Source: an uncultured bacterium (GTDB lineage: Bacteria; Fermentibacterota; Fermentibacteria; Fermentibacterales; JCC-6). From it: a stretch of DNA of 64,000 nucleotides. A model generated the notes under the pieces. That model did not search any database, was not told the origin of the DNA, and worked only from the letters and a program-made list of their open reading frames with translations. The stretch covers positions 494 through 64,493 of the forward strand of contig CAZKJG010000016.1 in assembly GCA_964553045.1 (NCBI GenBank). The letters run 5' to 3'. Numbering within the stretch: the first letter of the stretch is position 1; every line of letters begins with the position of its first letter. Position numbers and translations under genes: made by a program. This document shows, piece by piece, positions 1 through 64,000 of the stretch.

Positions 1-78
1 CCCAAAGAGTCCGCAGGTGCGTTCGATGCCCTGTCCTGCACAAATGTGAGAGAGCTGCGCGACCACTCGCGCCGGTAT

Positions 79-194
<116 letters not shown>

Positions 195-204
195 GTTCTT
201 CAGA

Positions 205-237
205 AGGCCCCCGGGCAAACGCCCGGGGGCCTTTTCT
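205..237 (+). terminator. Rho-independent terminator of the rRNA operon
   Basis: aaggcccccggg caaac gcccgggggcc followed by ttttct: a GC stem with a T-run immediately 3' of 5S. Confidence 0.7.
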
Positions 238-363
238 GTATGGGTGAGTCGATACCCCGGAATCGTGCGACTATTAGACTTGCGGCTGCTGCCGCCGGCG
301 GCTTAGACTTACCTGCAGGATCTGGCCGAGTTGGACGTCAACCCGAGACAGAGGGTGGATCAA

Positions 364-1688
364 TGGCGGCGGACGGCAGAGCGGCGGCGGGCGGGGAACG
401 GCTCTTCGGCATGCGGGCGGTCTACGGACGCTGGGTCTTCGTGGCTCTCGGCTTTTTCATCAACATCTGTCTTGGAGCCGTGTACGCCTTCAGTGTCTTC
501 CGAGGTCCTCTCGAGGCTGCCACAGAGGATGGCGGCTGGGCGATCTCAGCAACGGCCAGTGGCATGCCATTCATGGTCTTTCTGGCGATGTTCGCTCTGC
601 TCATGGCTCTCGCCGGCGGACTGGTTGGACGCTGGGGTCCGAAGAGAGCTGCACTTCTGGGTGGAGGCCTCGTCGGTACCGGCTGGATCCTCTCGGGATT
701 CTCGCCGAACATCATCTGGCTCACCATCTTCTACGGACTGATCGGAGGCGGCGGGGTCGGAATCATCTACGGCTGTCCCATAGCCCTGGCGGCGAAGTGG
801 TTTCCCGACAGAAAGGGGCTGGCAGTCGGCCTGACGGTGATGGGTTTCGGGCTTTCGGCTCTGCTCATGGTTCCCATCATGACGGCCATGATCGCCCACC
901 CGTCCATCGGCGCCCTGGGGGCCTTCAGGTACCTTGGAATGGTCTTTCTTGCAGCGCTGATCCTGCTTTCGCTGCCGCTGCGGAACCCGAGGGAAGGGTG
1001 GGCCCCTCCCGGATGGCAACCAAAGTCGTCCGGCGGCGAGACCGCCGCAAGGGCCGACCTGGACCGCAGGCAGATGGTGAGAACCGGCACGTTCTACGGC
1101 CTTTGGAGCACCTACACCATCGGCTGCCTGGCCGGACTGATGGCCATCGGCATAGCAAAGCCCTTCGGGAATGAGATCCTGGCCGCCTCGGGATACAGCG
1201 GATCGCGCACCACGGCGCTCCTCACCACCATGGTGGCTCTGTTCGCCATCTTCAACGGCTTGGGTAGGCCGCTGTTCGGCTGGCTCATCGACAGACTGAA
1301 CCCGCGCAAGGCTTCTTCGCTGTCGTTCGTTCTCATTCTGCTGGCCTCGGCCCTGCTGTACATCCGGGGCGGTAGCAGCCCCACTCTCTACTTCATCGCT
1401 TTTGCGGTTCTCTACCTGAATCTCGGAGGATGGCTCGCCATCGCGCCCACGGCTACCGCCACCTTCTTCGGAACCGGCCACTACGGGCAGAACTACGGGC
1501 TGGTGTTCACGTCGTACGGCGTCGGGGCTATTGCCGGGATGCTGCTGTCGGGGCTGATCCGTGATGCTGCAGGCGCCTATCTGCCGGTCTTCCTGCCGGT
1601 CATGGGTCTCGCAGCGCTCGGGCTGGTGATCTCCCTGCTCTTCCTAAAGCCGGTGAAAGGGGCGGGCAAGCGGAGCCCAGCTCTGTAG
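364..1688 (+). CDS. MFS transporter, oxalate/formate antiporter (OFA)-like family
   Basis: 12-TMS hydrophobic profile and MFS-like motifs (GRWGPKR, GLIGGGGVGIIYG). ATG at 364 chosen over the ORF-track start, which overlaps the 5S terminator. Confidence 0.8.
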
Positions 1689-1857
1689 ATCGAGCAAGAG
1701 TCAGCTCCGTGTGAACAGGTCCTTGCGGGTGTTCTTCAGAAGGCCCCCGGGTCTTGCTCGAGATTTTTGGCCCTTCCTCGGCTATTACTTATGATATTGC
1801 TATGGAATAGAAACCGTGCGTACCCCAACAGAGATTCCTCATGAGGAGACACCATTA

Positions 1858-2025
1858 GTGATCACCGACGCCGACCTAAAGAAGATGATGGACCATTACG
1901 GATACTCCGACGAGATCCGCAGGACCATCGAGAGGGAGCGCCTGCTGCCCAGCGAGCTTCTGAGCCGGCTGCAGGACAACCATCCGGACCGGGTGGGTTT
2001 TCTTAGTGCCCATGAGCCTCATTGA
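1858..2025 (+). CDS. Hypothetical small protein
   Basis: Short ORF with a GTG start preceded by GAGGAG, 4-nt overlap with the next gene. No recognisable domain. Confidence 0.3.
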   Translation: MITDADLKKMMDHYGYSDEIRRTIERERLLPSELLSRLQDNHPDRVGFLSAHEPH

Positions 2026-2051
2026 CGCTCAAGGCAATCCCTGAAATTATC

Positions 2052-2720
2052 ATGGAAGCGGAAGGAGTGCAGATGGATGGAAACTCCTCGTTTGCGATTG
2101 TCCTTCTTGTCTTAACGTCAATCTGCTTCTCCGAGGATACGCTCTTCCACACGGACTTCACGGAGGGTATGCCGGAGGGGTGGATTCCCGGCGAGGGATG
2201 GGGCTACAGCGACAGCCTCGATGCGATGAACCAGAGCATAAGCAGCCATGCATCCGGCTACAGCGGGCTGGACGAGGACTGGGGGACGCTGTGGTCACAC
2301 ACTCTGGTCTTGCCGGAGGACGCCGACTCCCTTCTCTTTGTCTTCGATGTCTACTGGCACGGCTGGGGCCAGGGATTCGGTATTCCTGATGTTCTCGAGT
2401 CCGAGTCGAAGATATCCGTGAGAAGCCCCGATACACTTGGTACCGAGCTGGTGCTGCAGAGCTTCTATGCCAGCGGCTACACCAGCTACGACCAGACCTA
2501 CGAGGACATCTACGCCATCCCCGTGACTTCCCTGCAGCCGGGCGATTCGCTGGTCATAGGCTTCTGGGGATACACCGCCGCGGAGCCCGACGACTTCTAC
2601 ATGGAGTTCTACACCGCGAATCTGGACTGGAGCATTCGAGAGGCTGCGGTACTGGCATACGAGCTGTCCAGTCTTAGCCCATCAACCTGGGGCGGGATCA
2701 AGTCGGGAGAAACGGACTAG
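2052..2720 (+). CDS. Hypothetical secreted protein
   Basis: N-terminal signal-peptide-like segment (NSSFAIVLLVLTSICFS). Aromatic/Gly-rich, no known domain recognised. Confidence 0.5.
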   Translation: MEAEGVQMDGNSSFAIVLLVLTSICFSEDTLFHTDFTEGMPEGWIPGEGWGYSDSLDAMNQSISSHASGYSGLDEDWGTLWSHTLVLPEDADSLLFVFDVYWHGWGQGFGIPDVLESESKISVRSPDTLGTELVLQSFYASGYTSYDQTYEDIYAIPVTSLQPGDSLVIGFWGYTAAEPDDFYMEFYTANLDWSIREAAVLAYELSSLSPSTWGGIKSGETD

Positions 2721-2970
2721 CGGAGCTTCTCGGTGTTGTTTTCTCTTGGTCTGTAAGATCTATGTCCATAAGGCTTTGCGGTCGTAGCGTATTCTCTCGT
2801 GTTCCCGATACAGCAGGACTTCTCTGCCCCGCAGTGGAGAAGCGATGATGAGCGGCAAGATCTACAGACGCTTCGATGACATGGTGTTCCGCGAGGTGGC
2901 GGGGCATCTGAGCACTACCTCGCTGCCGGGAAGACTGGCCCCCACACGTCCTGTAGGTAACGGGCAGCGA

Positions 2971-3363
2971 TTAGGCGAGTATGCGCCTTATCCCCTCCAC
3001 GGCCCTATCCGTAAGCTCCCTGTAGAGCGGCTCCACCGAGGCGATGACCACCAGGACCGCTGGCTGTCCCGCCACCTCAAAGGACTGGCAGATCACGGTG
3101 TCGCCGGAGGGGCCGGCCATGGTGATCTGATCGATGTCCTCCAGGCCGGTGAGGTCCAGGGCGGCGCTGTTCATCCGCCAGACGAATCCCGCCAGTGCGG
3201 CAAGCGCCTCCGAATCGAGCTCGGAGTCGATGTTCACTACGTCGAAGCCGTCCTCGGTGGTGAGAAGGGCGGCCCTGAAGCCGCCTTCGTCGGCGATGTG
3301 CTCCAGCTGCTTCTTCACCGCGTCCAGGGGTATGTCCGTGCGGTCCTTCCTGCGCTCCTTCAT
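2971..3363 (-). CDS. Roadblock/LC7 (MglB-like) domain protein
   Basis: About 130 aa with the Roadblock/LC7 fold signature (AALLTTEDGFDVV...GQPAVLVVIAS). Confidence 0.6.
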   Translation of the reverse strand: MKERRKDRTDIPLDAVKKQLEHIADEGGFRAALLTTEDGFDVVNIDSELDSEALAALAGFVWRMNSAALDLTGLEDIDQITMAGPSGDTVICQSFEVAGQPAVLVVIASVEPLYRELTDRAVEGIRRILA

Positions 3364-3551
3364 CTTCTCCCTCCACTCGATCCCGTCTCAATGTCAGGCG
3401 GTTCATCGGTCCAGCTGGGAGCAGGTCCGGGGTTCTTCCGAACTTATCCCATGGCAATATGCCCGTCTGCACCGGATTTGTCATCAAGAGCGGAACCGGC
3501 CTCCCGGATGACCTGCAAGGGAGGGACAGGAAAGCGAACGCTCCGCCCCGG

Positions 3552-4495
3552 TCAGATGAGCGTAAGGAGGGCCGTGGCTTCGGACTCCTCCAGGCGGATT
3601 CTGAGAAGGTAGACACCCGATGGGCATCTGGTTCCGTCGCCCGACATTCCGTTCCAGCTCAGGCAGACGGTCCCGGAATGGGCGAGCTCCTCCGTCATTC
3701 TCCTGACCAGGCGCCCCGAGGCGTCGTATATGCCCGCTTCGACGGTTCCCGCACCGGAAGCAGCCAACTCTACGGCGACCAGGGTGTGGAACGGGTTGGG
3801 CGAGATCCCGGTAATGGCCAGAGGCTGCTGGAGCGGTCCCCGGCCCTCTTCGACGCCCACGCCTCCGCCGTCGGTGGTGTGGACTATCACGCCGTACGGC
3901 CCCACTGCCCATCCGCTGCTGTAGTCGATGAAGAACACGGCGCTCGGCAGATGGGGCACCGCGCAGACCTGCTACGCCCAGGTGGCGCCGCCGTCCTCGG
4001 AGAAGAGTATCGCGCCCCCTGCACCTACTGTGTAGATGGATTCCGGGCTGGCGTAGAACACGTCTTCCAGGTTCATGGATGTGCCCGAGTCGCGCTCGAT
4101 CCAGCTGGAGCCTCCGTCGGAGGTGGTGAAGATGGCTCCCAGCTCCCCGACGACGCAGCCGTTCAGGGCATCGATGAAGTGGACGTCGGTGAAGGGCAGC
4201 TCCTGTTTCTGGTACAGCTGGGTCGTCCAGGTCTCGCCTCCATCAGAGCTGTGTACTATTGCCCTCTCGGCCCCCGCGGGGTAGGTGTTCTTGCCGCCGG
4301 CCATCCAGCCGCTGTCTGAGTCGATGAAGTGCAGTCCGGAGAAGTTCGTGGATATGCCGGGCTCCTGCTCCTCCCAGCTCTGGCCTCCATCGGAGGTGTG
4401 GAGCACGGTACCCCAGGAGCCCACAGCCCATCCTTCCTGGGAGCTTGCAAAGAAAACGTCTGCCAGGAATGCGTCGGTGCCGGATTCCTGCATCT
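3552..4495 (-). pseudogene. BNR/Ycf48-like repeat protein with T9SS C-terminal sorting domain, interrupted by an in-frame TAG; N-terminus unclear
   Basis: Repeated S-x-D-G-G-x-[ST]-W BNR motifs (SDGGQSWEE, SDGGETWTT, SDGGSSWIE, EDGGATWA, TDGGGVG). C-terminal SPNPF...GVYLLRIRL T9SS-type CTD. In-frame TAG at 3972-3974 joins two ORFs in the same frame. No signal peptide at the first in-frame ATG. Confidence 0.5.
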
Positions 4496-4580
4496 CCCAC
4501 CCGGCTGCCGCGTATGAGAAGGAGGCTATCGTCTTTGAGTGCAGCGTAATGGGCAACCGTCGAGGTGAGAGACTGAGCAG

Positions 4581-5497
4581 ATGGGCAAGATCGCGCTGGT
4601 CCTGCTTGTTCTGGCAGGGGCGTGGGCCGACTGGGCGGAGCAGACCGACTGGTCCGGGACAGGCGGCGTAGTCGGCCCGATGGACGAATGGGGATCGGAC
4701 TACAGCGCGTCCCAAGATGTGGATCCACTCTCCGTCCCGGGGCAGCTCCACCTGGACGGCCAGCTCGCCATGCACGAGGTTGCCGCCGGCTTCGACGGTG
4801 CATTCGCCGTACACTCCGCCGACATCGACGGTGACGGTGACATCGATGTGCTGGGCGGAGCCTGGGACCTGGGTGCGGTCAGCTGGTGGGAGAACGCCGA
4901 CGGCGGCGGTACCTCATGGCAGGTGCACCCGATGGACGAGAGCTTCCTGGGGGCCCATTCCGTCCACGGCGAAGACCTGGACGGTGACGGCGACATCGAT
5001 CTTTTGACCGCCTCCTTCAACACCGAGGAGATACTCTGGTGGGAGAACCTCGATGGCGCAGGGACCCAGTGGGCGGAGCACCTGCTCAGCGGGAGCTTCG
5101 AGGATGCCTGCTGCGTCTGGGTCGAGGACATTGACGGCAACGGAGCGCCGGACCCGCTGGGGGCCGCCTACGTCGACGACGAGATCGCCTGGTGGAACCT
5201 GCAGGCCTACGGCGGCGGCTGGCTGGAGTCCAGCGTTCTGGATACCGGCTGCGGTCCGGACTGGGAGAGCCTGCAGTGGTCGGGGGACTGCCCTTCAGGA
5301 ACTGACATCGGGTTTCAGGTGAGGGCCTCGAATGACCCGGACCAGATGGGGGGCTGGTCGGATACGCTGAATGCGCCGGACTGGGAGACTCCGGCTACCT
5401 GCCCCTCAGCAACAGGCCATACCGGCAGGCGATGCGGAACCGCCTGCCCCTGGCCGAAAGCACCGATGCAACCGGAGGCTGCAACCTCTAACCCCGG
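4581..5497 (+). CDS. FG-GAP/VCBS-like (DxDGDGDxD) repeat secreted protein, probable frameshift near 5390
   Basis: Signal peptide MGKIALVLLVLAGAWA. Repeated DIDGDGDIDV / DLDGDGDIDL / DIDGNGAPD motifs. After about 5390 the ORF-track frame turns into low-complexity GC-frame junk, while the +2 frame reads protein-like GYLPLSNRPYRQAMRNRLPLAESTDATGGCNL and stops at 5495-5497. Confidence 0.5.
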
Positions 5498-5872
5498 GCC
5501 CGTCAATGCCGAATGCGGGCCCCAGTCCCTGCTGCAATGGAAGCAGGTCTCTGTCCGCTGGAAGCAACATTTGTCCAGGTTGACGACCTGCCGGACGAAG
5601 GCAGCCTCGGCCCGCGCCGCGACTGCCGAAAAGGCCGTTACGGGGATATCCCCTGTCATTGACCCGAATAACGATTCCGCATATCCTCGTTTTGGGTGAC
5701 GAATAAACGGAACGGCCTGCGGCCGACTACTGGAGGATCGACGGACGGCTTGCACGGTGCGGCCGGCCCGCCGTCACATTCGGGCGCTGCAGGAGCTTCG
5801 TGGAGACCCAGACTACGGCTTCCCTGACTTAATCCCGTCCGGGTCTCATTGGCCGGATTCGGGCCAGAGTGA

Positions 5873-7252
5873 ATGGAGAGAACCATGGTTGTGACGGCAG
5901 CAAGACGGATCGTCCTGGCAACCGGATTGCTGATGCTGTTTCTCCCCTGCGGGTTGCAGGCGGCACCCTTTTCGGAAAGACTGCCCTCGGCTGGCGATGA
6001 TTCGGATACATGGCTTCGAATGACCCCGGAGCTGAGCTACCCGACCCAGTCCACCTCCATGGTTCTCAGCGAAGCGCAGCTGCCGATGCTGTGCTACAAG
6101 CCCACTTATTGGCAGGGCTGTAGCCTTCTGTTCGCCGAGTACGACGGAGACCAGTGGAACGAGTCGGAGGTGGACTGCGAGCAGTATTCCGGAGGTGGCA
6201 AACTGCTCCTGTCCCCGGACGGAGAGCCCATCATCCTGTACGGCAACTCGTACTACGACGAGTACCGGTACGCATGGCGTGAGGGTGACCAGTGGAACTG
6301 GGAGGCGTTCTGGAGCCCGACTGAAGGCGGCATTGACGGGGCCTTTGACTCCTCCGGCTGCTTTCATACGATGTTCATGGGGGATGTGAACACCTTCTAT
6401 TACGGCCTCAGGGACACCACCGGAGCCTGGTCCTTCGAGGAGGTGGGCCCATGCACCAACACGCCGGTGGCGCTCTGCCTGGACTCCCTGGGAATGCCTC
6501 ACGCCGTCTGGCAGAATGACTACTACCTTCACCACTACTGGCTCACCGCATCCGGCTGGGAGAGCGAGCCGATAATGGGAGAGTATCTGGAGACGCTTGC
6601 CCTGGAGTACGATGGGCAGGGCGTACTGCATCTGGTCTTTCAGGGCGCATCTGACATCCTCTACTGCCGGCGGTCGGCTGGCGGCTGGGAGCATGAGGTG
6701 GTGGACGATATGTCCGGCCTCTACTGCGACCTGGCGGTCTCGGACGACGGCACGGTCCACGTGGCCTACAACGACGGTCTCAACTTCGACCTGCGGTACG
6801 CCAAGAGAACGCTTTCCGGATGGTCGACGGAAGTCGTCAGCTGGGAAGGCACTTGCGGGCATTCGCCCAGCATAGACCTCGACGGGCTGGGCAACCCCTG
6901 GATGTGCCACGCCAGGTTCGACTCCTGCGAGGTGGTCTGGTGGGGCGAGGACACCTCCGCCGTGGCTCGCCGGCAGAGCCGGGTAACATCCGAATGGGGA
7001 ATCTCGGCTATTGAGCCCAATCCCATGATCTCCAACGGATTGGTGCATATATCCGTTCCGGAGGCCGGCCTGTACACGATGACTCTCTACGACTCATCGG
7101 GCCGGATCGCTTTCCGCCCCCGGGAATCCTTGCTGGATGCCGGCTCCGGTCAGGTGCCTGTCGATGCTTCCAGCCTGCCGGCCGGAACCTACATGGCGGT
7201 CCTGCGGGGTGAAGGGCGCCGCTGGTGCTCCCGGATGGTGGTTCTGCGCTAG
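5873..7252 (+). CDS. Secreted protein with T9SS C-terminal sorting domain
   Basis: Signal peptide (LATGLLMLFLPCGLQA). C-terminal IEPNPM...GLYTMTLYDSSGRI...GTYMAVL CTD. Confidence 0.7.
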   Translation: MERTMVVTAARRIVLATGLLMLFLPCGLQAAPFSERLPSAGDDSDTWLRMTPELSYPTQSTSMVLSEAQLPMLCYKPTYWQGCSLLFAEYDGDQWNESEVDCEQYSGGGKLLLSPDGEPIILYGNSYYDEYRYAWREGDQWNWEAFWSPTEGGIDGAFDSSGCFHTMFMGDVNTFYYGLRDTTGAWSFEEVGPCTNTPVALCLDSLGMPHAVWQNDYYLHHYWLTASGWESEPIMGEYLETLALEYDGQGVLHLVFQGASDILYCRRSAGGWEHEVVDDMSGLYCDLAVSDDGTVHVAYNDGLNFDLRYAKRTLSGWSTEVVSWEGTCGHSPSIDLDGLGNPWMCHARFDSCEVVWWGEDTSAVARRQSRVTSEWGISAIEPNPMISNGLVHISVPEAGLYTMTLYDSSGRIAFRPRESLLDAGSGQVPVDASSLPAGTYMAVLRGEGRRWCSRMVVLR

Positions 7253-7499
7253 CCCCGGGGCGCGCTTCGCTTGAACCTTCCCGGAAGGCCGCGGAGATGG
7301 ACAGGTTCGGGCTGATCTCTTCCATCGCCTCAGGGAAATGGGTGGACTGGGCGGAGCAGATCGACGGAAGCGTCCGTTCCGCACGCGGCGACCCTCCTGC
7401 GGGGGCCCCAACGAAGACGAAGGGTATGCCTGGGTCTGGCCGGCTGCTTTGACCGCTGGCCAGCAGGGGCATATCGTCCCCACGGAAGGGGGCTCCGCC

Positions 7500-8645
7500 A
7501 TGAAGGGGATCGAGCCGGCCCTGAGGGAATACCGTCCGCTGCAGAAGCACCTGGACCGGCAGGCCGTGGGCTTTCCCGCGACTCGGTCGGGGGCAGACCT
7601 CCGTTTCCTGAAGCGGATGTTCACGCCGGAGGAGGCCCGCCTGGCCCTCCATCTCAGCTTCCGTCCCTCTACGATCTCGCAGATAATGCGGACGGCTGGG
7701 AAGGAGCTCTCGAAGAGCAGGGCGCTGGAGCTCCTGGAGAGCCTGCTGGTCAAGGGCTCCATAGGCTCGCGGGACACCGGGGAGGGCGAGGCCTGGTTCC
7801 TCCTGCCCATGGTGGTGGGGATGTTCGAGGCTCAGGACGGCAGGCCCACCAGGGAGTTTTTCAGGGACGCCATGGCCTACATGGGTACCAGAACCTACGG
7901 CAAGTCGCTGCTGGCGGCGCAGCCGTCCCAGATGAGGACCATCCCCATCGGTGAGAGCATAACGGCCCAGCACAGCGTGGCCACCTGGGACCAGGTTTCC
8001 GAGATAATCGGCCGGGCATCTCCGCCCTTCGCTATACTGCCATGCATATGCCGGGAGACCAGCGCCATGCGGGGAAAGAGCTGCAGGGTTACGTCGCGCA
8101 CGGAGACATGTCTGGCCATGGGCGGCATGGCCGCGATGATCCTGCGGCGGGGCAGCGGCAGGGAGATCGACAGGGGAGAGGCCCTGGAGATAATCACCAT
8201 GAACCAGGCGGAGGGCCTGGTGCTTCAGCCGGCGAACGCCCGGTCCCCGGAGTTCATCTGCTCCTGCTGCGGTTGCTGCTGCGGCATGCTGAGCCTCCAG
8301 AAGATGCTTCCCCATCCCATCGACTTCTGGACCGCCGGCCATATGGCAAGGGTCGATAAGGAACGGTGCGGTGGATGTGGAGGCTGCGTCGAGAGGTGCC
8401 AGGTTGACGCCGTCAGGCTGAAAGGCTCGCCGCCACGGGCGGCAGTGGCCCCTACGAGGTGCATAGGATGCGGCCTCTGCGTACCCGCCTGCCCGGTGGA
8501 TGCCATATGTCTGGAATCCAGGAAGGACGCCCGAACTCCTCCCCGAAACTACGACGACCTCTACGAGACGATAGCGGCCCACAGGAAGGGCCCGGTCCGT
8601 CGGCTGATCATGCTGCTGAAGGTACTGCTGAGGATGCGTCAATGA
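7500..8645 (+). CDS. Cys-rich Fe-S protein with C-terminal 2x[4Fe-4S] ferredoxin domain
   Basis: C-terminal CGGCGGCVERC and CIGCGLCVPACP motifs. Upstream Cys clusters CICRETSAMRGKSC and CSCCGCCCG. Start chosen at the ATG at 7500. Confidence 0.6.
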   Translation: MKGIEPALREYRPLQKHLDRQAVGFPATRSGADLRFLKRMFTPEEARLALHLSFRPSTISQIMRTAGKELSKSRALELLESLLVKGSIGSRDTGEGEAWFLLPMVVGMFEAQDGRPTREFFRDAMAYMGTRTYGKSLLAAQPSQMRTIPIGESITAQHSVATWDQVSEIIGRASPPFAILPCICRETSAMRGKSCRVTSRTETCLAMGGMAAMILRRGSGREIDRGEALEIITMNQAEGLVLQPANARSPEFICSCCGCCCGMLSLQKMLPHPIDFWTAGHMARVDKERCGGCGGCVERCQVDAVRLKGSPPRAAVAPTRCIGCGLCVPACPVDAICLESRKDARTPPRNYDDLYETIAAHRKGPVRRLIMLLKVLLRMRQ

Positions 8646-8685
8646 TGCGAGCGGATACCGTTCCGCGCCTGCCCGGCTCCGGAAT

Positions 8686-10335
8686 ATGACCCTGGAGATC
8701 GGCTTTCTCTTCGCCCTGCTTGCCGCAGCGGTTGCCCTCTTCGTAAGCGAGCGGGTTTCCTTCGACGTAACGGCCCTGATAATCACGGCAGTACTCATGG
8801 CAACCGGAATCCTCACCGTGGAGGAGGGCCTCTCGGGCTTCAGCAACCAGGCCACAATAACCATCGGCGCCATGTTCGTGATCAGCGCCGGCTTCCGGCA
8901 GAGCGGCACCCTCAAGGCCGTGGGCTCCTTCTTCACCAGGGTGGCGGGGCGGAACGGCGGAAGAGGCCTGATGATGATTCTCCTGGCCGTGGGCGCCATT
9001 TCCGCCTTCATCAACAACACCGCAGCCGTAGCCATATTCATTCCCGTATTCATGGCCATATCCAGAAAGCTGCGCAGGAGCCCCTCCCGGCTGCTGATGC
9101 CCCTTTCCTTCGTATCCATATTCGGCGGCGCCTGCACCCTCATAGGCACCTCCACCAACATACTGGTCAGCTCCATCGCCCGGGACAGCGGGCTGCGCAG
9201 CTTCTCCATGTTCGAGTTCGCCCCCATGGGTCTGGTATTCATGGCCGTGGGCTTCGTCTACCTCTTCCTCTACGGAATCCGCAGGATACCGCGATACGGC
9301 AGGGACGAGAATCTCACCGGCCAGTACCGAATGGAAAAGCACCTCTACGACCTGAAGCTGAAGGAAGGGTGCGAGCATATAGGCAAGCCTTTGGAGAAAT
9401 CCATAATGACCGAAGACCTGGACACAGACGTCATCCGCGTTTTCCGTGGCAACGAGTCGAGGCCCGCCGCCCGGGCGCCCTCGGACCTTCGGGCCGGCGA
9501 TGTAATCCGCGTGCGGGGAAGCGCCGGGGAGATAGGAAGGATTGGCGACAGGGAGCACATGAGCGTGAGCTCTCCCGGCTACAGCGACGAGGATCTGCTG
9601 CGGGGCGGGGACCTGCTGATGGAGGTCTCGGTGGCCCCGGACTCCGGTCTGGTGGGCAAGAGGCTGGAGGACGCGGACCTCCAGAGGAGGCACGGGGTTG
9701 TGGTCCTGGCCATGAGGCACCAGGGCGAGCTGCTGCGGGAGGGCTACTCCGATGTGAAGCTGGCCGGCGGCGACTCCCTGCTGCTGTCCGTAGAGCGCGA
9801 TCGGGTGCCGGCCCTGGAGGAGGACACGGATTTCCTGGCGATCTCGCAGATCGAGCCCAAGAGGCATGACAGGAGGAAGATGGCGATCGCGGTTACGGTA
9901 CTGGCCGCGGTGATAGCGACCGCGGCCCTGAACGTGCTGCCGATAGTGGTCAGTGCTGTGGCCGGGGCCCTGCTGCTGGTGCTGACGGGCACCATTACGA
10001 CCAGGCAGGCCTACAGCTCGGTGCAGTGGAAAGTGATCTTCCTGCTGGCCATGGTGCTGACCAACACCGTCTCCAACCAGGCGTCCGCCGTCCTGCTGGC
10101 TCCCATCCTCATAGATGTAGCTGGAACGATGTCGGTGAACCCGCGCACCTTCCTCTTCGCCCTGGCCTTCGCCAGCTCGCTGAGCTTCGCCACCCCGGTT
10201 GGTTACCAGACGAACACGATGATCTACAACGCAGGCCGCTTCCGCTTCCGGGACTTCTTGAGGATAGGGCTTCCCCTCAGCGCGATTCTGTGGATCGTAG
10301 GCTCACTTGTGATTCCCCTGATCTGGCCGCTCTAG
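8686..10335 (+). CDS. SLC13/DASS-family permease with two central TrkA-C domains
   Basis: N- and C-terminal transmembrane halves flank two TrkA-C-like regulatory domains (DVIRVRG..., GDSLLLSVER...). Confidence 0.85.
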   Translation: MTLEIGFLFALLAAAVALFVSERVSFDVTALIITAVLMATGILTVEEGLSGFSNQATITIGAMFVISAGFRQSGTLKAVGSFFTRVAGRNGGRGLMMILLAVGAISAFINNTAAVAIFIPVFMAISRKLRRSPSRLLMPLSFVSIFGGACTLIGTSTNILVSSIARDSGLRSFSMFEFAPMGLVFMAVGFVYLFLYGIRRIPRYGRDENLTGQYRMEKHLYDLKLKEGCEHIGKPLEKSIMTEDLDTDVIRVFRGNESRPAARAPSDLRAGDVIRVRGSAGEIGRIGDREHMSVSSPGYSDEDLLRGGDLLMEVSVAPDSGLVGKRLEDADLQRRHGVVVLAMRHQGELLREGYSDVKLAGGDSLLLSVERDRVPALEEDTDFLAISQIEPKRHDRRKMAIAVTVLAAVIATAALNVLPIVVSAVAGALLLVLTGTITTRQAYSSVQWKVIFLLAMVLTNTVSNQASAVLLAPILIDVAGTMSVNPRTFLFALAFASSLSFATPVGYQTNTMIYNAGRFRFRDFLRIGLPLSAILWIVGSLVIPLIWPL

Positions 10336-10412
10336 CCGCGGCCCACCGCCATGGCCGGCCCGGCCCGGTGGTGGGTATATTCATCGGTCGAACCCTCGCT
10401 GAAGGGAGACGG

Positions 10413-11360
10413 ATGCGTCCGGTTCTGGTAACCGGTGGCAACAGGAGCGGAACCAGCTGGCTGGGTAAGATGCTGTGCCTCTCCCGGGAGCTGGTCTACG
10501 TCTGGGAGCCCTTCAACTTCGAGCACACCCGGCCAGATATCTTTCCCCGGCATCCCCTTAAGCGTCACTACCAGAGGGTGCTGCCACAGCAGCGGGGGGC
10601 CATGGCCAGGTTCATGCTGTGGTGCGTTCTGCACGATGTCATCCGCTTCAATGACAGGGGGCCGGGTCCGGCGGAGCTGGTCCGCAAGGACCTCAAGGTA
10701 GCCCGGATCATCGCCTCGATGGTTCTGGGCAGAAAGGCCCCCCTCTTCAAGGATCCCATAGCACTAATGTCAGCAGAGTGGGTGGCCGAGAGGTTCGGTG
10801 CCCGGGTGGTGATGGCCGTGAGGCACCCCGCCGCATACGTGAACAGCGTCAGAAGGCTGGATTGGCGCACCCCTGTAGAGGACTTCACCGAGCAGCCCAG
10901 GCTGCTGGAGAGCCTGCCGGCCGATCTGCGCGAGGCCCTGTTGAAGAGAGCCTTTGAACGGCCCATGCCCGACCATCACTTCGACCTGGTGGACGCCGCG
11001 CTGTGCTGGCGCGTTTTCTACACAGTTGTCCGGGAGTACATGGGCCGGCATCCGGACTGGATAACGTTACGGTACGAGGACATGTGCCGCGACTACATGG
11101 GGGGGGTCAGGCGGCTGTACGAAGGCCTGGGGCTGACGTGGTCGGAGGAGGTCGCGGCCGAGGTGGAGAAGCGCAGCGGCCGGGGCAACAGGCTCGTCCA
11201 GGGGGGCGTTGCACACCCGCAGACCCAGGACTCCCGGGCGGTAGCGGATGCCTGGAAGGGGCGCTTCACCCCCGAAGAGCTCCGAACCATCCGCGAGCTC
11301 TCCTCGCCGGCCTGGGAGGCGTTCTACTCAGCGGAGAGCTGGGAGCACCCGGACGCCTGA
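10413..11360 (+). CDS. Sulfotransferase family protein
   Basis: P-loop-like PAPS-binding motif VLVTGGNRSGTSWLGKML at the N-terminus. Strong SD (GAAGGGAG) before the ATG at 10413. Confidence 0.7.
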   Translation: MRPVLVTGGNRSGTSWLGKMLCLSRELVYVWEPFNFEHTRPDIFPRHPLKRHYQRVLPQQRGAMARFMLWCVLHDVIRFNDRGPGPAELVRKDLKVARIIASMVLGRKAPLFKDPIALMSAEWVAERFGARVVMAVRHPAAYVNSVRRLDWRTPVEDFTEQPRLLESLPADLREALLKRAFERPMPDHHFDLVDAALCWRVFYTVVREYMGRHPDWITLRYEDMCRDYMGGVRRLYEGLGLTWSEEVAAEVEKRSGRGNRLVQGGVAHPQTQDSRAVADAWKGRFTPEELRTIRELSSPAWEAFYSAESWEHPDA

Positions 11361-11371
11361 ATCCCCTGCGG

Positions 11372-12454
11372 CTACCGGCTCATCTTCTCCAGGGCTGCAG
11401 CGGTCTTTCGGGCGCACTCCCTCCAGGTGAGCTCCTCGGAGAGTTGCCTTCTGCGAGCCTTCTGGTCCTCCGTGACCCCTTTCTGCAGGGCTTTCTCGAT
11501 TCCGGCAGCCACCGAGTCGGTATCACCCGGGTCCACCATCCATGCTGCTTCGGAGAAGAACTCACCGATTCCGCCGACGTTGGACGCCACCACCGGCAGC
11601 CCCCAGGTGAAGGCCTCCGGGACGGGGATGCCGAAGCCCTCGTGGTGGGCAACGTGAAGCAGGCACACGGCATTGGAGTAGAGGTCGGCCAGCTCTTCGT
11701 CCGACACGTAGCCGGTGAAGGTCACCAGATCGTCCAGATTCAGCTCCGAGCTGAGGCGATGGTACTCCCCGGCCCTGAAGCCGTCCTTGCCGGCGATCAC
11801 AAGGGGAGGCACATCGCCCCTGTCGCGGAGTACGGCCATTGCCCGCAAGAGACCGTCGATGTTCTTCCTGGGCTCCAGCGTTCCCACCGCCAGAAGATGG
11901 CTGCCGGTCTTCGACTCCCTGCGGTGCTCGGCGAAGTGGTCAATGCCCAGCGGCGTGAGGAAGACACGACCCTCCGTCCCGGGGTAGGCCTCCAGAAGCT
12001 CGTTCATGGTGCATTGGGAGTTGACGGCGATGCAGTCGGCCCTGCGTGAGACCAGGTCCAGCTGTCTTCTCCACCTTCTGGTAACCCATTCGGGCTTCAT
12101 GTGTCCCAGCTTGATCGGGCCCAGATCGTGGACCATGCATGCCTGCCGGACGGCGGGACTTGCGGGAAGGAGGTCGCAGTTCGCGGAATGGACCCAGCCC
12201 ACCCCCCGCAGCGCCGCCGCGAATACGGGCCAGAGGTGTTTGGAGAGGCGCTGGGGAAAGGGGAAGCAGCGGCTTCTGCTCTCCAGGCCCTGGCTCAGGG
12301 GCGGCATCTTCCGGGTATACCGCCACTTCCAGACCTCGAGGTCGTAGCCCAGCTCCATCCACGCCGACATCAGCTCCAGTCCGTAGCGACCGATACCAGT
12401 ATTGCGGGTATAGTCGTAATCCACCTGAAATGCCACCTTCGGGGTGGACCTCAT
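11372..12454 (-). CDS. Glycosyltransferase family 4 (GT-B)
   Basis: C-terminal GT4 signature (EGFGIPVPEAFTWGLPVVASNVGGIGE). ATG at 12452-12454 preceded by GGAGG. Confidence 0.8.
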   Translation of the reverse strand: MRSTPKVAFQVDYDYTRNTGIGRYGLELMSAWMELGYDLEVWKWRYTRKMPPLSQGLESRSRCFPFPQRLSKHLWPVFAAALRGVGWVHSANCDLLPASPAVRQACMVHDLGPIKLGHMKPEWVTRRWRRQLDLVSRRADCIAVNSQCTMNELLEAYPGTEGRVFLTPLGIDHFAEHRRESKTGSHLLAVGTLEPRKNIDGLLRAMAVLRDRGDVPPLVIAGKDGFRAGEYHRLSSELNLDDLVTFTGYVSDEELADLYSNAVCLLHVAHHEGFGIPVPEAFTWGLPVVASNVGGIGEFFSEAAWMVDPGDTDSVAAGIEKALQKGVTEDQKARRRQLSEELTWRECARKTAAALEKMSR

Positions 12455-13518
12455 CCCTCCGCTCCCTTCGTCAGCTCCTCTGGAAAATGCTCGTAGAGGA
12501 TCTTCCTGAAGATCCTGCGGGGTATCTCGACTGAATAGTTGCGGTGAATCCAGTCCCTGGCCCTTCTCCGGACAGGGAGGGTTTCGCTCCAGTTCTTCGA
12601 AACCTGGTCCAGCTGCTCTCCGAGCTCCCGGGCGCTGTCGAAGGTGCTCACCAGTTCCGGCGCCTCCACCGCCACGTGCGTCCATGGCCTGGCTATTGTG
12701 TACAGGCCGCTGGCCATGTATGCGTTGACCTTCATCTGGTACAGGACCGGCATGATCTTCCTGCCGGTGGCCACGCCGACCTGGTACTGCGAGAGGAGCT
12801 GCGGTACCTGGAGGCGAAGGACCGGGGGCAAGCAGCGAACACGACCGCCTGTCCTTTTGCACATTTTCTGAACCCGGTCCCTCAGGGGACCGTCCCCGAC
12901 TATGTCCCCCTTCATGGTTTCGGAGACCATGACGCCCTCAATGAAGGCCTCCGGCTCGTGCACCGGATTGATCCCGGTGAGCAGGACGGCCCTCTCGGCG
13001 AGCGGGCTCTCTCTGTAGTGGAAGCGGGAGAGGTCCTGGTTGTGCGGTATCTCCCGGCTGCCCTCCACATGCATGGTGGGACAGGATGTGGCGAATACCG
13101 CCCCATCCAACACCTTCTGCAGACCCGGGTCCGGGTCTCGCCCGACCCTGGAGTGGATGCGCAGGGCATAGGGCAGACCTGTGCGCATGGCAGCGCAGCC
13201 CGCAGTCTGGTCCAGGCAAAGGACGAAATCCGCTCCAAACTCCTGAAAGCAGCTTTCTATCGCCCGCCTGAAAAGCATTTCGACCGCTGCGCTTCTGAAC
13301 CTGTCCCCCCGAATCAGGGGCCCGGCCAGCAGGCCCCTGATTCCCACGCCGGCAACCGGCACTCCCTCTATTGTCCGACGCGAACGGGGGATGTTGCGGA
13401 TGACGTACATCGCCCTGTGTTCTTCGCCGAACAGATCCAGTGGAGTGGTCCATCCGCCGCTGTAGCCGGGCATCGTATACGTGGTGGCCACCAGTATCCT
13501 CACACCGGCCCCCCGCAT
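12451..13518 (-). CDS. Glycosyltransferase (GT-B fold, GT4-like)
   Basis: N-terminal RILVATTY... GT-B start. 4-nt overlap with the downstream GT4 gene, so the two are likely co-operonic. Confidence 0.6.
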   Translation of the reverse strand: MRGAGVRILVATTYTMPGYSGGWTTPLDLFGEEHRAMYVIRNIPRSRRTIEGVPVAGVGIRGLLAGPLIRGDRFRSAAVEMLFRRAIESCFQEFGADFVLCLDQTAGCAAMRTGLPYALRIHSRVGRDPDPGLQKVLDGAVFATSCPTMHVEGSREIPHNQDLSRFHYRESPLAERAVLLTGINPVHEPEAFIEGVMVSETMKGDIVGDGPLRDRVQKMCKRTGGRVRCLPPVLRLQVPQLLSQYQVGVATGRKIMPVLYQMKVNAYMASGLYTIARPWTHVAVEAPELVSTFDSARELGEQLDQVSKNWSETLPVRRRARDWIHRNYSVEIPRRIFRKILYEHFPEELTKGAEG

Positions 13519-13570
13519 GGAACCGCCCTCAGGTATCCGGTGAAATCCGCTCTGGAAGACGACACTGGGA

Positions 13571-14686
13571 TCAGCGGCTGCCTGTGGCGATCATCGGCGC
13601 GACTGCGGTTTGCTCGCCCAGCTGCAGCCGGACCAGGTAGACACCTCCGGGGAGGGGAGCGCCGGAGGCGCTCAGGCCGTTCCAGCTCACGCTGTGGTTT
13701 CCGGCGGCGAGGGTCGCCCCCTCCATGGGGATCGCCACCAGCCTGCCGGAGACATCGTAGATCCCGAGCGAGACTACTCCCGATGTCGGCAGGGCGAACC
13801 CGATCTCCACCGGACCGGCAGAAGGGTTGGGTCGGCAGGAAGGAGGCTGAAGGAGATTTTCGGCCGAATCCACCTGCACCCCTGTGGGTCCGTATATCAG
13901 GCTGACGTACTCCGGATGGTCGATGAAGGGATTCCTGTTTTCCTGAATCTCGAATACGGCTTCGTTGCGGTCCAGCTCCTTCCCGCTGACGGGATCGGCC
14001 TCGTGCCATGACTGCAGCATCTCCCGGGCCCAGGGCGTGAGGACAGCCCCCTCCGCCATGGGACTGCCGGGCCAGCCGGCGTCCTCGTCCAGGTAGCGGG
14101 TGGCCATGTAGAAGTAGCCACGGGCCAGGTCACCCTGGAAGTCCACCCGCGGCTCGAACACGGTGCCCACATAGCCGGGAGCGCAGTTGGGCCCCAGCTT
14201 GCTTCCGTTCATGGATGTCCAGGTGGGCCAGTCCACCTCCCCGTACGGGTAGTTGCCGCGCCGCATGTTTACGTAGATGTCCGTGGGGATCACTACGAAC
14301 AGGTCCGTATACATGGGCATGACCTCGCCGCCGAACCAGCTTTTGGGCCAGCTGTGCTCGCGGTTGTAGCCCTCGCCCTCCCCGCTGGCGGTACCTCCCT
14401 GGTCCTCGCCGAACTCGTACTCGTAGGGCGGAGTTCCGCCGGGTATGTCGGAGTAGATGTCCCAGACCATGCCGCTGGGCTTGTCATCCGTTGTGTAGAA
14501 GGCTTCCCAGACATCGTCGTAGCTGATGGCCACGTGGTCGTCGATGATGTCGTGCAGGGCCTGCTGGAGTTCCTCCCCTGTAAGGCCCTCGGCGGAATCG
14601 TAGTAGCCCTCGGGGATCTCGGCCGCCGCCTGGCCGAGAACGGCCAGCAGCAGGATGGCCGTCCGGATGATCCATCGGTTGGGCAT
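13571..14686 (-). CDS. Extracellular endonuclease I family nuclease with T9SS C-terminal sorting domain
   Basis: Endonuclease I-like core (NREHSWPKSWF, NRNPFIDHPE). Signal peptide. C-terminal NPSAG...LGIYDVSGRLV...GVYLVRL CTD. Confidence 0.75.
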   Translation of the reverse strand: MPNRWIIRTAILLLAVLGQAAAEIPEGYYDSAEGLTGEELQQALHDIIDDHVAISYDDVWEAFYTTDDKPSGMVWDIYSDIPGGTPPYEYEFGEDQGGTASGEGEGYNREHSWPKSWFGGEVMPMYTDLFVVIPTDIYVNMRRGNYPYGEVDWPTWTSMNGSKLGPNCAPGYVGTVFEPRVDFQGDLARGYFYMATRYLDEDAGWPGSPMAEGAVLTPWAREMLQSWHEADPVSGKELDRNEAVFEIQENRNPFIDHPEYVSLIYGPTGVQVDSAENLLQPPSCRPNPSAGPVEIGFALPTSGVVSLGIYDVSGRLVAIPMEGATLAAGNHSVSWNGLSASGAPLPGGVYLVRLQLGEQTAVAPMIATGSR

Positions 14687-14789
14687 GTCGCGGGGACTCC
14701 CTTCCCGGCGGCTGAATTGGAGGTTATGGCAGAAAGCTGTCACCCCACGATCATACCACAGGAGGTGGAAGTCGCAAGTAAGGCGCTCC

Positions 14790-17246
14790 TCACTCCCCCA
14801 GGTGCGTCTGAAGCCACCTGTCGGTCTCCCACAGCAGGTGCAGTACCGACTCCCGGGCGCGGTAGCCATGACCCTCCAGCGGGAGCATCACCAGCCGCGC
14901 GGTGCCGCCCAGTCCCTTCAGGGCCTCGTAGAGCCTCTCGCTCTGCATCGGATAGGTGCCGGAGTTGCTGTCCTCCTCCCCGTGGATCAGCAGGAGCGGC
15001 TCGTTGATTCCGTCGGCGTGCATGAAGGGGGACATCTCGAAGTAGACGTCCGGCGCCTCCCACAGGGAGCGGTCCTCGGACTGGAAGCCGAAAGGGGTGA
15101 GGGTCCTGTTGTAGGCCCCGCTCTGGGCGATCCCCGCGGCGAAGAGGTCGGTATGGGCCAGGAGGTTCGCGGTCATGAAGGCCCCGTAGGAGTGTCCGCC
15201 CACGGCGATCCGGTCCGGGGCTGCCACCCCCATGGACACCGCCTGGTCCACCGCGGCCCGGGCGTTGGCCCTCAGCTGGGGAACGAAGCTGTCGTTGGTC
15301 TGAGCTCCGCTGTCGGCCACGATGGGCATCGAGGGGCTCTTCATAACCGCGTAGCCCCGCAGCAGCCAAACCAGGGGTGACCACCAGCCCACCCGGTCGA
15401 ATCGATGGGGAGATGTGCGGACCTGGCCGGCGGCATCGGCGCTGGCGTACTCCTGGGGATAGGCCCACATGACCATGGGCAGCGGGCCGTCGAAGACCGA
15501 GTGCCCCGGCGGCAGATAGACGACTGCCGACATGGGAAGCCCGTCTTCCCGCTCGTAGGTTACCAGCTGCTTTTCCAGACCGGCCAGCTGGGGCGTGGGA
15601 TGCGGAAAACGGGTCAGGGTGTCCAGGTCCGCCGAATCCAGATCCCGGGCGTAGTAGTTTGGGGGCTGGTTGGCGGATTCCCGTCTGGTGAGGAGGACCT
15701 CCAGCGAGTCATCGAGGAACATGATCGGGCGCTCGAACCATGGTGGCCGGGAGCGGAACAGCTCGCCGACCTGCCCCGATTCGAGGCTCATTCTCCTGAG
15801 AAAGGGCCGGTCGCCCTCGGGCGTAGCGCCGTCACCGCGGAAGAATATCCACTCTTCGGTCGGGTCGGTGACCAGGACCTCGCGGCCGCGGGAGTTACGG
15901 CGGGTCAGGGGCTCGCCGGGATCGGCGTAGGCGTCTTCAAAGCTGTACTCAAGCAGCAGCCTCCCACCCTCCGGTTCGGCGGGGGGCAGCAGCCACAAGC
16001 GGGAGGTTCTGGTTGGCCACCACCACTCCGACAGCAGCGAAAGGCTGTCGCTGCACCAGGTCAGGCCTCCGTAACGGAGTTCCGTTCTGGCCAGCGTGTC
16101 CGGCGGGCCGTCAAAGGGGGCGGACAGAATGAGAACCCTGTCCCGCAGCTCCGCGTCCGCGGATGCATCGCCGCCGTCCATGGCCTCCACCCAGCACAGC
16201 GCGGCGTCGGCATCTGCCCTCCAGTGGAAGCTGCGGGGCCCCGGGGCGACGCTTCCGAAAGCGATGGGTATCTCCTCCTGCAGCGGAAGGTCCGCAACTG
16301 TTCTTACCGCGTTTCCCGAGCTGTCCAGAATCCGAACCAGCTGTGGAAAGCGGTATGCGGGAACGCTGTACGACCATGGACGCTGAAGGGTCGAGACCAG
16401 GAGGTATCTGCCGTCGGGGGAGGAGGTGAAGAACCAGATCTTCTCCGGGCCGAAGAGCCTCTCCACCGAACCGTCCATGCCCACCCGGCAGAGCACGGAG
16501 GTCATGTGGTGGTCGAAGAGCCTTCCGTCATGGGGGGTCTTGAGAAGATCGGCGTAGGTTCGGGCCGGGGCGGTGGCTCCCCGGGACTCCCTGACCACCG
16601 GGCCGGCCGGTACGTCGGAAGGCTCGGGGCCCGGCCCCCGCTCGTCGGGGACCATGCAGCAGATGATGGACTCCCCGTCCGGGGCCCACTGGGGAAACTC
16701 GCTGGCCGCCAGGCTGAGGCGGGGTCCGGTCAGGCGCCTGGCGCGCGCGTCGGCCGATTCCACCAGCCAGAGCTCGCCTCCCGAGGGAGTCATGCGGATC
16801 ACGAGCAGCGAGGTCCCGTCCGGCGACCACTCCGGATGCGTAAGCCACGAGCCCTCCGGGAAGCCCCGCACTTCACCGGCGAATCCGCCATCCATGCTGC
16901 GAATCTCCATGGAGCTGAAGTACCATTGCCTGGTGGGTGCGTTCCGGTCCACGTCTATTCTCAATCCCGCAAGCTCCGCCTCATCCACGGCCAGGTCTTC
17001 TATGGGAGGGTTGACCACCGGGTGCATCAGCAGAATCCATCTTTTTTCGGGCGATATGCGGACCCAGGGCGAACGGGGCGCGTCCACGACCTCCGCCAGC
17101 TCCTCCGGGGGAAGCCGGTAGAGGGGAATGGAATCGGAATCGACGGTTGTACCCGTAAGGCAGATCAGCGCCGTTGCCGCCGCGGCAGGGATCAAGGCCC
17201 ACCTCCATGGCTCTTTGGGGTAACGCTCACAAGTCCAGGGGAACAA
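14790..17246 (-). CDS. S9 family serine peptidase (beta-propeller plus prolyl-oligopeptidase-like alpha/beta hydrolase)
   Basis: GGHSYGAF nucleophile elbow, C-terminal LLIHGEEDSN...LEGHGY catalytic region, long N-terminal propeller. Start codon uncertain. Confidence 0.85.
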   Translation of the reverse strand: MFPWTCERYPKEPWRWALIPAAAATALICLTGTTVDSDSIPLYRLPPEELAEVVDAPRSPWVRISPEKRWILLMHPVVNPPIEDLAVDEAELAGLRIDVDRNAPTRQWYFSSMEIRSMDGGFAGEVRGFPEGSWLTHPEWSPDGTSLLVIRMTPSGGELWLVESADARARRLTGPRLSLAASEFPQWAPDGESIICCMVPDERGPGPEPSDVPAGPVVRESRGATAPARTYADLLKTPHDGRLFDHHMTSVLCRVGMDGSVERLFGPEKIWFFTSSPDGRYLLVSTLQRPWSYSVPAYRFPQLVRILDSSGNAVRTVADLPLQEEIPIAFGSVAPGPRSFHWRADADAALCWVEAMDGGDASADAELRDRVLILSAPFDGPPDTLARTELRYGGLTWCSDSLSLLSEWWWPTRTSRLWLLPPAEPEGGRLLLEYSFEDAYADPGEPLTRRNSRGREVLVTDPTEEWIFFRGDGATPEGDRPFLRRMSLESGQVGELFRSRPPWFERPIMFLDDSLEVLLTRRESANQPPNYYARDLDSADLDTLTRFPHPTPQLAGLEKQLVTYEREDGLPMSAVVYLPPGHSVFDGPLPMVMWAYPQEYASADAAGQVRTSPHRFDRVGWWSPLVWLLRGYAVMKSPSMPIVADSGAQTNDSFVPQLRANARAAVDQAVSMGVAAPDRIAVGGHSYGAFMTANLLAHTDLFAAGIAQSGAYNRTLTPFGFQSEDRSLWEAPDVYFEMSPFMHADGINEPLLLIHGEEDSNSGTYPMQSERLYEALKGLGGTARLVMLPLEGHGYRARESVLHLLWETDRWLQTHLGE

Positions 17247-17386
17247 GTATTTTTGAGCGTATCGATGACGTCAACTGAAACGGTCTCGGAGTGGAATACT
17301 CCGCGGGTATTCCCCGGAACCCAAGCCCGGGCTGTTGCCTGTCATGGTCCGGATATCGGGTATCTCAAGACGGTTCCGTACCGCCC

Positions 17387-18970
17387 CTACTCCGGCGGAG
17401 CCGGAAGCGGTGTGAGGAAGTAGTCTCTATCGCCCGCCAGGGGACGGGCTCCTCCCCTGGCTGGATCGTATCCCAGCGTGGGGTCGCAGCCGGGGCGGTC
17501 GAACAGCGGCGCGTCGGCCGCTAAGGCGTACCTGTTGTAGGTGTCGACATCCCAGGTAGTGCAGAGTGCCTGGTAGGGAAAAGCCTCCGGATCCTGCCAG
17601 GCCAGCCCCTCCACGTTCCCGTGCATGTAGATGCCGGCGGCCCTCTCGTGCTCGGGGTCCATTCCGTCGCCGATTATCAGGATCACGTGGTTCACCGGCT
17701 CTGTCAGGCGAGCGCATCCGGCAAGCACAGAATAAAGATGTGTGTTGTCCACAATCCCTTCCACAGCGGGCGCCGGCGGCGTGCCCTCGCAGCTTCGAAG
17801 CAGCTCCAGGGCCCGCTCGGGGCCGGCGGCGGCAACGCTGACCAGCTCGTTGGTATGCACCTTGCAGCCCCATGTGACCTGGGCGTTGGGATAGGTACGA
17901 TTCGGGTCCTCGCCCTCCATTGCCGGAAGCTCACCCCTACCCAGGGGGTTGTTCATGGCCAGTCGCATGTATCCGTTTGAATGGTCGGAGGTGACCAGCA
18001 CGAGCGTGTTCTCCCGGCTCAGGGCGGCGGAGGTGTCGATGTAGCCCATCACATCGTCCACCGCTGTCTCCAGGTCCCACATGGAGCCGATCATCCAGTG
18101 GTAGTTGTTGTTGTGGCTGGCCCAGTCGATGTCCCCCTGCTCGAGCACGAGGAAGAAGCCCTGGTCGTCGCGGGAGAGGTAGTCCAGAGCGGCAACCGCC
18201 GTCTCCGCCAGAGTCGGGTTCTCCTCTGTGACCGGTTCGACCGCGCCGGTGCCATCCCCGGCGGGGACGGGCGGCTCGAAGCACCCCTGAGCCCCGCCGA
18301 AGAGACCGAACACGCCGACTCCGTCATCTGGGTCGAGGCCTTCCACCGCTTCGGCGAGGAGTACCGCCCCGTCCATGCCCACTGTCCGCTCGGCCAGTAC
18401 GTAGCGCGTATCCCCCCGGACCAGCCTGTCGTAGTACTCGCGGGAGATGTGACCCCTGGAGTTGCTCCAGTCCGGGTTCTCCCAACCCGGGTGTCCGGCG
18501 CCGACTATCAGGTCCGCCAGGCCTCCTTCTATCATCTCTTCGGAAATGCCGGGTCCCGTACGCCCCTCGTAGCCGTCGTAGTAATGGTTGCGGTCGGGGC
18601 TGTGGGCCACGAAACAGGCCGGAGTGGCGTGGCAGAAGGGAACGGTGGATGCCACCCCCACGGCCCATCCCAGGGAGTCACAGCGCTCGCCCAGGTTGGC
18701 AAGTGCTCCGTCGGGCGGGTCCCCGGCCTCCCAGCAGACGTTGCCGGCCTCGGTCTTCTCGCCGGTGGAGATGGCCGTGCCTGCGGCCGCCGAATCGGTG
18801 GCCGGTATCCTTCCGTCCCCGACGTTCTCTTCCCCGGCCTCGGTTCCTTCGGCCGCGGAATCGGACGGCGTCTGCCCGTCGGACTCGCCACACGCCGCCG
18901 AGAGCATGAGCACGGCGGCCGTCAGGAGGGATGCACCATCTGCCCGCAGACCTTTCCTGCCGCACATCAT
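17387..18970 (-). CDS. Alkaline phosphatase family lipoprotein
   Basis: DSAAAGTAISTGEKTEAGNV active-site motif and LVTSDHSNG metal site. Lipobox LMLSAAC. Confidence 0.8.
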   Translation of the reverse strand: MMCGRKGLRADGASLLTAAVLMLSAACGESDGQTPSDSAAEGTEAGEENVGDGRIPATDSAAAGTAISTGEKTEAGNVCWEAGDPPDGALANLGERCDSLGWAVGVASTVPFCHATPACFVAHSPDRNHYYDGYEGRTGPGISEEMIEGGLADLIVGAGHPGWENPDWSNSRGHISREYYDRLVRGDTRYVLAERTVGMDGAVLLAEAVEGLDPDDGVGVFGLFGGAQGCFEPPVPAGDGTGAVEPVTEENPTLAETAVAALDYLSRDDQGFFLVLEQGDIDWASHNNNYHWMIGSMWDLETAVDDVMGYIDTSAALSRENTLVLVTSDHSNGYMRLAMNNPLGRGELPAMEGEDPNRTYPNAQVTWGCKVHTNELVSVAAAGPERALELLRSCEGTPPAPAVEGIVDNTHLYSVLAGCARLTEPVNHVILIIGDGMDPEHERAAGIYMHGNVEGLAWQDPEAFPYQALCTTWDVDTYNRYALAADAPLFDRPGCDPTLGYDPARGGARPLAGDRDYFLTPLPAPPE

Positions 18971-19060
18971 GTCTCGTCCTTTCCGAGTACCCTCATGAGG
19001 AACCACACCGCAAGCAAACCCCTCTCTGTCAAGGCACCGTTGAGCACCCGGCGGCGGCCG

Positions 19061-19564
19061 CTACATGAACCTCTCGAAGCGGTCGGCTGCCGCGCCGCAG
19101 ACGGGACACTTGCCCGGCGGGTCCGCCCGGGCGCAGAGGTAGCCGCAGACCCGACAGCGGTGGACCGGCAGCGCAAGCTCGCCGGATACCCTCTCCGGAC
19201 CGACCGATTCCCTGTTCTGCGGCCGTTGGGACGGGTCGGCCGGTCTCCTCTCCGGAACCGCCCCCAGCTCCTTCTCGCCGTCGCGGACCTCGTCGGAGAC
19301 GTACAGCCCGCAGTAGCAGGCGCCGTGCTCCACCAGGTCGGCGTCGCGGTAGTCGCAGGGGCAGATGATGTCCAGATCGTTGTCCCGCTCGCCGTCGGCC
19401 AGCCTGCAGGGGCATGCCATGTAGCCGTAGCGGTCGATGTTGGTGACCAGGCCCTCCATGAGCTGCATCGTGAACTCCCGGTCGGGGTTGAGGTTGTAGC
19501 CACCTTTCGCGGCCTGCTTCTTCAGCTTGTCGTAGAGCTTCTCGGCCCGTTTCCCGACGCTCAC
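19061..19564 (-). CDS. Ferredoxin:thioredoxin reductase catalytic-subunit-like protein fused to a C-terminal rubredoxin domain (FDR-like)
   Basis: FTR-B-like CPC...CPC/CYC motifs (YMACPCR, ICPCDYR, ACYCGLY). C-terminal CRVCGY...CPVCG rubredoxin knuckles. GTG start overlaps the glutaredoxin stop (GTGA). Confidence 0.75.
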   Translation of the reverse strand: MSVGKRAEKLYDKLKKQAAKGGYNLNPDREFTMQLMEGLVTNIDRYGYMACPCRLADGERDNDLDIICPCDYRDADLVEHGACYCGLYVSDEVRDGEKELGAVPERRPADPSQRPQNRESVGPERVSGELALPVHRCRVCGYLCARADPPGKCPVCGAAADRFERFM

Positions 19565-19848
19565 TGGTCCACCCCCAGAGCTTCCCGCAGCCTTTCGGGG
19601 TTGTGCCCGGCCACAACGGTTTCGCCATCCACCACGACGGTTGGGAAGCTTCCCACCGGGTTGTGCCTCTTCATCTCCTCGACGGCCTCGGTCCTCTCGC
19701 TGCCGCTGCGCCTGTCCACGTAGACGTAGGAGTACTCCACCCCCAGGCTGTCCAGCAGCTTCCTTGTCTTGCGGCACCAGACGCAGGTGCTCAGGGCGAA
19801 GAGCACTACCTTGCCCCTGTCCTCCCCGTCCACATGTGTCAGGTCCAT
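19561..19848 (-). CDS. Glutaredoxin/NrdH-like thioredoxin-fold protein
   Basis: About 95 aa with STCVWC (CxxC) active site and a glutaredoxin-like layout. Confidence 0.7.
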   Translation of the reverse strand: MDLTHVDGEDRGKVVLFALSTCVWCRKTRKLLDSLGVEYSYVYVDRRSGSERTEAVEEMKRHNPVGSFPTVVVDGETVVAGHNPERLREALGVDQ

Positions 19849-20099
19849 GCACGACCTCCAGTCGGGTTGGCCATTTTCGGTCTTGAGACTCCCTCCACCC
19901 TAATCCCTGCAGGGGGGTTCGGCAAGGAAATCTGGTGAATCGTCTATTCGGCGCATAGCACGAATACCTCGGAAGGGAGATAGCATACGGCACGACATAC
20001 AGAGGCTCCGGCCGTTGACGGAAAAGGGTTCTGCAGGGACGGGCCGCATCCCCCCGAAGAGATGGCCGGTGTCACGGAAACCGCCGACAGACGAATGTC

Positions 20100-20891
20100 C
20101 TATTCGCTTCGGATCAGGTATCCGGCGGTGACCTCGGGGTGCCTGTATCCGTAGCGTCTTTCCGGCCTTCTGCCCTTGTAGATGGCATGCTCTGGGCAGA
20201 AGCTGATGCAGGCGTTGCAGCCCTCGCAACGGTTGTGCCAGACCGGTCTTCCCATTTCGTCGCGCGTGATGTCGCCGGATGGGCAGATTTTCACGCACAA
20301 ACCGCACGACGTGCAGTTCTCGTTTGCGTGGAAGGCGTTGTCCGCCTTGCGTATTCCCTTGGAGAACAGGGGGTGAACCAGCCTGGCCAGCAGTCCGTAG
20401 AGGCCGCCCCCCCTTCCCTCCAGCATGGTTATTCGGTCGATAACGCCGCCGGCGATGGATTGCAGCGAGCTTTCCGCCCGCTCCAGCTTTGCAGATGCCT
20501 TGGGCCCTGGCTCCTGAGGCTTCTCCCGCAGCCTGGAGTTGGAGGGCATTACGACGTCGAAAAGGGCGTCCGGGCGCTGTCCCGCCGCCGCGGCCAGCTT
20601 CTCGAACTGGCGCAGAGCGTTTCCGTAAACGCCGGCATGGGTGGCAACGCAGAAGAGGTAGTCGGCTTCGATGCCTTCCAGCCCCTCCATCAGCTCCCCG
20701 ACCAGTACCGGCATGCCGCCGGCGTAGACGGGGAAGGCAAAGCCCACAACGTTGTCCTCGACATGGATTGCCTGATCCCGCAGGCGATCGGTTATGTGCA
20801 CCAGCCTGGTGTCCCCGATCCTGTCTCCGATGCTCCGGGCAGCGTGGTAGCTGTTGCCGGTTCCGCTGAACCAGTATATCGTGCTGCCCAT
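20100..20891 (-). CDS. EFR1-family protein: flavodoxin-like domain fused to 2x[4Fe-4S] ferredoxin
   Basis: N-terminal IYWFSGTGNS flavodoxin-like FMN loop. C-terminal CTSCGLCVKICP and CEGCNACISFCP. Confidence 0.75.
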   Translation of the reverse strand: MGSTIYWFSGTGNSYHAARSIGDRIGDTRLVHITDRLRDQAIHVEDNVVGFAFPVYAGGMPVLVGELMEGLEGIEADYLFCVATHAGVYGNALRQFEKLAAAAGQRPDALFDVVMPSNSRLREKPQEPGPKASAKLERAESSLQSIAGGVIDRITMLEGRGGGLYGLLARLVHPLFSKGIRKADNAFHANENCTSCGLCVKICPSGDITRDEMGRPVWHNRCEGCNACISFCPEHAIYKGRRPERRYGYRHPEVTAGYLIRSE

Positions 20892-20913
20892 CTTCTGCCT
20901 TTCGTGCGTGAGT

Positions 20914-21795
20914 CTACTCTTCCGACCTGTTCTCTTCGTCGTCCGGCTCCACGTGCACCACCGCTTCCAGTATATCACATTCGCACTCCTCGACCTTCTC
21001 CTGGACGGCGGTGGCGATGCGGTGTCCCTGGGCTACGGACAGGTCAGGGTCCACCAGAATGTGGACGTCCAGCGTCAGCGCTCCGGCCATCTTCCTGACC
21101 CTGAGCCTGTGCGATGAATGAACCCCCGGGACCCCGTCGATGGTTCGTCCTATCCGTCGGACCATCTTTCTCCCCGGTGCCCGGTCGATGAGCTCTTCCA
21201 CAGCGTCCTTTACCAGCTTCACGGCGGTCACGGCCAGAAATGCCGCCAGCAGGGCGGCGGCGAACCGGTCGAGGAAAGCCCACCTCTGGCCCCCGAAGGT
21301 GGCCCCGGCGATTCCGGCGGCCGCGGCCAGGGAGGTGAAGGCGTCTGTCCTGTGGTGCCAGGCGTTGGCCACAACCGAGGGGTCCCTGGCTTTCCGCCCC
21401 ACTCTCTTCGTGACATGGTACAGGAGCTCCTTGGGAACCATCGAGCCCACGGCCACCAGCAGCGGCAGCAGGCCCACCTTGATTTGGTGGGGCTGTCCGT
21501 AGGAAGCTATGGCGTCGTAGGTGATCCAGCCGGCCGTGACCAGGAGCGAGACACCCACCACTATGGAGACCAGGGTGGCCACCCTCCTGTGTCCGTAGTG
21601 GTGGTGGTCGTCGGCCGGCCGTCCCGAGAATCGCAGACCCAGCAGCACAGTCGCGTCGCTGGCCAGGTCCGACACCGAGTGCAGTCCGTCGGCAAGCAGG
21701 GCCCGAGCCCCGGTAAGCAGGCCCACGGTTACCTTGACGGCCGCCAGTCCGACATTCGTGGCCAGTCCCAGGAGGGTAACTTTCTTCGGGGTCAT
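20914..21795 (-). CDS. Cation diffusion facilitator (CDF) family transporter
   Basis: CDF signature (LLADGLHSVSDL...HYGHRR), six TMS, C-terminal cytoplasmic domain. Confidence 0.85.
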   Translation of the reverse strand: MTPKKVTLLGLATNVGLAAVKVTVGLLTGARALLADGLHSVSDLASDATVLLGLRFSGRPADDHHHYGHRRVATLVSIVVGVSLLVTAGWITYDAIASYGQPHQIKVGLLPLLVAVGSMVPKELLYHVTKRVGRKARDPSVVANAWHHRTDAFTSLAAAAGIAGATFGGQRWAFLDRFAAALLAAFLAVTAVKLVKDAVEELIDRAPGRKMVRRIGRTIDGVPGVHSSHRLRVRKMAGALTLDVHILVDPDLSVAQGHRIATAVQEKVEECECDILEAVVHVEPDDEENRSEE

Positions 21796-22769
21796 CAGTA
21801 ACCCAGCTCCGGGTCGACACTGTGAGGCACCGGCTTCCCCGCTGCTGCCGCCTCTATCAGGCGGCCCAGGTAATGGACCCGGCGCGACTCCAGCTCGGCT
21901 ACGTTCATAGCGCCGCCCCTGTGCGGGCTCATCACCACGTTGTCCAGCTTCCCGAAGGGAAAGTCGGAGGGATCGGTGCCGGTTCTGGATTCCGCGCCAC
22001 GGGGGTAGCTGTACCAGACATCGATGCCGGCCGCACCGATCACCCCGTCCCGGAGGGCCTCGTACAGAGCCTTCTCCTCCACCAGCGTCCCCCGGCCCAC
22101 ATTGACCAGCACCGCCCGTTGCCGCATCGAAGACAGCCTGTCCGCGTCCATAATGCCCCGCGTCTCGTCGGTGAGGGGAAGCGAGAGCACAACCGCATTC
22201 GCCTCGACCAGCTGTCCGTCCAGGGCCGACGGCGGAAGCACGGGAGCCCCTTCGCGCACCTCTCCCGGCTTCACGTGACGGGCGATTCCCACCACGTTCG
22301 CCTCCATCGCGATGCAGGTGCGGGCCACCCTGCGTCCGATCTCGCCCATCCCCACCACCAGTATGCGGCTTCCACTGATCAGCATGGCGTTTTCAGGCGA
22401 GTAGCGTATGGTCCAGTCGCCTTTACGGAGGTTCCGGTCCGCCCGGACGATGCGCTTGGCCGCCGCCAGAAGAAGGCCTACGGCCAGCTCGGCGGCAGCG
22501 GGGGCGTTGTGGTGTATGTTGTGAACCGCCAGATGCGGGAACTCCTCCAGGAGCTCCCGGATCGATGCCGGAAGACCCGCCCAGGGAATCACGAGCCAGC
22601 GAAGTGAAGGGACATCCAGCATTTCCCTCTCGGGACGGCCGCACACGAGCATCTCGTAGTCTTCCGGGCCGTGTGATCCGGTGTGCAGCTCAGCGCTGCC
22701 AGCGGTGATTTGCCTCAGCTCCCGAAGGGCGTCTCGGCCCCACTCGCCCGGCATGTATACCCTGAGCAT
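21795..22769 (-). CDS. D-isomer-specific 2-hydroxyacid dehydrogenase family, NAD-binding
   Basis: GMGEIGRRVAR Rossmann motif, VNVGRG, catalytic SPHRGG. Start at M (MLRVYMPGEW) preceded by GGAAGGGA. Confidence 0.8.
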   Translation of the reverse strand: MLRVYMPGEWGRDALRELRQITAGSAELHTGSHGPEDYEMLVCGRPEREMLDVPSLRWLVIPWAGLPASIRELLEEFPHLAVHNIHHNAPAAAELAVGLLLAAAKRIVRADRNLRKGDWTIRYSPENAMLISGSRILVVGMGEIGRRVARTCIAMEANVVGIARHVKPGEVREGAPVLPPSALDGQLVEANAVVLSLPLTDETRGIMDADRLSSMRQRAVLVNVGRGTLVEEKALYEALRDGVIGAAGIDVWYSYPRGAESRTGTDPSDFPFGKLDNVVMSPHRGGAMNVAELESRRVHYLGRLIEAAAAGKPVPHSVDPELGY

Positions 22770-23018
22770 GTATTCCCTTCCGCGGACCCAGTGCAAATCT
22801 AGCACAAGCATTGCTCCCCGTGAACCGCACCCGGTAGGATACGGATGTTCGTGACAACTGCAGCGGGTTGTCTCCGAAAGGGTGATCGGCCGAATTGCAG
22901 GCGTACGGAGGGCTGCGATGTTTCCTGGCGGAATTGTACGGGGCAACGGGCGGCAAGGTGCTGCCGGCAGCGCCTGCCGGAAGAAGATCGATCCTCCGCG
23001 TTCCTGCGGAGTCCCGAG

Positions 23019-23507
23019 TTGACCACCGGTTCTTCGAGTGCGACGGTTTACGTCGATGCCGACGCATGTCCCGTGAAGTCCGAGGTCTACAGGGTAGCCA
23101 GACGGTACGGCCTTTGCGTCGTCGTGGTGTCGAACTCCTGGATGCGCATCCCTCCGGGAAGCTGGGTGACCCTGCAGGTAGTGGACAGGGGCGAGGGGGT
23201 GGCGGACGACTGGATAGCCGAAGCGGTGAGCAGGGACGACATCGTCGTCACCGGCGACATACCCCTGGCCCGGCGCTGCATAGAGGCCGGCGCTCTGGTG
23301 ATGGGCCTGCGCGGAAGGCCCTTCACCGCGGAGAACATATGCTCGGCCCTGGCGACCAGGGATCTGATGGCCGGCCTCCGCGATCAGGGGATAATGGAGG
23401 GGGGCGGTCCCTCTCCCTTCGGGAGGAAGGACCGCTCGCGGTTCCTGGAGGCCATGGACGAGATGGTCAACGCGGTGCTGGCGGGCAGAGCGGACCGGTA
23501 CCGCTGA
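23019..23507 (+). CDS. YaiI/YqxD family protein (UPF0178/DUF188)
   Basis: VYVDADACPV N-terminal motif typical of UPF0178. Probable TTG start. Confidence 0.6.
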   Translation: MTTGSSSATVYVDADACPVKSEVYRVARRYGLCVVVVSNSWMRIPPGSWVTLQVVDRGEGVADDWIAEAVSRDDIVVTGDIPLARRCIEAGALVMGLRGRPFTAENICSALATRDLMAGLRDQGIMEGGGPSPFGRKDRSRFLEAMDEMVNAVLAGRADRYR

Positions 23508-23927
23508 GGAGGCCGAGGCCGTTCGAACAGGTGGCTCGAGACGAGCCTGTGGTGTACACCCTCTGGCGGAGTGACAGCTTGATGTCGTAGGCCGGTATCC
23601 CGTCTTGCCGGTCGATCGGAACCTCCCACGGGAGGGCCTCTGCGCCCTGTCGCTTCAGTTGCCGGCCCACGTTCGGGGCTCGGGATGTCGAAGACCGGCC
23701 GGTCCAGTGTTTCCTTCAGGGCCCGGACGTTGCCGGTTGGGTCCACGGCCAGGTACGTCGCCGGCAGTCTGCAGGACGGGGGATCGTTGCTTCGGTCCTG
23801 CGTGCCGCCTCCAACGGCTCTTTCCCGCAGTCGGTATATTGCCCTTTACCGTTCGGACCGATCAACGCAGTTTTTGTGCGGATCGTGCGTACTCCATGGT
23901 TTGACGTTACCGGGGAGATGGAGGAAC

Positions 23928-24857
23928 ATGATGGAAGCGCTGAGCGGCTTTCTGCAGGAGGTCGGCTGGCAGGACAGGCTTCTCGATCTGGTGAAGATAG
24001 TGTTCATACTGGTTCTGGCCTGGGGGGCCAGGCTGGCCCTGCGAAAGGCCATGGACAGGATGGAGGGCAGGCTGGTCCGTCGGCACGAGAAGGAGGGGGA
24101 GCCGCCCTCGGAGGTGGGCAAGCGCGTTTCCACCATCATGAAGCTGGTGCGTCAGGCCGTATCGATCGTATTCTGGGGCATGGTGTTTCTGATAGTGCTC
24201 CGCGAGCTGGGCGTGAATATCGCCCCCCTCCTCGCTGGCGCCGGAATACTGGGCCTGGCCGTGGGGTTCGGCGCGCAGAACCTGGTTCGGGACATCATAT
24301 CGGGGCTGTTCATGCTCCTGGAGGACCAGGTCCGGGTGGGTGACGTGGCCATCATCAACGGAACCGGCGGCTTCGTGGAAGAGGTCAACTTCCGCACCCT
24401 GGTGCTTCGTGACCTCGGCGGCGTGGTGCACGTATTCCCCAACGGCGGCATAACGAGTCTGAGCAACATGACCCACGACTGGTCGGCCTACGTCTTCGAG
24501 ATCGGGGTTGCCTACAAGGAGGACACCGACCGGGTGGTCGAGGTAATGGAGGAGGTCGGCGCGGAGCTGCGGGCGGACGAGTACTTCGGCAAGCTGATAC
24601 TGGAGGATCTGGAGATATTCGGTGTCGACAAGTTCGACAGCTCCTCGGTGGTGATAAAGGCCCGCCTCAAGACCAGGCCGGTGAAGCAGTGGGAGGTGGG
24701 CAGACAGTACCTCAGAAGGCTGAAGTACGCCTTCGACGAAAGGAATATAGAGATTCCGTTCCCCCACCAGAGCCTCTACTTCGGCGAGGCCAGCAGACCC
24801 ATAGAGCTTAAGCTGGTGGGCGGCCGGGAGGAGCTTTCGGCCGCAGCGGCCGACTGA
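23928..24857 (+). CDS. Mechanosensitive ion channel (MscS family)
   Basis: Three N-terminal TMS then MscS beta-domain (GDVAIINGTGGFVEEVNFRTLVLRDLGGVVHVFPNG). GGAGG SD. Confidence 0.85.
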   Translation: MMEALSGFLQEVGWQDRLLDLVKIVFILVLAWGARLALRKAMDRMEGRLVRRHEKEGEPPSEVGKRVSTIMKLVRQAVSIVFWGMVFLIVLRELGVNIAPLLAGAGILGLAVGFGAQNLVRDIISGLFMLLEDQVRVGDVAIINGTGGFVEEVNFRTLVLRDLGGVVHVFPNGGITSLSNMTHDWSAYVFEIGVAYKEDTDRVVEVMEEVGAELRADEYFGKLILEDLEIFGVDKFDSSSVVIKARLKTRPVKQWEVGRQYLRRLKYAFDERNIEIPFPHQSLYFGEASRPIELKLVGGREELSAAAAD

Positions 24858-24921
24858 CCGTAAGGAGAGCCTTGCGGCCGTTGGACATTGTCCAGATTAT
24901 CTGTCTGGGAGGTGAGGCCGG

Positions 24922-25602
24922 ATGACTGCGCCCAGGTCGGTTCTGAACGGTCTGCTACAGGCCTACTGGGATTCGCAGGAGCACGGCCGCCGGGAGCTGC
25001 TCGAGAGGGTTTGGACGGAGTTGGGCGGCCGGGGGGCGGTCCTCATAACGGACATGTCCAGGTTCTCCAGGATCACCCGCGAGCTGGGCATCGTCCACTA
25101 CCTGGCCATGATCCGCTGCATGCAGAGAACGGTCTCTCCGCTGGTGGAGTCCCGGGAAGGAATGGTCGTGAAGCTGATGGCCGACAACTGCTTCTCCCTC
25201 TTCACCGATGTGCCGCAGGCCCTGGAGGCGGCTATGGCCATGGTCGGCGCGGTGGGAGCGGTGAGCACCAGCAGGCCGGAGGATCCTCCTCTGGAGGTCT
25301 GCTCCGGCCTCGACTGGGGCAGGCTGCTCCTGGTCTGCTCCGAGGATGAGGACCGCAGGGTCTGCGACTACTTCGGCGATCCGGTGAACGTGGCCAGCAA
25401 GCTGGGAGAGGATCTGGCGGGTCCCGGTGAGGTTCTGATAACCGGAAGGGCCATGGAGCGTGTGCCGGCGGACGCCGTGCCGAAATGCCGGGAACGGAGG
25501 TTCCGCATATCGGGCTTGGAGATCGACGCCTTGTCGGTACGCCCCGCCTCGAAGACAGCCTTTGCCTGCAAGCCCAGAGGCCCGATGCGGAGATCTGAGT
25601 GA
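24922..25602 (+). CDS. Stand-alone class III nucleotidyl (adenylate/guanylate) cyclase catalytic domain
   Basis: AVLITDMSRFS (metal-binding Asp), ADNCFSLF, and GDPVNVASKLGE (GDxVNxASR motif). About 226 aa, no sensor domain. Confidence 0.6.
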   Translation: MTAPRSVLNGLLQAYWDSQEHGRRELLERVWTELGGRGAVLITDMSRFSRITRELGIVHYLAMIRCMQRTVSPLVESREGMVVKLMADNCFSLFTDVPQALEAAMAMVGAVGAVSTSRPEDPPLEVCSGLDWGRLLLVCSEDEDRRVCDYFGDPVNVASKLGEDLAGPGEVLITGRAMERVPADAVPKCRERRFRISGLEIDALSVRPASKTAFACKPRGPMRRSE

Positions 25603-25690
25603 CCGTCATCATGGCTGTCCTGTTTGTGTATAATCCTGAGTAGGGTATCCGTGCGATCATGATCGGAAGCGCCATAAAGAGGGGAACCCG

Positions 25691-27016
25691 TTGAACGAGG
25701 TAACGGTAGTTGGTGCGGGCCTTGCCGGAAGCGAAGCCGCATGGCAGCTGGCCCGAGCCGGCATACCGGTGAGGCTGGTGGAGATGCGCCCTGCGCAACA
25801 GACCCCGGCGCACAGCACCGGGCGTCCGGCCGAGCTGATCTGCTCCAACTCCCTGCGGTCGAAGTCAATGTCCAACGCCGCCGGGGTTCTGAAGGAGGAG
25901 CTGCGCCGCGCCGGCTCGCTGCTCATCGACGTGGCAGACCGCACCTCGGTTCCCGCGGGAATGGCGCTGGCGGTGGACAGGGACCTGTTCTCCAGAGGCG
26001 TAAAGCAGCGTCTGGAGGCGGAACCGCTGATCGAGATCGTAAGGAGGGAGGAGAAGGAGGTGCCGCCTCGGTGCGCGATAGTCGCCACGGGCCCCCTCAC
26101 CGCCGGAGCCCTGGCCTCCAGTCTCGTGGAGCTGACCGGCGTGGAGAGTCTCTACTTCTACGACGCCATAGCCCCGGTCGTAGACGAGGAGAGCATCGAC
26201 CGCTCCAGGGCCTTCCTTCAGTCCCGGCACGAACCGGTGGGTGAGGGCGACTACCTGAACTGTCCCTTCTACCGGGAGGACTACGAGGCTTTCGTACGCG
26301 AGCTCCTGCAGGCGGAGAAGGTTCCCCTCAAGCGGTTCGAGCGGGAGATACACTTCGCCGGCTGCATGCCGGTGGAGGCCATCGCAGGCCAAGGCCTGGA
26401 AACGCTGGCGCACGGGCCAATGCGCCCGGTCGGCATCAGGGACCCCCGCACCGGCAAGCAGCCGTACGCCGTGGTTCAGCTGCGCATGGAGAACCGGGCC
26501 GGCACCGCCTGGAACATGGTGGGCTTCCAGACAAAGCTCACCTACTCCGAGCAGCGTCGCGTCTTTCGAATGATCCCGGGTCTGGAGGAAACCGAGTTCC
26601 TCAGGTACGGGTCCATGCACCGCAACACCTTCGTGGACGGGCCGGAGGTCCTGGACGAAAGGTTGAGGCTGAAGAGCAGGCCCGGCGTGCGTCTGGCGGG
26701 CCAGATAACCGGTGTGGAGGGCTACATCGAGTCCATCGCTTCGGGATTCCTGGCGGCGGCCTTCACCGCTTCGGAGGCTCTGGGGGCGGAACTGGAGCCG
26801 CCACCCAGGGAGACGGCCCTGCGCTCCCTCTTGGCCTACGCCACCCGACCGGGAAAGGGCACCTTCCAGCCCAGCAACATCAACTTCGGCCTCTTTGCTC
26901 CCATTGAGAAGAGGATGCGGAAGCGGGAGCGCAGAAGGGAGTACGGTCGAAGGGCACTGGAGAGCCTGGGCCCCTGGCTGGATTCACTGCACCGCGTGCT
27001 GGACCCGCTCAGCTGA
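25691..27016 (+). CDS. trmFO: Methylenetetrahydrofolate--tRNA-(uracil54-C5)-methyltransferase TrmFO
   Basis: VTVVGAGLAGSEAAWQLA FAD motif, LICSNSLRS, GQITGVEGYIESIASG. Characteristic TrmFO length and order. Confidence 0.9.
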   Translation: MNEVTVVGAGLAGSEAAWQLARAGIPVRLVEMRPAQQTPAHSTGRPAELICSNSLRSKSMSNAAGVLKEELRRAGSLLIDVADRTSVPAGMALAVDRDLFSRGVKQRLEAEPLIEIVRREEKEVPPRCAIVATGPLTAGALASSLVELTGVESLYFYDAIAPVVDEESIDRSRAFLQSRHEPVGEGDYLNCPFYREDYEAFVRELLQAEKVPLKRFEREIHFAGCMPVEAIAGQGLETLAHGPMRPVGIRDPRTGKQPYAVVQLRMENRAGTAWNMVGFQTKLTYSEQRRVFRMIPGLEETEFLRYGSMHRNTFVDGPEVLDERLRLKSRPGVRLAGQITGVEGYIESIASGFLAAAFTASEALGAELEPPPRETALRSLLAYATRPGKGTFQPSNINFGLFAPIEKRMRKRERRREYGRRALESLGPWLDSLHRVLDPLS

Positions 27017-27746
27017 GCAGCAGCTTCAGAACGCTTCCCAGAACGGCGACCACCAGCACGGCCTTTATCCACCTCTCTCCCCTGCTGATGTTGAAGACGG
27101 TGCCCATCCAGCCGCCCAGGGCGTTGCCGGCCGTGAGGACCAGCGCCGGAAGCCAGTAGATCTTGCCCCCCAGGAGGAATACGGCAATTGCGGGAACGGT
27201 GTAGATGCCGACTATCAGAACCTTCAGGCTGTTCGTCCTCACCATGGAGAGTCCGCCGAGGTTGTGGAGCAGCATGATGATCAAGAATCCCACTCCGGCC
27301 TGTATGACCCCGCCGTATACGCCGACCAGAAAGAATAGGGCCGCGAGGAGCCCCTTTCTGCGAGGGGTCTCGCCGTTGGCCGCGCTGCTGCGCTTCAGCA
27401 GTATGGCCGCCAGCACGGCCAGCATGACGGCCGCCAGCAGGGTGCGCATCTGGGCCTCGTCCATACGGACCGCGATCCCGGCCCCCAGGAGCGCGCCCCC
27501 GACCGCAGGAAGCGCCAGCATCAGCCCGAGCTTGGGCTGGAATAGGCCCGAATGCCGGAATCGGCTAATGGATACGATGTTCTGCCCCAGTATGGCTATT
27601 CGGTTGGTTCCGTTGGCGACCGTCGGCGGAAGGCCGAGGAAGATCAGCGCGGGCAGTGTCAGCAGGGAACCGCCGCCGGCGGAGATGTTAATGAAGCCGG
27701 CCAGGCAGCCGGCTGCCAGGAGCAGCAGGAGTCGCAGAGGCTCCAA
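27009..27746 (-). CDS. TSUP (TauE/SafE) family membrane transporter
   Basis: Duplicated 4-TMS halves with FINISAGGGSLLTLPALIFLGLP and GGVIQAGVGFLII motifs. Confidence 0.8.
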   Translation of the reverse strand: MEPLRLLLLLAAGCLAGFINISAGGGSLLTLPALIFLGLPPTVANGTNRIAILGQNIVSISRFRHSGLFQPKLGLMLALPAVGGALLGAGIAVRMDEAQMRTLLAAVMLAVLAAILLKRSSAANGETPRRKGLLAALFFLVGVYGGVIQAGVGFLIIMLLHNLGGLSMVRTNSLKVLIVGIYTVPAIAVFLLGGKIYWLPALVLTAGNALGGWMGTVFNISRGERWIKAVLVVAVLGSVLKLLLS

Positions 27747-27844
27747 TTGCCCTCCGTGGGCTGGGGTGGCGTCAGCAATCGAATCATCAAGATACCCCTC
27801 CCGATGCCGGGGGACAAGACCCTCCGGGAAGCGGTTGGAGCGGT

Positions 27845-28615
27845 CTAGACGAAGGCGGGGCTTTCGCGGCGGCAGGCGCCCGAGGAGAGCTTTTCGGCCA
27901 GGGCGATATCACGCAGCTGTCGCAGAAGGAGCATGGCCCTCTTTCCCCGATACCTTCCGGGCAGTATTCGGTCGATTACCAGCCAGAGACCATCGTTGGA
28001 GATTGCTACTCTTCCCGGGCCGGTACGGCCGCTGAGGTACTCGCTGTCCAGGCCCATCGGCGAGCTGGTGGTTCGCAGATGACCGTCGACGATCTCGCAG
28101 GCGAAGCAGGGAGGCTGCGAGATGACTCCGGTACGCAACAGCACTCGGCCGTCGTGCAGGATCTGTACGCCGCTGCTGACGTCCCGGTCGTTCCTCCGAC
28201 CCCGGAGCACCTGAGAGGAAATGACGTCGCCGGGACCAACCGCACTGGCAGCGGGAAGGCCGAGTCTCTGCTCGCCGTGGAGCTTCAGGCCGGCCTCGGC
28301 CAGGGTTCTGCCCGAAGGGAACCTCCTGTCGTCCAGCCGCCCCCTGTAGCCGCGAAGCGTAGAGGTCATCAGAAAGGCGACGGAACCGGTTCCGTCGCGG
28401 CCCACGGCGAACGGGTCCCAGACCATCAGCCCGGCCGTGACAGCTGCCAGGAGGCTACGCAGCCACCGCGACCAGCCGGACCCTCCGGTCTCGAGGATGC
28501 AACGCAGCTCCGCCGAAGGGCGGCAGGGCTCCGTTGCCGCAGCGGTCGGGATGCTCAGCTCTTCCAGCGCCTTCGAGATTTCTCGAATGGTTCCCCCGCT
28601 CACCGGCCAGACCAT
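27845..28615 (-). CDS. Hypothetical membrane-anchored protein
   Basis: One N-proximal TMS (LLAAVTAGLMVW). Weak resemblance to the phosphodiester-glycosidase (DUF2233) core but lacking the DGGGS motif. Confidence 0.4.
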   Translation of the reverse strand: MVWPVSGGTIREISKALEELSIPTAAATEPCRPSAELRCILETGGSGWSRWLRSLLAAVTAGLMVWDPFAVGRDGTGSVAFLMTSTLRGYRGRLDDRRFPSGRTLAEAGLKLHGEQRLGLPAASAVGPGDVISSQVLRGRRNDRDVSSGVQILHDGRVLLRTGVISQPPCFACEIVDGHLRTTSSPMGLDSEYLSGRTGPGRVAISNDGLWLVIDRILPGRYRGKRAMLLLRQLRDIALAEKLSSGACRRESPAFV

Positions 28616-28748
28616 CGGCTCCTCCTTTCCCCCCTCGACCGCTTCGCATGCAGACTGGTCCGCCGCTGTTAAACCCCTATTAAGGAAGGTTTAAGTTCTC
28701 GATTGGGGGTGGCCGGGGCGACGGCCGGCTTGCATCTTCGGTTCGGAG

Positions 28749-29207
28749 GTGGACATGGGCTGGCTTCGATACGCCCTTCCGGGACTGCTGGCACTGGTGG
28801 CCGTACTGGTGACCCTGTCGCTTCTGAAGAGAAGGGCCTTGGAGGATCTCAGACGGAGGCTGGCCGGCCGGACGATCGTGCGAATAGACCGCAGGGCCAA
28901 TTTCTTCGGCGTCGAGTCGAAGGGTCAGGCGCAGCTGCGCGGCAACGGGGTTCTGGTGCTTACGTCCGGCCAGCTCGTCTTCGAGATGCTTCTGCCCAGA
29001 AGGGAGATGGTCATGGACCTTTCCAGGGTCAGGCGTCTGGCCAGTGTGAGAAGCCATCTTCACAAGTCGGTGATGAGGCCGCTGCTTCGCGTGGAGTTCG
29101 ATGACGGCGCCGGGGGAACGGATGCCGTGGCATGGTATGTGCGCGATGTTGACGAATGGATCACCGCGATAGCGGCGCTGTGCGAATGCGAGGTGGAGGG
29201 CGCATAA
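28749..29207 (+). CDS. Hypothetical membrane-anchored protein (bacterial PH-like domain suspected)
   Basis: N-terminal TMS (LPGLLALVAVLVTLSLL) followed by a beta-rich about 100-aa domain. Confidence 0.4.
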   Translation: MDMGWLRYALPGLLALVAVLVTLSLLKRRALEDLRRRLAGRTIVRIDRRANFFGVESKGQAQLRGNGVLVLTSGQLVFEMLLPRREMVMDLSRVRRLASVRSHLHKSVMRPLLRVEFDDGAGGTDAVAWYVRDVDEWITAIAALCECEVEGA

Positions 29208-29262
29208 GCCTCCGACCTTCCGCCATCCTCCTCCTCCGGGCGGAAGGTGGGGCCAGGCCGTG

Positions 29263-29805
29263 CTAGGCCCCTGCGGCCTGCGCCTTCGAGTCGTCCGGGC
29301 TCTCGTCGATCAGGCCCATCTTCTCCAGTCTGGCGAGTATGGCCTGATCGGTTCTGCCCAGGACCCTGCCTATGGCCTCTACCTCACTGCCGTTCTCGAA
29401 ACGGGACCGAAGTGTCTCCTCGTCCTCTTCGGTCCAGCGTGAGAAGGCGCGGGGATGCTCTTTGCGCAGGGTGTCTCCCGGGAGGTCGCCCCGGTCCTCG
29501 ATGGCCCTGAGAGCCTCTTCTCCGGCGCGGTCCACCTGTTCCAGCAGACCGCTGATGTCCTCCTCGAAGACCATCACCCGGGACTGCTCGAAGCCCTGGT
29601 CGCCCCGGCGGCGCGACTCGGTGAGCACCATGTAGAAGCGGCCGTTGACCGCCTGGCGCACGTCGATGAAGTAGCAGACCTTACCCGAGGTATGCCTTCC
29701 GGAGTGGACCGTGGTGCGTGAAGCGTTGCTCTGCATAACCTTCCTCCTTTCACTGAACACCAGTTCACCTACTCCTATTGTACCCGGGAATCCGAACCTT
29801 TTCAA
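29263..29805 (-). CDS. PUR-alpha-like/DUF3276 nucleic-acid-binding protein
   Basis: KVCYFIDVRQAVNGRFYMVLTESRR resembles the bacterial Pur-alpha-like repeat. Acidic linker and C-terminal helical region. Confidence 0.45.
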   Translation of the reverse strand: MKRFGFPGTIGVGELVFSERRKVMQSNASRTTVHSGRHTSGKVCYFIDVRQAVNGRFYMVLTESRRRGDQGFEQSRVMVFEEDISGLLEQVDRAGEEALRAIEDRGDLPGDTLRKEHPRAFSRWTEEDEETLRSRFENGSEVEAIGRVLGRTDQAILARLEKMGLIDESPDDSKAQAAGA

Positions 29806-30055
29806 GGGGGGAACAAAAAGTGACGGGCAGGTATATATACATCGGGTGAGATGATTGACGGTCTGCCCAAAACAGGGTGAACGATTCGAATCATCTGCCT
29901 GTCCCCCCTCTTCCCTCCAGAGGGGGGACCCCTCCGGGGAGGGGCGCCGCCTCCTTACCGGCAGCCGACCCCTGCGGAAAGGGCGTCCCTCCCCACTTCC
30001 TGAGAAGAGGCCGCCGGCATCGGCGGCCTCTTCAGTTCAGTACCGTACCGATGGA

Positions 30056-30092
30056 GAAAGGGCCGGGTCTCCCCGGGGAGGCCCGGCCCCGC
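30056..30092 (-). terminator. Rho-independent terminator downstream of the M28 peptidase gene
   Basis: On the minus strand ggccgggcctcc ccgg ggagacccggcc then tttct. A second perfect palindrome gaggccgccg gcatc ggcggcctc lies at about 30009-30033. Confidence 0.5.
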
Positions 30093-30108
30093 TACGTGTG
30101 TGCCGGTC

Positions 30109-31680
30109 CTACCTGGTGACCACCAGCTTCGCGGTTGCCGTGCTGCCTCCGTCGATGACGCGCAGCAGGTGCACGCCCACCGGCAGCCTTCGGGCACCCA
30201 TGGAGAAGGCGGCGGCGCCCTCCGCATCTACGTCCCGGCGAAGAAGGCACCGGCCGGAGAGGTCGTAGACCTCCACCACTGCCGGGCCGCCCAGGTTCCG
30301 TGAGAGGCTGACGGTTACCGATTCCGAGGCAGGATTGGGCGCCAGGCCCACGGTGAGCCCGCTGCCGGCGGTCTCCGCAAACCCGTCCCCCGAGACTCCC
30401 TGTCCCACCGGCTCCGCCAGGTACGCCACCGTGGCGATGGCGCCCTTTATGCAGTTGGTGCCGAAGGGGAAGTACTCCAGGTAGTTGTCGAGTATGTCGG
30501 ATGTCTGGTGGTAATAGGGGTTGCCGTAAACATCGACCTCGATATTCAGAAGCGCGGAATACCCCTCGTCCCAGAAGGAGGAGTGATCACTGTAGGTCAT
30601 GCCCGGGTTGTGGTCGACGTTTTTTTCCAGGACGGGCACGTACGTGTCGGTGATGGCGTCCATCGCCAGGGCAAGTCCCGTGGACTGGGTATCGTAGACC
30701 ACCCACAGCTGGTCGCTTCCGGTGGGGCCGTAGTAGAGCATGTCCATGTTCACCACGCCCAGAATATCGTCTCCGGCCGCGGAGGCCTGCTCGGCGTAGT
30801 AGTCGCTGCCGTACAGCCCCTGCTCCTCCCCGCCGAAGGCCAGGTAGCGGACCGTGTACTTGAAGTCGTACCCGGACATCACCCGTGCTGCCTCCAGGAC
30901 TCCGGTGGAGCCGCTTCCATTGTCGTCGGCGCCGGGGGCGTCCGTATTGGGGTAGGGCGATGTGGAGTCAAGGTGTCCGCAGATTATGTAGATCTGGGTG
31001 GAATCCTCCGTCCCGGGCTGCTCGGCTATCACGTTCTGGCAGTCGTAGCTGCCCATGGAGAAGGTCTGCTGCTCCGCCGCCAGCCCGTAGGCCTCGAACC
31101 TCGACTCCATCCAGTTGCAGGCGCTGTCGTAGTTGTCGGTGCTGGAGTACCTGGTCTGGTAGTCCTGCAGGTGCTGGGTAACGGCCAGTATGCTGTCCTC
31201 CGACACGGCATCGACTATGTCCGCCACCTCGTCGTCGTAGCCCCTGTCCGTGAGGGGTATGGTCGACGGGGCGGAGATGTGCCTCTCCTCCAGCGGCCCG
31301 ATGAAATGCACGCCCTCCATCATCGGCGGAGTGGCGGCGTCGGGGACGTCGATACGGACGATAGCGGTCCGGCCCCTGTGAAGGACGATCTCGCCCAGCG
31401 TCCGAAGGCCTTCTATGCCGGATTCGTCGCGAAGGGTGGCCAGACGGTATGCCCCCAGCTCTCCGGCGGGGTCGTCCAGAACCTCCGTCCTCTCGGCCGG
31501 AAGAACGTCCGGGTCTCCCAGAAGCACCACGAAATCGGTTCCAACGTGAACAACCATGGCTCCGCCCGCCCATTCACTTCCAGTAAGTGCGCGGGTGTCG
31601 CAGTCGAGGCTGAAAAGCGCGTCTGCGGATACGGCGAATACCGCTCCCAGCAGGAGCAGCACGGCAAGATGCTTGATCAT
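30109..31680 (-). CDS. M28 family zinc aminopeptidase with T9SS C-terminal sorting domain
   Basis: HLDS...D.GADDNGSG and EEQGLYGS M28 metal ligands. Signal peptide. C-terminal NPASESVTVSL...VEVYDLSGR...GVHLLRV CTD. Confidence 0.85.
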   Translation of the reverse strand: MIKHLAVLLLLGAVFAVSADALFSLDCDTRALTGSEWAGGAMVVHVGTDFVVLLGDPDVLPAERTEVLDDPAGELGAYRLATLRDESGIEGLRTLGEIVLHRGRTAIVRIDVPDAATPPMMEGVHFIGPLEERHISAPSTIPLTDRGYDDEVADIVDAVSEDSILAVTQHLQDYQTRYSSTDNYDSACNWMESRFEAYGLAAEQQTFSMGSYDCQNVIAEQPGTEDSTQIYIICGHLDSTSPYPNTDAPGADDNGSGSTGVLEAARVMSGYDFKYTVRYLAFGGEEQGLYGSDYYAEQASAAGDDILGVVNMDMLYYGPTGSDQLWVVYDTQSTGLALAMDAITDTYVPVLEKNVDHNPGMTYSDHSSFWDEGYSALLNIEVDVYGNPYYHQTSDILDNYLEYFPFGTNCIKGAIATVAYLAEPVGQGVSGDGFAETAGSGLTVGLAPNPASESVTVSLSRNLGGPAVVEVYDLSGRCLLRRDVDAEGAAAFSMGARRLPVGVHLLRVIDGGSTATAKLVVTR

Positions 31681-31804
31681 CGTTTCCCCCAGGCAGGTTT
31701 GCTGCGGCCCACTTCTTCACACTCAATTACTACTGAATGCCCCACAAGATGTCTATGAATTACAACCGCCCCGCGTGAAAGCGGTTCCGCTCCAACGGCC
31801 CGAC

Positions 31805-32617
31805 CTAGAGGAGGATCGGTCTCACCCCGCCGGCGAACCTGTTCAGCAGCATCAGGCAGAAGAGCAGCATCGGCAGGGACGCATAGCGCACGAACAGCCT
31901 CTCCGTCTCCCTGCGCGGCCGGACGTCCCATCTTCTCATAAGGGGCCGGAGGACGGAGGCGAGAAGCAGGAAGAAGAGGGCAAGGTCGAAGATCCTGCCG
32001 CCGCTGGCCGCCAGCCGGAACGCGAAGCGCATCTGCGCTTCCCGGCCCATGGTCCACAGCACCAGTCTCTCGGCCAGCAGCGTGACCGATGCGAAGCGCC
32101 ATACGCAGAATGCCATTACGAGGAGGAATAGCCTTACCGGCCAACTCCTCCTTCCGGATATGCCCATGAGGAAGCCGCACAGCTGGGTGAACAGGGCGAA
32201 GCCCCAGAGGTAGAGTATTCCCGCCCGCCACCTGATTAGGATCATGCCCAGGGCCGACCCCTGATTCATTCGCAGCGCGTTGAGGATCATGCCGGCGGCC
32301 AGGAGTGGCAGCAGCGCCGCGGCCCGGGGTATCACCTTTGCCGCCAGGAGCTTCCATCGTCCGGTTGGCAGCGAGAGCAGGTACTCCGTCGCACCGTCCC
32401 TCTCCTCCCGGTCGAACATGTTGTAGGCCAGGGAGGCGGCGGAGACCAGAATGAACAGATCCATTCCGTTGGACAGGTACTCCATCAGGGTTACTCCAGA
32501 CCTGTACAGGCTGTTGTCCAAGAGGTAGAGCGCCGGTACCAGCGTGAAGAGCATGAGAATCCAGGACAGCTGCCGCAGGGTTTCGGTTGTCTCGGCCTTC
32601 AGGATCGCAGTCTGCAT
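31805..32617 (-). CDS. ABC-2-type transporter permease-like membrane protein
   Basis: Six-TMS profile. Paralogous to the upstream gene (shared DGAxEYLL.LP motif). ATG with AAGGGAG SD. Part of the GntR-ABC operon. Confidence 0.55.
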   Translation of the reverse strand: MQTAILKAETTETLRQLSWILMLFTLVPALYLLDNSLYRSGVTLMEYLSNGMDLFILVSAASLAYNMFDREERDGATEYLLSLPTGRWKLLAAKVIPRAAALLPLLAAGMILNALRMNQGSALGMILIRWRAGILYLWGFALFTQLCGFLMGISGRRSWPVRLFLLVMAFCVWRFASVTLLAERLVLWTMGREAQMRFAFRLAASGGRIFDLALFFLLLASVLRPLMRRWDVRPRRETERLFVRYASLPMLLFCLMLLNRFAGGVRPILL

Positions 32618-32631
32618 CGGACTCCCTTCTT

Positions 32632-33330
32632 TCATCCCGCAAGTGCCGTCGCCGCGGGCCAGGCTAGCACTGCCATGGGTACGAGTGCCAGTTTGGTGAA
32701 CTCGCGCTCTCTCTGGGCAACGGGTCGCAGATCCCAGCTTCTCATTGCCCACAGCACCAGCATCAGCAGGACAACAGATGGCGGAAGCAGCTTCAGCGGA
32801 TCGGAGGTAGCGAAGAGAGGGAGGGGCTGGAAGAAGCGCGCGGGCGTCGCCGCCAGCACGAATACGCTGGCTCCCATTGCCAGGACCATCAGCCTCGAAG
32901 CCCAACGGCCTCCCCCCATGGTTCCAAGTAGGAAGCCGCTTACCAGGATGAAGCCCAGGAAAACCAGCAGTCCGGCGGTGTCGTAGAACCAGAGGCCTCC
33001 CTTCGCCGCAGTCGTTCCCACCAGGTACAGGACCAGGAGAACGCCCAGGCGGGGCAGGGATTTCGCAAACAGAATCCGGGCCGGACTCACCGGAAGGCCG
33101 AGCAGGTACTCCTCCGCTCCGTCCGACCGCTCCGCGGAGAACATCCTCCAGGACGAGACGCCAGCGGCGATGAGCCAGAGAATGGCGAATCCGCCCGTCA
33201 TATACTCGACCAGGCCGGTTCCGGTTTGCAGCGCTTCGTGGTCGACGGCATGCACGACAGGCATCAGCGCGAGAAGGGCCATGACAGTACCGGCCTCCCC
33301 CAGCGCCCTCATGGTCTCCCTACGAAGCAT
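32632..33330 (-). CDS. ABC-2-type transporter permease-like membrane protein (tandem paralog)
   Basis: Hydrophobic six-TMS protein sharing SAERSDGAEEYLLGLPVSPARILFAK with the downstream paralog. Confidence 0.55.
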   Translation of the reverse strand: MLRRETMRALGEAGTVMALLALMPVVHAVDHEALQTGTGLVEYMTGGFAILWLIAAGVSSWRMFSAERSDGAEEYLLGLPVSPARILFAKSLPRLGVLLVLYLVGTTAAKGGLWFYDTAGLLVFLGFILVSGFLLGTMGGGRWASRLMVLAMGASVFVLAATPARFFQPLPLFATSDPLKLLPPSVVLLMLVLWAMRSWDLRPVAQREREFTKLALVPMAVLAWPAATALAG

Positions 33331-34150
33331 CGTACTCGTTCCCCATGAAGGCGGTGAGTATCTCGCTGAGATCCATGCCCTGCACGGATCCCGGCGGTGG
33401 CTCGGCATCCCCGGGACGGTAGGGGTAGACGACGTGCCTGCGCTCTCCGAGGATCGTTTGGGTTCCAAGGATGGGGCAGTCCGGTGTAAGGCCCTCGGCG
33501 GCGACGCTCCTGGTACAGGCCTTGAGATCCTGAACGCGCTCATCCAGACGGACGCTCTCATGCCCCAGGAAGATCACCCGGTCCACTATGTTCTCTATCT
33601 CGTGGAAGTTCAGATTCACCATCAGAATTGCCGGTCTGCAGCGGTCCATCACGCCTATCAGCTTCTCGAAGACCAGTCCCCGCAGGAAGGGGTCGACTGC
33701 GTGCAGCACCTCGTCGATAAGCGCCAGCCGTGGCTTAGTGGAGAGCACGATGGACAGCTGCACCAGAACCCGCTGGCCCACCGACAGGTCGCTTATCCTG
33801 TCGGAGGTCTCCACACCCGCGCTCCTGGCCAGAGACATGTCGGCAGCAGCCGTTCCGAATATCCCGGCATGGAAGTCCGCGGCCTGCTGCACCGTCATGC
33901 TCTCGTAGATGCTCAGGCTCTCCGGCAGGTAGGCGATACTGCGTCTGGGATCGCTGCCAGGGGGGAGACCGTGGTCTACGCTTCCCGACCCGGGCCTCAG
34001 AACCCCGGCCAGCAGCCGGAGCAGAGTGCTCTTGCCGGTCCCGTTGGGGCCGGTGAGCATTACCGTCTCCCCGGCGTCTATGCGGATGCTCAGGTTGTCC
34101 AGGATTCTGTTCGATCCGTAGGAGAATCCGATATCATTGGTCGCGATCAT
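33320..34150 (-). CDS. ABC transporter ATP-binding protein
   Basis: Walker A GPNGTGKST, signature LSVGQR, Walker B LALIDE, H-loop. ATG at 34150 chosen (SD GAAAGGTG). Confidence 0.85.
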   Translation of the reverse strand: MIATNDIGFSYGSNRILDNLSIRIDAGETVMLTGPNGTGKSTLLRLLAGVLRPGSGSVDHGLPPGSDPRRSIAYLPESLSIYESMTVQQAADFHAGIFGTAAADMSLARSAGVETSDRISDLSVGQRVLVQLSIVLSTKPRLALIDEVLHAVDPFLRGLVFEKLIGVMDRCRPAILMVNLNFHEIENIVDRVIFLGHESVRLDERVQDLKACTRSVAAEGLTPDCPILGTQTILGERRHVVYPYRPGDAEPPPGSVQGMDLSEILTAFMGNEYDAS

Positions 34151-34523
34151 CGTCTGCTTCACCTTTCAGCTCCATGGAGACGGCGTTCAGGATCCTGTCG
34201 GAGTCGGCGCCCAGGGAAGCGGCCCGGGAAACGTATTCCCGCGCCAACCTGTGCAGGATTGTCTTCCGCCTGTCCTCCAGGCCTTTGGGAGGGTCGGACA
34301 CGAATACTCCGAGGCCCCTGCGCGCCCTGACGACTCCGTCGTCCTCCAGCTGCCGGTAGGCCCTGGCGACCGTGTTCGGATTCAGCTTCAGCGAGGCCGC
34401 CAGCTCCCTGATGGACGGAAGCTTGTCACCGGGCTGCAGACGCCCGGAGACTACCCGCATGATGATGCCCCGCCGGAGCTGCTCGTACACCGGAACCGCC
34501 GACCTGGAATCGATCTTCAGCAA
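34134..34523 (-). CDS. GntR-family transcriptional regulator, YtrA subfamily (short C-terminal domain)
   Basis: GntR wHTH (PGDKLPSIRELAASLKLNPNTVARAYRQLEDDGVV), about 129 aa. TTG start preceded by AAGGGAG. First gene of a GntR-ABC ATPase-permease-permease operon. Confidence 0.7.
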   Translation of the reverse strand: MLKIDSRSAVPVYEQLRRGIIMRVVSGRLQPGDKLPSIRELAASLKLNPNTVARAYRQLEDDGVVRARRGLGVFVSDPPKGLEDRRKTILHRLAREYVSRAASLGADSDRILNAVSMELKGEADDDRDQ

Positions 34524-34640
34524 ATCATCTCCCTTCAACTGTACTAGAATACTAATACAGCGATACAGATTGTCAAAGAGGCTCTTTTCAGGATCGTCCC
34601 TACTTCCTAGGTTCATTCCATCAAAAGGGGAGGAGTGCAC

Positions 34641-36089
34641 ATGCTTCTGGCGATATTCATAGTCTACCTGGCCGTGGTCCTGGGCATCGGTCTCTGGACG
34701 TCCCGGACATCCAGGACGGAGAGCGACTACGTCCTGGGAGGCGGCAAGCTGTCCGGGACGACACTGGCCTTCTCGGAGAGGGCCACCGGGGAATCCGCCT
34801 GGCTGCTGCTGGGCCTTACCGGCCATGCCTACGCGGAGGGCATCAGCTGCATCTGGATAGCACTGGGATGCGTTACCGGCATACTGTTCATCTGGTTCGC
34901 CATGTCCCGCAGGCTCCGGGCCCTGACGGAGGAGACGGGAGCCCTGACAGTACCGGGCCTGCTCTCCCGCAGGTTTCCGGGGGCCGAGCGGCCCATCGGT
35001 CTTCTTTCGGCCATAATAGTGATCTTCTTCTTCCTGTTCTACATAGCAGCGCAGTTCAGCGGCGCCGGAACCGTACTGGAGAAGACATTCGGCCTCGATC
35101 CCACCAGCGGAGTGCTCATCGGATCCATAGTAGTGACCCTGTACTGCCTCCTGGGTGGTTTCATAGCGGTGGTGGTGACCGATCTGATACAGTCCATACT
35201 GATGATCATCACCCTGGTGGTTCTCCCCGTAGTGGCGCTGTTCGTGGTGGGGGCCCATGACCTGAGCATGGGGGCGGCGCTGCGGGAGGCCGGTCCGGCC
35301 CTGTCCACCCTCACCGCAGGCAAGGGCGGGCTGGCCGCCGTGCTGTTCGTCCTCAGCGGCATGAGCTGGGCCCTCGGCTACACCGGTCAGCCGCAGCTGT
35401 TGACGCGCATGATGGCCATGCGGAGCGACGAAGACGTGAAGAGGGCCAGATGGGTGGCCGGAGCCTGGACGCTGCTGGCCTACACCGGGGCCATGCTCAT
35501 CGGGATCACGGGATTCACCCTGGTCAAGGGAGGAGTGCTGGGATCGGAAGCGGCCACGCTGGCCGCGGACGCCGAGAAGATACTGCCGGTGATGATCATG
35601 GGTCTGCTGACCCCCATACTGGCCGGCATACTCCTGTCCGGAGCGGTCTCGGCAATGATGTCCACGGCGGACTCCGAGCTGCTGGTCTGCTCCTCGGCCG
35701 CCAGCGAGGACGTGGTGGCCAACATGGCCAGCCGCAGGCCGGACGGACGCAAGCTGCTCTGGGTAACCAGGGCCATGACACTGCTGATCGGCGGAATAGC
35801 CCTGCTGCTGGCGCTGGCCATGGAGGAGACCGTATACAGCTTCGTCTCGTACGCCTGGGCCGGACTGGGGGCCTCCTTCGGCCCGGCCCTGGTGCTTCTG
35901 CTCTTCTGGAAGCGGCTGTCCCGCTACGGCGTGTACGCGTCACTGATATGCGGAGCACTCGGTACCGTGGTCTGGAAGAACTGGCTGCTGGTGCCCACGG
36001 GGGTATCGGAGAGGCTGGGCGCCTACGTCTTCAGCTTCCTGATGGTGGTCATCGTCTCGCTGCTGCTTCCCGAGCGCAGGCGCGCCTGA
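34641..36089 (+). CDS. Sodium:solute symporter (SSS) family transporter
   Basis: 13-TMS SSS profile (PutP/PanF-like). ATG at 34641 after AAAGGGGAGGAG. Confidence 0.85.
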   Translation: MLLAIFIVYLAVVLGIGLWTSRTSRTESDYVLGGGKLSGTTLAFSERATGESAWLLLGLTGHAYAEGISCIWIALGCVTGILFIWFAMSRRLRALTEETGALTVPGLLSRRFPGAERPIGLLSAIIVIFFFLFYIAAQFSGAGTVLEKTFGLDPTSGVLIGSIVVTLYCLLGGFIAVVVTDLIQSILMIITLVVLPVVALFVVGAHDLSMGAALREAGPALSTLTAGKGGLAAVLFVLSGMSWALGYTGQPQLLTRMMAMRSDEDVKRARWVAGAWTLLAYTGAMLIGITGFTLVKGGVLGSEAATLAADAEKILPVMIMGLLTPILAGILLSGAVSAMMSTADSELLVCSSAASEDVVANMASRRPDGRKLLWVTRAMTLLIGGIALLLALAMEETVYSFVSYAWAGLGASFGPALVLLLFWKRLSRYGVYASLICGALGTVVWKNWLLVPTGVSERLGAYVFSFLMVVIVSLLLPERRRA

Positions 36090-36189
36090 CTACAGTACGG
36101 GACAGTCGGCCGCAAAGTCGATTACTCGCGTATTTGAGCTAAAACGCCTCCGTCCCTTTTCCGCTCCTTTTCTAATATAGCAAATCGAC

Positions 36190-36220
36190 TTGACAATATA
36201 GAAAACCCAGTTACTATATG
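36190..36220 (+). promoter_or_regulatory. Sigma70-like promoter upstream of the DUF4097 gene
   Basis: TTGACA (36190-36195), 18-nt spacer, cTATATg (about 36214-36220), in an AT-rich island about 35 nt upstream of the ATG. Confidence 0.4.
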
Positions 36221-36254
36221 TGCGTCGAGATTGCGCACAATGAAAGGGAATGTC

Positions 36255-37181
36255 ATGGACGAAGAGAGGAAGAAGATCCTGGAGATGGTGGCCGATGGGA
36301 AGATATCGGCCGACGACGGGGCCAAGCTCCTGTCCGCCCTGGAGCAGGGCGGTGGCGAGGGCAGGCCGTCGGCAGGGAAAGGGTTCCACAGGTCCCCCCG
36401 GCATTCCCGGGGATTCGAGTCCGTGCTCTCGGCGCTCTCCGGCATAGGCCCGGCGGTGCGGAACGCCGTGGAGTCCGCCATGTCCACGTTCGACATCGAC
36501 TCGGGCGATTCCTTCGACACCGATGTATACGAGGACCTGGAAGTCTTAGACTATGCCGCCGGCGCCGTAGAGGTCCCCGAAGGGTGCAGGCTGGTCTTCC
36601 GGACCCGAAGGCGGGAGGGGGGTAACCTCGAGCTGCAGGGGCACGAAGAGAGCACACTGCTGGTGGACGGCGATACGGAGGGCCTGAAGGTGATGGGCGA
36701 CGGGGAGATGATCGTGGTCGTCTGGGGCGATGGCCTTCTGAAGGCCGGTGTCCCCGCTTCGGCCCCTGTGGAGGTAAGGACCACCGGCGGCGATGTCTGT
36801 GCCTCGGGCATGTCCCGTGAGCTCAGGGTGAAGACCCTGGGAGGCAGCATCACCATGGAGGACGTTCGGGGCGCCCTCTCGGCGAAGACCATGGGCGGCT
36901 CCATCGTGCTCAGCGCTTCCGGAGGGCTCTCCGGAGCCTGCGCCGCCAAGACCATGGGCGGGGACGTATCCGTCACGCTGCCCACGGGGGCGGTATCCTC
37001 GCTGAGCGCCAAGACCCTGGGAGGCGAGGTGAGCATCGACGAGTCCCTGGGCCGGGTGGACCTGCAGGGCGGCCCGGGCTCCAGCAGGGGGACCCTGAGC
37101 TGCGAGGGCGGCGCCGACTCTTCGCTCTCGGTGAAGACGCTGGGCGGAAACATATCCGTGGAAAGGCGAGAGGATGGATGA
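36255..37181 (+). CDS. DUF4097 (YvlB/LiaG-like) beta-strand repeat protein
   Basis: N-terminal helical module (MDEERKKILEMVADGKISADDGAKLLSAL) then repeated VKTLGGSI / AKTMGGSI / AKTLGGEV / VKTLGGNI beta-repeats. Confidence 0.7.
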   Translation: MDEERKKILEMVADGKISADDGAKLLSALEQGGGEGRPSAGKGFHRSPRHSRGFESVLSALSGIGPAVRNAVESAMSTFDIDSGDSFDTDVYEDLEVLDYAAGAVEVPEGCRLVFRTRRREGGNLELQGHEESTLLVDGDTEGLKVMGDGEMIVVVWGDGLLKAGVPASAPVEVRTTGGDVCASGMSRELRVKTLGGSITMEDVRGALSAKTMGGSIVLSASGGLSGACAAKTMGGDVSVTLPTGAVSSLSAKTLGGEVSIDESLGRVDLQGGPGSSRGTLSCEGGADSSLSVKTLGGNISVERREDG

Positions 37182-37539
37182 GAACAGGGTACCTCCGCGA
37201 TGCCCCTCCTGCGGGGCCGCCATGCGGGTGGTTCGAGTGGAGTGTCCGGTATGCGGAACGGAAGTGACCGGTGACTTCGAACTCTGTCCCGCGTGCAGGC
37301 TGGGCGACGACCACCGAAGGATCTTCGACGCCTTTCTGCGGGCCCGCGGCAACGTGCGTGCCGTGCAGGGTGAGCTGGGCGTTTCCTATCCGACCGCCAG
37401 ACAGCGGATAGAGGAGATGTTCAGCGTTCTGGAGAAGGGCCCGCCGAGACCGGATCCCATGGTGGTCCTGAAGAAGCTGGAGGCCGGGGAGATAGACGTG
37501 GGGGCCGCTGCGGAGCTGCTGGCCGGAGGTGGCGGCTAG
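37174..37539 (+). CDS. DUF2089-like zinc-ribbon/HTH protein
   Basis: CPSCG...CPVCG zinc ribbon, a second CPAC pair, then a helical HTH-like C-terminus. ATGGATGA overlap with the DUF4097 stop. Confidence 0.65.
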   Translation: MDENRVPPRCPSCGAAMRVVRVECPVCGTEVTGDFELCPACRLGDDHRRIFDAFLRARGNVRAVQGELGVSYPTARQRIEEMFSVLEKGPPRPDPMVVLKKLEAGEIDVGAAAELLAGGGG

Positions 37540-38652
37540 CTAGGGGCGGGCTTCCGCTTCCGCCATCCAGTGCTGCAGCCTCCGCAGGCCTTCGGCCGGC
37601 ACCCGGTGTCCGCCCCGGAAGTCGAACAGCGTAACATCGTAGTCGAAGGACTCCAGCAGCCGCTTGGCCTCCATGCCCGCCTCGAACTCCACCGAGCGGT
37701 CCTCGCGTCCGTGGATTATCAGCACGGGCAGGCGGCTGGCGGCCTCCAGGACCTCGTCCGACGTATATTCCCTGTCCAGCCAGCCGGCGTTCACCACCAG
37801 GCCGTCGAAGACGTCGGGGTTGTGCAGACCGATCTCGTAGGTGAAGCCCCCGCCCTGGGAATGGCCCATCAGGTACACGCCGGAGACGGAATAGCGCTCC
37901 CGCAGGCTGCTCACGACTTCCAGCACGTACTCCTCGGCGATCGGCGCAGCCCTGTCACAGGTTTCCGTTCCGGGCTCTCCGATCATCCAGCTGTAGCCGC
38001 GGAAGTCCACGCCCTCCATTTCGAACGGCGCCCGGGGGCAGGCGAAGATGAAGTCCGGGTCATCGAACTCCCGCCACAGCCCGGAGAAGTCGTCGGGATT
38101 GCTTCCGTAGCCGTGAAGGGCAACCAGCAGCGGCAGGCGGGCGGAGGAGTCGTAATCGGCCGGCACGTGCACACGGCATGGCAGCAGGGTCCTGGACTCC
38201 ATGTACAGAGGCGTACCCAGCTCCCTCCGCCGGGCCAGTATGTCCCGGGTCAGGGTGTCGATGGCGGCCATGAAGGCCGGGTGCTGGCGTACCGGATTCA
38301 GGTCCGGGTCCCGCTCGATGTGCCCCAGGTTCGAGAAGCCGGCCTCGACCGCCAGCGCCAGATAGCGTGCTGCCAGCTCGGCCTCGCCCAGAAGCCCGTA
38401 GCAGCAGGCGAGGTTGTAGATGTTGCCGGTATCGGACACGTCGTAGCGAAGGGCCGCCAGGTAGTAGCCGGCCGCCTCCTCGTAATCGCCTGAAAGGTAT
38501 GCTTCGAGGGCCTGCCTCTCCAGCCTGGGCAGATCCACCGAGAGGAAGTCCCCCTCACGGGAGGAGTAGGGGTCTATGTCGGATACGTTCACGACCTCGT
38601 AGGAGAAGACTGCCGCGGCGGCAATCATCATCGGCAGAACGCATGCCCTCAT
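37540..38652 (-). CDS. Secreted alpha/beta hydrolase (phospholipase/carboxylesterase-like) with N-terminal TPR region
   Basis: Signal peptide. TPR-like repeats (YYLAALRYD...LACCYGLLGE). GHSQGG nucleophile elbow, C-terminal HGREDR...GGH triad candidates. Confidence 0.7.
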   Translation of the reverse strand: MRACVLPMMIAAAAVFSYEVVNVSDIDPYSSREGDFLSVDLPRLERQALEAYLSGDYEEAAGYYLAALRYDVSDTGNIYNLACCYGLLGEAELAARYLALAVEAGFSNLGHIERDPDLNPVRQHPAFMAAIDTLTRDILARRRELGTPLYMESRTLLPCRVHVPADYDSSARLPLLVALHGYGSNPDDFSGLWREFDDPDFIFACPRAPFEMEGVDFRGYSWMIGEPGTETCDRAAPIAEEYVLEVVSSLRERYSVSGVYLMGHSQGGGFTYEIGLHNPDVFDGLVVNAGWLDREYTSDEVLEAASRLPVLIIHGREDRSVEFEAGMEAKRLLESFDYDVTLFDFRGGHRVPAEGLRRLQHWMAEAEARP

Positions 38653-38683
38653 CTCAGCCTCGGGGGCTCTCGACGGCCGCGAA

Positions 38684-40642
38684 TCAGCGGCCGCCCGTGA
38701 TTACCTCCAGAACCTCGGGGAAGTCAACTCCCAGCTCCTCGAGCTTCTCCCGCCCGGGTACGCCGTCTTCGCTCCATCCCCTAAGCCGGTAGAGGGCGTC
38801 GAGGAGTCGGTTGTAGCGGTCTTCCCTGTGCTTCCGCAGGGCCGAGACCTTCTCTTCTGCGGACATGGATTCGGGGTCCGTTCCTGCCTCTTCGCGAAGC
38901 TGGCTGTCGTACATGTCCCTTCGGGTCTCGTACTCGTCCTCGGTCACCGGGCCCTGGGCACGATAGGGAAGTGAATCGTGCTCCCTGGTACCGTAGCCCA
39001 TTCGCAGGTCGAAAACCCTCCGGAAGTTGTGAACCCTCTCGGACATCTCCAGGAGGCTGCCCGGAGTCTGGCCGCTGCCGGTAACGCCCTCGAAGAGGCC
39101 GCAGTAGCTGAGCACCCTTGCCGGGGCCTTTTCCGGATCAAGTGAGTTCCAGGGAAGGCCGCACAGGCCGCAGAGGCTGAACCAGCTGTTCCAGAGCTGA
39201 GAGCTGTGGAGGGCCTCGGCCAGTTCTTCGGGCCCGCGTGGGCCATCCTTCCCGACCCCGGTGAGCATCGGCCAGCGGCCATCCTGCAGGTCGCCACCTG
39301 CACCGGCGCCGAGGGCGGCCTGATGGACGAGCGATTCCCCGGTTGCGACCTGAGGCAGTTCCAGTCCCTTGCTCTCCATTCCGATGTCTTCCAGCAGCTC
39401 CCCATCGGCGTCGTAGTGCTCCTCGAAGTAGTACTTCATGAAGCGGATGCCCTTGCCCGCAATGCGTCCGAAGCCCCTGGACTCCGCCACGGCATGCAGC
39501 AGGGCGAGGGCGGCACCGTCGTTTCCGAATTCGAGCTTCAGGCCGTCGGTCTTCTCCGCGTCGAGTATGCCCTGCTCGAAGCACTCCATGACAAAGGCTG
39601 TCGAGGTGGCGAAGGAGATGGGATCGATTCCGTAGGTTCCGCAGTAGAAGCAGTACTCCATGACGAAGTCGGGATCGAAGATGCCCATGTTGGAGGCTCC
39701 GGCGACCACTCCGTAGTCCGGGCCCTCCACAGAGACGGGTTCCCCTGCGTAGGGGCCGGTCTGCGGCTCGAAGCCCGAGACCGACTTTCGGCAGGATAGC
39801 CCGCAACCCAGCCAGCAGGCGTCTGTACTTCCGGTGTCGAAGTATGGGGAGAGGGATTCTTCGTACAGGCACTTCGCGTCTTCGTGGCCGTATGCGCGGC
39901 AGTTGGCCACCGGAAGGAGGTTGGCTTCGCTCATGCTCTCGATGAGTCGGGCGGTTCCCGAACGTCGCAGACCTCCCTGAACGCCCCGGGAGAATACGAT
40001 ATCGCGTGTGATCTCCATACCGGCTCTGCGGATCGCGTCCGCGTCGCCGGGCGCACCGGGATGGTCGTGAAGGCTCAGGGCTTCGGTGGGGCAGACCTCC
40101 ACGCATATCCCGCAGCCGGTACAATACCCGTCATCCGGCCGGGGAATGCTCAGCCTGCGCTCGGAGCCGCTCCCGGCGAAGCTGATGACTTCCTGTCCGT
40201 TAAGCCGGCGACAGGCCTGGACGCAGAGACCGCAGAGAATGCAGGCCCTCGGGTTGCAGTCAGCCCCGCGAACTGCGGGGCGCGGCCGCTGTATTCCGTG
40301 GGAGCGCGCCATCTCGCGAATGGCCTCGACCTTTGGCCATCGGGCGTAGAGCAGCTCCAGCACATTCCTGCGGTGCGACACCACTCTTTCCGAGGAGGTA
40401 TCCACCTTCAGATCGCTGCGAACGGGGAAGGTGCAGGAGGCGACCAGCCGCCTGCCGCCGCCGTCATCCACCTCGACCATGCACAGCCGGCAGGCGCCGT
40501 AGGGCTCCGTCAGGGGGCTTCCGCAGAGCGCGGGTATTCCGACCCCGGCCATCTCCGCCGCCTCCATGACCGTGGTATCACGCGCCACCTCGACCACTTC
40601 GCCTTCCAGATCGACCTTGAACATCTCCCGATCACCCATCAT
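38684..40642 (-). CDS. Chimeric subunit: HydA/NuoG-like N-terminal Fe-S module ([2Fe-2S] plus 2x[4Fe-4S]) fused to AOR catalytic domains 2-3
   Basis: N-terminus: 2Fe-2S ferredoxin fold (CGSPLTEPYGACRLCMV), CILCGLCVQAC, CTGCGICVEVCP. C-terminus: AOR-family motifs CWLGCGLSC ([4Fe-4S] ligands) and GIDPISFATSTAFVMECFEQGIL (the AOR D.IS.G..A.AMEL.E.G pterin-domain motif). ATGATGA start/stop overlap with the upstream gene. Confidence 0.8.
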   Translation of the reverse strand: MMGDREMFKVDLEGEVVEVARDTTVMEAAEMAGVGIPALCGSPLTEPYGACRLCMVEVDDGGGRRLVASCTFPVRSDLKVDTSSERVVSHRRNVLELLYARWPKVEAIREMARSHGIQRPRPAVRGADCNPRACILCGLCVQACRRLNGQEVISFAGSGSERRLSIPRPDDGYCTGCGICVEVCPTEALSLHDHPGAPGDADAIRRAGMEITRDIVFSRGVQGGLRRSGTARLIESMSEANLLPVANCRAYGHEDAKCLYEESLSPYFDTGSTDACWLGCGLSCRKSVSGFEPQTGPYAGEPVSVEGPDYGVVAGASNMGIFDPDFVMEYCFYCGTYGIDPISFATSTAFVMECFEQGILDAEKTDGLKLEFGNDGAALALLHAVAESRGFGRIAGKGIRFMKYYFEEHYDADGELLEDIGMESKGLELPQVATGESLVHQAALGAGAGGDLQDGRWPMLTGVGKDGPRGPEELAEALHSSQLWNSWFSLCGLCGLPWNSLDPEKAPARVLSYCGLFEGVTGSGQTPGSLLEMSERVHNFRRVFDLRMGYGTREHDSLPYRAQGPVTEDEYETRRDMYDSQLREEAGTDPESMSAEEKVSALRKHREDRYNRLLDALYRLRGWSEDGVPGREKLEELGVDFPEVLEVITGGR

Positions 40643-42483
40643 CGAACCTCCACGGCCTCGAAGCTGCACACATCCCTGCACATGCCGCAGCGGATACATG
40701 TTCGATCGTCTATTCGGTGGGTCTCGCCGGGCTCACCCGAGATCGCACCCACGGGGCAGACCTCGGCACAGGCCGTGCATCCCGTGCACTTTCCCTTGTC
40801 GATGCTGAACCGGATCAGCTCCGGACATTCAGCCGCCGGGCACCTGCTCTCCTCGATGTGGGCCGAGTACTCCTGGGGGAAGTTTCGGATGGTGCTCAGT
40901 ACCGGGCCTGCCGCCCGCTGTCCCAGGCCGCATATGCTGCACTCGGCCATAGTGTCTCCCAGCTCCTGCAGAAGACCTGTGTCCTCCCTGGAGCCCTCCC
41001 CCCGGATGATCCGTCCCATTACCTCCGACATGGCCGCCAGCCCCTCTCTGCAGGGGACGCACTTGCCGCAGGACTCCTCCAGCAGAAGGTCGATGCAGTA
41101 GCGGGCGTAACGGACCATGCAGGTGTCCTGGTCGATCACCGTGAGCATACCCGAGCCCATGGACACGCCGGCATCTGCCAGCGCGTCGAATTCCAGGGGC
41201 AGGTCGAGGTCGCTCTCGGGAATCAGCACGCCGGAGGGACCTCCCAGCTGCGCCGCCTTGAAGCCGGCGCTGTCCGGCGGGCCGCCGCCGATATCGAAGA
41301 TCACTTCCCTGAGCGTGATGCCCATCGGCACTTCCACCAGCCCGGTGGCGGCAACGCTTCCCGACAGCCCGAGCACCTTGGTGCCGGAGGAGTTTTCGGC
41401 GCCCTTGGAGGCGAACCACTCGGGGCCCCTTGCGATGATGGAGGGCACGCACGCCAGGGTCTCGACGTTGTTCAGAACCGTCGGCCTGCCCAGAAGGCCT
41501 TTCTCGAAGGAGGGGACATAAAGGTCATGGGCCTCGGGCGGAAGCCCGGCAAGTGCGGCCATGAGCGCCGAGGACTCGCCGCAGACGAAGGCCCCCTCGC
41601 CCCTGTGCAGATCGACATGGAAATCGAAGCCCGTACCGAGTATGTCCTCTCCCAGCAGCCCCCGGTCAGCCGCCTGCTCGATGGCCCGGCCGAGCCTCTT
41701 CAGTGCAAGGGGATACTCACGTCTGGTGTAGATGTATCCCCGTCTGGCTCCCGTGGCATAAGCGGCGATGAGCATCCCCTCGAGGATCGAATGGGGATCC
41801 GACTCGACGATCCTGGCGTCCTTGAACCCCCCCGGGTCGCTGTCTTCTGCGTTGCAGACCAGGAGGGGCTCTTCACCCGCGCTCCCGGCGGCCTCCCTGC
41901 AGCTGCGCCATTTCGCGCCCGTATGGGCTCCCCCTCCGCTCCTGCCGCGCAGCCCAGAGCTCACCACGGCTTCGACTACCTCTTCGGGCTTCATCTTGTC
42001 CAGTACCTCTGCCAGGGCACCGTATCCCCCTGCTCCCAGATAGTCGTCCATGCTCTCGGGGTCGGTCTGAGTGCGGTTCTGCAGGACGACCAGCTCCTGT
42101 TTTCCGAAGAATGGCACATCCTCGACGCGGGGACATATCTTGTCGCCGCTGCGGTACATCAGCCTCTCCACCGGCTTGCCGTCCTCGAGGTGCTGGGCGA
42201 TTATGTCCGCGAGGTCGTCGCCGCCCACCCTGGTGTAGAGGATGCCGTCGGGCTGCACAAGCACCAGCGGCCCCTCTGCACAGAAACCCAGGCATCCGCT
42301 CCGTACGACCAGGTACTCCTCGGAGAGGTCCCTCTTGATGAACTCGCCCACCAGCCTGTCGTAGAGGCCCGAAGACTGCCGGGCCCCGCAGCCGGTCCCG
42401 GTGCAGACCAGGATGGTCTTCCTGTAGTCCTGGCGCCTCCTGCGGGCCCTTTCCTGCAGATCCTTCAGCTCCTCAAGCGTCAT
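40639..42483 (-). CDS. HydB/HoxF/NuoF-like NAD(P)H-binding flavoprotein with N-terminal thioredoxin-like [2Fe-2S] and C-terminal 2x[4Fe-4S]
   Basis: GAGGYGA NAD/FMN region, FVCGESSALMAAL, ESCGKCVPCREG (N3 cluster). N-terminal CTGTGC...CLGFC. C-terminal CTGCTACAEVCP and CIRCGMCRDVC. Confidence 0.85.
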   Translation of the reverse strand: MTLEELKDLQERARRRRQDYRKTILVCTGTGCGARQSSGLYDRLVGEFIKRDLSEEYLVVRSGCLGFCAEGPLVLVQPDGILYTRVGGDDLADIIAQHLEDGKPVERLMYRSGDKICPRVEDVPFFGKQELVVLQNRTQTDPESMDDYLGAGGYGALAEVLDKMKPEEVVEAVVSSGLRGRSGGGAHTGAKWRSCREAAGSAGEEPLLVCNAEDSDPGGFKDARIVESDPHSILEGMLIAAYATGARRGYIYTRREYPLALKRLGRAIEQAADRGLLGEDILGTGFDFHVDLHRGEGAFVCGESSALMAALAGLPPEAHDLYVPSFEKGLLGRPTVLNNVETLACVPSIIARGPEWFASKGAENSSGTKVLGLSGSVAATGLVEVPMGITLREVIFDIGGGPPDSAGFKAAQLGGPSGVLIPESDLDLPLEFDALADAGVSMGSGMLTVIDQDTCMVRYARYCIDLLLEESCGKCVPCREGLAAMSEVMGRIIRGEGSREDTGLLQELGDTMAECSICGLGQRAAGPVLSTIRNFPQEYSAHIEESRCPAAECPELIRFSIDKGKCTGCTACAEVCPVGAISGEPGETHRIDDRTCIRCGMCRDVCSFEAVEVR

Positions 42484-42499
42484 GATCGCAAGCCCCTCT

Positions 42500-42964
42500 C
42501 TATTCGAAACGCGCCAGGAGGTCGCCGACCTCCGATGGTCTCACAGTACCCACAACCTCGCCGTTTACGGCTACGGCGGGGGCCAGTCCGCAGCAGCCCA
42601 GGCATCTCACCCGTTCCAGCGAGAACCTGCCGTCTTCGGTGGTCTCCCCCTCCTCAATGCCCAATTCCCTCTCCAGAGCCGACATCAGCCTGGGGGCGCC
42701 CTTCAGAAAGCAGGCGGCGCCCATGCAGACCTGGATATTCCTCTCCCCCCGGGGCTTCAGGCTGAAGCCCGAGAAAAAGGTAGCCAGATGGAAGAGCCTT
42801 CCCCGGGGTACGCCGATCAGCAGAGCCAATCTTCCCAGGGCCTGCTCGGGTATGTACCTGTAGATCTCCTGGACGTCCTGCAGCATCTCGGTGGCGTACT
42901 CGGGGTCGCGGTTCCATCTCTGCACAATGCGGTCGATTCTCTCCAGGGCATCCACCCTAATCAC
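42500..42964 (-). CDS. HydC/HoxE/NuoE-like thioredoxin-like [2Fe-2S] subunit
   Basis: CMGACFLKG...CLGCCGLAP cluster motifs. GTG start inferred near 42955-42964 at the AOR-N stop; plus or minus 9 nt uncertain. Confidence 0.7.
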   Translation of the reverse strand: MIRVDALERIDRIVQRWNRDPEYATEMLQDVQEIYRYIPEQALGRLALLIGVPRGRLFHLATFFSGFSLKPRGERNIQVCMGAACFLKGAPRLMSALERELGIEEGETTEDGRFSLERVRCLGCCGLAPAVAVNGEVVGTVRPSEVGDLLARFE

Positions 42965-43793
42965 CACCCTCGTCGCAAGGATCGCCGCCACAGGGGATTT
43001 CCTCCTCCAGGACCAGCTTGGAACATGCGGCAGGGGCCTTGACCACAAGGGCCTTAAGGCCCTTGCGCCGAAACACCGAGCCGGCTCCCCCCCGGCCACC
43101 CTGGAAGGTCCGTATCGTCCTCCCCCGGGGGTCCCACCATGAGAGGCCGAGTGAGCCGATCCAGCTGTTCTCTGCACCCCTGCCGGCGGTGACAGTGGAG
43201 AGCAGCCTGCGATCTTCGTCCTCCCCGGAGTACATCTCGAAGAGCTCACGCACCGCCAGGTGGGTGTCCGTGGAGAGTAGCGGGCTCTCTTCCAAGGTTA
43301 CCCGGCCCTCGGTGCCGTCAATTCTCACGATGACGTCCGTTTCCGCCTTGCCCACCAGCACCAGCCCGTCGAAGCCGGCGAACTTCAGCAGGGGTCCGAA
43401 ATGGCCGCCGGCGCTGGAATCCACGACCGCCCCGGTAGTGGGTGATATTGTCGCAATGGAGGAGTATCCCGCACCGGGAAACAGCGCCGTGCCTCCGAGG
43501 GGCCCGGATGATATGCATATGGGATTCCCGTCGCTGTCCCACTTTGTCTTCGGAGTGGTCTCCTGCCAGGCCATGAGGAGGTTGAATCCCCTGCCTCCGA
43601 CGAAGAGGTCCTTCATGCTCTCGGTTACGGGAACTGTCCTGAAGGAGGGCTCGGATACGTTCACTCTGAGTATCTCGCCCGTGTAGCCCTTCGCGGCCCC
43701 TCTGGGATCGTAGGAGAACTCCGCCAGGACCTTCTGAGCCTTCAGAATATCCCGGGCTGTCCGCTTCTCGGCCATGCGCATCCCCCGGTTCAT
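42957..43793 (-). CDS. AOR N-terminal domain (domain 1) as a stand-alone protein
   Basis: Collinear with the AOR N-domain: GYTGEILRVNVSE, GGRGFNLLM, GPLGGTALFPGAGYSSIATISPTTG, GGHFGPLLKFAGFDGLVLVGKAE, VTAGRGAENS. Ends after about 210-240 aa, without domains 2-3. Confidence 0.8.
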   Translation of the reverse strand: MNRGMRMAEKRTARDILKAQKVLAEFSYDPRGAAKGYTGEILRVNVSEPSFRTVPVTESMKDLFVGGRGFNLLMAWQETTPKTKWDSDGNPICISSGPLGGTALFPGAGYSSIATISPTTGAVVDSSAGGHFGPLLKFAGFDGLVLVGKAETDVIVRIDGTEGRVTLEESPLLSTDTHLAVRELFEMYSGEDEDRRLLSTVTAGRGAENSWIGSLGLSWWDPRGRTIRTFQGGRGGAGSVFRRKGLKALVVKAPAACSKLVLEEEIPCGGDPCDEGGD

Positions 43794-44038
43794 CTGGAGC
43801 TGACGGCTTGTTTCTGCCGGCTCATCGCCAATTGCCAGTGTATTACTCTACCCACTGAGCCGGTTATGGACAATACCCATCCAACTCTTTTTCACTGAAA
43901 GATGGACGGTTAGGCTCACATTCGGAAGGGTTTGTCCGTCGAAGCCGGGACGATCCTGTCCAGGGGAGGCTTGACTTGATAAATGGCCGTCACAATCCTT
44001 ACCCTGAGAGTGTGTATTTCCATGGGGAAGGAGGATAC

Positions 44039-45052
44039 ATGAGAGCTTTGCTTCTTCTTGCGCTGGTTCCGGCCATAGCCTTTGGGGCGAGCGTGGTCAA
44101 GACGATAGATGCCCCCGATAGCGGCATCGCCGGCCTCGCCTGGGGCTCGGGAAGCCTGTGGGCGTCGGACGGAGGCACCGGCAACGTGTACGAGCTGGAC
44201 CCCGCTGACGGAACGGTTCTCAGCTCGTTCTACTGCGACAACGGAACACCCGGGGGGCTGGCTCACATGTCCGGCGACCTCCACGTGCTCAACTCCGAGT
44301 CGGGCACCTACGTCGGCTACGTCTACAAGTACTCCGAGGGAGGGTCCTACCAGGGCGCATACGACACGACCTGTTGAGGCAGCGCCCTCTACCAGTCGGT
44401 GACTGGTATAGCTTCCGACAACACATCTTACACCTACGTCCTTGGAGACGGCTACTACGACGACCCCGTCGTCGAGTACTTCAACAGCAGCGGCAACGTG
44501 GGAACCTCTCCCTACATGCAGGACATGCCGGCCCTGTCCTCGCACTACGACATAGCCTACGAGGGCGGCGACGGCGACGGCGACATATGGGTCGCCTGCG
44601 ACGCGGCCGACAGTCCCATAAGATCATACGACACCGACGCTCAGATGGTTGCCTGGGTGTCCGGGGGCGATCTGCCCTCCGGCGCGCAGATTCGGGGATT
44701 GACCTTCGATACCAACGGATACCTCTGGGCCAGCGACTACAACGCCCAGAAGATCTACCAGATCGATCTGACCAGCGGCGCCGCCGAGGGAGTCAGCTCG
44801 ACGGTAGGAGGCATGGCCCTTTCCGTTTCCAGCAACCCGTTCTTCGGTTCGGTCACCCTCAGCCTCAGTGGCGTGGAGGGGACCGCCGAGCTGGCCGTCT
44901 TCGACCTCGCCGGCAGAACGGTTGCCCGGGAGCGGATCGGGAGCGGCTCTTCGATTGCCTGGAACGGGGAAGGAGTGCCCAGCGGCACCTACCTTGTCCG
45001 CGCCACCACCGAAGACGGTGTCTCGGCCACCAGGCTGGTCACCAAGCTCTAG
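44039..45052 (+). pseudogene. Secreted beta-propeller-like (NHL/SGL-like) protein with T9SS CTD, interrupted by an in-frame TGA
   Basis: ATG at 44039 after GGAAGGAGG. Signal peptide MRALLLLALVPAIAFG. In-frame TGA at 44375-44377 (YDTTC*GSALYQ) joins two same-frame ORFs. C-terminal SSNPFFGSVTLSL...LAVFDLAGRTV...GTYLVRATT CTD. Confidence 0.5.
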
Positions 45053-45077
45053 GCAAGAGAGCATCAGTGCAGTGAAG

Positions 45078-45107
45078 GGGCCGGGAGGCCTTCCTCCCGG
45101 CCCTTTC
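45078..45107. terminator. Rho-independent terminator between convergent genes
   Basis: gggccgggagg cctt cctcccggccc tttccc: perfect 11-bp stem and a T-run, directly after the T9SS cargo gene. Confidence 0.55.
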
Positions 45108-45200
45108 CCTATTCGCCCTCCAGCTCTGCCCGATCCCACAGTAAGCAGTGCGTGGCCTCTGCCCAGGCGTCCAGGGTTTTTTGGGGAAACGGGCCGGGGG

Positions 45201-45890
45201 TCAGGCCCGTACCTGTACCTCTTCCACATAGGGCTCCACGGCCCGCGCGGTCTCCTCCAGATACCCCTTTGGATAGGGGGGGAGGTCGCGGTAGGCGTCC
45301 GACAGGGTCTTGCCGCCGCGGAATCTCTGAAGGACGTAGCGCTGGAAGGGGCCGTGCGTTCGAAGTATTCGCTCCACGCCCTCCTTGTCCACGATGCCGG
45401 GAACCATGGTGGTTCGGATCTCGTAGGCCGGAAGTGCCCTGATCATCTCCAGGCTCTCCACGACATCATCGAATCGGGCGTGACCTCCGGTGGCTTTCCC
45501 GTAGGCTCCCGGCGCGGCCTTGAGGTCCATCGCCACGTAGTCGACCAGGTCCAGGACCTCCCGGAGCCTCTTCGGCAGGGTACCGTTCGTGTCCAGCTTC
45601 ACCGGAAGGCCGGTTTCCCTGCGCACGCTGAGAATGAAATCGGACAGGCCGGGGCTGAGAAGGGGCTCACCGCCGGTTATGGAGACTCCCTCTATGAAGC
45701 CATCCCGGGCCTTGAGGCGGTCGAGGACGATGTCGGCCGACAGGGTGTACTGGTCCGCCAGGAGGTCGGGACGCACCAGCTCGGGGTTGTGGCAGAAGGG
45801 GCAGTAGAGGTTGCAGCCACCGAAGAAGACCACCGAGGCTATCTTGCCGGGGTACTCTATGAGGCTGGTTCCCTCGAAGGAGCGGATCAA
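45201..45890 (-). CDS. nrdG: Anaerobic ribonucleoside-triphosphate reductase activating protein (radical SAM)
   Basis: CNLYCPFCHN radical-SAM motif close to the N-terminus, typical NrdG size. Non-ATG start, exact start uncertain. Confidence 0.8.
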   Translation of the reverse strand: MIRSFEGTSLIEYPGKIASVVFFGGCNLYCPFCHNPELVRPDLLADQYTLSADIVLDRLKARDGFIEGVSITGGEPLLSPGLSDFILSVRRETGLPVKLDTNGTLPKRLREVLDLVDYVAMDLKAAPGAYGKATGGHARFDDVVESLEMIRALPAYEIRTTMVPGIVDKEGVERILRTHGPFQRYVLQRFRGGKTLSDAYRDLPPYPKGYLEETARAVEPYVEEVQVRA

Positions 45891-46072
45891 CTCCCGGATT
45901 CCTGCGCGGAGCCGATGCTCACGTACTCGCGCTGCTCGAACTCTTCGCGCTTGCCGCGGTTCCAGTCCTGCACCGGACGGTAGTAGCCCACTACCCTGGA
46001 GTAGACCTCGGTCCTTACGGCTTTGATCCTGGTTCCCCTGTCGATTCCCTCTTCCGAGCGCGCGTCTGCCAT
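45887..46072 (-). CDS. Small protein carrying an NrdD-type glycyl-radical motif (RVVGYYRPV...WNRGK)
   Basis: 61-aa ORF MADARSEEGIDRGTRIKAVRTEVYSRVVGYYRPVQDWNRGKREEFEQREY.... ATG one nt after the nrdD TGA, with GGAG/AGGTG upstream. Stop overlaps the nrdG start. Confidence 0.55.
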   Translation of the reverse strand: MADARSEEGIDRGTRIKAVRTEVYSRVVGYYRPVQDWNRGKREEFEQREYVSIGSAQESGS

Positions 46073-46073
46073 T

Positions 46074-48191
46074 TCAGATCTCCACCTTTCCAACCTCCAG
46101 AGAGAGGCTCCTCTGGTTGGAGCTCTCCCCGCTCTCGTGCATGACCCTGTAACTCCCCTCCTGTAGGAGGTCTCCGCCGTTCCAGACCATTTCCATGCCG
46201 TGCTTGGCTATCTCCTCGTCGGTGTGCGGGTAGGGACATACGAAGTGCTCGCCGGCTATGTAGCCGTGAACGGGGCATATGGAGAAAGTGGGAGTAAAGC
46301 TGAAGTAGGGAAGGCTGAAGTTCTCCACTACGGTTCTGGCCAGCTTTCGGACCATCTTCCAGTCCGTGATGGCCTCTCCTATGAACACGTGCACCACGGT
46401 CCCGCCGGTGAACTTGCCCTGCAGGGGGTCCTGATGGCCCAGAAGCTCGAACATGTCGGTCCTAACGTCCACCGGCAGATGGACGGAGTTGGTGTAGTAG
46501 CGGTTCGTGCCCCCCATCGCGGCAGCGTCCGGGAACCTTTCGAGGTCCTTTCGGGCCAGCCTGTAGGAGGCCCCTTCGGCCGGAGACGCCTCCAGGTTGT
46601 ACAGGTGGCCGCTCTCGTGCTGGAACTCCGTGAGCTTGTCGCGCATGAAGTCAAGGACCTCCAGAGCCCAGTCACGGGACCGGGAGTCCTCGATGCCCTG
46701 GCCTGTGAAGTTGATGCAGGCCTCGTTCATGCCGATGAGGCCGACGGTGGAAAAGTGGTTGGCCCAGTACGATCCCTGCTCGCTCTTGATGCTGCCCAGG
46801 TAGTGGCGCGTATAGGGGTAGAGTCCCCGGTCGGTCAGTTCCTCTATGAGCCCCCGCTTCAGCTCCAGCGACTCCCGCGCCGCCTCCATGACCGCGCTGA
46901 GCCGGTTGTAGAACTCGTCGTGGTTGCCGGCTGTGTAGGCTATCCTGGGCAGGTTTACGGTCACCACTCCGATGGAGCCGGTGAGCGGGTTCGACCCGAA
47001 AAGCCCGCCGCCGCGCTTTCGCAGCTCGCGGTTGTCCAGCCGAAGACGGCAGCACATGCTGCGGGCGTCGTCGGGGTCCATGTCCGAGCCCACGAAGTTG
47101 CTGAAGTAGGGGATGCCGTACTTGCCCGTCATCTCCCACATGGGGCGCAGCTCCTCGTTGTCCCAGTCGAAGTCCTCGGTAAGGTTGTAGGTGGGAATGG
47201 GGAACGTGAATATCCTCCCCTTCTCGTCACCCTCCATCATCAGGCGGGAGAATGCGCGGTTGAAGACGTTCATCTCCTCCTGGAAGTCGGCGTAGGTCAG
47301 CTCCCGCTCCCCGCCGCCCACCACCACTTTGCGTTCGGCCAGCGAAGGCGGGACCTTGAGGTCCATGGTGATGTTGGTGAACGGCGTCTGAAAGCCGACC
47401 CTCGTGGGGATGTTCACATTGAAGAGGAACTCCTGCAGACACTGCTTGACCTCGTTCTCGTTGAGGCGGTCGTAACGGATAAACGGGGCCAGCAGGGTAT
47501 CGAAGTTGGAGAACGCCTGGGCACCGGCCGCCTCCCCCTGCAGGGTGTAGAAGAAGTTCACTATCTGCCCCAGTGCCGTCCTGAGGTGCGAGGGAGGTGC
47601 CGACTCGATCTTGCCCCTGGCCCCCCGGAAGCCGTACCGAAGCAGCTCCATCAGGTCCCAGCCCACGCAGTAGGGGCCGAGTATGCCGAGGTCGTGTATG
47701 TGCATGTCGCCGTTGTCGTGGTACTCCTTTATGCGTGGTGTGTAGATCTTGCTCAGCCAGTACCTGGCCGTGATGGAGGAGGAGAGGTAGAAGTTCAGAC
47801 CCTGGAGGGAGTAGTTCATGTTGGAGTTCTCGTTTACCCTCCAGTCCTCCCGGCCGATGTAGTCGCCGACCAGGCCGTCGATTCCGCTGAATATCCGGTC
47901 GACCTCGCGGGCCTCGTTGCGCTTCTCGCGGTAGAGGATGAAGGCCCTGGCCGCGGCGGTCAGGCCCCGCAGCACAAGGGTCTCCTCGATGAAATCCTGT
48001 ATCTGCTCTACGGTGGGGACGGTGCCGCCCTTGAAGAATTCCATGTACAGTGCGGCCTCCACCTGGCCGGCCAGGTCCGCCGGGCTCTCTTCGCTCTCGC
48101 CGACCCTGAGGGCCTTCTCGATGGCCAGCTGGATCTTCCTCTTGCGGTAGGTGGCAATCCGTCCGTCACGCTTGCGTATCAACCAGTCCAT
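46074..48191 (-). CDS. nrdD: Anaerobic ribonucleoside-triphosphate reductase (class III) with ATP-cone, apparently lacking its C-terminal glycyl-radical motif
   Basis: N-terminal ATP-cone (IRKRDGRIATYRKRKIQLAIEKAL), class III RNR core, degenerate Zn site CPVH...CPYPH. The ORF ends without an RVxGY motif. Confidence 0.9.
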   Translation of the reverse strand: MDWLIRKRDGRIATYRKRKIQLAIEKALRVGESEESPADLAGQVEAALYMEFFKGGTVPTVEQIQDFIEETLVLRGLTAAARAFILYREKRNEAREVDRIFSGIDGLVGDYIGREDWRVNENSNMNYSLQGLNFYLSSSITARYWLSKIYTPRIKEYHDNGDMHIHDLGILGPYCVGWDLMELLRYGFRGARGKIESAPPSHLRTALGQIVNFFYTLQGEAAGAQAFSNFDTLLAPFIRYDRLNENEVKQCLQEFLFNVNIPTRVGFQTPFTNITMDLKVPPSLAERKVVVGGGERELTYADFQEEMNVFNRAFSRLMMEGDEKGRIFTFPIPTYNLTEDFDWDNEELRPMWEMTGKYGIPYFSNFVGSDMDPDDARSMCCRLRLDNRELRKRGGGLFGSNPLTGSIGVVTVNLPRIAYTAGNHDEFYNRLSAVMEAARESLELKRGLIEELTDRGLYPYTRHYLGSIKSEQGSYWANHFSTVGLIGMNEACINFTGQGIEDSRSRDWALEVLDFMRDKLTEFQHESGHLYNLEASPAEGASYRLARKDLERFPDAAAMGGTNRYYTNSVHLPVDVRTDMFELLGHQDPLQGKFTGGTVVHVFIGEAITDWKMVRKLARTVVENFSLPYFSFTPTFSICPVHGYIAGEHFVCPYPHTDEEIAKHGMEMVWNGGDLLQEGSYRVMHESGESSNQRSLSLEVGKVEI

Positions 48192-48391
48192 GCATGCCCC
48201 CGCGTCGGCGAAATGTGGAGATGCTTCCGGTACGTCAATGCAATAAACGATCCATAGTCCCGCCGCCGTGAAACCGGCGGCATACGGCGACGCGACCCAC
48301 TCGGGTGATTGTAAGCGGCAGCCGATGCCAGATTATCAACCCCCCACCGATTCCGATCATATGGAATCGGAAAACGCAGTCAACCCCGAAA

Positions 48392-48440
48392 GCACAATAT
48401 CTTGTATTTGGGTCGAAGAACAGAATACAATATGTAGTAG
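48392..48440. promoter_or_regulatory. Two candidate NrdR boxes upstream of nrdD
   Basis: gcACAATATCTTGTat (48392-48407) and atACAATATGTAGTag (48425-48440) match the NrdR consensus acaCwAtATaTwGtgt at 13/16 and 12/16, spaced 33 bp, in the 400-bp region 5' of nrdD. Confidence 0.5.
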
Positions 48441-48591
48441 ATATGGAAATTCCCCTTATCGCTTGATTCGCATGTCTTTAGAGATGGAATCCCGAAATTG
48501 GCCGAGTAGACTGGTGGTGTCCGTCCTGCTGGGGGTTGTGCATATTGCGGGCTGGATTCCAGGCGCTTGCGGCGGACGGGGGTAATAAACC

Positions 48592-49479
48592 ATGGCAGAC
48601 CAGCCAAGGGTTCCCGCCAGGGTCATGGCCCTGCTGGCCGTCGTCCTGTGGTCCACCGCCGCCTCTGCCTTCAAGCTGACGCTCCGCTACCTCTCCCCCT
48701 ACATGCTCCTGTTGCTGTCCTCGGCCGTTTCGCTGGCCGTACTCTGGGGGCTGGATCTGGCCAGGGGCGGGGGCCGGTCGCTGCAGGGCCGGTGGGCGGC
48801 CCTGCGCGGCCTGATGAACCCATTCCTCTACTACCTCGTGCTGCTCACTGCCTACGACCGGCTTCCGGCCCAGATAGCCATGGTGATCAACTACCTCTGG
48901 CCCATAATGCTGGTCCTGCTCTCGATACCCGTTCTCGGTCAGAGGATCGGGCTGGCGGGCATTGGAGCGGTACTGGTGAGCTTCAGCGGAGTGGTCGTGC
49001 TGGCCATGGGGGCCGGAGGCGACCTCTCCGGAGCCGGTCTGGGCCCGATGCTGCTGGCGCTTCTCAGCACTGTAATCTGGGCCGCCTACTGGCTTCTGAA
49101 CATGAAGAGCCGCGGCTCGGGTGTCTCCGCTCTCAGGGGGAACTTCCAGTGGGGAATGATCTACCTGCTCGCGTACGGACTTCTCACCGGCGAGCTGAGG
49201 GTCCCGGTTCTCGAGGGCGTGCTCGGAGCCGCATACGTTGGTCTTTTCGAGATGAGCCTTACCTACGTGGTCTGGCTGTCCGCCCTCTCCCATGCCCGGA
49301 CCACGGCAGAGGTGAGCAGCATGATCTACCTGACGCCCTTTCTCTCCCTTCTGGTCATAGCAGTATCGGTGGGGGAGAAGATAAGTCCATGGACGGTCGC
49401 CGGGCTGGTTCTGGTGATAGGGGGAATAGTACTGGAGAGGGGCCTGGGGCGGGTTGGCGCAGCCGTGGGCCGGCGTTAG
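48592..49479 (+). CDS. DMT superfamily (EamA-like) transporter
   Basis: Ten-TMS profile with two EamA-like halves. Confidence 0.8.
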   Translation: MADQPRVPARVMALLAVVLWSTAASAFKLTLRYLSPYMLLLLSSAVSLAVLWGLDLARGGGRSLQGRWAALRGLMNPFLYYLVLLTAYDRLPAQIAMVINYLWPIMLVLLSIPVLGQRIGLAGIGAVLVSFSGVVVLAMGAGGDLSGAGLGPMLLALLSTVIWAAYWLLNMKSRGSGVSALRGNFQWGMIYLLAYGLLTGELRVPVLEGVLGAAYVGLFEMSLTYVVWLSALSHARTTAEVSSMIYLTPFLSLLVIAVSVGEKISPWTVAGLVLVIGGIVLERGLGRVGAAVGRR

Positions 49480-49524
49480 CTTGCCGATGGATGATGGGGC
49501 GGTCTCACACGGAGGAGGGAGAGG

Positions 49525-50592
49525 ATGGTGCTGGCAGCTGCTGCGGTTCTGGCGCTGGCGGTCGGGCCGGCTGCGCTGGAGTGCGAGATTCTGGACAGCG
49601 TTCGCGTGGACATGGGCTACGGAGCGGCCTTTCAGGTGCTGTGCCTGGGGGCCGGACCCACCGGCGGAGTGGCGGCAGGTGGCGTCACCGGCGAAGGCGT
49701 GGACTACATGAGCCGAGCCTTCACCGTGGGCCTCGGCTCCGGCTGGAACGTGCAGTGGAGCGGTATTGCCGAGGGGGTGAACTCGGGCTGGATCTCCTCG
49801 GTAAGCCCCTCCTGGGACGGCGGATGCATCTGCGGCGGGGCCACAGACTACTCGCCCGGTGACCAGGGCGACGCCTGGGTGGTGGCTCTGGACCCCGGGG
49901 GGTTCGTCCGGTGGCAGCACCATCGTGAGGGCGAAAGCGAGCTTTCAGAGGTGTCGTGGGTGTCCGGGTCGCACATGCGCTCCCTGGCCGCAGGATACAC
50001 CCATGACCAGGCCGGAAGGCCCCGGTCATGGCTTCTGAGGCTGGACGACGCCGGCAGGGCCACCTCCAGAAGCGAAGTGGACCTGGACGGCTTCAAGGTG
50101 CTGGGCGCTTGCTCCACCTTCGCCGGAGAGACGGTGATGGTGGGCTCCCGCTACGGAGCGGCCGCCGCGGTGATGGTGGACGGCGAGGGCGGGACGGCAT
50201 GGACCGACCCCGCCATCGTGGAGGGGGCCCTGGGGACCGTGGAGGAGTGCGAGGGAGGATTGCTGTCCGGTGGCCACGCCTACGCAGACGGCGGCGACCC
50301 GCTGCTCTGCCTTCACTCCCGGCTGGGGGGCAGCCGATGGGTACGCAACCTCGCCGAGGACGGTTACTCGGGCAGCGTATTGGACCTGGCGCCCATTCCC
50401 GGAATTGGCAGCGCGCTGGTCATTGCCGGTTCTCCGCGTCTGGTCGTATGCGATCTGCAGGGCAAGCCCCTGGGAGAGGTTGATCCGGGCTTCCGTCCGT
50501 CGGCGGTGGCCGCCCTGGAGGACGGCACCCTGGCGGTTGCCGGCAGCGGCATGGGCGAGGTGCGACTGGCGCGGCTGCGCATCACCCGGTAA
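49525..50592 (+). CDS. Hypothetical secreted protein
   Basis: Signal peptide (AAAVLALAVGPAALE). Gly/Ser-rich, no known domain recognised. GGAGGAGGGAGAGG SD. Confidence 0.5.
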   Translation: MVLAAAAVLALAVGPAALECEILDSVRVDMGYGAAFQVLCLGAGPTGGVAAGGVTGEGVDYMSRAFTVGLGSGWNVQWSGIAEGVNSGWISSVSPSWDGGCICGGATDYSPGDQGDAWVVALDPGGFVRWQHHREGESELSEVSWVSGSHMRSLAAGYTHDQAGRPRSWLLRLDDAGRATSRSEVDLDGFKVLGACSTFAGETVMVGSRYGAAAAVMVDGEGGTAWTDPAIVEGALGTVEECEGGLLSGGHAYADGGDPLLCLHSRLGGSRWVRNLAEDGYSGSVLDLAPIPGIGSALVIAGSPRLVVCDLQGKPLGEVDPGFRPSAVAALEDGTLAVAGSGMGEVRLARLRITR

Positions 50593-50628
50593 AAAGGGGA
50601 CGGAGGTCTCGCCCTCCGCCCCGCCTGT

Positions 50629-51126
50629 CTACACGAGGTCGAGGAGCCACCGCTTCAGCAGGCTTCCGGCCAGCGTCAGAATCCCCGCCGCCCCCATCAC
50701 AACCACAACCGTGGCCACGTCCCACGGGTTCAGCAGGAAGGCCATGGCCAGCCCGGACGCGGGGGGGTGCTCGGTGTCGGTGACGGTCATGACGAAAAGC
50801 GATACGGCCACAGCTGCCGCCCCGGCCACCGCCCTCCAGACGGTCCATTCGGTCCCGCAGGAGGTGAGGGCGGAGACCGTGAGCATACTGAGGATGCCGC
50901 AGGCGGCGCCCACGGCGTAGCCCCCCAGGACTGCCCTGGGCGCCGCGGAGTAGGAGTTCGGGGCGGCGAAGACGATGAAGGCGCTGGCCCCCAGGGAGGC
51001 GATGATGGCCGTCTGCTGCACCGTGTCCAGGAGCATGAGGACCACGAATATCACGGCTCCCGCGGCCAGGCTCTGCCAGATGTACCGGAACACGTGATGG
51101 CGCAGGCCCGTGTCCAGGAATCTCAT
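50629..51126 (-). CDS. HPP family membrane protein
   Basis: Four-TMS profile with HPP motif. The long 5' extension of the ORF-track entry is GC-frame artefact. ATG at 51126 overlaps the M16 stop (ATGA). Confidence 0.65.
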   Translation of the reverse strand: MRFLDTGLRHHVFRYIWQSLAAGAVIFVVLMLLDTVQQTAIIASLGASAFIVFAAPNSYSAAPRAVLGGYAVGAACGILSMLTVSALTSCGTEWTVWRAVAGAAAVAVSLFVMTVTDTEHPPASGLAMAFLLNPWDVATVVVVMGAAGILTLAGSLLKRWLLDLV

Positions 51127-53753
51127 TCGTCCGTCTTCTCCGGAACGTCCCCGGCCCGGGAGATGAAGAGGGGCCTCTCCGGCCCCAGCCACCGGCGGGC
51201 CACCTCCAGGAGGTCTTCGGGGGTGAGGGAGAGTGTTCTCCGCAGGCTCTCCAGGTCGTACCCGAGGCTCCTGCCCCTGGCCAGGTGGACCAGTATGTAC
51301 TCCGCCACGCTGCCGTAGTCCATCCGTTCCAGGGAGTGCCTTCCCACCCGGTAGGCGCAGGCCAGCCGGAGCTCTGTTCCGCTCACCGGCTCGGACGCCA
51401 TCCTGTCCAGCTCCTCCCTGACCGAGGCCATGGCCCTTCCGGCGCTGGTGCCGCCGGTGGAGAGGTAGAGTATGAGCCTGCCGCACCCGGGCCAGGGCAG
51501 ATAGGCGCTTCCCACGGCGTAGGCCAGGCCCTCCCGGTCGCGTACCCTGTGGCCCAGGCGGGAGCCTATTCCGCCCCCCAGCAGCCAGCTTATCAGGCCC
51601 ATGGCGTCCCTCTGGCCCGAGAAGCGGTCCGGAGCCTCCAGCCCCATCAGAATTGCCGCCTGCTGCATGCCCTCCATGTGCTGGCTTCTGCTCAGAGGCG
51701 TCTCGGGCAGGCTTCCCACGCTTCTCTCCGGCAGCGGCCCGGAAGGGCCCTGCCATCCTTCCAGCAGCCTGTCCAGGCGATCCAGGACGGCGTCCGCATC
51801 CAGGTCTCCCACCGCCACGAAGATGGCCCCACGGGGCCTGCAGCAGAGCCGGTGCCATGCCCGGACGTCCCCTGAGCCTATTCGGTCCAGGGTCTCAAGT
51901 GTGGGTATTCGGGCCACCTCGGGGGGGCGGCACATGAGCAGCGAGAGGTTGTCGGCCGCCAGTCCGAAGGGCGACTCGTGCTTGCGGCCGATCTCCGCGG
52001 TCTTCTCGGCCGTCACCCGATCCACGTCTTCCTCGCGGAGGGCCGGATGCAGCAGTACGTCCGCCACCGTCTGCAGGACCTCGTCCGTCATCGACGGCAG
52101 GAAGGTGGCCATGCCCCTGGAGAACTCCCGTCCCGCCCCCAGGTCCAGGCTCCCGCCCCGGTCCTCCAAAACGGCGTGGAGCTGCCTGTAGCCCAGGGAC
52201 TTCGTTCCCCGCATCATCGATTCGGCGGTGACGGAGCAGAGCCCCGCCATCTCCGACGGCTCTGCGTCGGAGGCCATGGGGAACGAGAATGACATCGCCG
52301 CCGTGGGGAAGCTGTGGTCCTCGATGACCACTGCCCTCGCCCCGCACTCCAGCACCCGCTCCACCGCGCCCCGGGAGATCGACCTGCGGGGGAGCGCCAG
52401 CAGGCGGTGAGGTACCTGCAGGCCCCGGAGATCGATGGATTCCGGCTCCCGGACGTCTCCGGGAGGCGCTTCGGAGGGGACCTCGGCGGAGGGGGAGAGG
52501 ACGCCGCCGCCTGCCGCGGGCTCCATTCGGACCAGCAGCGCCCCGTCGGGGGACAGGTATTCGGCGGCCGCCCGCATCAGGTCCTCCGGAGTGGCGCTGG
52601 ATGAGGCTTCCAGCAGCATGTCCGTTCTGTCGACGCTGTCGAAGCGGGTCACGTCCATCCCCAGCTGGATTGCCCTTCCCGCCGGGTTGGAGGAGGCGAA
52701 GAGGGCGTCCGCGCGCACCCGGGTGGCCAGCGATTCCAGCTCTTCGGGGTCCAGCGGCTCGTCGGCGAGGCTCGCAATTGCGGACTCCACCACCTCAGCG
52801 GTCTCGCGGTGCTCCACCCCCGGGGCCAGCGTTGCGGCGACCACGAACAGGCCAGGGTCTATTCCGCCCAGCGACGAGGCGGAGACTCCCACCGCCAGCC
52901 CCGTCTCCACCAGGGAGGACTCCAGTATTCCGGTCCTTCCGGCGGCCAGCCTCAGGGCCAGCATCTTCAGAAGCGCCGCGTCCGGATGATCTCCGGGCGG
53001 TACCCGGAACCCCAGGGCCAGGCGCCTGAGGGTGGAGGGGTGCTCCAGGTCCAGCTCCCGGCGGCCGCCGGGTCGGGGATCGGGCGCGATTCCGGAAGGG
53101 GGAGCGGGGACCGCATCCTCCGAGCCCCTGAAGATCTCGCCGCAGAGCTTCTGCGCATGGTCTTCGTCTATGCATCCGCAGATGGAGAGAACCGCGTTCT
53201 CCGGACGGTAGACCTCATCGTAGTAATCGAGCACCTTCGCCCGCGTGAACCCCTCCACGTCCTCCGCTGCGCCCGCCACCGGCCAGCGGTACGGATGGCT
53301 GGGGAAGGCCTCTGCGTAGAGCCGGTCCATGAGCATGCCGTTGGGATTGTCGCGGCCCGTCATCCGCAGCTCCTCCAGGACCACCTGCCGCTCTGCCGCC
53401 AACTCTTCTGCCGCCATGGTGCAGTTGTGCATCCTGTCCGCCTCTATTCGCAGCACCCGCTCCAGGCTCCTGTCCGGCACCACGGTGTAGTATGCCGTCA
53501 TGTCCCTGGAGGTGAAGGCGTTGGCCACTCCACCCGCCCTCTTTATGAGCTGCCAGTACCGCGACGGCGGCATTCGAGTGGTTCCCTTGAACATCATGTG
53601 CTCCAGGAAGTGGCTCAGCCCCCGCACGCCCTTCCTCTCGTTGCGGGAGCCGACCCGGTAGGAGAGAACGCAGGCCGCCACCGGCGCGTACTCCACCCTG
53701 CGCAGGATTACTGTCATGCCGCCGGGAAGCACTGCTTTTGCGGGCCGGTCCAA
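51123..53753 (-). CDS. M16 family (pitrilysin/insulinase-like) zinc peptidase, tandem M16 units
   Basis: HFLEHMMFKGT (HxxEH) zinc motif in the first unit. Second inactive-type M16 unit. 876 aa. Possible TTG start after GGAGGG. Confidence 0.8.
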   Translation of the reverse strand: MDRPAKAVLPGGMTVILRRVEYAPVAACVLSYRVGSRNERKGVRGLSHFLEHMMFKGTTRMPPSRYWQLIKRAGGVANAFTSRDMTAYYTVVPDRSLERVLRIEADRMHNCTMAAEELAAERQVVLEELRMTGRDNPNGMLMDRLYAEAFPSHPYRWPVAGAAEDVEGFTRAKVLDYYDEVYRPENAVLSICGCIDEDHAQKLCGEIFRGSEDAVPAPPSGIAPDPRPGGRRELDLEHPSTLRRLALGFRVPPGDHPDAALLKMLALRLAAGRTGILESSLVETGLAVGVSASSLGGIDPGLFVVAATLAPGVEHRETAEVVESAIASLADEPLDPEELESLATRVRADALFASSNPAGRAIQLGMDVTRFDSVDRTDMLLEASSSATPEDLMRAAAEYLSPDGALLVRMEPAAGGGVLSPSAEVPSEAPPGDVREPESIDLRGLQVPHRLLALPRRSISRGAVERVLECGARAVVIEDHSFPTAAMSFSFPMASDAEPSEMAGLCSVTAESMMRGTKSLGYRQLHAVLEDRGGSLDLGAGREFSRGMATFLPSMTDEVLQTVADVLLHPALREEDVDRVTAEKTAEIGRKHESPFGLAADNLSLLMCRPPEVARIPTLETLDRIGSGDVRAWHRLCCRPRGAIFVAVGDLDADAVLDRLDRLLEGWQGPSGPLPERSVGSLPETPLSRSQHMEGMQQAAILMGLEAPDRFSGQRDAMGLISWLLGGGIGSRLGHRVRDREGLAYAVGSAYLPWPGCGRLILYLSTGGTSAGRAMASVREELDRMASEPVSGTELRLACAYRVGRHSLERMDYGSVAEYILVHLARGRSLGYDLESLRRTLSLTPEDLLEVARRWLGPERPLFISRAGDVPEKTDE

Positions 53754-53912
53754 GTGCCCTTCCCTCCAGAGGAAGCCTCAATCGACGAATGTGAAATCTA
53801 CCCGATTCCACCCTCCGATGTCACCGGGGCCGGGCCCTTCGGGCCCGTCGGCTTGGACGGGAATGACGGGATCGATATGTTACCCTGACATCAACATACA
53901 GAAGGGAGGAAC

Positions 53913-55547
53913 ATGTTCGACGCTGCATCAGACGTACCGTTTCCGGCCAACGAGCCGGTCCTTTCCTACGCTCCCGGGACCAAGGAGAGAGAGGCCCTGG
54001 AGAAGGAGCTGAAGAGACTCGGGTCAGGGGTGGAGGAGATTCCACTGATCATCGGCGGCAAAGAGGTTAAGACGGGTGACATCGCCGAGGTGGTCTGCCC
54101 CCACGATCACGGTCACGTTCTGGCCCGCTACCATCGGGCAGGCCCCGAGCACGTTGAGATGGCCGTCGAGACCGCCATGGAGGCATGGCGGGAGTGGTCG
54201 GACATGGACCACGATCAGCGGTTCGCCGTCTTTCTCAAGGCCGCCGAGCTGCTCTCCGGCCCTCGCAGGCACACCGTCAACGCCGCCACCATGCTCAACC
54301 AGTCGAAGAACCCCTTTCAGGCCGAGATAGACAGCGCCTGCGAGCTGATCGACTTCTGGCGCTTCAATCCGTGGTATGCCCAGCAGATCTACGCCCAGCA
54401 GCCCCTCTACAGCCCTGATGGCACCTGGAACAGGACCGAGTACAGGCCCCTGGAAGGCTTCGTTCTGGCGGTGACCCCGTTCAACTTCGTCTCCATAGGC
54501 GGCAACCTTCCCACTGCTCCGGCCATGATGGGGAACGTGGTCATCTGGAAGCCGGCCTCTTCGGTGGTATTCTCCAACTACCAGATAATGAAGATCCTCA
54601 TGGAGGCCGGAATGCCGGCCGGAGTGATCAACTTCCTGCCCGGTTCGGGCTCGAAGATCGGCGACCCGCTGGTGGACAGTCCCCATCTGGCCGGCATCCA
54701 CTTCACCGGCAGCACAGGCACCCTGCAGCACATGTGGAGAAGGGTGGCGGACAACCTCGACAGATACCGCGGCTTCCCCAGGATCGTGGGGGAGACCGGG
54801 GGGAAGGACTTCGTGATGGTCCACCCCAGCGCCGACGTCGAGCAGGTATCCACCGCCCTGATCCGTGGAGCCTGGGAGTACCAGGGCCAGAAGTGCTCGG
54901 CGGTGAGCAGGGCCTACGTACCCAAGTCGATGTGGGACGGCGTGAGGAAGCGCCTGGTGGCCGCAGCCGGGGAGATAGAGCCCGGCCCGGTGGAGGAAGT
55001 GTCCAGGTTCTTCAACGCCGTGATAGACCGTGCGGCCTTCGAGAGCATCGGGGAGTACCTGGACCTAGCCCGGGAGTCCGAAGACTGCGAGGTAGTCACC
55101 GGCGGGGGCCGTGACGACAGCGTGGGCTACTTCATCGAGCCCACAGTAGTGCGCACCACGGACCCGAAGCACCGGCTGATGCAGGAGGAGATCTTCGGCC
55201 CCGTCCTCACCGTCTACGTATACGATGACTCCAAGTGGGAGGAGACCCTCTCGCTGTGCGACGGGACCTCCCCCTACGGCCTCACCGGTGCGGTGTTCGC
55301 CACAGACCGCCAGGCGGTGGCCAAGGCCGAGACCGCGCTGCGCCACAGCGCCGGTAACTTCTACATCAACGACAAGCCCACGGGAGCCGTGGTGGGACAG
55401 CAGCCCTTCGGGGGCGCCCGGGCGTCGGGAACCAACGACAAGGCCGGCAGCGCCTTCAACCTCATGCGCTGGGTGAGCCCCAGGGCGGTGAAGGAGAACT
55501 TCAACCCGCCCCGGGACTACGGCTACCCCTTCATGGACAGGGACTGA
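53913..55547 (+). CDS. pruA: L-glutamate gamma-semialdehyde (1-pyrroline-5-carboxylate) dehydrogenase
   Basis: Collinear similarity to RocA/PruA-type P5CDH: VIWKPAS, catalytic QKCSAVSRAYV, EEIFGPVL, YGLTGAVF. GAAGGGAGGA SD. Confidence 0.9.
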   Translation: MFDAASDVPFPANEPVLSYAPGTKEREALEKELKRLGSGVEEIPLIIGGKEVKTGDIAEVVCPHDHGHVLARYHRAGPEHVEMAVETAMEAWREWSDMDHDQRFAVFLKAAELLSGPRRHTVNAATMLNQSKNPFQAEIDSACELIDFWRFNPWYAQQIYAQQPLYSPDGTWNRTEYRPLEGFVLAVTPFNFVSIGGNLPTAPAMMGNVVIWKPASSVVFSNYQIMKILMEAGMPAGVINFLPGSGSKIGDPLVDSPHLAGIHFTGSTGTLQHMWRRVADNLDRYRGFPRIVGETGGKDFVMVHPSADVEQVSTALIRGAWEYQGQKCSAVSRAYVPKSMWDGVRKRLVAAAGEIEPGPVEEVSRFFNAVIDRAAFESIGEYLDLARESEDCEVVTGGGRDDSVGYFIEPTVVRTTDPKHRLMQEEIFGPVLTVYVYDDSKWEETLSLCDGTSPYGLTGAVFATDRQAVAKAETALRHSAGNFYINDKPTGAVVGQQPFGGARASGTNDKAGSAFNLMRWVSPRAVKENFNPPRDYGYPFMDRD

Positions 55548-55667
55548 CCGGCGCTTTAGCGCAGCAGCAGGGGCGGGCCCGGCCCGCCCCTGACTGCCTT
55601 GCGGAATCGGGAACAGGCCTTTCCTGAAACGCCGCCCGGGCAATCGGGCGGAGCGGCCCGGGGTTCC

Positions 55668-56165
55668 TCAGTGGTAGCTGCGGAGACTGAACGTGATGAC
55701 GGATCCCCGGCTGCAGCGCAGCACGTTCTCCTCATCGAAGGAAATCTCCGAGACAGGCATCTCCCCGCGGTCCATCGTCTCGGGGCCCCGGGGCCCTTCG
55801 TACATCACCTCGAACTCCACGTGGGGGTCCCACTCGTCCAGGACCTCGGGCGGCGGGGCCTCCGGGCCGCTGTAGCCGGGGTCGCCAAGCTGTACCAGGA
55901 GGTAGTCGGGGGTCCACACCGCCGAGTTGCCTGCGGCCTCCCGGACGCTGCTGCGGGATGTCGCGGGCTCCCCCACGTCGCTCTCGTAGTGGATGGCGAC
56001 GAAGATCTCCGGAGGACCGCCCGTCCCGTTCCAGTCCGAACCGTCGGGCCTGGCCCGGGGGATGTCCTCCACCCGGAGCTCTGTGATGATGTAGGGGGTG
56101 CATGGTCCGATGTAGGCTGCGGCCGCTGCGGCGAGCGCCGCCGCCAGGGCGAGGGCCTTTAGCAT
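55668..56165 (-). CDS. Hypothetical secreted protein
   Basis: Signal peptide MLKALALAAALAAAAAAY, Pro/Glu-rich mature region, no known domain. Confidence 0.45.
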   Translation of the reverse strand: MLKALALAAALAAAAAAYIGPCTPYIITELRVEDIPRARPDGSDWNGTGGPPEIFVAIHYESDVGEPATSRSSVREAAGNSAVWTPDYLLVQLGDPGYSGPEAPPPEVLDEWDPHVEFEVMYEGPRGPETMDRGEMPVSEISFDEENVLRCSRGSVITFSLRSYH

Positions 56166-56351
56166 ACGTCTTCCCTTTCGTTAATGGGCTGTATGTCTCA
56201 TCACGGTACGCAACGAATACGATTACGCAACTTCAGCCTCGGTCAAGCCCACCGCCGACGGAGGGGCATTGACACGGAGCGCAGCGACTCTGCAGCCTAG
56301 ACGAAGCGACGATGCTGGCCGGGCCCATGAAGAGAAGGCGGGAGCAATGTG

Positions 56352-56912
56352 ATGGGCGCCCTGGAAGAGCTGCAGTGCTCCAGGTGTGGAAGCGTCGACC
56401 TGGAAGAGGTCTCCCCGGATCGGTTCAGATGCACCTACTGCGGCTGCTACCTGCAGCGCGACGTTCCGGAAGCGAACCTGACCGTCGACCACCGCAGGTG
56501 CCCCGAGTGCGGGCAGGTGAACGAACCCCACGCCAGCTACTGCGGGCGCTGCGGCTTTCGAATGGTCAGGGCCTGTCCACGCTGCGCCCATCTGTTTCGC
56601 TGGGACATGACATGCTGCCCCAGATGCGGTTTCCGACAGGACCCCGACGAGCGGTTCGTCTGCCTTCTGCAGGGCGGTCTGGGTCAGTTCTGGGTGCTCA
56701 CCAGCAAGAAGCTGTATCACAGGGTCACCAATGCGCTCGTGGAGGTCTTCGAGTCGGTTCCGCTGGAAAGCGTGAAGAGGGTCCGCTACAGGAAGGGCAT
56801 ATTCTCCAACAAGCTGAAGGTCTTCCGCAATGGTGGCCGGAACATGGTTATTCTCTCCGACGGCAACGAGCAGATGTACCGCCACCTGCGGGAGTTGACC
56901 GAATCCGGATGA
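56352..56912 (+). CDS. Multiple zinc-ribbon protein with C-terminal PH-like domain
   Basis: Five CxxC pairs (CSRCG, CTYCG, CPECG, CGRCG, CPRCA, CCPRCG) then a beta-rich about 80-aa domain. Confidence 0.5.
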   Translation: MGALEELQCSRCGSVDLEEVSPDRFRCTYCGCYLQRDVPEANLTVDHRRCPECGQVNEPHASYCGRCGFRMVRACPRCAHLFRWDMTCCPRCGFRQDPDERFVCLLQGGLGQFWVLTSKKLYHRVTNALVEVFESVPLESVKRVRYRKGIFSNKLKVFRNGGRNMVILSDGNEQMYRHLRELTESG

Positions 56913-56976
56913 TGAGGGATGAATAGGGCGTAGGTCGAGATACCGACAACTCACCGATGGGGCGCTTGCAGGCGGC

Positions 56977-58269
56977 ATGGACGATGCTCTGACCAGGATA
57001 CTGTGCACCGGCGACATACACATGGGCCGGGTGCCATCCGCACTTCCCGAGGATGCCGGCGTCAGAAGGCACAGCGCCACCAGCGCGTGGAGGGGCCTGG
57101 TCGACGAGGCGGTCGAGCGCCGCGTACACGCGGTGATCCTGACAGGCGACATCGTAGACCGCGCTAACCGATCCTACGAGTCCATCGGCCCCCTGGAGGC
57201 CGGGCTGCGCATGCTCGCCGAGGCGGGAATCCGCGCTTTTGCGGTGGCGGGCAACCACGACTTCGATGTCCTTCCCCGGCTGGCGGATGTTCTCGAGCCC
57301 GGCCTGCTGACAGTGCTGGGCCGGGGGGGCAGCTGGTCGGAGGAGCCCCTGGTCCCCGACGGGAAGACCGCTCCCCGCCTGGTCATCCGCGGCTGGTCGT
57401 TCCCCGCGCAGCACGTGTCCAGCTCACCGCTTTCAGACCTTCCGGAGGTCCGCTACGACCTGCCCGTCATCGGGGTGATGCACGCCGATCTGGACGCGCC
57501 CGGCAGCAATTACGCCCCGGTGGCAAGGGCGGAGCTCTCGGGCAGAGGAGTGGGAACCTGGCTTCTGGGCCATATCCACAAACCCTTCCGCGGCAGGACG
57601 GATACCGGTGAGATGTACCTGTACCCCGGCTCACCGCAGCCGCTCGATCCCGGAGAGGACGGCAAGCACGGTCCCTGGCTGCTGGAGGTCGGCCCCGAGG
57701 GCGAGGTGGAAGCCGGCATGCTGCCCCTGGCCACCGTCCGATACGACAGCGTCGAGGTTAGCATGGAGGATGCAGAGAGCGAGTCGGAAGTCAGGGAGCG
57801 CCTCATTAGCGCCATTGCCGATGCCGGTGCAGACGGGGACGCTTCCGGCCGGGTCGAGCACCTGGTGCTCCGGGCGGTCCTGGTCGGACGCACCACCCTG
57901 CAGCGCAGGCTCCGGGAGATCACCCGGGGCGCCAGCGATGATCTCAGGATGGAGTCCGGAGACGCCTCGGTGTCCCTGGAAAGGGTACTCTTCGATACCC
58001 GCCCCGCCCATGACCTCCGGCGGCTTGCCGAAAGGAAGTCCCCCGTCGGGATACTGGCCCGCTGGATCATGGCCCTGGAGGGCGGCGGGCAGACACCGGA
58101 GGCGCGCGGGCTCCTGGAGGCGGTGGAGCAGAAGATCGGGGAGCTGCGGGGGTCCCGCGTATGTGCTCCGGTCCGCGAACACCTGGATGGGCTGAAAATC
58201 GCCGACCTGGCCAGAAGGCAGGCGCTGCTGCTTCTCGACGAGCTGCAGTCCCAGATCGGGGGGGAGTAG
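56977..58269 (+). CDS. SbcD/Mre11-like calcineurin-type metallophosphoesterase (DNA repair exonuclease family)
   Basis: Phosphoesterase motifs I-IV (LCTGDIHMG, GDIVDR, GNHD, GHIH). C-terminal helical extension. Confidence 0.75.
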   Translation: MDDALTRILCTGDIHMGRVPSALPEDAGVRRHSATSAWRGLVDEAVERRVHAVILTGDIVDRANRSYESIGPLEAGLRMLAEAGIRAFAVAGNHDFDVLPRLADVLEPGLLTVLGRGGSWSEEPLVPDGKTAPRLVIRGWSFPAQHVSSSPLSDLPEVRYDLPVIGVMHADLDAPGSNYAPVARAELSGRGVGTWLLGHIHKPFRGRTDTGEMYLYPGSPQPLDPGEDGKHGPWLLEVGPEGEVEAGMLPLATVRYDSVEVSMEDAESESEVRERLISAIADAGADGDASGRVEHLVLRAVLVGRTTLQRRLREITRGASDDLRMESGDASVSLERVLFDTRPAHDLRRLAERKSPVGILARWIMALEGGGQTPEARGLLEAVEQKIGELRGSRVCAPVREHLDGLKIADLARRQALLLLDELQSQIGGE

Positions 58270-58272
58270 CGC

Positions 58273-61200
58273 GTGGGCCGCGAAAGCCCGACGCTGTTGC
58301 AGCTGCGAATCATCCGGATGCCGGGCTTCCCCCGCGCACAGTCCTTTGCGCTGGATGAGCTGGTGCCGGGCATCAACGTCCTGTACGGACCCAACGAGAT
58401 AGGCAAGACAACGGTTGCCGATGCCATCGGAATGCTGCTGCACGGCCGGCCCGGAGGCGGGCGCGAGGAGCTGGAGGCGCTGGTCGGGATCGGGGAGGAC
58501 TGCCGTGACGTGGTCTACATCAACGGCGGGTTCGACCCCGAGCCTCCCCACCGGCTGCCCGCCGACCACACCCGCTACCGGCTCAGCCTGCATGAGCTGC
58601 TGCAGGCCGGGGACCCCAACCGCAGCTTCGCCGAGCTCGTCCTCCGGGAGTCGGCCGGAGGCTGCGACGTCCGTGGCGCCGGAGAGGCGCTGGGGTTCAG
58701 GGAAGCACCTCCATCCACGAACATCGGCGAGTACACCCGGTACAGGACCTGCAGGAACAGGCTGAAGGAGGCCAGGAGCAGCGCCGAGGACCCCCGACGC
58801 CTGGAGGATGAGCTGCAAGGCCTCCAAAGCGAGAAGAGGGAGGTACAGAGAGAGTCGGAGACCGCCGACGCCCTCGAGGTCGCACTCGAGTACGCAGGGC
58901 ACTCCTCCGGGCTGAACAGCCTGCGCAGCGAGCTGGATGCGTTGCCCGATCCGCTCGAGTCCATGACGGGCGACGAGGCCGACCGGCTGAAGGCCCTCAG
59001 GAAGGAGTGCAAGGCTCTCGAGAGGGAGCTCGAAGAGGCCGAGGGCACTCTGGCCGATGCGCAGCGGGAGATGGAGCGGACCGGCCTGTCCGGCGCCGTT
59101 CCCCGCAAGCTGCTCAAAGAGCTTGGCGGCAAGGTCGAAGCCATGAAGCAGATCAGCAGGGATATCGACTCGCTTCAGCGCAGGCTCGGCGGCCTGGAGG
59201 GGAAGCTCAGGGAGACGGAGAAGACACTGGGTGACACGGTAGACCCCGCCGCCCTCGGTAGGGTAGATGTCGCTCTTGTCGACCGGGCCGGAAAGGTGGC
59301 CCGCAGACTGGCCGGCCTTCATGCAAGCGAGGAGGAGCTTCGAGCGGTAACCAGGATTCAGTCCGGCGACTCACCCGAGGTGGACGCCGACGAGCTCAGG
59401 GATGCCGGACGCGCCCTGAGACGCTGGCTGGCGTCGCCGGAGCCGCGACGGTCCGGCAGACGGACGTTAGATCTTGCCGGCGCCGCTCTGGCCGTAGTGG
59501 CCGGTATGGGCGGAATAGCGCTAACGATTTTCGGCAAGACCGGATGGCCCGCCGCCGTGGTCGGGGCCGCGGCACTGGCAGCAGGTCTGATCCTCGTCTC
59601 CGGTTTCCTGACAGGGCGCCCGGAAACCGACAATCGCCCCGTCTACCGCGGCGAGTTCGAGCGCGCCGGGGTCGAGCCCCCCCGGAGCTGGAGCCGGGAT
59701 GGGGTCTCGGACCGCCTCGACGAGCTGGAGAACTCCCTGGCCGGGGCTCGCCTGGCGGAGAGGTGCCGAAGCAGCAGGGAGCGGATAGAGCGGGAGATCG
59801 CGAAGCTCAGAGACGGGCTTGAGGACGAGGCCGGTCGTCTCTCGGAGCAGGTGGGAGCTCCCATTACGGGTAACGGTGAAGGGTTTCTCTCGCTCGTTGC
59901 GAACCTCAACAGGTGGCAGGAGGTCCGCGCCGACAAGATCGGGGTGGAGGGTGAGCTGGAGGAAGCCCGTAAGCAGTACCTGGAGCTGGCCCACGAGGTC
60001 TCGGAGGCTCTCGTCCCGTACGGCTTCGATTCCTCCGAAGACCTGCAGGCCCTCAATGCCGCAGTCGGGGACCTCTCCGAGAGGGCAGATACATACCGGA
60101 GGGGAATGGACCGCAGGGAAAACGCCGAAAAGGACAGGGCCCGCGCCGAAGACCGCATGAAGGCGAAAGAGGGGGAGATGGCGGACCTCTTCGAGAGGCT
60201 CGGACTGAAGGACGGGGACGAGGCCGGCCTAAGGCGGCTCTGCGGACAGGTGGAGAAGTACAACTCCCTTCGGGAAGAGGCGAGCAAGGCCTCCACGCTG
60301 GCCGAGGCGTCTCTACGCAGGCTCAAGGACATGCCCGGCTGCGAGCCGAAAATGGCCGACCTCGACGAGGCCACCCTGGAGCTTCGGCTTGGCGAGCTGG
60401 ACGGTTGCGGCAGCCGCCTCAAAGAGCTGAATGAGGAGATTCCGACCCTGCAGGAACGGATACGACAGGCCAAGCAAAGCCACGAGATCGAAGACGCCCT
60501 CGGGTCTCTGGACGGTGCCAGGCACGACCTTGCGCTCAGACTGGAGGAGCACGCCGGGAAGATGGCGGGGTGGGCCGTGGCGGAGACCCTCATGGAGGCG
60601 ACCAGGGACTCCAGCCGCCCGAAGGTGTTCCATCGGGCTGCGGAGCTGCTGGCCGACTTCACCAGGGGCCGCTGCGAGCTGAGATTCGACGAAGGCGGGA
60701 GTCCGGAGTTCCGGGCGCGGGACACCGTTCATCGAACCACCAAGGGCCTTGACGAGCTGTCCTCCGGCACCAGGGTCCAGCTGCTGATGGCCGTCAGGCT
60801 GGCCTTCGTGGAGCGCGAGGAGAGAGGCGCCAGGCTGCCGGTGGTTTTCGACGAGGCTCTGGCCAACAGCGACCGCGCCAGGGCGGAGGCGACAATCGGG
60901 GCGATGATCGACACCGCCCGCAGTGGCCGGCAGGTCTTCTACCTCACCGCCCAGGAGGATGAGGTGTCCAAGTGGAAGGCGGCCCTGGAGGGCTGCGACG
61001 ATCCCCCCGAGCATCGGTTCATCGACCTCGCCCGGGTCAGGAAGCTCCAAGATGCAAGAAGGGCTCCAGCCCTGCAGCCGGTGCCGGTGGATGCCCTTGC
61101 CGTCCCCCCACCGGAGGGAAGGGGCCACGCCGCATACGGCAGCCTCCTCGAAGTGCCGCCGTTCGATCCTTCGGCCGAAACCGGCGCCGCTCACATCTGG

Positions 61201-61737
61201 TACGTGGTGGATGACCCTGATACGCTCTACGACCTCCTCCACAGCAGGGGCATTCAGCGGGTGGGACAGCTGCGATCCCTGGCCAGGCTGGCAGGAGCCG
61301 GTGATGGCCTTTTCCCCTCGGCTGAAGCGCGGGACAGGGCGCTTGCCCTGGCGGAGGCCCTGGACGCGTACAGGCTGGCCTGCATGGAGGGCAGGGGCAG
61401 GAGGGTGGACAGGTCTGTACTGGAGGACGCCGACGGGGTCACCTCAACCATGCTCGACAGGGTCGCGAAGAAGGCCCGGGAATGCGGCGGGGATGCCCGC
61501 AGGCTGCTCGATGCCCTGGAGAACGGGGAGGTCCCCGGCTTCAGAGCGGACAAGCGCCGCCAGCTTCAGAGCTACCTCGGGAGTGGGGGATACCTTCCGG
61601 CCACCGAGCCGCTTCGGCCCGACGAGATAAGGGTGCGGGTGCTCCGGTCGGTCCGTAAGCGTATAGAAGACGGCACTCTCGATCCGGATGACGTGTACGC
61701 CCTGCTGAAACGCGCGGCGGCTTCCTCGGGAAGTTGA
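58273..61737 (+). CDS. SbcC/Rad50/YhaN-like AAA ATPase with coiled coil and about 290-aa C-terminal extension
   Basis: N-terminal Walker A GPNEIGKTT. Long coiled-coil middle. Signature LSSGTRVQLLMAVRLA, Walker B/D-loop VVFDEALANSD at about aa 820-860, then a further about 290 aa. GTG start after GGGGGAG. Confidence 0.75.
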   Translation: MGRESPTLLQLRIIRMPGFPRAQSFALDELVPGINVLYGPNEIGKTTVADAIGMLLHGRPGGGREELEALVGIGEDCRDVVYINGGFDPEPPHRLPADHTRYRLSLHELLQAGDPNRSFAELVLRESAGGCDVRGAGEALGFREAPPSTNIGEYTRYRTCRNRLKEARSSAEDPRRLEDELQGLQSEKREVQRESETADALEVALEYAGHSSGLNSLRSELDALPDPLESMTGDEADRLKALRKECKALERELEEAEGTLADAQREMERTGLSGAVPRKLLKELGGKVEAMKQISRDIDSLQRRLGGLEGKLRETEKTLGDTVDPAALGRVDVALVDRAGKVARRLAGLHASEEELRAVTRIQSGDSPEVDADELRDAGRALRRWLASPEPRRSGRRTLDLAGAALAVVAGMGGIALTIFGKTGWPAAVVGAAALAAGLILVSGFLTGRPETDNRPVYRGEFERAGVEPPRSWSRDGVSDRLDELENSLAGARLAERCRSSRERIEREIAKLRDGLEDEAGRLSEQVGAPITGNGEGFLSLVANLNRWQEVRADKIGVEGELEEARKQYLELAHEVSEALVPYGFDSSEDLQALNAAVGDLSERADTYRRGMDRRENAEKDRARAEDRMKAKEGEMADLFERLGLKDGDEAGLRRLCGQVEKYNSLREEASKASTLAEASLRRLKDMPGCEPKMADLDEATLELRLGELDGCGSRLKELNEEIPTLQERIRQAKQSHEIEDALGSLDGARHDLALRLEEHAGKMAGWAVAETLMEATRDSSRPKVFHRAAELLADFTRGRCELRFDEGGSPEFRARDTVHRTTKGLDELSSGTRVQLLMAVRLAFVEREERGARLPVVFDEALANSDRARAEATIGAMIDTARSGRQVFYLTAQEDEVSKWKAALEGCDDPPEHRFIDLARVRKLQDARRAPALQPVPVDALAVPPPEGRGHAAYGSLLEVPPFDPSAETGAAHIWYVVDDPDTLYDLLHSRGIQRVGQLRSLARLAGAGDGLFPSAEARDRALALAEALDAYRLACMEGRGRRVDRSVLEDADGVTSTMLDRVAKKARECGGDARRLLDALENGEVPGFRADKRRQLQSYLGSGGYLPATEPLRPDEIRVRVLRSVRKRIEDGTLDPDDVYALLKRAAASSGS

Positions 61738-61786
61738 ATAGTCGGCGAAACAGACATCTTCCGGCAGAACTGGAGGCTTTGGAAGC

Positions 61787-62137
61787 ATGGCATCATCGGC
61801 CAAGGGAAACAGAGCGATAGGCATCGTCATCCGGCTACCCGTCAATATCACCAAGAAGGAAGAATGGGTGATAGCCACCTGTCCGGCTCTGGATGTCAAT
61901 ACTCAGGGCAGGAGCTGCGCTGAGGCCAGAAAGAACATGGAGGAGGCTCTCTCGCTATTTCTTGAGTCCTGCCTTGAGAGGGGTGTTCTCAACGAGGTGC
62001 TCAGAGGTGCCGGATTCACAAAAGTAGAGAGTCCTGTCCAGAACGGACCCCAGCAAGACAGCGGGTCTTTCGTGGAGGTTCCCCTGTCGCTGCTGAGAGG
62101 TAAGAAGGCCGACCGCTCGGCAAAATGCCCCGTCTGA
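61787..62137 (+). CDS. HicB-like antitoxin (UPF0150 family)
   Basis: IVIRLPVN...WVIATCPALDVNTQGRSCAEARKNMEEAL pattern of HicB-like antitoxins. 13-nt overlap with the downstream toxin-like gene. Confidence 0.6.
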   Translation: MASSAKGNRAIGIVIRLPVNITKKEEWVIATCPALDVNTQGRSCAEARKNMEEALSLFLESCLERGVLNEVLRGAGFTKVESPVQNGPQQDSGSFVEVPLSLLRGKKADRSAKCPV

Positions 62138-62388
62138 CCCCGATACACTGGAAGACCCTGGAATGTGTATTTACAAAATTCGGGTTCTGCTACAAACGCC
62201 ATAGGGACAGTCACAGAATATACGAGAAGCTCGGCAGCCCCAGACCGATCGTTAATCCCACATACGAGCAGATTCAGGTGGAGATTATCAGGGGTCCCAT
62301 GGGAACTGCAGGGATGTCCCGCAAAAAGTACTTCGAGCTGCTTGAGATCTGCTGGGATACACAGCTGCCGCCTGTTCGCAGGGTTTGA
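62125..62388 (+). CDS. HicA/YcfA-like mRNA interferase toxin
   Basis: About 87 aa with FGFCYKRHRDSHRIYEK (compare HicA GF...R..GSHR.Y). Paired with the HicB-like gene. Confidence 0.55.
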   Translation: MPRLTPIHWKTLECVFTKFGFCYKRHRDSHRIYEKLGSPRPIVNPTYEQIQVEIIRGPMGTAGMSRKKYFELLEICWDTQLPPVRRV

Positions 62389-62442
62389 TTTGACAGGCGT
62401 CAAGGACCGGGTAGTCCAATGCGCCCGGGGAAGTGTCCATGC

Positions 62443-63408
62443 CTACTGGCCGTTTCGGTGCCGCTGCACGTTCAGAGCCTTCCATCGCAGAAGCGGATGA
62501 TCCTGAATGCGCGCAGCCAATTCTGCATCTTCGGTCAGCAGGCCGGGGACGATCTCACCATGGTCCAGCAGGCGATCCAGGAACTCGGCTTCGTCAGGTG
62601 TGAATTGTGCCTGAGCAGCCATGCGCTCGCGGCAGGTCTCGACCATCTGCTTCGCCCACCCAGGCTGAAGAGATTCTCGGACGGTTATGCTCAAAACCGG
62701 CAGAAGTTGGTTCTCCAATTCGTGAGGATCGCATTCTACGTCGTCCACCGAGATGGTCCGCCAGTCGCGGCGGTTCATGGCTCCGTAGAGGATGAAGGCA
62801 AGCCGCAAGCGGCCAGGATCGAGTTTCGCGGCGGTCAACAGCCGGTGTGCATCGTACACGTCCCTGCTGGCCCGGCGTGCAAACAGCGCCGCCAGCTTGC
62901 CAGCCGCCAGTTCGTGCATATCGAGAACGGGGATACCGCTAGCGGAGTACGTGCCCACATCCGCTGAGTCCATCGATGTCATGGGCCATAGCAGGACGCG
63001 GAACATGAAATTCAGATCGACTTCCAGGTTTCCGCCACCGCCAAGGGCGCTGTCGTAACGCAAGCGCCATTTGCCGCCCGCATGGTCACTGGGTATGCGC
63101 GTCACGGACAGTTCCTCCCGCTGGCAGACGACCTGCACGGTGCTCTCGACCTTCTCTCGGTCAGCCAGCATCTCCTCTCGGTCAGCCGCGCCAACGTAGT
63201 TCAGGTCGATATCAACCGACAGGCGCGGCAGGTCGAAGCAGAACAGGTTGAGCGCGGTGCCGCCTTTCAGTGCGAAGCGAGCACCAAGCGCCGGATGTCG
63301 CTGGAACACAGTCAGGAGATTGAGCAGGTGGATGACCTTCTCCAGCACCTCCGGTCGGAAGCCAGTCGCCTCGGATTCGGCCATAAGACGTTCTCGTGAT
63401 ATTCTCAA
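62443..63408 (-). CDS. AbiEii/AbiGii-family nucleotidyltransferase toxin (type IV TA)
   Basis: ALKGGTALNLFCF...LSVDIDLNY nucleotidyltransferase motifs typical of AbiEii (DUF1814). TTGA overlap with the upstream AbiEi-like gene; alternative ATG at 63384. Confidence 0.7.
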   Translation of the reverse strand: MRISRERLMAESEATGFRPEVLEKVIHLLNLLTVFQRHPALGARFALKGGTALNLFCFDLPRLSVDIDLNYVGAADREEMLADREKVESTVQVVCQREELSVTRIPSDHAGGKWRLRYDSALGGGGNLEVDLNFMFRVLLWPMTSMDSADVGTYSASGIPVLDMHELAAGKLAALFARRASRDVYDAHRLLTAAKLDPGRLRLAFILYGAMNRRDWRTISVDDVECDPHELENQLLPVLSITVRESLQPGWAKQMVETCRERMAAQAQFTPDEAEFLDRLLDHGEIVPGLLTEDAELAARIQDHPLLRWKALNVQRHRNGQ

Positions 63409-64000
63409 ATCTCACGCTCCCACGCCCGCGTCAGCACCTTTTCGGGGACAATCAGGTTCCAGTTCGTAACCAACTGTCCTGGATTCCCTCGATCCATGTA
63501 GTGGGGTTGACGAGGGCGGGCCTCTCGCAGCCTGGCGAGCTGCCAGTCTTCCACCATGAGTTCCCCATGATGCTGTTCGAGGAAGAAGCCGACCTTTGCG
63601 ACGGTTGTGGCGTTCCGCAGGAGCAGCGCATATTCGACGATCTGCTGGATGTCGTAGTATTCCACGGACTCGGCGGAACGCCAGATCTCCTCCCAGCCAC
63701 CCCCGAGGTCTGGCCGGTCGAGCACGTCCACCAGAGACCGTTCCAGAGATGTGACCCTGATGTCGTGCCCGAGGCGGTCGACTGTCTTAACTCCAAACAG
63801 CTCCCCTGCTTCTCTACGTAGAGCCTTCTGCGGTGAGACGCGACGGAAGTGGCAGCCCCGAAAATCTTTAGGCCGCATCGCCTTATTGCTGATTATGATG
63901 TACTCGCTTGACACTGTGTATGCGCGTCCGTGCAACTGGAAGGCCGAGTGATAAGCGATCACGGCATCCTCGGCCAGCTTGGAGGCGACCAGCCATGGGT
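63405..64000 (-). CDS. AbiEi-like antitoxin/transcriptional regulator, 5' end beyond the window
   Basis: C-terminal domain pattern of AbiEi-family proteins, directly upstream of and overlapping the AbiEii gene. The ORF runs to the window edge. Confidence 0.55.
   Translation of the reverse strand, partial: PWLVASKLAEDAVIAYHSAFQLHGRAYTVSSEYIIISNKAMRPKDFRGCHFRRVSPQKALRREAGELFGVKTVDRLGHDIRVTSLERSLVDVLDRPDLGGGWEEIWRSAESVEYYDIQQIVEYALLLRNATTVAKVGFFLEQHHGELMVEDWQLARLREARPRQPHYMDRGNPGQLVTNWNLIVPEKVLTRAWEREI

Follow-up and report, generated by a model that had tools for sequence, protein, structure and literature searches.

A predicted ferredoxin:disulfide reductase-glutaredoxin gene pair in a bacterium of the Candidatus Fermentibacteraceae

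RESULTS

A fusion of an FTR-type catalytic domain and a rubredoxin-like domain

The DNA analyzed here (the window) is a 64-kb stretch from an uncultured bacterium of the Candidatus Fermentibacteraceae. On its minus strand, positions 19061 to 19564 hold an open reading frame with a GTG start codon, which was also predicted by an independent gene caller on the source contig and encodes a putative ferredoxin:disulfide (glutaredoxin) reductase (FDR) of 167 amino acids. A Pfam search revealed an FeThRed_B domain, the catalytic domain of ferredoxin:thioredoxin reductase (FTR), at residues 8 to 98 (positions 19271 to 19543, minus strand; E = 9.6e-23; 80.7 bits versus a cutoff of 22), and a C-terminal rubredoxin-like domain (RUBY_RBDX) at residues 136 to 164 (positions 19073 to 19159, minus strand; E = 5.4e-12). 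The catalytic domain carries the motifs CPC (C51 and C53), CPC (C68 and C70), and CYC (C83, Y84, and C85), and the rubredoxin motif CxxC...CxxC comprises C137, C140, C153, and C156. These seven residues of the catalytic domain and the four rubredoxin cysteines were invariant in 120 of 120 homologs.

Over its full length, the protein matched PDB entry 4TPU (E = 1.6e-55; residues 6 to 167 on residues 5 to 172 of the chain), with the rubredoxin domains of both aligned. This entry was deposited as "Rubredoxin" and represents the FDR of Methanosarcina acetivorans. By its sequence, the 167-amino-acid fusion is a clear ortholog of that enzyme. An earlier note on this DNA had proposed an FDR-type fusion with an FTR-B fold, and both the domain searches and the match to 4TPU bear this out. 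The note had also singled out the bacterial host as a distinguishing trait. More than 8000 FDR homologs exist, however, with at least 538 hits in species-representative genomes; among the best 80 species-genome hits, approximately three-quarters were bacterial and came from many phyla. Relatives in Fermentibacteria, Anaerolineae, Chloroflexi, and Deltaproteobacteria already bear the NCBI product name "ferredoxin:glutaredoxin reductase," so a bacterial FDR is nothing unusual.

A conserved glutaredoxin-reductase gene pair

Directly upstream of fdr lies grx (positions 19561 to 19848, minus strand), which starts with ATG and encodes a methanoredoxin-like protein of 95 amino acids with a glutaredoxin fold (Pfam Glutaredoxin, E = 2.8e-14). 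Its active site, CVWC, is formed by residues 22 to 25 (positions 19774 to 19785). Over its full length, it is orthologous to the PDB glutaredoxins 3NZN (E = 1.5e-31) and 5CAX (E = 2.3e-27), both with an identical STCVWC motif and both presumably of the Methanosarcina methanoredoxin type. The TGA stop codon of grx and the GTG start codon of fdr share the tetranucleotide GTGA (positions 19561 to 19564, minus strand; ccaGTGAgc). The two genes and their 4-nucleotide (nt) overlap were also called independently, in agreement with the coupling to a CxxC glutaredoxin-like gene described before, and it is from this overlap that we infer cotranscription of grx and fdr.

To place the pair in a wider context, we surveyed the best 80 species-genome FDR loci (∼60 bacterial and ∼20 archaeal), 77 of which were informative. 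Of the 77 informative loci, 70 had a Grx gene immediately preceding fdr in the same orientation, and 3 others had one no farther than ∼1 kb away. All of the redoxin partners encoded next to the FDR genes contained CxxC (73/73), and all except one contained CxWC (72/73). In the 70 adjacent loci, the distance from the grx stop codon to the point that matches residue 1 of FDR in the alignment ranged from −13 to +81 nt and was 20 nt or less in most of them. Across Bacteria and Archaea, the two genes form a conserved unit.

This conservation bears on how the two proteins work together. FDR might itself reduce a low-molecular-weight disulfide, or a broad set of proteins, with the Grx-like protein being a parallel thiol-dependent oxidoreductase and not an obligatory substrate. 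Such an arrangement would fit the use of coenzyme M as reductant of methanoredoxin in insulin reduction assays, and the name "disulfide reductase" reflects that FDR also reduces a thioredoxin. The almost universally adjacent and usually overlapping genes argue instead for a direct partnership, as does the fusion of both domains in PDB entry 7PWE, and we regard a merely parallel role as improbable. A direct partnership of FDR and the Grx-like protein remains the preferred reading.

Across the 80 loci, recurrent neighbors of the pair encoded superoxide reductase, rubrerythrin, flavodiiron protein, and NifS/NifU, and 2-oxoacid:ferredoxin oxidoreductase genes were found near it in 10 loci. The neighbors of the pair in the window (alkaline phosphatase, S9 peptidase, and a cation efflux protein of the CDF type) gave no pointer to the clients of the Grx-like protein.

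The EFR1 gene appears to belong to a neighboring gene string

Further upstream on the minus strand, as the earlier note had also described, an ATG-initiated gene (positions 20100 to 20891) encodes an EFR1-family flavodoxin-like/2x[4Fe-4S] protein of 263 amino acids. It was recognized by the NCBIfam model NF038196 ("EFR1 family ferrodoxin") at residues 5 to 246 with 191.5 bits versus a cutoff of 75 (E = 2.4e-56), and Pfam detected just two C-terminal 4Fe-4S motifs in it. The E values of the FDR, Grx, and EFR1 assignments are all far past chance. A literature search on the EFR1 family yielded nothing relevant to its function.

The EFR1 gene and grx are separated by a spacer of 251 nt (positions 19849 to 20099, minus strand), which probably represents an operon boundary. 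The spacer had no Rfam match; one subthreshold match in the searched region fell inside the EFR1 gene. Predicted RNA folding of the spacer was at the level of shuffled sequence (z = 0.30). A scan for sigma-70-like promoters and terminators found no minus-strand site at the spacer, and its single terminator-like site was a plus-strand hit within grx that did not exceed the range of shuffled sequence. On its other side, the EFR1 gene starts 23 nt past the stop codon of the CDF gene (positions 20914 to 21795).

Could the EFR1 protein nevertheless be the dedicated electron donor of FDR, so that the three proteins work as a single module? Its gene precedes grx by only 251 nt in the same orientation, its ferredoxin-like C-terminal 2x[4Fe-4S] domain makes it a chemically plausible donor, and the order EFR1 ... 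grx-fdr recurs in the three nearest relatives, L082/L083 (78% FDR identity) and L088 (88%). However, it recurs in these three only. None of the 80 species-representative loci had an EFR1 relative within 5 kb of fdr, and the Fermentibacteria loci L084 and L085 (69 to 72% FDR identity) have no EFR1 gene beside their grx-fdr pairs. Even where the order is kept, the spacer varies in length (∼540 nt in L088 and ∼775 nt in L082), and in L082/L083 a divergently transcribed pair of ArsR and Thioredoxin_3 genes intervenes between EFR1 and grx. The EFR1 gene is instead packed tightly with the upstream CDF gene, which it overlaps in L082, and in Aegiribacteria an EFR1 homolog adjoins nrdD. A query of metagenomes with the EFR1 protein returned only two loci, one of which was from a near relative. 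Moreover, FDR has a rubredoxin domain of its own for electron entry. A dedicated EFR1 donor is thus very unlikely, and the data do not support membership of EFR1 in a module with the pair. Judged by gene order, the EFR1 gene is part of the neighboring 2-hydroxyacid dehydrogenase/CDF gene string, and its adjacency to the pair is lineage-specific synteny only.

A split class III ribonucleotide reductase in the window

The window also encodes a class III ribonucleotide reductase (RNR) whose glycyl radical domain is a separate, conserved gene of 61 amino acids. The catalytic chain, NrdD, comprises 705 amino acids, and the NrdG activase is encoded in the window as well. An assembly frameshift as the origin of the nrdD stop codon was ruled out, since the small open reading frame is a conserved stand-alone gene elsewhere. 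The finger loop of NrdD reads MCCR, and Glu534 aligns to Glu495 of the Thermotoga maritima enzyme. A double-cysteine MCCR loop with this glutamate fits reduction by a thiol redoxin, and the methionine also permits formate (PMC9669993). The corresponding finger loop of methanogen NrdD3 is QCCR/A in the same classification (PMC9669993). Membership in the methanogen NrdD3/NrdH/FDR system was rejected on the basis of the MCCR loop and of the 26 kb between grx and nrdD.

We also considered that the grx-fdr pair mainly supplies reductant to this RNR, in analogy to FDR and NrdH in Methanosarcina barkeri. By its title, the study of Wei et al. (2015) describes an FDR as the electron source for the class III RNR of M. 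barkeri, and in our case NrdD and its activase are encoded together with the pair in a 64-kb window that contains no further redoxin motif, with a finger loop and Glu534 that suit a thiol redoxin. The distance of 26 kb speaks against it, as do the formate option, the dissimilarity to the NrdD3 type, and the recurrent neighbors of the pair in the 80 loci, which include no NrdD cluster and suggest functions in oxidative stress and Fe-S metabolism. On balance, RNR supply as the main role seems rather doubtful, and ferredoxin-dependent protein-disulfide reduction in general is the reading that we follow below. A broader proposal for Fermentibacteria and allied candidate phyla has the path from ferredoxin via FDR to the Grx-like protein as the physiological reductant of the split class III RNR, with EFR1-type fusions as low-potential donors to FDR and/or NrdG. 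We hold this to be a long shot; if true, it would link the ferredoxin pool straight to DNA precursor synthesis, in organisms possibly devoid of an NADPH-dependent thioredoxin system.

DISCUSSION

Predicted electron path

We consider it highly probable that grx-fdr is a two-gene operon for ferredoxin-dependent protein-disulfide reduction of the Methanosarcina kind, with EFR1 standing outside it. Of the chain from ferredoxin/flavodoxin via FDR to glutaredoxin that the earlier note had outlined, the segment from ferredoxin to FDR to Grx stands as the best reading; EFR1 as a conserved partner does not, given its absence near fdr in the surveyed loci.

Reduced ferredoxin, which is abundant in this fermentative anaerobe, would deliver single electrons to the rubredoxin Fe(Cys)4 center of FDR (Cys137, Cys140, Cys153, and Cys156). 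From there, electrons would pass to the active-site [4Fe-4S] cluster, the ligands of which are probably Cys51, Cys68, Cys70, and Cys83. The cluster would then reduce the adjacent redox-active disulfide, probably Cys53-Cys85, with Tyr84 in place of the catalytic histidine of plant FTR. These roles of the cysteines as cluster ligands or redox-active disulfide are assumed from the motif order of plant-type FTR. The resulting FDR dithiol is predicted to reduce the CVWC disulfide of the cotranslated Grx-like protein, which in turn would reduce client disulfides. The sequence of steps and the direction of electron flow are modeled on the published archaeal enzymes and on FTR, and any proteins named as clients are candidates.

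The window holds further signs of ferredoxin-based metabolism, namely, a cluster with NuoE/NuoF-like and aldehyde:ferredoxin oxidoreductase genes. According to PMC6262447, the FDRs of archaea and bacteria are Fe-S enzymes related to FTRc, and a Methanosarcina thioredoxin is reduced by FDR. Our literature search found no biochemistry for any bacterial member of the family.

A motif scan of the 64-kb window detected no credible thioredoxin or thioredoxin reductase (Trx and TrxB), and a literature search on Fermentibacter and thioredoxin retrieved no genome-level statement. The earlier note had suggested that this anaerobe lacks an NADPH-dependent thioredoxin reductase and had taken the presence of trxB as a refutation of the module. 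This is a weak argument, and the presence or absence of trxB carries little weight for FDR, because NTR and FDR coexist in Methanosarcina, both being functional (PMC6262447).

Implications

The grx-fdr system is already known, having been characterized in methanogens and being widespread in bacteria, and there is little new in it here. For annotation, fdr is best named ferredoxin:glutaredoxin (disulfide) reductase and grx the methanoredoxin-like substrate of that enzyme, with EFR1 kept out of the module. Like many uncultured anaerobic bacteria, this fermenter of the Fermentibacteraceae is predicted to drive thiol-disulfide reduction by ferredoxin, instead of or besides NADPH. Such a capacity was to be expected from published work and implies no new principle. 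Of wider interest is which proteins the bacterial Grx-like protein serves, the split class III RNR being a possible client.

Comparison with known systems

FDR shares with plant and cyanobacterial FTR (the FTRc/FTRv heterodimer) the catalytic fold and the six-cysteine arrangement of cluster and disulfide (FeThRed_B), whereas sequence similarity to the plant-type enzyme (7BZK) is weak (E = 0.0027). The catalytic histidine of the plant-type CHC motif is replaced by tyrosine in the CYC motif of FDR, a fused rubredoxin takes the place of the variable subunit, and the partner is a Grx-like protein instead of a WCGPC thioredoxin. Identity with plant-type FTRc/FTRv was rejected on the basis of the CYC motif, and no FeThRed_A gene was present among the called neighbors.

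In PDB entry 7PWE ("Ferredoxin-thioredoxin reductase subunit B," 196 amino acids), a Grx-like domain precedes an FTR-B domain (E = 7e-15 versus Grx and E = 4e-35 versus FDR, respectively), in the same order as grx-fdr. In contrast to the pair, this protein is one polypeptide, lacks a rubredoxin domain, and has CGFC instead of CVWC as its active site. A literature search for this entry retrieved neither its organism nor a publication.

The M. barkeri system (Wei et al. 2015) resembles the present one in combining FDR, a small Grx/NrdH-like redoxin, and a class III RNR, which here is encoded in the window. Our redoxin gene, however, is linked to fdr and not to an RNR operon.

Methanoredoxin and related Methanosarcina Grx-like proteins (5CAX and 3NZN) match the Grx-like protein in size (∼95 to 100 amino acids), in glutaredoxin fold, and in an identical STCVWC(K/R)KTKKLL stretch. 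Methanoredoxin of M. acetivorans is reported as an FDR substrate and described as coenzyme M dependent. To our knowledge, coenzyme M synthesis is not expected in this bacterium, and the thiol chemistry of its Grx-like protein may therefore differ from that of methanoredoxin.

The closest counterpart of the reductase is M. acetivorans FDR (4TPU; 173 versus 167 amino acids here), in which an FTR catalytic domain is likewise joined to a C-terminal rubredoxin. Both proteins have the CPC/CPC/CYC motifs and the four rubredoxin cysteines, including the same tyrosine in CYC, the significance of which was reportedly addressed by Prakash in 2018. They differ in that the M. acetivorans enzyme is archaeal and ours is bacterial, and in the linker between the domains, which here is of other sequence and slightly shorter. 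The work on M. acetivorans FDR (Kumar 2015; Prakash 2018) is cited in PMC6262447. At the Methanosarcinaceae locus L077, as in the window, a Grx-like gene is situated directly upstream of fdr.

Gene order and conservation of the grx-fdr pair

In the window, which has a G+C content of 64%, every gene described below is encoded by the minus strand. The reductase gene fdr (positions 19061 to 19564) begins with a GTG start codon and encodes a 167-aa protein (FDR), in which Pfam identified an FeThRed_B domain (residues 8 to 98; E value, 9.6e-23) and a rubredoxin-like RUBY_RBDX domain (residues 136 to 164; E value, 5.4e-12). In the sequence, its start codon overlaps the TGA stop codon of grx (19561 to 19848), coding for a 95-aa protein of the glutaredoxin fold (Grx; Pfam Glutaredoxin E value, 2.8e-14) with the active site CVWC. 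The third gene, EFR1 (20100 to 20891), encodes a 263-aa protein scoring 191.5 bits (cutoff, 75) with NCBIfam model NF038196 ("EFR1 family ferrodoxin"), while Pfam detected only two C-terminal 4Fe-4S motifs. Gene calls made independently on the corresponding public contig gave the same three genes with identical boundaries. Domain matches, motifs, gene overlap, and independent gene calls thus confirmed the sequence description of the earlier note in all details.

The note had also placed EFR1 in one redox module with FDR and Grx. When one genome per species was scanned, at least 538 FDR relatives were found, and open reading frames (ORFs) from the best 80 of these loci were compared with the three window proteins. 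Upstream sequence sufficed in 77 loci, and in 70 of these a grx-like gene was located directly upstream of fdr on the same strand, at a distance of −13 to +81 nt (measured to the position aligned with FDR residue 1); it was found within ~1 kb in 3 further loci and was missing in 4. All 73 Grx partners contained a CxxC motif (CVWC in 30, CGWC in 22, CIWC in 15, and others in 6), and 72 of them fit the pattern CxWC. No EFR1 relative was present within 5 kb of fdr in any of the 80 species loci; a small 4Fe-4S protein unrelated to EFR1 was encoded near fdr in one.

The nearest relatives by FDR identity (L088, 88%; L082/L083, 78%) share the gene order 2-hydroxyacid dehydrogenase, cation-efflux gene (CDF), EFR1, EFR1, spacer, grx, and fdr. 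Between EFR1 and grx lies a spacer of variable length, from 251 nt in the window through ~540 nt in L088 to ~775 nt in L082/L083. In the last two, it carries a divergently transcribed pair of genes, for an ArsR-family regulator and a Thioredoxin_3 protein of 77 aa (3949 to 4578 of those loci). The spacer is an insertion/deletion hot spot among these near relatives. RNA-family searches and folding of the 251-nt spacer revealed no recognizable RNA element and no stable structure, and simple promoter and terminator scans of the region gave no informative signal. In two Fermentibacteria loci with 69 to 72% FDR identity (L084 and L085), no EFR1 gene was found beside grx-fdr, and the neighbors were unrelated. 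EFR1 is instead packed against CDF, with 23 nt between them in the window and an overlap in L082. Since the locus comparisons show that grx-fdr is kept and EFR1 is not, we conclude that the functional unit is grx-fdr and that EFR1 is a neighbor through recent shared ancestry. Partnership with EFR1, the sole new element of the earlier claim, is contradicted by comparative genomics.

Distribution and genomic context of FDR

A protein search with FDR returned at least 8,000 candidates, all with E values of <1e-5, indicating a very large family. Named members, which carry the NCBI product name "ferredoxin:glutaredoxin reductase," came from Fermentibacteria, Anaerolineae, Chloroflexi, Thermoflexia, and Deltaproteobacteria. 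Counted from record titles, the best 80 of the at least 538 relatives comprised ~60 bacterial and ~20 archaeal genomes, the former including Anaerolineae, Dehalococcoidia, WOR-3, TA06, Aminicenantes, Actinomycetota, Ignavibacteria, Spirochaetaceae, Zixibacteria, Latescibacteria, Armatimonadetes, and Myxococcales, among others. Names within the 90%-identity protein clusters to which the window proteins belong identify the host as a Candidatus Fermentibacteraceae bacterium. Because the family is so widespread among Bacteria, a bacterial host, to which the note drew attention, is nothing unusual.

No single third partner of grx-fdr recurred among the 80 loci, and recurrence was weak overall. Recurrent neighbors, each confirmed by Pfam on one representative, were a heavy-metal P-type ATPase (10 loci), 2-oxoacid:ferredoxin oxidoreductase alpha and beta subunits (10 and 7), NifS and NifU (7 and 5), superoxide reductase (6), pyridine-nucleotide disulfide oxidoreductase (6), a rubrerythrin-like protein (5), a DsrE-like protein (5), and a flavodiiron-type protein (4). 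In L085, a fused MsrA/MsrB gene lies near grx-fdr. This pattern fits, but does not prove, a role of grx-fdr in general ferredoxin-fed thiol reduction and oxidative stress. As to the note's suggestion of an anaerobe lacking NADPH-dependent thioredoxin reductase, the evidence covers the 64-kb window: scanning its long reading frames for motifs revealed no credible WCxxC thioredoxin or CA[TV]CD thioredoxin reductase.

Class III ribonucleotide reductase and other features of the window

The window also encodes a class III ribonucleotide reductase (RNR). NrdD (46074 to 48191; 705 aa) matched Pfam NRDD (E value, 1.2e-171) and an ATP-cone, and is followed by an NrdG2-type activase gene, nrdG (45201 to 45890). 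Its finger loop is MCCR, and Glu534 aligns with Glu495 of Thermotoga maritima, a position occupied by Leu in Prevotella copri and Tyr in phage T4 (formate-type enzymes). With MCCR and this Glu, the enzyme has the features required to draw reducing equivalents from either formate or a thiol redoxin (PMC9669993). By the classification in the same paper, the enzyme differs from the NrdD3 type of methanogens; the grx-fdr pair does not conform to the NrdD3/NrdH operon arrangement. Because an FDR delivers electrons to the class III RNR of Methanosarcina barkeri, as stated in the title of Wei 2015, it is possible by analogy that grx-fdr feeds the RNR in the window; no synteny backs this link.

The nrdD ORF ends (TGA) before the glycyl-radical motif, which is found in a separate 61-aa ORF (45887 to 46072; motif EVYSRVVGYYRPV) that starts within TGAAATG and whose end overlaps the activase start (TTGA). 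NCBIfam model NF006126 covers the large ORF with positions 5 to 659 and the small one with positions 650 to 682; no dedicated NCBIfam model matched the latter. The best 120 of its 419 homologs were all stand-alone proteins of 47 to 88 aa, from Fermentibacteria, Aegiribacteria, Sabulitectum, and WOR-3, among others, and the order nrdD (700 to 706 aa), small ORF (56 aa), and nrdG recurred in WOR-3 and Aegiribacteria. In the RNR literature checked, "split" referred to class II RNRs only or was used in an unrelated sense. The window thus probably encodes a genuine two-chain class III RNR, which merits separate study. On an Aegiribacteria contig (L087), an EFR1-family protein (671 to 1477; 35% identity to the window EFR1; E value, 1e-48) is encoded ~400 nt upstream of a split nrdD operon. 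This single case raises the possibility that radical-SAM activases, instead of FDR, are served by flavodoxin-ferredoxin fusions of the EFR1 type.

Elsewhere, a gene string at 38684 to 43793 encodes a 278-aa protein with AFOR_N only, a NuoE-like thioredoxin-like [2Fe-2S] protein, a 614-aa NuoF-like protein, and a 671-aa fusion of Fer2_4, two 4Fe-4S motifs, and AFOR_C. The string resembles an electron-bifurcating module of the flavin-based Bfu/HydBC type, joined to a split tungsten aldehyde:ferredoxin oxidoreductase (see, for comparison, the title of PMC9304861). At 62001 to 64000, where G+C content falls to 0.59 from about 0.64 to 0.68 and several small ORFs show weaker codon-position G+C bias, the DNA may be recently acquired.

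Comparison with known ferredoxin-dependent reductases

Residues 6 to 167 of FDR aligned with PDB entry 4TPU (E value, 1.6e-55), which we take to be the ferredoxin:disulfide reductase from Methanosarcina acetivorans (Kumar et al. 2015). Across 120 aligned homologs, C51, P52, C53, C68, P69, C70, C83, Y84, and C85 were invariant, as were the rubredoxin cysteines C137, C140, C153, and C156. Going by the motif order of plant-type ferredoxin:thioredoxin reductase (FTR), C51, C68, C70, and C83 would presumably ligate the [4Fe-4S] cluster, and C53-C85 would form the redox-active disulfide. A CYC motif in place of the plant CHC motif separates FDR from plant FTR, and similarity to the chloroplast catalytic subunit (7BZK) was marginal (E value, 0.0027). 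Because Tyr replaces His and a rubredoxin is fused, FDR does not fit the plant-type FTR.

Grx matched PDB entries 3NZN (E value, 1.5e-31) and 5CAX (2.3e-27), which share its active-site stretch STCVWC(K/R)KT and are, we assume, Methanosarcina proteins of the methanoredoxin type. At the sequence level, the grx-fdr pair has every feature expected of the FDR and methanoredoxin-like families. Of the electron transfer chain proposed earlier, the course from ferredoxin through FDR to glutaredoxin agrees with the literature and the NCBI product name, where it is already stated; the EFR1 part did not hold up against comparative genomics. The finding as a whole is already known. In PDB entry 7PWE, a single chain of 196 aa, the N-terminal half matches Grx (E value, 7e-15) and the C-terminal half matches the FDR catalytic domain (4e-35), a natural fusion whose domain order equals the gene order grx, fdr in the window.

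Follow-up and report, generated by a model that had tools for sequence, protein, structure and literature searches.

The window, a 64-kb stretch of DNA from an uncultured bacterium (64,000 nucleotides), carries four tightly packed genes on its minus strand (Table 1), and all four ORFs were recovered where the earlier note had placed them, as co-directional genes for AOR-N, BfuC, BfuB and a BfuA-AOR fusion. In the gene call AOR-N and BfuC overlap by ~35 nt, BfuC and BfuB are spaced by 16 nt, and BfuB overlaps the fusion gene in an ATGA. A Pfam profile search of the four proteins bore out the note's domain parsing (AFOR_N, 2Fe-2S_thioredx, Complex1_51K/NADH_4Fe-4S, Fer2_4/AFOR_C), including its assignment of the C-terminal half of the 38684-40642 protein to AFOR_C and of the 42957-43793 product to AFOR_N, and NCBIfam agreed with Pfam (HoxE/NuoE, NuoF and FeFe_hydrog_A6/HoxU/NuoG N-terminus). 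A second, independent assembly of this sample, from Logan (L001), showed the same arrangement with one amino-acid difference, which excludes an assembly chimera. That the 'split' arose by mis-assembly, or from a frameshift in an otherwise intact AOR gene, an a priori possibility for a metagenome-assembled contig, is extremely improbable: two independent assemblies agree, the two AOR parts lie ~2.3 kb apart with BfuC and BfuB encoded in between, and the arrangement recurs in at least 18 loci from many phyla, one on a 2.1-Mb contig, a recurrence across independent genomes on which we rejected this reading.

Table 1. Features of the split-AOR operon and its flanks (window coordinates)
Feature	Coordinates	Strand	Evidence
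AOR-N, AOR domain 1 as a separate protein	42957..43793	-	Pfam AFOR_N
BfuC/HydC/NuoE-like thioredoxin-like [2Fe-2S] subunit	42500..42991	-	Pfam 2Fe-2S_thioredx
BfuB/HydB-like flavoprotein, 614 aa	40639..42483	-	Pfam, NCBIfam, PDB matches
WorA-like BfuA module, N-terminal ~195 aa of fusion protein	40055..40642	-	Fer2_4 + Fer4 dicluster
AOR domains 2-3, in-frame fusion to BfuA module	38684..40054	-	Pfam AFOR_C
Intergenic gap upstream of operon, ThiF absent	43794..44038	.	synteny, tblastn
31-nt gap between fusion gene and downstream Abhydrolase_2 gene, WorX absent	38653..38683	.	synteny

AOR-N matched AFOR_N only (E 7e-42, profile positions 1-197 of 199), and its PDB matches covered residues 3-127 and beyond of 1aor, 9mqx_D and 8c0z. 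The protein is 278 aa long from the ATG at 43793, gene callers favouring 272 aa from 43775, and the AOR is cut where domains 1 and 2 of P. furiosus (Pf) AOR meet, at about residue 208. BfuC, whose start is uncertain (the gene call uses a GTG at 42991), matched 2Fe-2S_thioredx with an E of 2.5e-42; Cys 89, 94, 130 and 134 are its candidate cluster ligands, and its best PDB matches were HydC and WorC of bifurcating enzymes (E 4e-38 to 8e-36). BfuB showed a weak N-terminal 2Fe-2S_thioredx match, Complex1_51K (8e-35), NADH_4Fe-4S (4e-27) and two Fer4, and comprises an N-terminal [2Fe-2S] (B5), an FMN/NADH domain, the B1 [4Fe-4S], the B2-site His/Cys (His525/Cys) and two C-terminal [4Fe-4S] (B3, B4); it was matched over its full length by bifurcating HydB, NiFe-HydB and WorB (E 4e-185 to 6e-176). 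The fusion protein matched Fer2_4 (5e-14), a Fer4 dicluster and AFOR_C (1.4e-70, profile positions 5-384 of 385), and the profile search found no hydrogenase H-cluster domain in it. Its BfuA module holds ligands for a [2Fe-2S] (Cys 39, 50, 53, 69, in 651-aa numbering) and two [4Fe-4S] (Cys 133, 136, 139, 143 and 173, 176, 179, 183, same numbering), all invariant in 32 homologues, and has no His-ligated A3 site. The best PDB sequence match of this module was WorA (9mqx_A, E 2.4e-32, residues 8-191), against which Foldseek gave a target TM of 0.69 and an rmsd of 2.5 A. AOR domain 2 begins ~10-15 residues past the last Cys of the ferredoxin-like domain, and domains 2-3 keep the [4Fe-4S] ligands Cys 275, 279, 283 and 493 in a C-x3-C-x3-C...C pattern. 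The HydABC-like logic proposed earlier holds.

The BfuA-AOR fusion is carried by at least 75 protein clusters (90% identity, roughly 660 aa), and the 18 canonical loci that we examined come from MAGs assigned by name to nine or more major lineages. The gene order recurs: it is identical in all 14 canonical loci with enough upstream DNA, and the four genes were found in this order in L002, L004, L008, L010 and 11 further species-representative loci, in MAGs that bear the names Aegiribacteria, Myxococcota, Deltaproteobacteria, Cloacimonadota, Bacillota, Sumerlaeota, Planctomycetota, Krumholzibacteriota and Bdellovibrionales. AOR domain 1 forms one protein with BfuC-BfuB in four lineages, and fusions of it to BfuC or BfuC-BfuB occur in several phyla. 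Pfam located AFOR_N, 2Fe-2S_thioredx, Complex1_51K, NADH_4Fe-4S and Fer4 within one 1139-aa ORF of L024 and confirmed the same fusion in L018, and a stop-free ORF scan gave continuity in L022 and L025; AFOR_N and BfuC also share a single ORF in L016 (Pfam), L019 and L023 (ORF scan). Joining of AOR-N to BfuC/BfuB was counted as gene-fusion (Rosetta-stone) evidence. After the operon, 15 of the 18 canonical loci carry a gene for ThiS/WorX, a ThiS-like pterin-maturation protein (PMC13328260), and ThiF adjoins the operon in 11; the L002 neighbourhood contains a TOBE ABC transporter, ThiF, ThiS, MoaA, MoaC, MoeA and MoCF. In a crude neighbour-joining tree the fused proteins did not form one clean clade. 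On sequence grounds, the operon belongs to a conserved Bfu-type (HydABC-like) pyranopterin oxidoreductase family with a split WorL/AOR.

The closest architectural precedent is WorABCSL of Acetomicrobium mobile, a bifurcating tungsten aldehyde oxidoreductase (biochemistry 2021, structure 2025) of the Class IV WOR/Wor-Bfu type, known from A. mobile and Eubacterium limosum (PDB 9mqx), which is built with an intact WorL and a WorS polyferredoxin and has the cluster path A4-A2-A1-B1. In both systems an AOR-family catalytic module is joined to a bifurcating core of the BfuABC type. In sequence as in fold, the BfuA module is matched best by WorA, which shares with it A1, A2 and A4 without A3; WorB and WorC align with BfuB and BfuC from end to end, and a ThiS-like WorX gene accompanies canonical split-type operons. 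In contrast to the intact WorL, however, the AOR of the window is divided between domain 1 and domains 2-3, and the operon lacks WorS, a four-cluster polyferredoxin nanowire present at 3:1 stoichiometry; covalent joining of domains 2-3 to BfuA implies 1:1 wiring. Where WorA has a zinc finger and a C-terminal adaptor helix, the fusion has AOR domains, and these belong to another clade with a C-x3-C-x3-C motif (~20-24% identity to solved AOR-family structures in Foldseek alignments). The window copy further differs in being without Glu313, Tyr427, His448, WorX and ThiF.

Placing the catalytic domain at the BfuA C-terminus follows the logic of HydABC and the other Type 1 Bfu enzymes (Nfn-Bfu, Fdh-Bfu, F420-Bfu), with which the operon shares the BfuB N-terminal [2Fe-2S], B2 His/Cys and two C-terminal [4Fe-4S] as well as the BfuC [2Fe-2S]. 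Unlike them, the fusion has no H-cluster, GltD-like or formate-dehydrogenase domain, and the fused catalytic unit is two-thirds of an enzyme, the missing third coming from the opposite end of the operon or being joined to BfuC-BfuB. For both AOR parts the nearest relatives are stand-alone AORs of ~716 aa (Class I-like; P0076-P0120, L026-L090) from Chloroflexota, Bipolaricaulota, Bathyarchaeia, Desulfobacteraceae and others, which have ~49% identity to the split type in domains 2-3 and share the C-x3-C-x3-C, KGAQHDEAW and DTYGID motifs and the invariant domain-1 residues; they differ in being single polypeptides, and no Bfu genes lay near them in two neighbourhoods examined. AorABC of Aromatoleum aromaticum (Class III WOR) and BamB-I benzoyl-CoA reductase, an AOR-family member with a non-aldehyde active site, likewise couple AOR-family catalytic subunits to NAD(P) or to a bifurcating module, BamIHG being WorABC homologues. 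As the earlier note had it, both use intact AOR-family subunits. These are neither split nor fused to BfuA, and each system has its polyferredoxin as a further subunit (AorA, BamC); AorC binds FAD and does not resemble NuoEF. The split-and-fused, WorS-less layout, which the note did not recognize as a described system, was not found in the searchable literature. A 2022 Bfu survey gave Wor-Bfu only as Type 2, with separate S and L subunits, and no Type 1 Wor-Bfu, while a 2026 WOR classification took WorL proteins with N- and C-terminal domains in one chain and for this reason left the split layout out. The concept of a bifurcating NAD/ferredoxin AOR is itself not new, given WorABCSL.

The window copy is the positional orthologue of the operon in a syntenic canonical relative (L010) and belongs to a derived sub-clade. 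In L010 a ThiF (MoeB-like) gene lies between the orthologous 112-aa gene and AOR-N, and a ThiS-like WorX gene follows the fusion gene; tblastn found no ThiF in the whole window, and neither ThiF nor ThiS occurs in the window, L008 or L091, whose flanks are orthologous to those of L010. AOR-N has substitutions at three positions that do not vary among relatives (272-aa numbering): K104Y (Pf Arg76; codon 43464-43466), N121S (Pf Asn93; 43413-43415) and K224F (Pf Arg182; 43104-43106). In the fusion, Pf Glu311 is Asp (39716-39718), Glu313 Gly (39710-39712), Asp338 Gly (39638-39640), Tyr427 Val (39347-39349) and His448 Gln (39284-39286), with a 12-residue deletion near residue 500, while Thr243, Tyr312, a Trp equivalent to Tyr452 and the Asp343 equivalent are kept. 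The roles of the Arg76, Arg182 and Asp338 equivalents are presumably those of the 1995 P. furiosus AOR structure, and the property tested here was the invariance of the positions. Three of four conserved AOR second-shell residues are replaced; Glu313, Tyr427 and His448 are described as universally conserved in known AORs, with roles described in PMC12096430. Changes at otherwise invariant columns reached 46/172 and 45/166 in the fusion (two comparisons) vs at most 12 in every other member, and 7/52 in AOR-N vs 0-4 in 15 other split-type loci, while BfuC had 0/19. AlphaFold2 pLDDT fell below 50 in the fusion precisely at 423-435, 448-468 and 499-502. A motif comparison showed three remodelled nucleotide-site motifs in BfuB: GRGGxGFPxG to GRSGGGAHTG (G182S, F186A), DPGAFMD to DPGGFKD and GEPRAKY to PPEAHDLY (P318A, K321L). 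Judged by alignment, the replaced residues correspond to NADH contacts (F186A and K321L being Nqo1 Phe70 and Lys202) and to the Bfu-specific signature residues A202 and M204 (A202G, M204K in NiFe-Bfu numbering). All of the roughly 38 Fe-S ligands are kept.

The remodelled clade is monophyletic, with a long stem and root-to-tip distances ~2x longer, and comprises three deep lineages at 57-62% identity in which all ORFs are intact, with no frameshifts or stop codons. Its AFOR_C evolves ~2x faster than in canonical relatives and has gone from the best-conserved part to among the least conserved. Sub-lineages vary at the Glu313 (G/R), Tyr427 (V/C/Y) and His448 (Q/R/N) positions, P0006 keeping the Tyr427 equivalent that the others have lost, and have in common E311D, S429P, K448G, L457P and YFP-to-SSQ. 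Selection was measured on a sister pair, L008 and L091, rather than the window's own lineage: dN/dS was 0.24 for AFOR_C and 0.18 for its most remodelled stretch, compared with 0.16-0.31 for neighbouring genes, and ranged over 0.18-0.39 in all, of which 0.24-0.39 is not very low. Purifying selection thus persists in the sister lineage (dN/dS ~0.24).

Because the AOR second-shell/pterin-site residues, ThiF/WorX and the BfuB NADH-contact and Bfu-signature residues have been lost, the window copy is most likely no longer an aldehyde:NAD+/ferredoxin oxidoreductase. Aldehyde/acid chemistry linked to NAD(P)H and ferredoxin, as the earlier note predicted, fits the canonical members but is undermined at this locus by those losses. 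It is doubtful that the operon encodes a neofunctionalized pterin enzyme that still binds pyranopterin, with a remodelled pocket for a non-aldehyde substrate and a BfuB for a different nucleotide. Purifying selection on the remodelled region (dN/dS 0.18-0.24), the many replacements common to sub-lineages and the retained [4Fe-4S] beside the pterin site would suit such an enzyme, as would GmBCR, a WOR-family member with non-aldehyde chemistry, and, by analogy, benzoyl-CoA-reducing BamB; against this, the replacements at the invariant domain-1 basic/Asn positions and at the Asp338 equivalent vary from lineage to lineage, no conserved residue has arisen that could serve as a new metal ligand, ThiF and WorX are no longer encoded in cis, and the segments that form the pocket are modelled by AlphaFold2 without confidence. 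It is unlikely that this genome encodes an active electron-bifurcating enzyme of the HydABC-like type, an aldehyde:NAD(P)+/ferredoxin oxidoreductase with tungsto- or molybdopterin. Every domain and Fe-S ligand is present, the ORFs are intact and translationally coupled, WorABCSL is a close precedent, and Thr243, Tyr312 and the Asp343 equivalent remain; yet Glu313, Tyr427 and His448 have become Gly, Val and Gln, substitutions also affect Asp338, the invariant Lys/Asn/Lys positions of domain 1 and the BfuB NADH-contact and signature residues, the ThiF and WorX neighbours are lost, and the variation between sub-lineages at the three second-shell positions fits relaxed rather than new catalytic constraint. 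We consider it quite unlikely that the operon is a decaying relic, non-functional after loss of tungsten/pterin metabolism and heading to pseudogenization. Erosion of both substrate sites, progressive at Tyr427, and the faster evolution and lowered conservation rank of AFOR_C point that way, but four intact ORFs in three such divergent lineages, the absence of frameshifts and stop codons, the complete Fe-S ligand set, dN/dS values (0.18-0.39) like those of neighbouring genes and the unchanged BfuC columns argue against it.

In canonical members, AOR-N and domains 2-3 would re-form the WorL fold around a W/Mo bis-pyranopterin, and electrons would leave the AOR [4Fe-4S] by way of the two BfuA [4Fe-4S], reach the BfuA [2Fe-2S] and then the BfuB B1 cluster and FMN, with bifurcation from FMN to NAD+ and ferredoxin as in WorABCSL and no need for the WorS polyferredoxin. 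We infer the electron path by analogy, and bifurcation from homology even for these members. In the sub-clade of the window, the pterin-site and second-shell residues, ThiF, WorX and the BfuB nucleotide-site residues have been lost from this scheme and the Fe-S ligands kept; the pterin cofactor has probably gone too. The BamB precedent, an AOR-family enzyme with a non-canonical active site that is still a tungsten enzyme, and the invisibility of a cofactor in sequence can count against cofactor loss, and genes for Moco/Wco biosynthesis and tungstate transport could sit elsewhere in the genome, outside the 64-kb window. Taken together, our results favour, as the probable reading, a derived and probably pterin-less Fe-S/flavin electron-transfer complex of the split-AOR family with an altered role.

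On the minus strand, four consecutive ORFs, overlapping or separated by gaps of at most 16 nt, encode domain 1 of an aldehyde oxidoreductase (AOR) alone (AOR-N), BfuC, BfuB and a fusion of a WorA-like BfuA module to AOR domains 2-3. Pfam and NCBIfam profile searches, the latter matching HoxE/NuoE, NuoF and the N-terminus of HydA/HoxU/NuoG, confirmed the domain parsing of these co-directional genes made in an earlier note on this DNA, including AFOR_N on the first product and AFOR_C on the last. Alignment to Pyrococcus furiosus (Pf) AOR and to intact relatives placed the break at the boundary between domains 1 and 2, with AOR-N ending just past the KALVVK strand, near Pf residue 206, and domain 2 starting in the fusion about 10-15 residues past the last Cys of the BfuA ferredoxin-like domain; the two AOR parts are split over two proteins, with bfuC and bfuB in between. 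The four genes also lie together, in the same arrangement, in a separate Logan assembly of the same sample, in agreement with which mis-assembly was rejected. A frameshifted intact AOR gene was rejected because bfuC and bfuB lie between the AOR parts and the layout recurs across loci. An [FeFe]-hydrogenase remnant was rejected as well; neither Pfam nor NCBIfam gave a large-subunit match to the catalytic H-cluster domain in the operon proteins, and NCBIfam FeFe_hydrog_A6 covered only profile positions 2-94 in the fusion. A promoter/terminator consensus scan of positions 37000-44600 gave no promoter-like sites and two terminator-like sites, both on the plus strand and fewer than the shuffle expectation.

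Positions and content of the operon genes, their neighbours and other features of the window
Feature	Position	Strand	Content
AOR-N	43793-42957	-	Pfam AFOR_N only (E 7e-42), nearly whole profile
BfuC	about 42991-42500	-	Thioredoxin-like [2Fe-2S] domain (Pfam E 2.5e-42)
BfuB	42483-40639	-	Weak N-terminal 2Fe-2S_thioredx, Complex1_51K (E 8e-35), SLBB, NADH_4Fe-4S (E 4e-27), two Fer4
Fusion	40642-38684	-	Fer2_4, Fer4 dicluster, AFOR_C (E 1.4e-70; profile positions 5-384 of 385)
Whole operon	43793-38684	-	Four consecutive ORFs
Serine hydrolase	37540-38652	-	Abhydrolase_2/FSH1 type
Por_Secre_tail protein	44399-45052	+	Type IX secretion C-terminal domain
Por_Secre_tail protein	about 30118-30384		Type IX secretion C-terminal domain
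NrdD	45887-48191	-	Anaerobic ribonucleotide reductase (2449-4753 in the Logan assembly, L001)
NrdG	45201-45890		Activase, next after NrdD
5S rRNA gene	79-195	+	Complete; Rfam RF00001, 104.5 bits

The BfuA module, comprising the N-terminal ~190 residues of the fusion, had WorA as its best match among solved proteins (phmmer, E 2.4e-32), with a target TM of 0.69 and an rmsd of 2.5 Å in a Foldseek comparison with 9mqx; BfuB aligned over its full length with bifurcating NiFe-HydB, HydB and WorB (E 4e-185 to 6e-176), and BfuC with HydC and WorC. The features of BfuABC membership present in the window were the FMN/NADH domain and B1 [4Fe-4S] of BfuB, the BfuC [2Fe-2S] and the A1 and A2 (plus A4) clusters of BfuA. 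BfuB also had the extra B2-B5 sites, which are absent from non-bifurcating homologues (Schut et al., 2022), namely an N-terminal [2Fe-2S], two C-terminal [4Fe-4S] and the equivalents of His525, Cys438, Cys531 and Cys536, and it retained the motifs DTCMV and SAHIEESRCPAAEC. The tungsten AOR complex WorABCSL of Acetomicrobium mobile couples aldehyde oxidation to reducing both NAD+ and ferredoxin at the same time, and in its cryo-EM structure (9mqx) one WorABC core is fed by three WorS-WorL units via a polyferredoxin 'nanowire'. Like WorA, the BfuA module of the window has the [2Fe-2S] A1 and two [4Fe-4S] clusters and no His-ligated A3 site. Unlike in WorABCSL, WorL is split in the window family and AOR domains 2-3 stand in place of the WorA zinc finger and adaptor helix; as for WorS, no Fer4-only gene was found in or adjoining the operon, either in the window or in the canonical loci, by which we mean split-type relatives with the usual AOR residues. 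In contrast to the HydABC [FeFe]-hydrogenase, the HydA-like protein has no H-cluster domain. Since WorABCSL has been characterised and the core matches WorA, WorB and WorC, the HydABC-type, NAD- and ferredoxin-linked AOR that the earlier note predicted is already known in its function, while the split and fused anatomy does set this operon apart.

Among 5.8 billion proteins searched, about 75 clusters of ~660 aa combined Fer2_4, Fer4 and AFOR_C, with identities down to 41%; their source names include Fermentibacteria, Planctomycetota, Myxococcota, Cloacimonetes, KSB1, Armatimonadetes and Coatesbacteria. The order AOR-N, BfuC, BfuB, fusion was identical at loci L002/L003, L004, L008 and L010 from other assemblies, and a scan of GTDB species representatives added 15 further fused loci, all from MAGs, with the same order in the 11 that had enough upstream DNA (11/11). 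The metagenome search for this gene order that had been proposed thus found it widely among MAG loci, and the split-and-fused anatomy is a real, conserved system. A Krumholzibacteriota MAG (L024, 2.1-Mb contig) carried a single 1139-aa ORF made up of AFOR_N, 2Fe-2S_thioredx, Complex1_51K, NADH_4Fe-4S and Fer4; AOR-N, BfuC and BfuB were likewise continuous in L018 (confirmed by Pfam) and, by a stop-free ORF scan, in L022 and L025, and AFOR_N shared an ORF with BfuC in L016 (Pfam), L019 and L023 (ORF scan). These natural fusions argue strongly that AOR domain 1 is physically a part of the Bfu complex. The nearest intact AORs (~716 aa) were ~49% identical over domains 2-3, and in the two neighbourhoods examined they were stand-alone genes. 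In a neighbour-joining tree of AFOR_C, fused and intact proteins did not form a clean bipartition, so that the tree does not establish that the split arose only once.

At L020 (100-2882; MAG named Planctomycetota), the BfuA::AFOR_C fusion comes straight after AOR-N, BfuC and BfuB are both missing from the 7.4-kb contig, and ketoacyl-synthase genes lie downstream; the split enzyme may exist here in a two-gene version that does not bifurcate, unless BfuBC is encoded at another place. The BfuB proteins of L023 and L025 were only ~40% identical to the others, with 17-23 changes at otherwise invariant columns and canonical AOR parts, which hints at replacement of the flavoprotein module or at a second origin. 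The homologous protein P0056 (NCBI MFO7950760.1, 564 aa, 'partial') has FG-GAP/VCBS repeats joined to a remodelled AFOR_C; gene calling or assembly probably produced this chimera, and its MAG belongs to the remodelled sub-clade described below.

In canonical members, domain 1 and domains 2-3 would re-form the WorL fold around a W/Mo bis-pyranopterin, from which electrons would pass via the AOR [4Fe-4S], the two BfuA [4Fe-4S], the [2Fe-2S] A1 and BfuB B1 to FMN, to be bifurcated to NAD+ and ferredoxin, or the reverse, as in WorABCSL. The predicted wiring is covalent and 1:1, in place of the WorS nanowire.

The window copy departs from this pattern in its AOR parts. Of the columns in an alignment of 119 family proteins, 172 were at least 95% conserved outside the window's own sub-clade, which we term remodelled and which includes the window, L008, L091 and the proteins P0002, P0003, P0006 and P0056. 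The fusion was changed at 46 of these columns in the window and at 46-56 in the four proteins, as compared with 10 or fewer in all others; when the comparison was restricted to split-type loci, the window fusion departed from 45 of 166 invariant columns, versus 0-12 in leave-one-out controls. Window residues were mapped by alignment onto Pf numbering, and residue roles were taken from a 2025 review (PMC12096430) and the 2026 WOR classification. Thr243 and Tyr312 were kept, while Glu311 was replaced by Asp, Glu313 by Gly, Tyr427 by Val, His448 by Gln and Asp338 by Gly (D334G), leaving only Thr243 of the second-shell set Thr243, Glu313, Tyr427 and His448, all four of which are present in canonical split-type and intact relatives. 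A 12-residue segment was deleted from the fusion. AOR-N was changed at 7 of 52 invariant columns versus 0-4 in other loci, with replacements K104Y, N121S and K224F at the positions of Pf Arg76, Asn93 and Arg182; the K104, N121, K224 and D334 positions were invariant in all other family members examined. We take the equivalents of Arg76, Arg182 and Asp338 to have pterin, phosphate or Mg-loop roles, and it is their invariance that was tested here. Pf Asn93/Ala183 is a Mg contact (PMC12096430). The AOR [4Fe-4S] ligands (Cys 275, 279, 283 and 493), invariant across 32 homologues, were kept in the window. The AlphaFold2 monomer model of the fusion (pLDDT 79 overall) confirmed the fold and lacked confidence exactly at 423-435, 448-468 and 499-502, the remodelled pocket segments. 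Across the whole clade, split and intact (~716 aa), the AOR [4Fe-4S] motif was C-x3-C-x3-C, as compared with C-x2-C-x3-C in P. furiosus AOR.

In the bifurcating core, none of the 19 invariant BfuC columns was changed in the window (0/19), and BfuB was changed at 10 of 105, with three nucleotide-site motifs altered. GRGGxGFPxG had become GRSGGGAHTG, with Phe replaced by Ala at the position of Nqo1 Phe70, the residue stacked against the adenine of NADH; GEPRAKY had become PPEAHDLY, with Lys replaced by Leu at the Nqo1 Lys202 equivalent; and DPGAFMD had become DPGGFKD (A202G and M204K in A. mobile NiFe-Bfu numbering), both positions being among the Bfu-specific residues of Schut et al. (2022). 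The corresponding motifs in 12-14 canonical split-type BfuB proteins were GFP[TA]G, GEP[RK]xKY and DPGA[FY]MD. The window BfuB thus lacks the Bfu-specific A202/M204 and the NADH contacts Phe70 and Lys202 of BfuABC members, and all Fe-S ligands are retained in the window, including the B2-site His/Cys and the four AOR [4Fe-4S] Cys. In the region of window BfuB residues 301-325, all split-type BfuBs had CGES[ST]AL and GEPRAKY versus CGEETAL and PRPRPPFP in HydB, and even the canonical NAD site is therefore atypical.

The canonical loci have pterin-related genes around them. L002 was flanked by genes for a TOBE-type ABC transporter, ThiF, ThiS, MoaA, MoaC, MoeA and MoCF_biosynth; a ThiS-like gene, the 'WorX' of the WOR literature (PMC13328260), lay 3' of the operon in 15 of 18 canonical loci, and ThiF adjoined it in 11 of 18. 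L010, which has canonical residues and a fusion 58% identical to that of the window, shares with it a 112-aa gene (79%), a 217-aa protein with a T9SS tail (70%), the downstream Abhydrolase_2 (65%) and a DUF2089 pair. In L010, ThiF separates the 112-aa gene from AOR-N, a ThiS/WorX gene separates the fusion from the hydrolase, and a binding protein of the tungstate/molybdate type is encoded upstream; no ThiF or ThiS was found at the corresponding positions in the window, L008 or L091, and no Moa, Moe, MoCF or Tup homologue, ThiF or WorX anywhere in the 64-kb window. The synteny with L010 thus marks the window copy as a positional orthologue, not a paralogue, in which pterin-maturation neighbours and pterin-site residues have been lost together, and the absence of ThiF, WorX, Moa, Moe and Tup genes from these 64 kb of the genome argues, indirectly, against a bound W/Mo bis-pyranopterin. 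That the window encodes a still pterin-dependent enzyme acting on a new substrate appears unlikely. The function proposed in the earlier note, an aldehyde oxidoreductase linked to NAD(P)H and ferredoxin, would be quite unlikely in the window copy, where Glu313, Tyr427, His448 and Asp338 and the NADH and Bfu residues of BfuB are replaced.

The fusion gene and the start of the hydrolase gene downstream, both on the same strand, are 31 nt apart; the hydrolase gene keeps this place in L008, L091 and L010 (there after WorX), though not in other phyla, and may be co-transcribed with the operon in the window's lineage. Proteins with a Por_Secre_tail domain flank the operon; together with the nearest relatives, these T9SS tails suggest that the source organism probably belongs to the FCB group, close to Fermentibacteria/Aegiribacteria. 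NrdD is called at 705 aa, and one nucleotide further on a second product, of 61 aa and in a different frame, also matches the NRDD Pfam family; a frameshift or a sequencing error could explain this, as could a C-terminal glycyl-radical piece that is split off naturally. With a 5S rRNA gene at its start, the window probably begins at the end of an rRNA operon; no tRNA genes were found in the 64 kb.

The remodelled clade was monophyletic (neighbour-joining, AFOR_C) on a long stem (0.18), with root-to-tip distances about twice those of its canonical relatives. AFOR_C, the best-conserved part in canonical pairs (66-77%), was among the least conserved between the window and L008 (63%, versus 73-76% for BfuB and AOR-N). 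The old catalytic positions varied among the remodelled sub-lineages (G/R, V/C/Y, Q/R/N and G/T), with P0006 intermediate, a variability that looks like relaxation at the former active site and lends some credit to the view of the operon as a decaying relic. Against that view, the three lineages of the clade share only 57-62% identity, and their ORFs are all intact. Since dS between the window and its nearest relatives was saturated (~60% amino-acid identity), dN/dS was determined on the sister pair L008/L091 (89% amino-acid identity, dS about 0.2), and was 0.24 for AFOR_C, 0.18 for its most remodelled stretch and 0.39 for the BfuA module, as compared with 0.16-0.31 for three neighbouring genes. 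Selection therefore still acts to keep these proteins in the sister lineage, and we regard a relic as very unlikely. The split as an artefact, with the layout recurring across loci, can be set aside almost entirely.

For the window complex, we consider it rather probable that the aldehyde/NAD+/ferredoxin chemistry is gone, the pterin probably lost, and electron transfer through Fe-S clusters (possibly FMN) retained. We propose more tentatively, at somewhat under an even chance for the whole, that the canonical form is a sixth structural class of tungsten/molybdenum WOR enzymes and a Type 1 Wor-Bfu (split WorL, 1:1, no WorS; in some phyla just two proteins, AOR-N-BfuC-BfuB and BfuA-AOR domains 2-3), and that the window sub-clade is a 'dead-site' derivative of it, in which the AOR pterin site and the NADH/bifurcation signature of BfuB would have been lost with the Fe-S chain still under selection.

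The 2022 Bfu survey has Wor-Bfu as Type 2 only, with separate S and L subunits, and its supplement mentions no Cloacimonadota, Sumerlaeota, Fermentibacteria or fused WOR. The 2026 WOR classification chose WorL by N-terminal (IPR013983/PF02730) and C-terminal (IPR001203/PF01314) domains in one protein, unlike the window, where they lie in two; its Class IV is WorL + WorS + WorABC, of which the window has the WorABC bifurcating module encoded with WOR genes. Targeted literature searches brought up neither a split or BfuA-fused WOR nor a split or fused AOR with NuoEF, in keeping with the earlier note, which did not recognise the arrangement as a described system. The window family would count as a 'Type 1' Wor-Bfu that is split and has no WorS, with a remodelled sub-clade in addition; it is not categorically new. 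Domain-based cataloguing rules that rely on an intact WorL and WorS miss the split architecture entirely. The MAGs that carry it bear the names of at least nine major lineages, most of them uncultured (for example Aegiribacteria, Cloacimonadota, Krumholzibacteriota, Sumerlaeota, Myxococcota, Planctomycetota and Bacillota). Annotating the window locus as 'aldehyde:ferredoxin oxidoreductase' is probably wrong. The canonical form, with four genes or, in some phyla, two, offers a minimal stoichiometric model of a pterin site feeding a bifurcating flavin without a nanowire. As gene-fusion evidence on which subunits touch, the family is unusually clear: the enzyme is cut at a domain boundary, and its two halves are joined to different partners. 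If the 'dead-site' reading is true, the window's sub-clade would have, as part of its Bfu complex, either a pseudo-enzyme or a module whose chemistry is new, and its comparison with the syntenic canonical orthologue is a natural experiment on what stays useful after a catalytic cofactor site has been lost.

Follow-up and report, generated by a model that had tools for sequence, protein, structure and literature searches.

The locus analyzed here lies in a 64,000-nucleotide stretch of DNA (the window, always meant at its full length) and comprises four genes on the minus strand. The two middle genes, for BfuC- and BfuB-like subunits, sit between the genes for the two parts of an AOR-family enzyme, with starts and stops that overlap or are closely spaced. 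From upstream to downstream, they are as follows:

42957..43775, minus strand: AOR domain 1 (AFOR_N), stand-alone, 272 aa (Pfam AFOR_N, 6.8e-42, profile positions 1-197 of 199)
42500..42967, minus strand: BfuC/NuoE/HoxE-like [2Fe-2S] subunit, about 151-155 aa (Pfam 2Fe-2S_thioredx, 9.5e-42)
40639..42483, minus strand: BfuB/HydB/NuoF-like subunit, 614 aa (Pfam and PDB sequence matches)
38684..40642, minus strand: fusion gene, whose 652-aa product is a WorA/BfuA-like Fe-S module plus AOR domains 2-3

The last of these was singled out by the first-pass annotation, and the open reading frame is present on the minus strand as it had been drawn. Its product is 100% identical to a 651-aa protein in public data (P0001). 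A GGAGG motif precedes the start codon of the gene, which forms an ATGA overlap with the upstream gene's TGA. The AFOR_N reading frame reaches 43793, and an identical database protein (P0121) begins at Met 43775. For BfuC, translation starts at one of three GTG codons; those at 42967 and 42964 overlap the last codons and the stop of the AFOR_N gene, and the one at 42955 lies just past that stop. The four genes are probably cotranscribed. A promoter and terminator scan was uninformative, returning 0 promoter-like sites and no minus-strand terminator-like sites. An antisense open reading frame inside the fusion gene (39206-39799, plus strand) was set aside as a wrong pick of a crude GC3-based gene map.

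Within the fusion gene, the following features can be placed:

40391..40627, minus strand: [2Fe-2S] domain, residues 6-84, cluster A1 (Pfam Fer2_4, 4.8e-14)
40076..40255, minus strand: two ferredoxin-type [4Fe-4S] motifs, residues 130-189, clusters A2 and A4 (Pfam Fer4_7, Fer4_21)
40016..40075, minus strand: junction of the Fe-S module and AOR domain 2, residues 190-209
38729..40015, minus strand: AOR domains 2-3 (AFOR_C), residues 210-638 (Pfam AFOR_C, 1.4e-70)
39791..39817, minus strand: C276-x3-C280-x3-C284, three AOR [4Fe-4S] ligands (profile alignment to AorB, 8c0z_A)
39710-39712, minus strand: codon of G311
39161..39163, minus strand: C494, fourth [4Fe-4S] ligand, in a conserved G-L-C motif (aligned to G-I-C of AorB)
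39113..39382, minus strand: remodeled active-site segment, residues 421-510

The description of this protein as a chimera of a 2Fe-2S N-terminus and AOR domains 2-3 is borne out by Pfam (Fer2_4, AFOR_C) and by Foldseek. Cluster A1 is coordinated by C40/C51/C54/C70, which are invariant in 71 family sequences, and residues 130-189 match a 4Fe-4S dicluster in Pfam at 8.2e-10. The first-pass annotation had seen two CxxCxxCxxxCP motifs here. The first, C134-x2-C-x2-C-x3-C144 (C134/137/140/144), ends in R rather than P, and the strict pattern therefore applies to the second only, C174-x2-C-x2-C-x3-C184-P (C174/177/180/184). In the fusion protein, as in WorA, A1 and A2 have no His-ligated A3 motif between them. 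The protein has the A1, A2, and A4 clusters of a BfuA-type subunit, with twelve invariant Cys aligned to both WorA and HydA, and all Cys of its Fe-S motifs, together with C494, are invariant in 71 family members. The N-terminus had also been compared with HydA; it is indeed a NuoG/HydA-type Fe-S module, but its best solved match is WorA (9mqx_A, 2.4e-32 with a single sequence and 2.1e-49 with a profile), with WorA residues 5-190 aligned and HydA more distant. Pfam finds no H-cluster or hydrogenase large-subunit domain in the protein, and NCBIfam hydrogenase models reach only residues ~9-107, far under their cut-offs. An identity as [FeFe]-hydrogenase HydA was ruled out, since AFOR_C occupies residues 210-638, where the H-cluster domain would sit.

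In the AOR part, Foldseek matches include 9mqx_D (1.8e-16), 1b25_A, 9g7j_A, and 1aor_A. The CxxxCxxxC ligands proposed from the sequence are C276/C280/C284, with the first Cys displaced by one residue relative to the canonical CxxCxxxC, and the fourth Cys, whose conservation was to be checked, is C494; all four are invariant across 72 fused and 44 unsplit relatives. The pterin-domain motif, given earlier as D.IS.G..A.AMEL.E.G, is homologous to that pattern without being identical to it, and reads D340-P-I-S...A-F-V-M-E-C-F-E-Q-G.

Joining two adjacent genes through an assembly or sequencing error could produce such a chimera, and this reading can be regarded as effectively refuted. The same architecture, at ~660 aa and 41-62% identity, occurs in ~75 protein clusters from roughly ten phyla, and also in 15 species-representative genomes of many phyla. 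The relatives share a junction consensus, DDPN.P.D..RIR.AGM, in which G208 is invariant and N196/P198/D200 are nearly so; the window protein keeps P198, D200, and G208, with G at 196. An identical fusion protein is present in two independent sources (NCBI and Logan), and an AlphaFold2 model of the fusion as one chain is confident (pLDDT 84.8, pTM 0.81), with its N-terminal ~196 residues matching WorA and the remainder matching AOR-family structures. We found no support for the artefact, and reject it because so many clusters share both the architecture and the conserved junction. The fusion is genuine and conserved, joining an Fe-S N-terminus of the NuoG/HydA type to AOR domains 2-3, and the view that it does not represent two merged genes holds.

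The assignment of the C-terminal part to AOR domains 2-3 was also correct, but it overlooked the separate domain-1 gene two genes upstream of the fusion gene and the BfuC and BfuB genes in between. The AFOR_N protein matches AOR structures in the PDB (among them 1aor_A at 7.6e-18, and 8c0z_A over residues 2-205) and is 46% identical to residues 8-244 of an unsplit relative (P0095), to whose residues 252-711 the AOR part of the fusion is 49% identical. Both halves therefore match one unsplit clade, and the break falls exactly at the border of domains 1 and 2. Taking the chains singly, domains 2-3 match AOR structures and AFOR_N matches domain 1 by sequence, and the two chains may together form the three-domain AOR fold. 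The AOR enzyme here is split, not truncated. A 2026 census defines WorL by the presence of IPR013983/AFOR_N and IPR001203/AFOR_C in one polypeptide (PMC13328260); here they lie in different polypeptides with two genes between.

The intervening genes encode core subunits of a putative Bfu-type enzyme. BfuC matches the NCBIfam models HoxE (1.9e-39) and NuoE (2.2e-37), with four Cys visible in the translation. BfuB has an N-terminal thioredoxin-like [2Fe-2S] domain, an FMN/NADH domain, SLBB, the NuoF [4Fe-4S] site (B1), a Cys/His site, and two [4Fe-4S] motifs at the C-terminus. Its full-length matches are 7t2r_B (3.7e-185), 8a6t_B (2.5e-182), 7q4v_B (1.6e-179), and WorB (9mqx_B, 5.8e-176); aligned end to end with 7t2r_B, all its Cys motifs are seen, and it has every cofactor motif of the structurally characterized bifurcating BfuBs, motifs that are the defining feature of the Bfu family (PMC9304861). 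An alternative hypothesis is that no bifurcation takes place and the complex simply works as an NAD(H)- or ferredoxin-linked oxidoreductase, whose NuoEF-like subunits act as an NAD+ reductase only, resembling WorN/AorC in AorABC or the NuoEF-type modules of NAD-dependent formate dehydrogenases. NuoEF-type modules do occur in R. capsulatus Fdh and in complex I (PMC9304861), and a review says that an endergonic step is undemonstrated even for WOR1 (PMC12096430). We nevertheless consider this reading improbable, as BfuB here has an additional N-terminal [2Fe-2S] and a pair of [4Fe-4S] motifs at the C-terminus, both marks of bifurcating BfuBs, and as the protein aligns end to end with four structurally characterized bifurcating enzymes (E <= 1e-176), while NuoF is matched at about 1e-90 and over the core only.

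The gene order AFOR_N-BfuC-BfuB-fusion is found in 17 of the 18 related loci with enough upstream sequence (L001, L003, L005, L013, and GTDB loci), the exception being L023, in which AFOR_N lies directly upstream of the fusion gene with no BfuBC genes between. Among the best 120 of 264 AFOR_N homologs, 79 are stand-alone proteins of ~265 aa and 41 are AFOR_N-BfuC fusions, the loci of which read [AFOR_N-BfuC]-BfuB-[BfuA'-AFOR_C]-ThiF-ThiS. As Rosetta-stone evidence, these fusions favor the complex proposed below. ThiS/ThiF, MoaA/MoaC/MoeA, and a TOBE-type ABC transporter adjoin several loci of the main family; no ThiS/ThiF, Moa, or tungstate/molybdate transport genes were found in the 64-kb window or next to the loci of its own sub-clade. 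A WorS-like gene was likewise seen neither in or beside the window cluster nor in related loci. In a neighbor-joining tree of the AFOR_C part, fused and unsplit proteins are not separated, and mean identity is ~66% both among fused proteins and between fused and unsplit ones. The closest named relatives are Candidatus Aegiribacteria and Fermentibacteraceae.

Our analysis suggests, with a fair degree of confidence, that the four products form a Bfu-type bifurcating complex in which a split AOR, wired to BfuA without an intervening WorS, would be the catalytic module. We infer complex formation, cofactor content, the electron path, and bifurcation from homology and gene order. The products would assemble into a flavin-based electron-bifurcating complex of the HydABC/Bfu type, in which two polypeptides would together reconstitute an AOR-family pyranopterin (W or Mo) enzyme as the site of the third substrate. 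The pterin centre would hand electrons to the AOR [4Fe-4S] cluster (C276/C280/C284/C494), and from it they would run straight into A4, A2, and A1 of the same polypeptide and on to BfuB (B1, FMN), where they would be split between NAD+ and ferredoxin; a WorS polyferredoxin would not be required. WorA, which has no A3, passes electrons along A4-A2-A1-B1 (PMC12318220). The reaction of the main family would be aldehyde oxidation with simultaneous reduction of NAD+ and ferredoxin, as demonstrated for WorABCSL, and by analogy this is likely for members that keep Thr243, Glu313, Tyr427, and His448.

These four second-shell residues are kept in 44 of 44 unsplit relatives and in most other fused proteins (Glu in 69 of 72, His in 69 of 72, Tyr in 70 of 72, and Thr in 71 of 72). 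The conservation of pterin-site and active-site residues that the first-pass annotation had proposed checking does not extend to the window protein, which has Gly311 at the position of Glu313, Val432 at that of Tyr427, and Gln453 at that of His448, with T230 alongside, and lacks the equivalent of Asp338. The surrounding segment, residues 421-510, is 85-93% identical among members of the main family but only 37-44% identical between the main family and the sub-clade (the window protein or P0002); it carries an 11-residue deletion relative to the family and is the sole low-confidence part of the AlphaFold2 model. The stand-alone domain 1 departs from the at least 90% consensus at K104Y, N121S, V122A, N210G, R218G, K224F, and A226G. 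Among the domain-1 losses are residues that 160 to 162 of 165 relatives (about 97%) keep, such as the Lys aligned with P. furiosus Arg76 and, at the Mg site, the Asn aligned with Asn93 (Ser here). Chan and colleagues are said to have reported in 1995 that Arg76 and Arg182 contact the pterin phosphates. Taken together, the loss of the Glu313, Tyr427, His448, and Asp338 equivalents, of the Arg76-aligned Lys, and of the Asn at the Asn93 position means that the window copy may not bind pterin or be catalytic. The copy belongs to a small sub-clade, the members of which are probably Fermentibacterota relatives.

One reading of these losses is that, in the window genome and the three relatives closest to it, the AOR module has lost catalysis and survives as a relic, which would serve as an Fe-S scaffold or electron entry for the BfuABC core, with the complex doing something besides oxidizing a small-molecule substrate at a W/Mo site. 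The missing second-shell residues (three of four) and Asp338 equivalent would fit this, as would the loss of highly conserved domain-1 residues in the same lineages, the fact that a normally ultra-conserved segment is here the least conserved and modeled with low confidence, the lack of pterin maturation genes nearby, and the retention of every Fe-S ligand. We consider a relic unlikely, however. The window copy retains D340, T230, Y310, W457, and the G-L-C494 motif, and the sub-clade has its own conserved pattern in the segment (e.g. GG.L.DG.WP...HSSQLW.SWF), which looks like a new constraint rather than decay. For the sister pair P0002/P0003, dN/dS is 0.29 overall, 0.18 in the remodeled segment, and 0.06 over residues 301-420; this pair was used in place of the window protein and its relative from L013, since synonymous sites of the latter are saturated (62-77% protein identity). 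The values of 0.18 and 0.06 indicate that selection still acts on the AOR part, and, on this sequence evidence, the sub-clade copy stays under purifying selection. In addition, it is not obvious what a Bfu core would do if it had no third substrate. Within the sub-clade, the fusion evolves faster than its partners (62% identity versus 71-77%), and the operon and its neighbors are intact in the relatives L013 and L094.

Most likely, the window copy has a substrate that is not an ordinary aldehyde, or else a different way of binding its cofactor. As for how the arrangement arose, one tentative scenario, to which we give somewhat less than even weight and which would make this an architecture not yet described for tungsten/molybdenum-pterin oxidoreductases, is that a worL-type gene was interrupted by a bfuCBA cassette, so that both worL halves became, or fused to, subunits of the bifurcating core. 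This would have given a minimal, nanowire-free bifurcating WOR, the active site of which was then rebuilt in the window lineage. If it was rebuilt under purifying selection, the outcome could be either a redox module without cofactor or a new chemistry on substrates other than aldehydes.

Bfu enzymes and tungsten oxidoreductases are each under active study, and WorABCSL, with five subunits and a 3:1 nanowire, is the only characterized link between them. The split-AOR family would be simpler, with four polypeptides, or three where AFOR_N is fused to BfuC, and the hard-wiring of the catalytic domain to BfuA makes it an attractive minimal system for work on structure and mechanism. It also offers a clear natural case in which a domain broke away from its enzyme and persisted as a subunit of its own; the gene order and the alternative fusions record how. 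Our literature searches (AFOR_N/AFOR_C, AOR with NuoEF) found no description of a split or fused AOR form; a split AOR wired to BfuA was not found in the published WOR and Bfu classifications, and the supplement of the Bfu paper holds nothing on the family's phyla or on the split-AOR architecture. The family escapes WorL censuses that require a single protein to carry both InterPro domains, and its parts are annotated as "(2Fe-2S)-binding protein," "hypothetical protein," or "NuoE"; it is therefore overlooked when metabolism is reconstructed for Fermentibacterota, Cloacimonadota, Myxococcota, Krumholzibacteriota, and others. Non-aldehyde chemistry in the AOR family, of which benzoyl-CoA reductase is, to our knowledge, so far the only case, has a further candidate in the sub-clade whose active site was rebuilt.

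This class II benzoyl-CoA reductase (BamB-I), an AOR-family enzyme with a non-aldehyde reaction and NuoEFG/BfuABC-like subunits, provides a precedent for a remodeled site in a bifurcating WOR. BamB is, however, intact and pairs with BamC and Hdr-like subunits, unlike the split AOR here, and it matches the window protein weakly (4z3w, E about 1e-7 to 1e-6) and only in the C-terminal tail. The closest sequence relatives of both halves are stand-alone AOR-family proteins of ~715 aa (P0076-P0120) from Chloroflexota, Bipolaricaulota, Bathyarchaeia, Desulfobacteraceae, and others, which are 46% (AFOR_N) and 49% (fusion) identical to the window proteins and ~66% identical to main-family members. Like the fused family, these proteins have the CxxxCxxxC...GLC cluster motif and a KGAQHDEAW motif, but they are single polypeptides with no Bfu genes nearby, their neighbors being GTP cyclohydrolase I and ThiI. 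We found no characterized member among them; E. coli YdhV was considered as a model and rejected, as its AFOR_N is only 31% identical and its C-terminal part gives no meaningful match. The window proteins resemble the AOR of P. furiosus (1AOR) and AorABC of A. aromaticum (8C0Z) in their [4Fe-4S] ligands, their G-L-C motif, and, putatively, their three-domain AOR fold. The two reference enzymes are monomeric or LS(N) with a nanowire, and they and most of the fused family have the second-shell Thr243, Glu313, Tyr427, and His448, the last three of which are Gly, Val, and Gln in the window protein.

Among bifurcating enzymes, those of Type 1 Bfu (FeFe-HydABC, Nfn-Bfu, Type 1 Fdh-Bfu, and F420-Bfu) likewise carry the catalytic domain C-terminally on BfuA, fed via A4, together with a BfuBC core, but none of those listed has an AOR/WOR catalytic domain, and none needs a separately encoded piece of the catalytic domain, as is the case here (PMC9304861). 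WorABCSL of Acetomicrobium mobile (AmWOR1; Class IV WOR; Type 2 Wor-Bfu; 9mqx) also combines an AOR-family pyranopterin module with a BfuABC core. It consists of five separate subunits with an intact WorL of the two-domain type, and its four-cluster WorS forms a nanowire with 3 SL to 1 ABC; here, AOR domain 1 is a separate protein, and the WorLSABC composition of Class IV is not seen, there being no WorS gene and the WorA-like part being fused to AOR domains 2-3. Where WorA of WorABCSL ends in a Zn finger and an adaptor helix, the WorA-like module here is covalently joined to the AOR part. The gene order also differs, being N-C-B-A' here and SLCBA or CBASL in WorABCSL. With WorL, the AOR part of the fusion shares only ~21% identity; it falls in another clade, the unsplit members of which are ~715 aa. 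Even so, WorL is the top fold match of the C-terminal part, and WorA superimposes on the N-terminus with an rmsd of 2.8 Å at 37% identity, both having A1, A2, and A4 and no A3.

The gene at 38684..40642 on the minus strand encodes a 652-aa protein, and its ATG, preceded by a GGAGG motif, shares bases with the stop codon of the upstream gene (ATGA); NCBI and Logan data include a 651-aa protein (P0001) that is 100% identical to it. The first-pass annotation had read this protein as a chimera of an Fe-S N-terminus and AOR domains 2-3, and Pfam confirms this, placing the following domains along the fusion (residues):

6-84, Fer2_4 [2Fe-2S] domain
130-189, 4Fe-4S dicluster
210-638, AFOR_C, corresponding to AOR domains 2 and 3 (E = 1.4e-70)

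The motifs named at that stage are present, except that the first cluster motif ends in CR, not CP, and the supposed pterin-domain motif is homologous but not identical, reading DPISFATSTAFVMECFEQG in the window.

The fusion had also been claimed not to be two merged genes, and this is borne out by several observations. A search of 5.8 billion proteins gave ~75 clusters of ~660 aa that are 41-62% identical and share the three-part architecture; the lineages represented are Fermentibacteria/Aegiribacteria, Planctomycetota, Myxococcota, Cloacimonadota, KSB1, Armatimonadota, Coatesbacteria and others. Twelve N-terminal cluster cysteines and four in the AOR part are invariant in 71 aligned fused proteins, and the junction itself is conserved in the relatives, with G208 invariant and N196, P198 and D200 nearly so (the window has G at 196). 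With one genome scanned per species, the fusion's AOR clade is represented by at least 596 loci; full-length fusions make up 15 of the best 80 and lie in MAGs spanning about ten phyla. The AlphaFold2 model built from the family alignment is one confident chain (pLDDT 84.8, pTM 0.81). An indel-generated fusion is effectively excluded.

Three further genes belong to the arrangement:

42957..43775, same strand as the fusion and two genes upstream, AFOR_N protein of 272 aa, AOR domain 1 alone (AFOR_N 6.8e-42)
~42500..42967, between AFOR_N and the fusion, NuoE/HoxE-like [2Fe-2S] protein (BfuC)
40639..42483, between AFOR_N and the fusion, NuoF-like protein of 614 aa (BfuB)

Since domain 1 is encoded separately two genes upstream, the AOR is split, not truncated. 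The closest unsplit relative (P0095, 716 aa) aligns with the AFOR_N protein over residues 8-244 (46% identity) and with the fusion over residues 252-711 (49% identity); judged from sequence, the break between the two halves is exactly at the border of domains 1 and 2. The order AFOR_N, NuoE-like, NuoF-like, fusion recurs in three distant lineages and one close relative, and is kept in 17 of the 18 loci with enough upstream sequence. In a Planctomycetota MAG (L023 109-2864), AFOR_N is followed at once by the Fe-S/AFOR_C fusion, and neither BfuC nor BfuB separates the two; this locus may represent a non-bifurcating or otherwise organised split enzyme. Across numerous other lineages, AFOR_N is joined to a NuoE-like domain, as in 41 of its top 120 homologues (Elusimicrobia, Aminicenantes and others), and two three-gene loci (L011 7001-12208 and L012 7001-12131) encode an in-frame AFOR_N-BfuC fusion of ~430 aa, then BfuB, the fusion of the BfuA-like module with AFOR_C, ThiF and ThiS. 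Compared across loci, such alternative fusions argue strongly that all four proteins work in a single complex. The gene order resembles that of an AOR gene into which a bfuCBA cassette has been inserted, with ends fused or fusable in frame; in an NJ tree of the AFOR_C part, fused and unsplit proteins do not separate, and the split may have arisen once or several times. The unsplit parent clade of ~715-aa AORs carries a KGAQHDEAW motif and is found in at least 596 species-representative genomes, with hosts among Chloroflexota, Bipolaricaulota, Bathyarchaeia, Desulfobacteraceae and Bacteroidales; at three loci (L007, L008 and L009, 7001-9150 each) the unsplit AOR adjoins GTP cyclohydrolase I and ThiI. 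We found no characterised member of this clade.

Residue equivalences were set by profile alignment to AorB (8c0z). C276, C280 and C284 of the fusion occupy the canonical CxxCxxxC positions, with the first cysteine one residue off, and the fourth AOR cluster ligand, marked for checking in the first-pass annotation, is C494, which lies inside a G-L-C motif and is one of the four invariant AOR-part cysteines. The family's T230, Y310, E311, Y432, H453 and W457 correspond to Thr243, Tyr312, Glu313, Tyr427, His448 and Tyr452, of which Thr243, Glu313, Tyr427 and His448 are conserved AOR second-shell residues (PMC12096430; PMC12318220; PMC13328260). All four are present in each of 44 unsplit relatives, and the 72 fused proteins other than the window's keep Glu and His in 69 cases, Tyr in 70 and Thr in 71, so that an aldehyde-oxidising pterin site is the natural expectation for the family as a whole.

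The window's fusion forms a monophyletic sub-clade with three other proteins (P0002, P0003 and P0006), and here the anticipated conservation of the pterin and active-site residues does not hold: Glu313 is replaced by G/R, His448 by Q/R/N and the Asp338 equivalent by G/T, along with Tyr427 by V/C in three of the four members. Main-family members share only 45-65% identity elsewhere but 85-93% in segment 421-510, whereas identity there between the sub-clade (window or P0002) and main-family members is 37-44%; the window and its two closest relatives have an 11-residue deletion in this segment, which is also the only low-confidence stretch of the AlphaFold2 model. The partner AFOR_N proteins have changed in a coordinated way, at positions kept in at least 160 of 165 relatives, including K104 (aligned with Pf Arg76) and N121 (aligned with the Mg-site Asn93). 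Arg76 and Arg182 reportedly contact the pterin phosphates, as Chan et al. are said to have described in 1995. The fusion evolves faster than its partners within the sub-clade (62% versus 71-77% identity). All Fe-S ligands are retained, and two relatives (L013 and L094) keep both operon and neighbours intact. The P0002/P0003 pair gives an overall dN/dS of 0.29, with 0.18 for the remodelled segment and 0.06 for residues 301-420, which places the AOR module under selection rather than in decay. The sub-clade could catalyse a reaction on something other than aldehydes, with benzoyl-CoA reductase as a precedent. That the module, with its replaced residues, is catalytically dead and kept for its cluster appears less likely than such a non-aldehyde reaction. 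ThiS/ThiF, Moa and tungstate/molybdate transporter genes adjoin several main-family loci; none were found in the 64-kb window or adjoining sub-clade loci. Among named organisms, Candidatus Aegiribacteria and Fermentibacteraceae are closest.

We infer the mechanism as a whole, from complex through substrate. The four products would form a Bfu-type complex in which the split AOR re-forms around the pyranopterin centre. Electrons would pass from this centre to the AOR [4Fe-4S] cluster and directly on to clusters A4, A2 and A1 of the same chain, and then to B1/FMN of BfuB, to be divided there between NAD+ and ferredoxin. The main family probably uses aldehyde oxidation as its third reaction, as its residues suggest.

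Elsewhere in the window, the following features were found:

3552-3959 (-), 30109-31680 (-) and 44399-45052 (+), type IX secretion C-terminal sorting domains (Por_Secre_tail / FlgD_ig)
7338-8645 (+), 435-aa protein with a C-terminal 2x[4Fe-4S] ferredoxin domain (residues ~337-390)
19561-19848, glutaredoxin
45201-48191 (-), anaerobic ribonucleotide reductase NrdD (1.2e-171) and radical-SAM activase
53913-55547 (+), NAD(P)-dependent aldehyde dehydrogenase (Aldedh 6.7e-102), ~10 kb from the cluster
56977-61737, SbcCD-like pair
62443-63962 (-), AbiEii-type nucleotidyltransferase toxin (1.3e-29) and an overlapping upstream 185-aa ORF with no Pfam match

The aldehyde dehydrogenase gives the genome a conventional route for aldehyde oxidation, NrdD and its activase indicate an anaerobe, and the sorting domains fit an FCB-group or Fermentibacterota origin; one sorting-domain protein, encoded on the opposite strand, is the operon's immediate upstream neighbour both here and in L013. 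The 185-aa ORF is possibly the toxin's antitoxin, and this locus lies within the window's final 2 kb, where GC is 0.59 versus ~0.64. The ~330 N-terminal residues of the ferredoxin-domain protein have no Pfam match, and its neighbours are an unannotated 459-aa ORF and a CitMHS-type transporter. A TPR and alpha/beta-hydrolase protein with a signal-like N-terminus (37540-38652) follows the fusion's stop by 31 bp on the same strand, with a DUF2089 / SHOCT-DUF4097 pair beyond it on the opposite strand, a layout (36231-38652) kept in the sub-clade relatives (L013 9988-12396; L094 2621-5029). Long antisense ORFs of up to 682 aa over the operon (39884-41101, 40717-42765 and 39206-39799, all +) were rejected as genes; they have high GC at codon position 1 without the high position-3 GC of real genes, and are therefore by-products of the 64% GC content.

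Bifurcating WORs have been recognised only as five-subunit WorLSABC enzymes, with operons SLCBA or CBASL (Class IV; PMC13328260), and stand as Type 2 Wor-Bfu in the Bfu classification, where the listed Type 1 enzymes, with a catalytic domain fused to BfuA, are FeFe, Nfn, Fdh and F420, and not WOR (PMC9304861). A 2026 WOR census defined WorL by both InterPro domains in one polypeptide (PMC13328260), and so leaves out split proteins by design. Our literature searches turned up no split or BfuA-fused AOR, and NCBIfam offers no specific model; the proteins are annotated at source as "(2Fe-2S)-binding protein", "AOR C-terminal domain-containing protein", "hypothetical protein" or "NuoE".

The window's NuoF-like protein matches, over its full length, BfuB subunits from bifurcating enzymes of solved structure, namely NiFe-HydB (7t2r_B, 3.7e-185), HydB (8a6t_B, 2.5e-182; 7q4v_B, 1.6e-179) and WorB (9mqx_B, 5.8e-176). 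Unlike complex-I NuoF, it has an N-terminal [2Fe-2S] and two C-terminal [4Fe-4S] motifs, and in the Bfu classification (PMC9304861) the bifurcating core is defined by these BfuB clusters together with BfuC. The earlier description of the fusion as a domain swap relative to HydA is only loosely right, because the fusion has no H-cluster domain; its N-terminus is closest to WorA of Acetomicrobium mobile WorABCSL (9mqx_A; 2.4e-32 for the single sequence and 2.1e-49 for the family profile; Foldseek rmsd 2.8 A, 37% identity). Both have A1, A2 and A4 and lack the His-ligated A3, and they differ in that WorA carries a Zn finger and adaptor helix where the fusion carries AOR domains 2-3. The electron route proposed here would equal that of WorABCSL (PMC12318220) minus the WorS nanowire.
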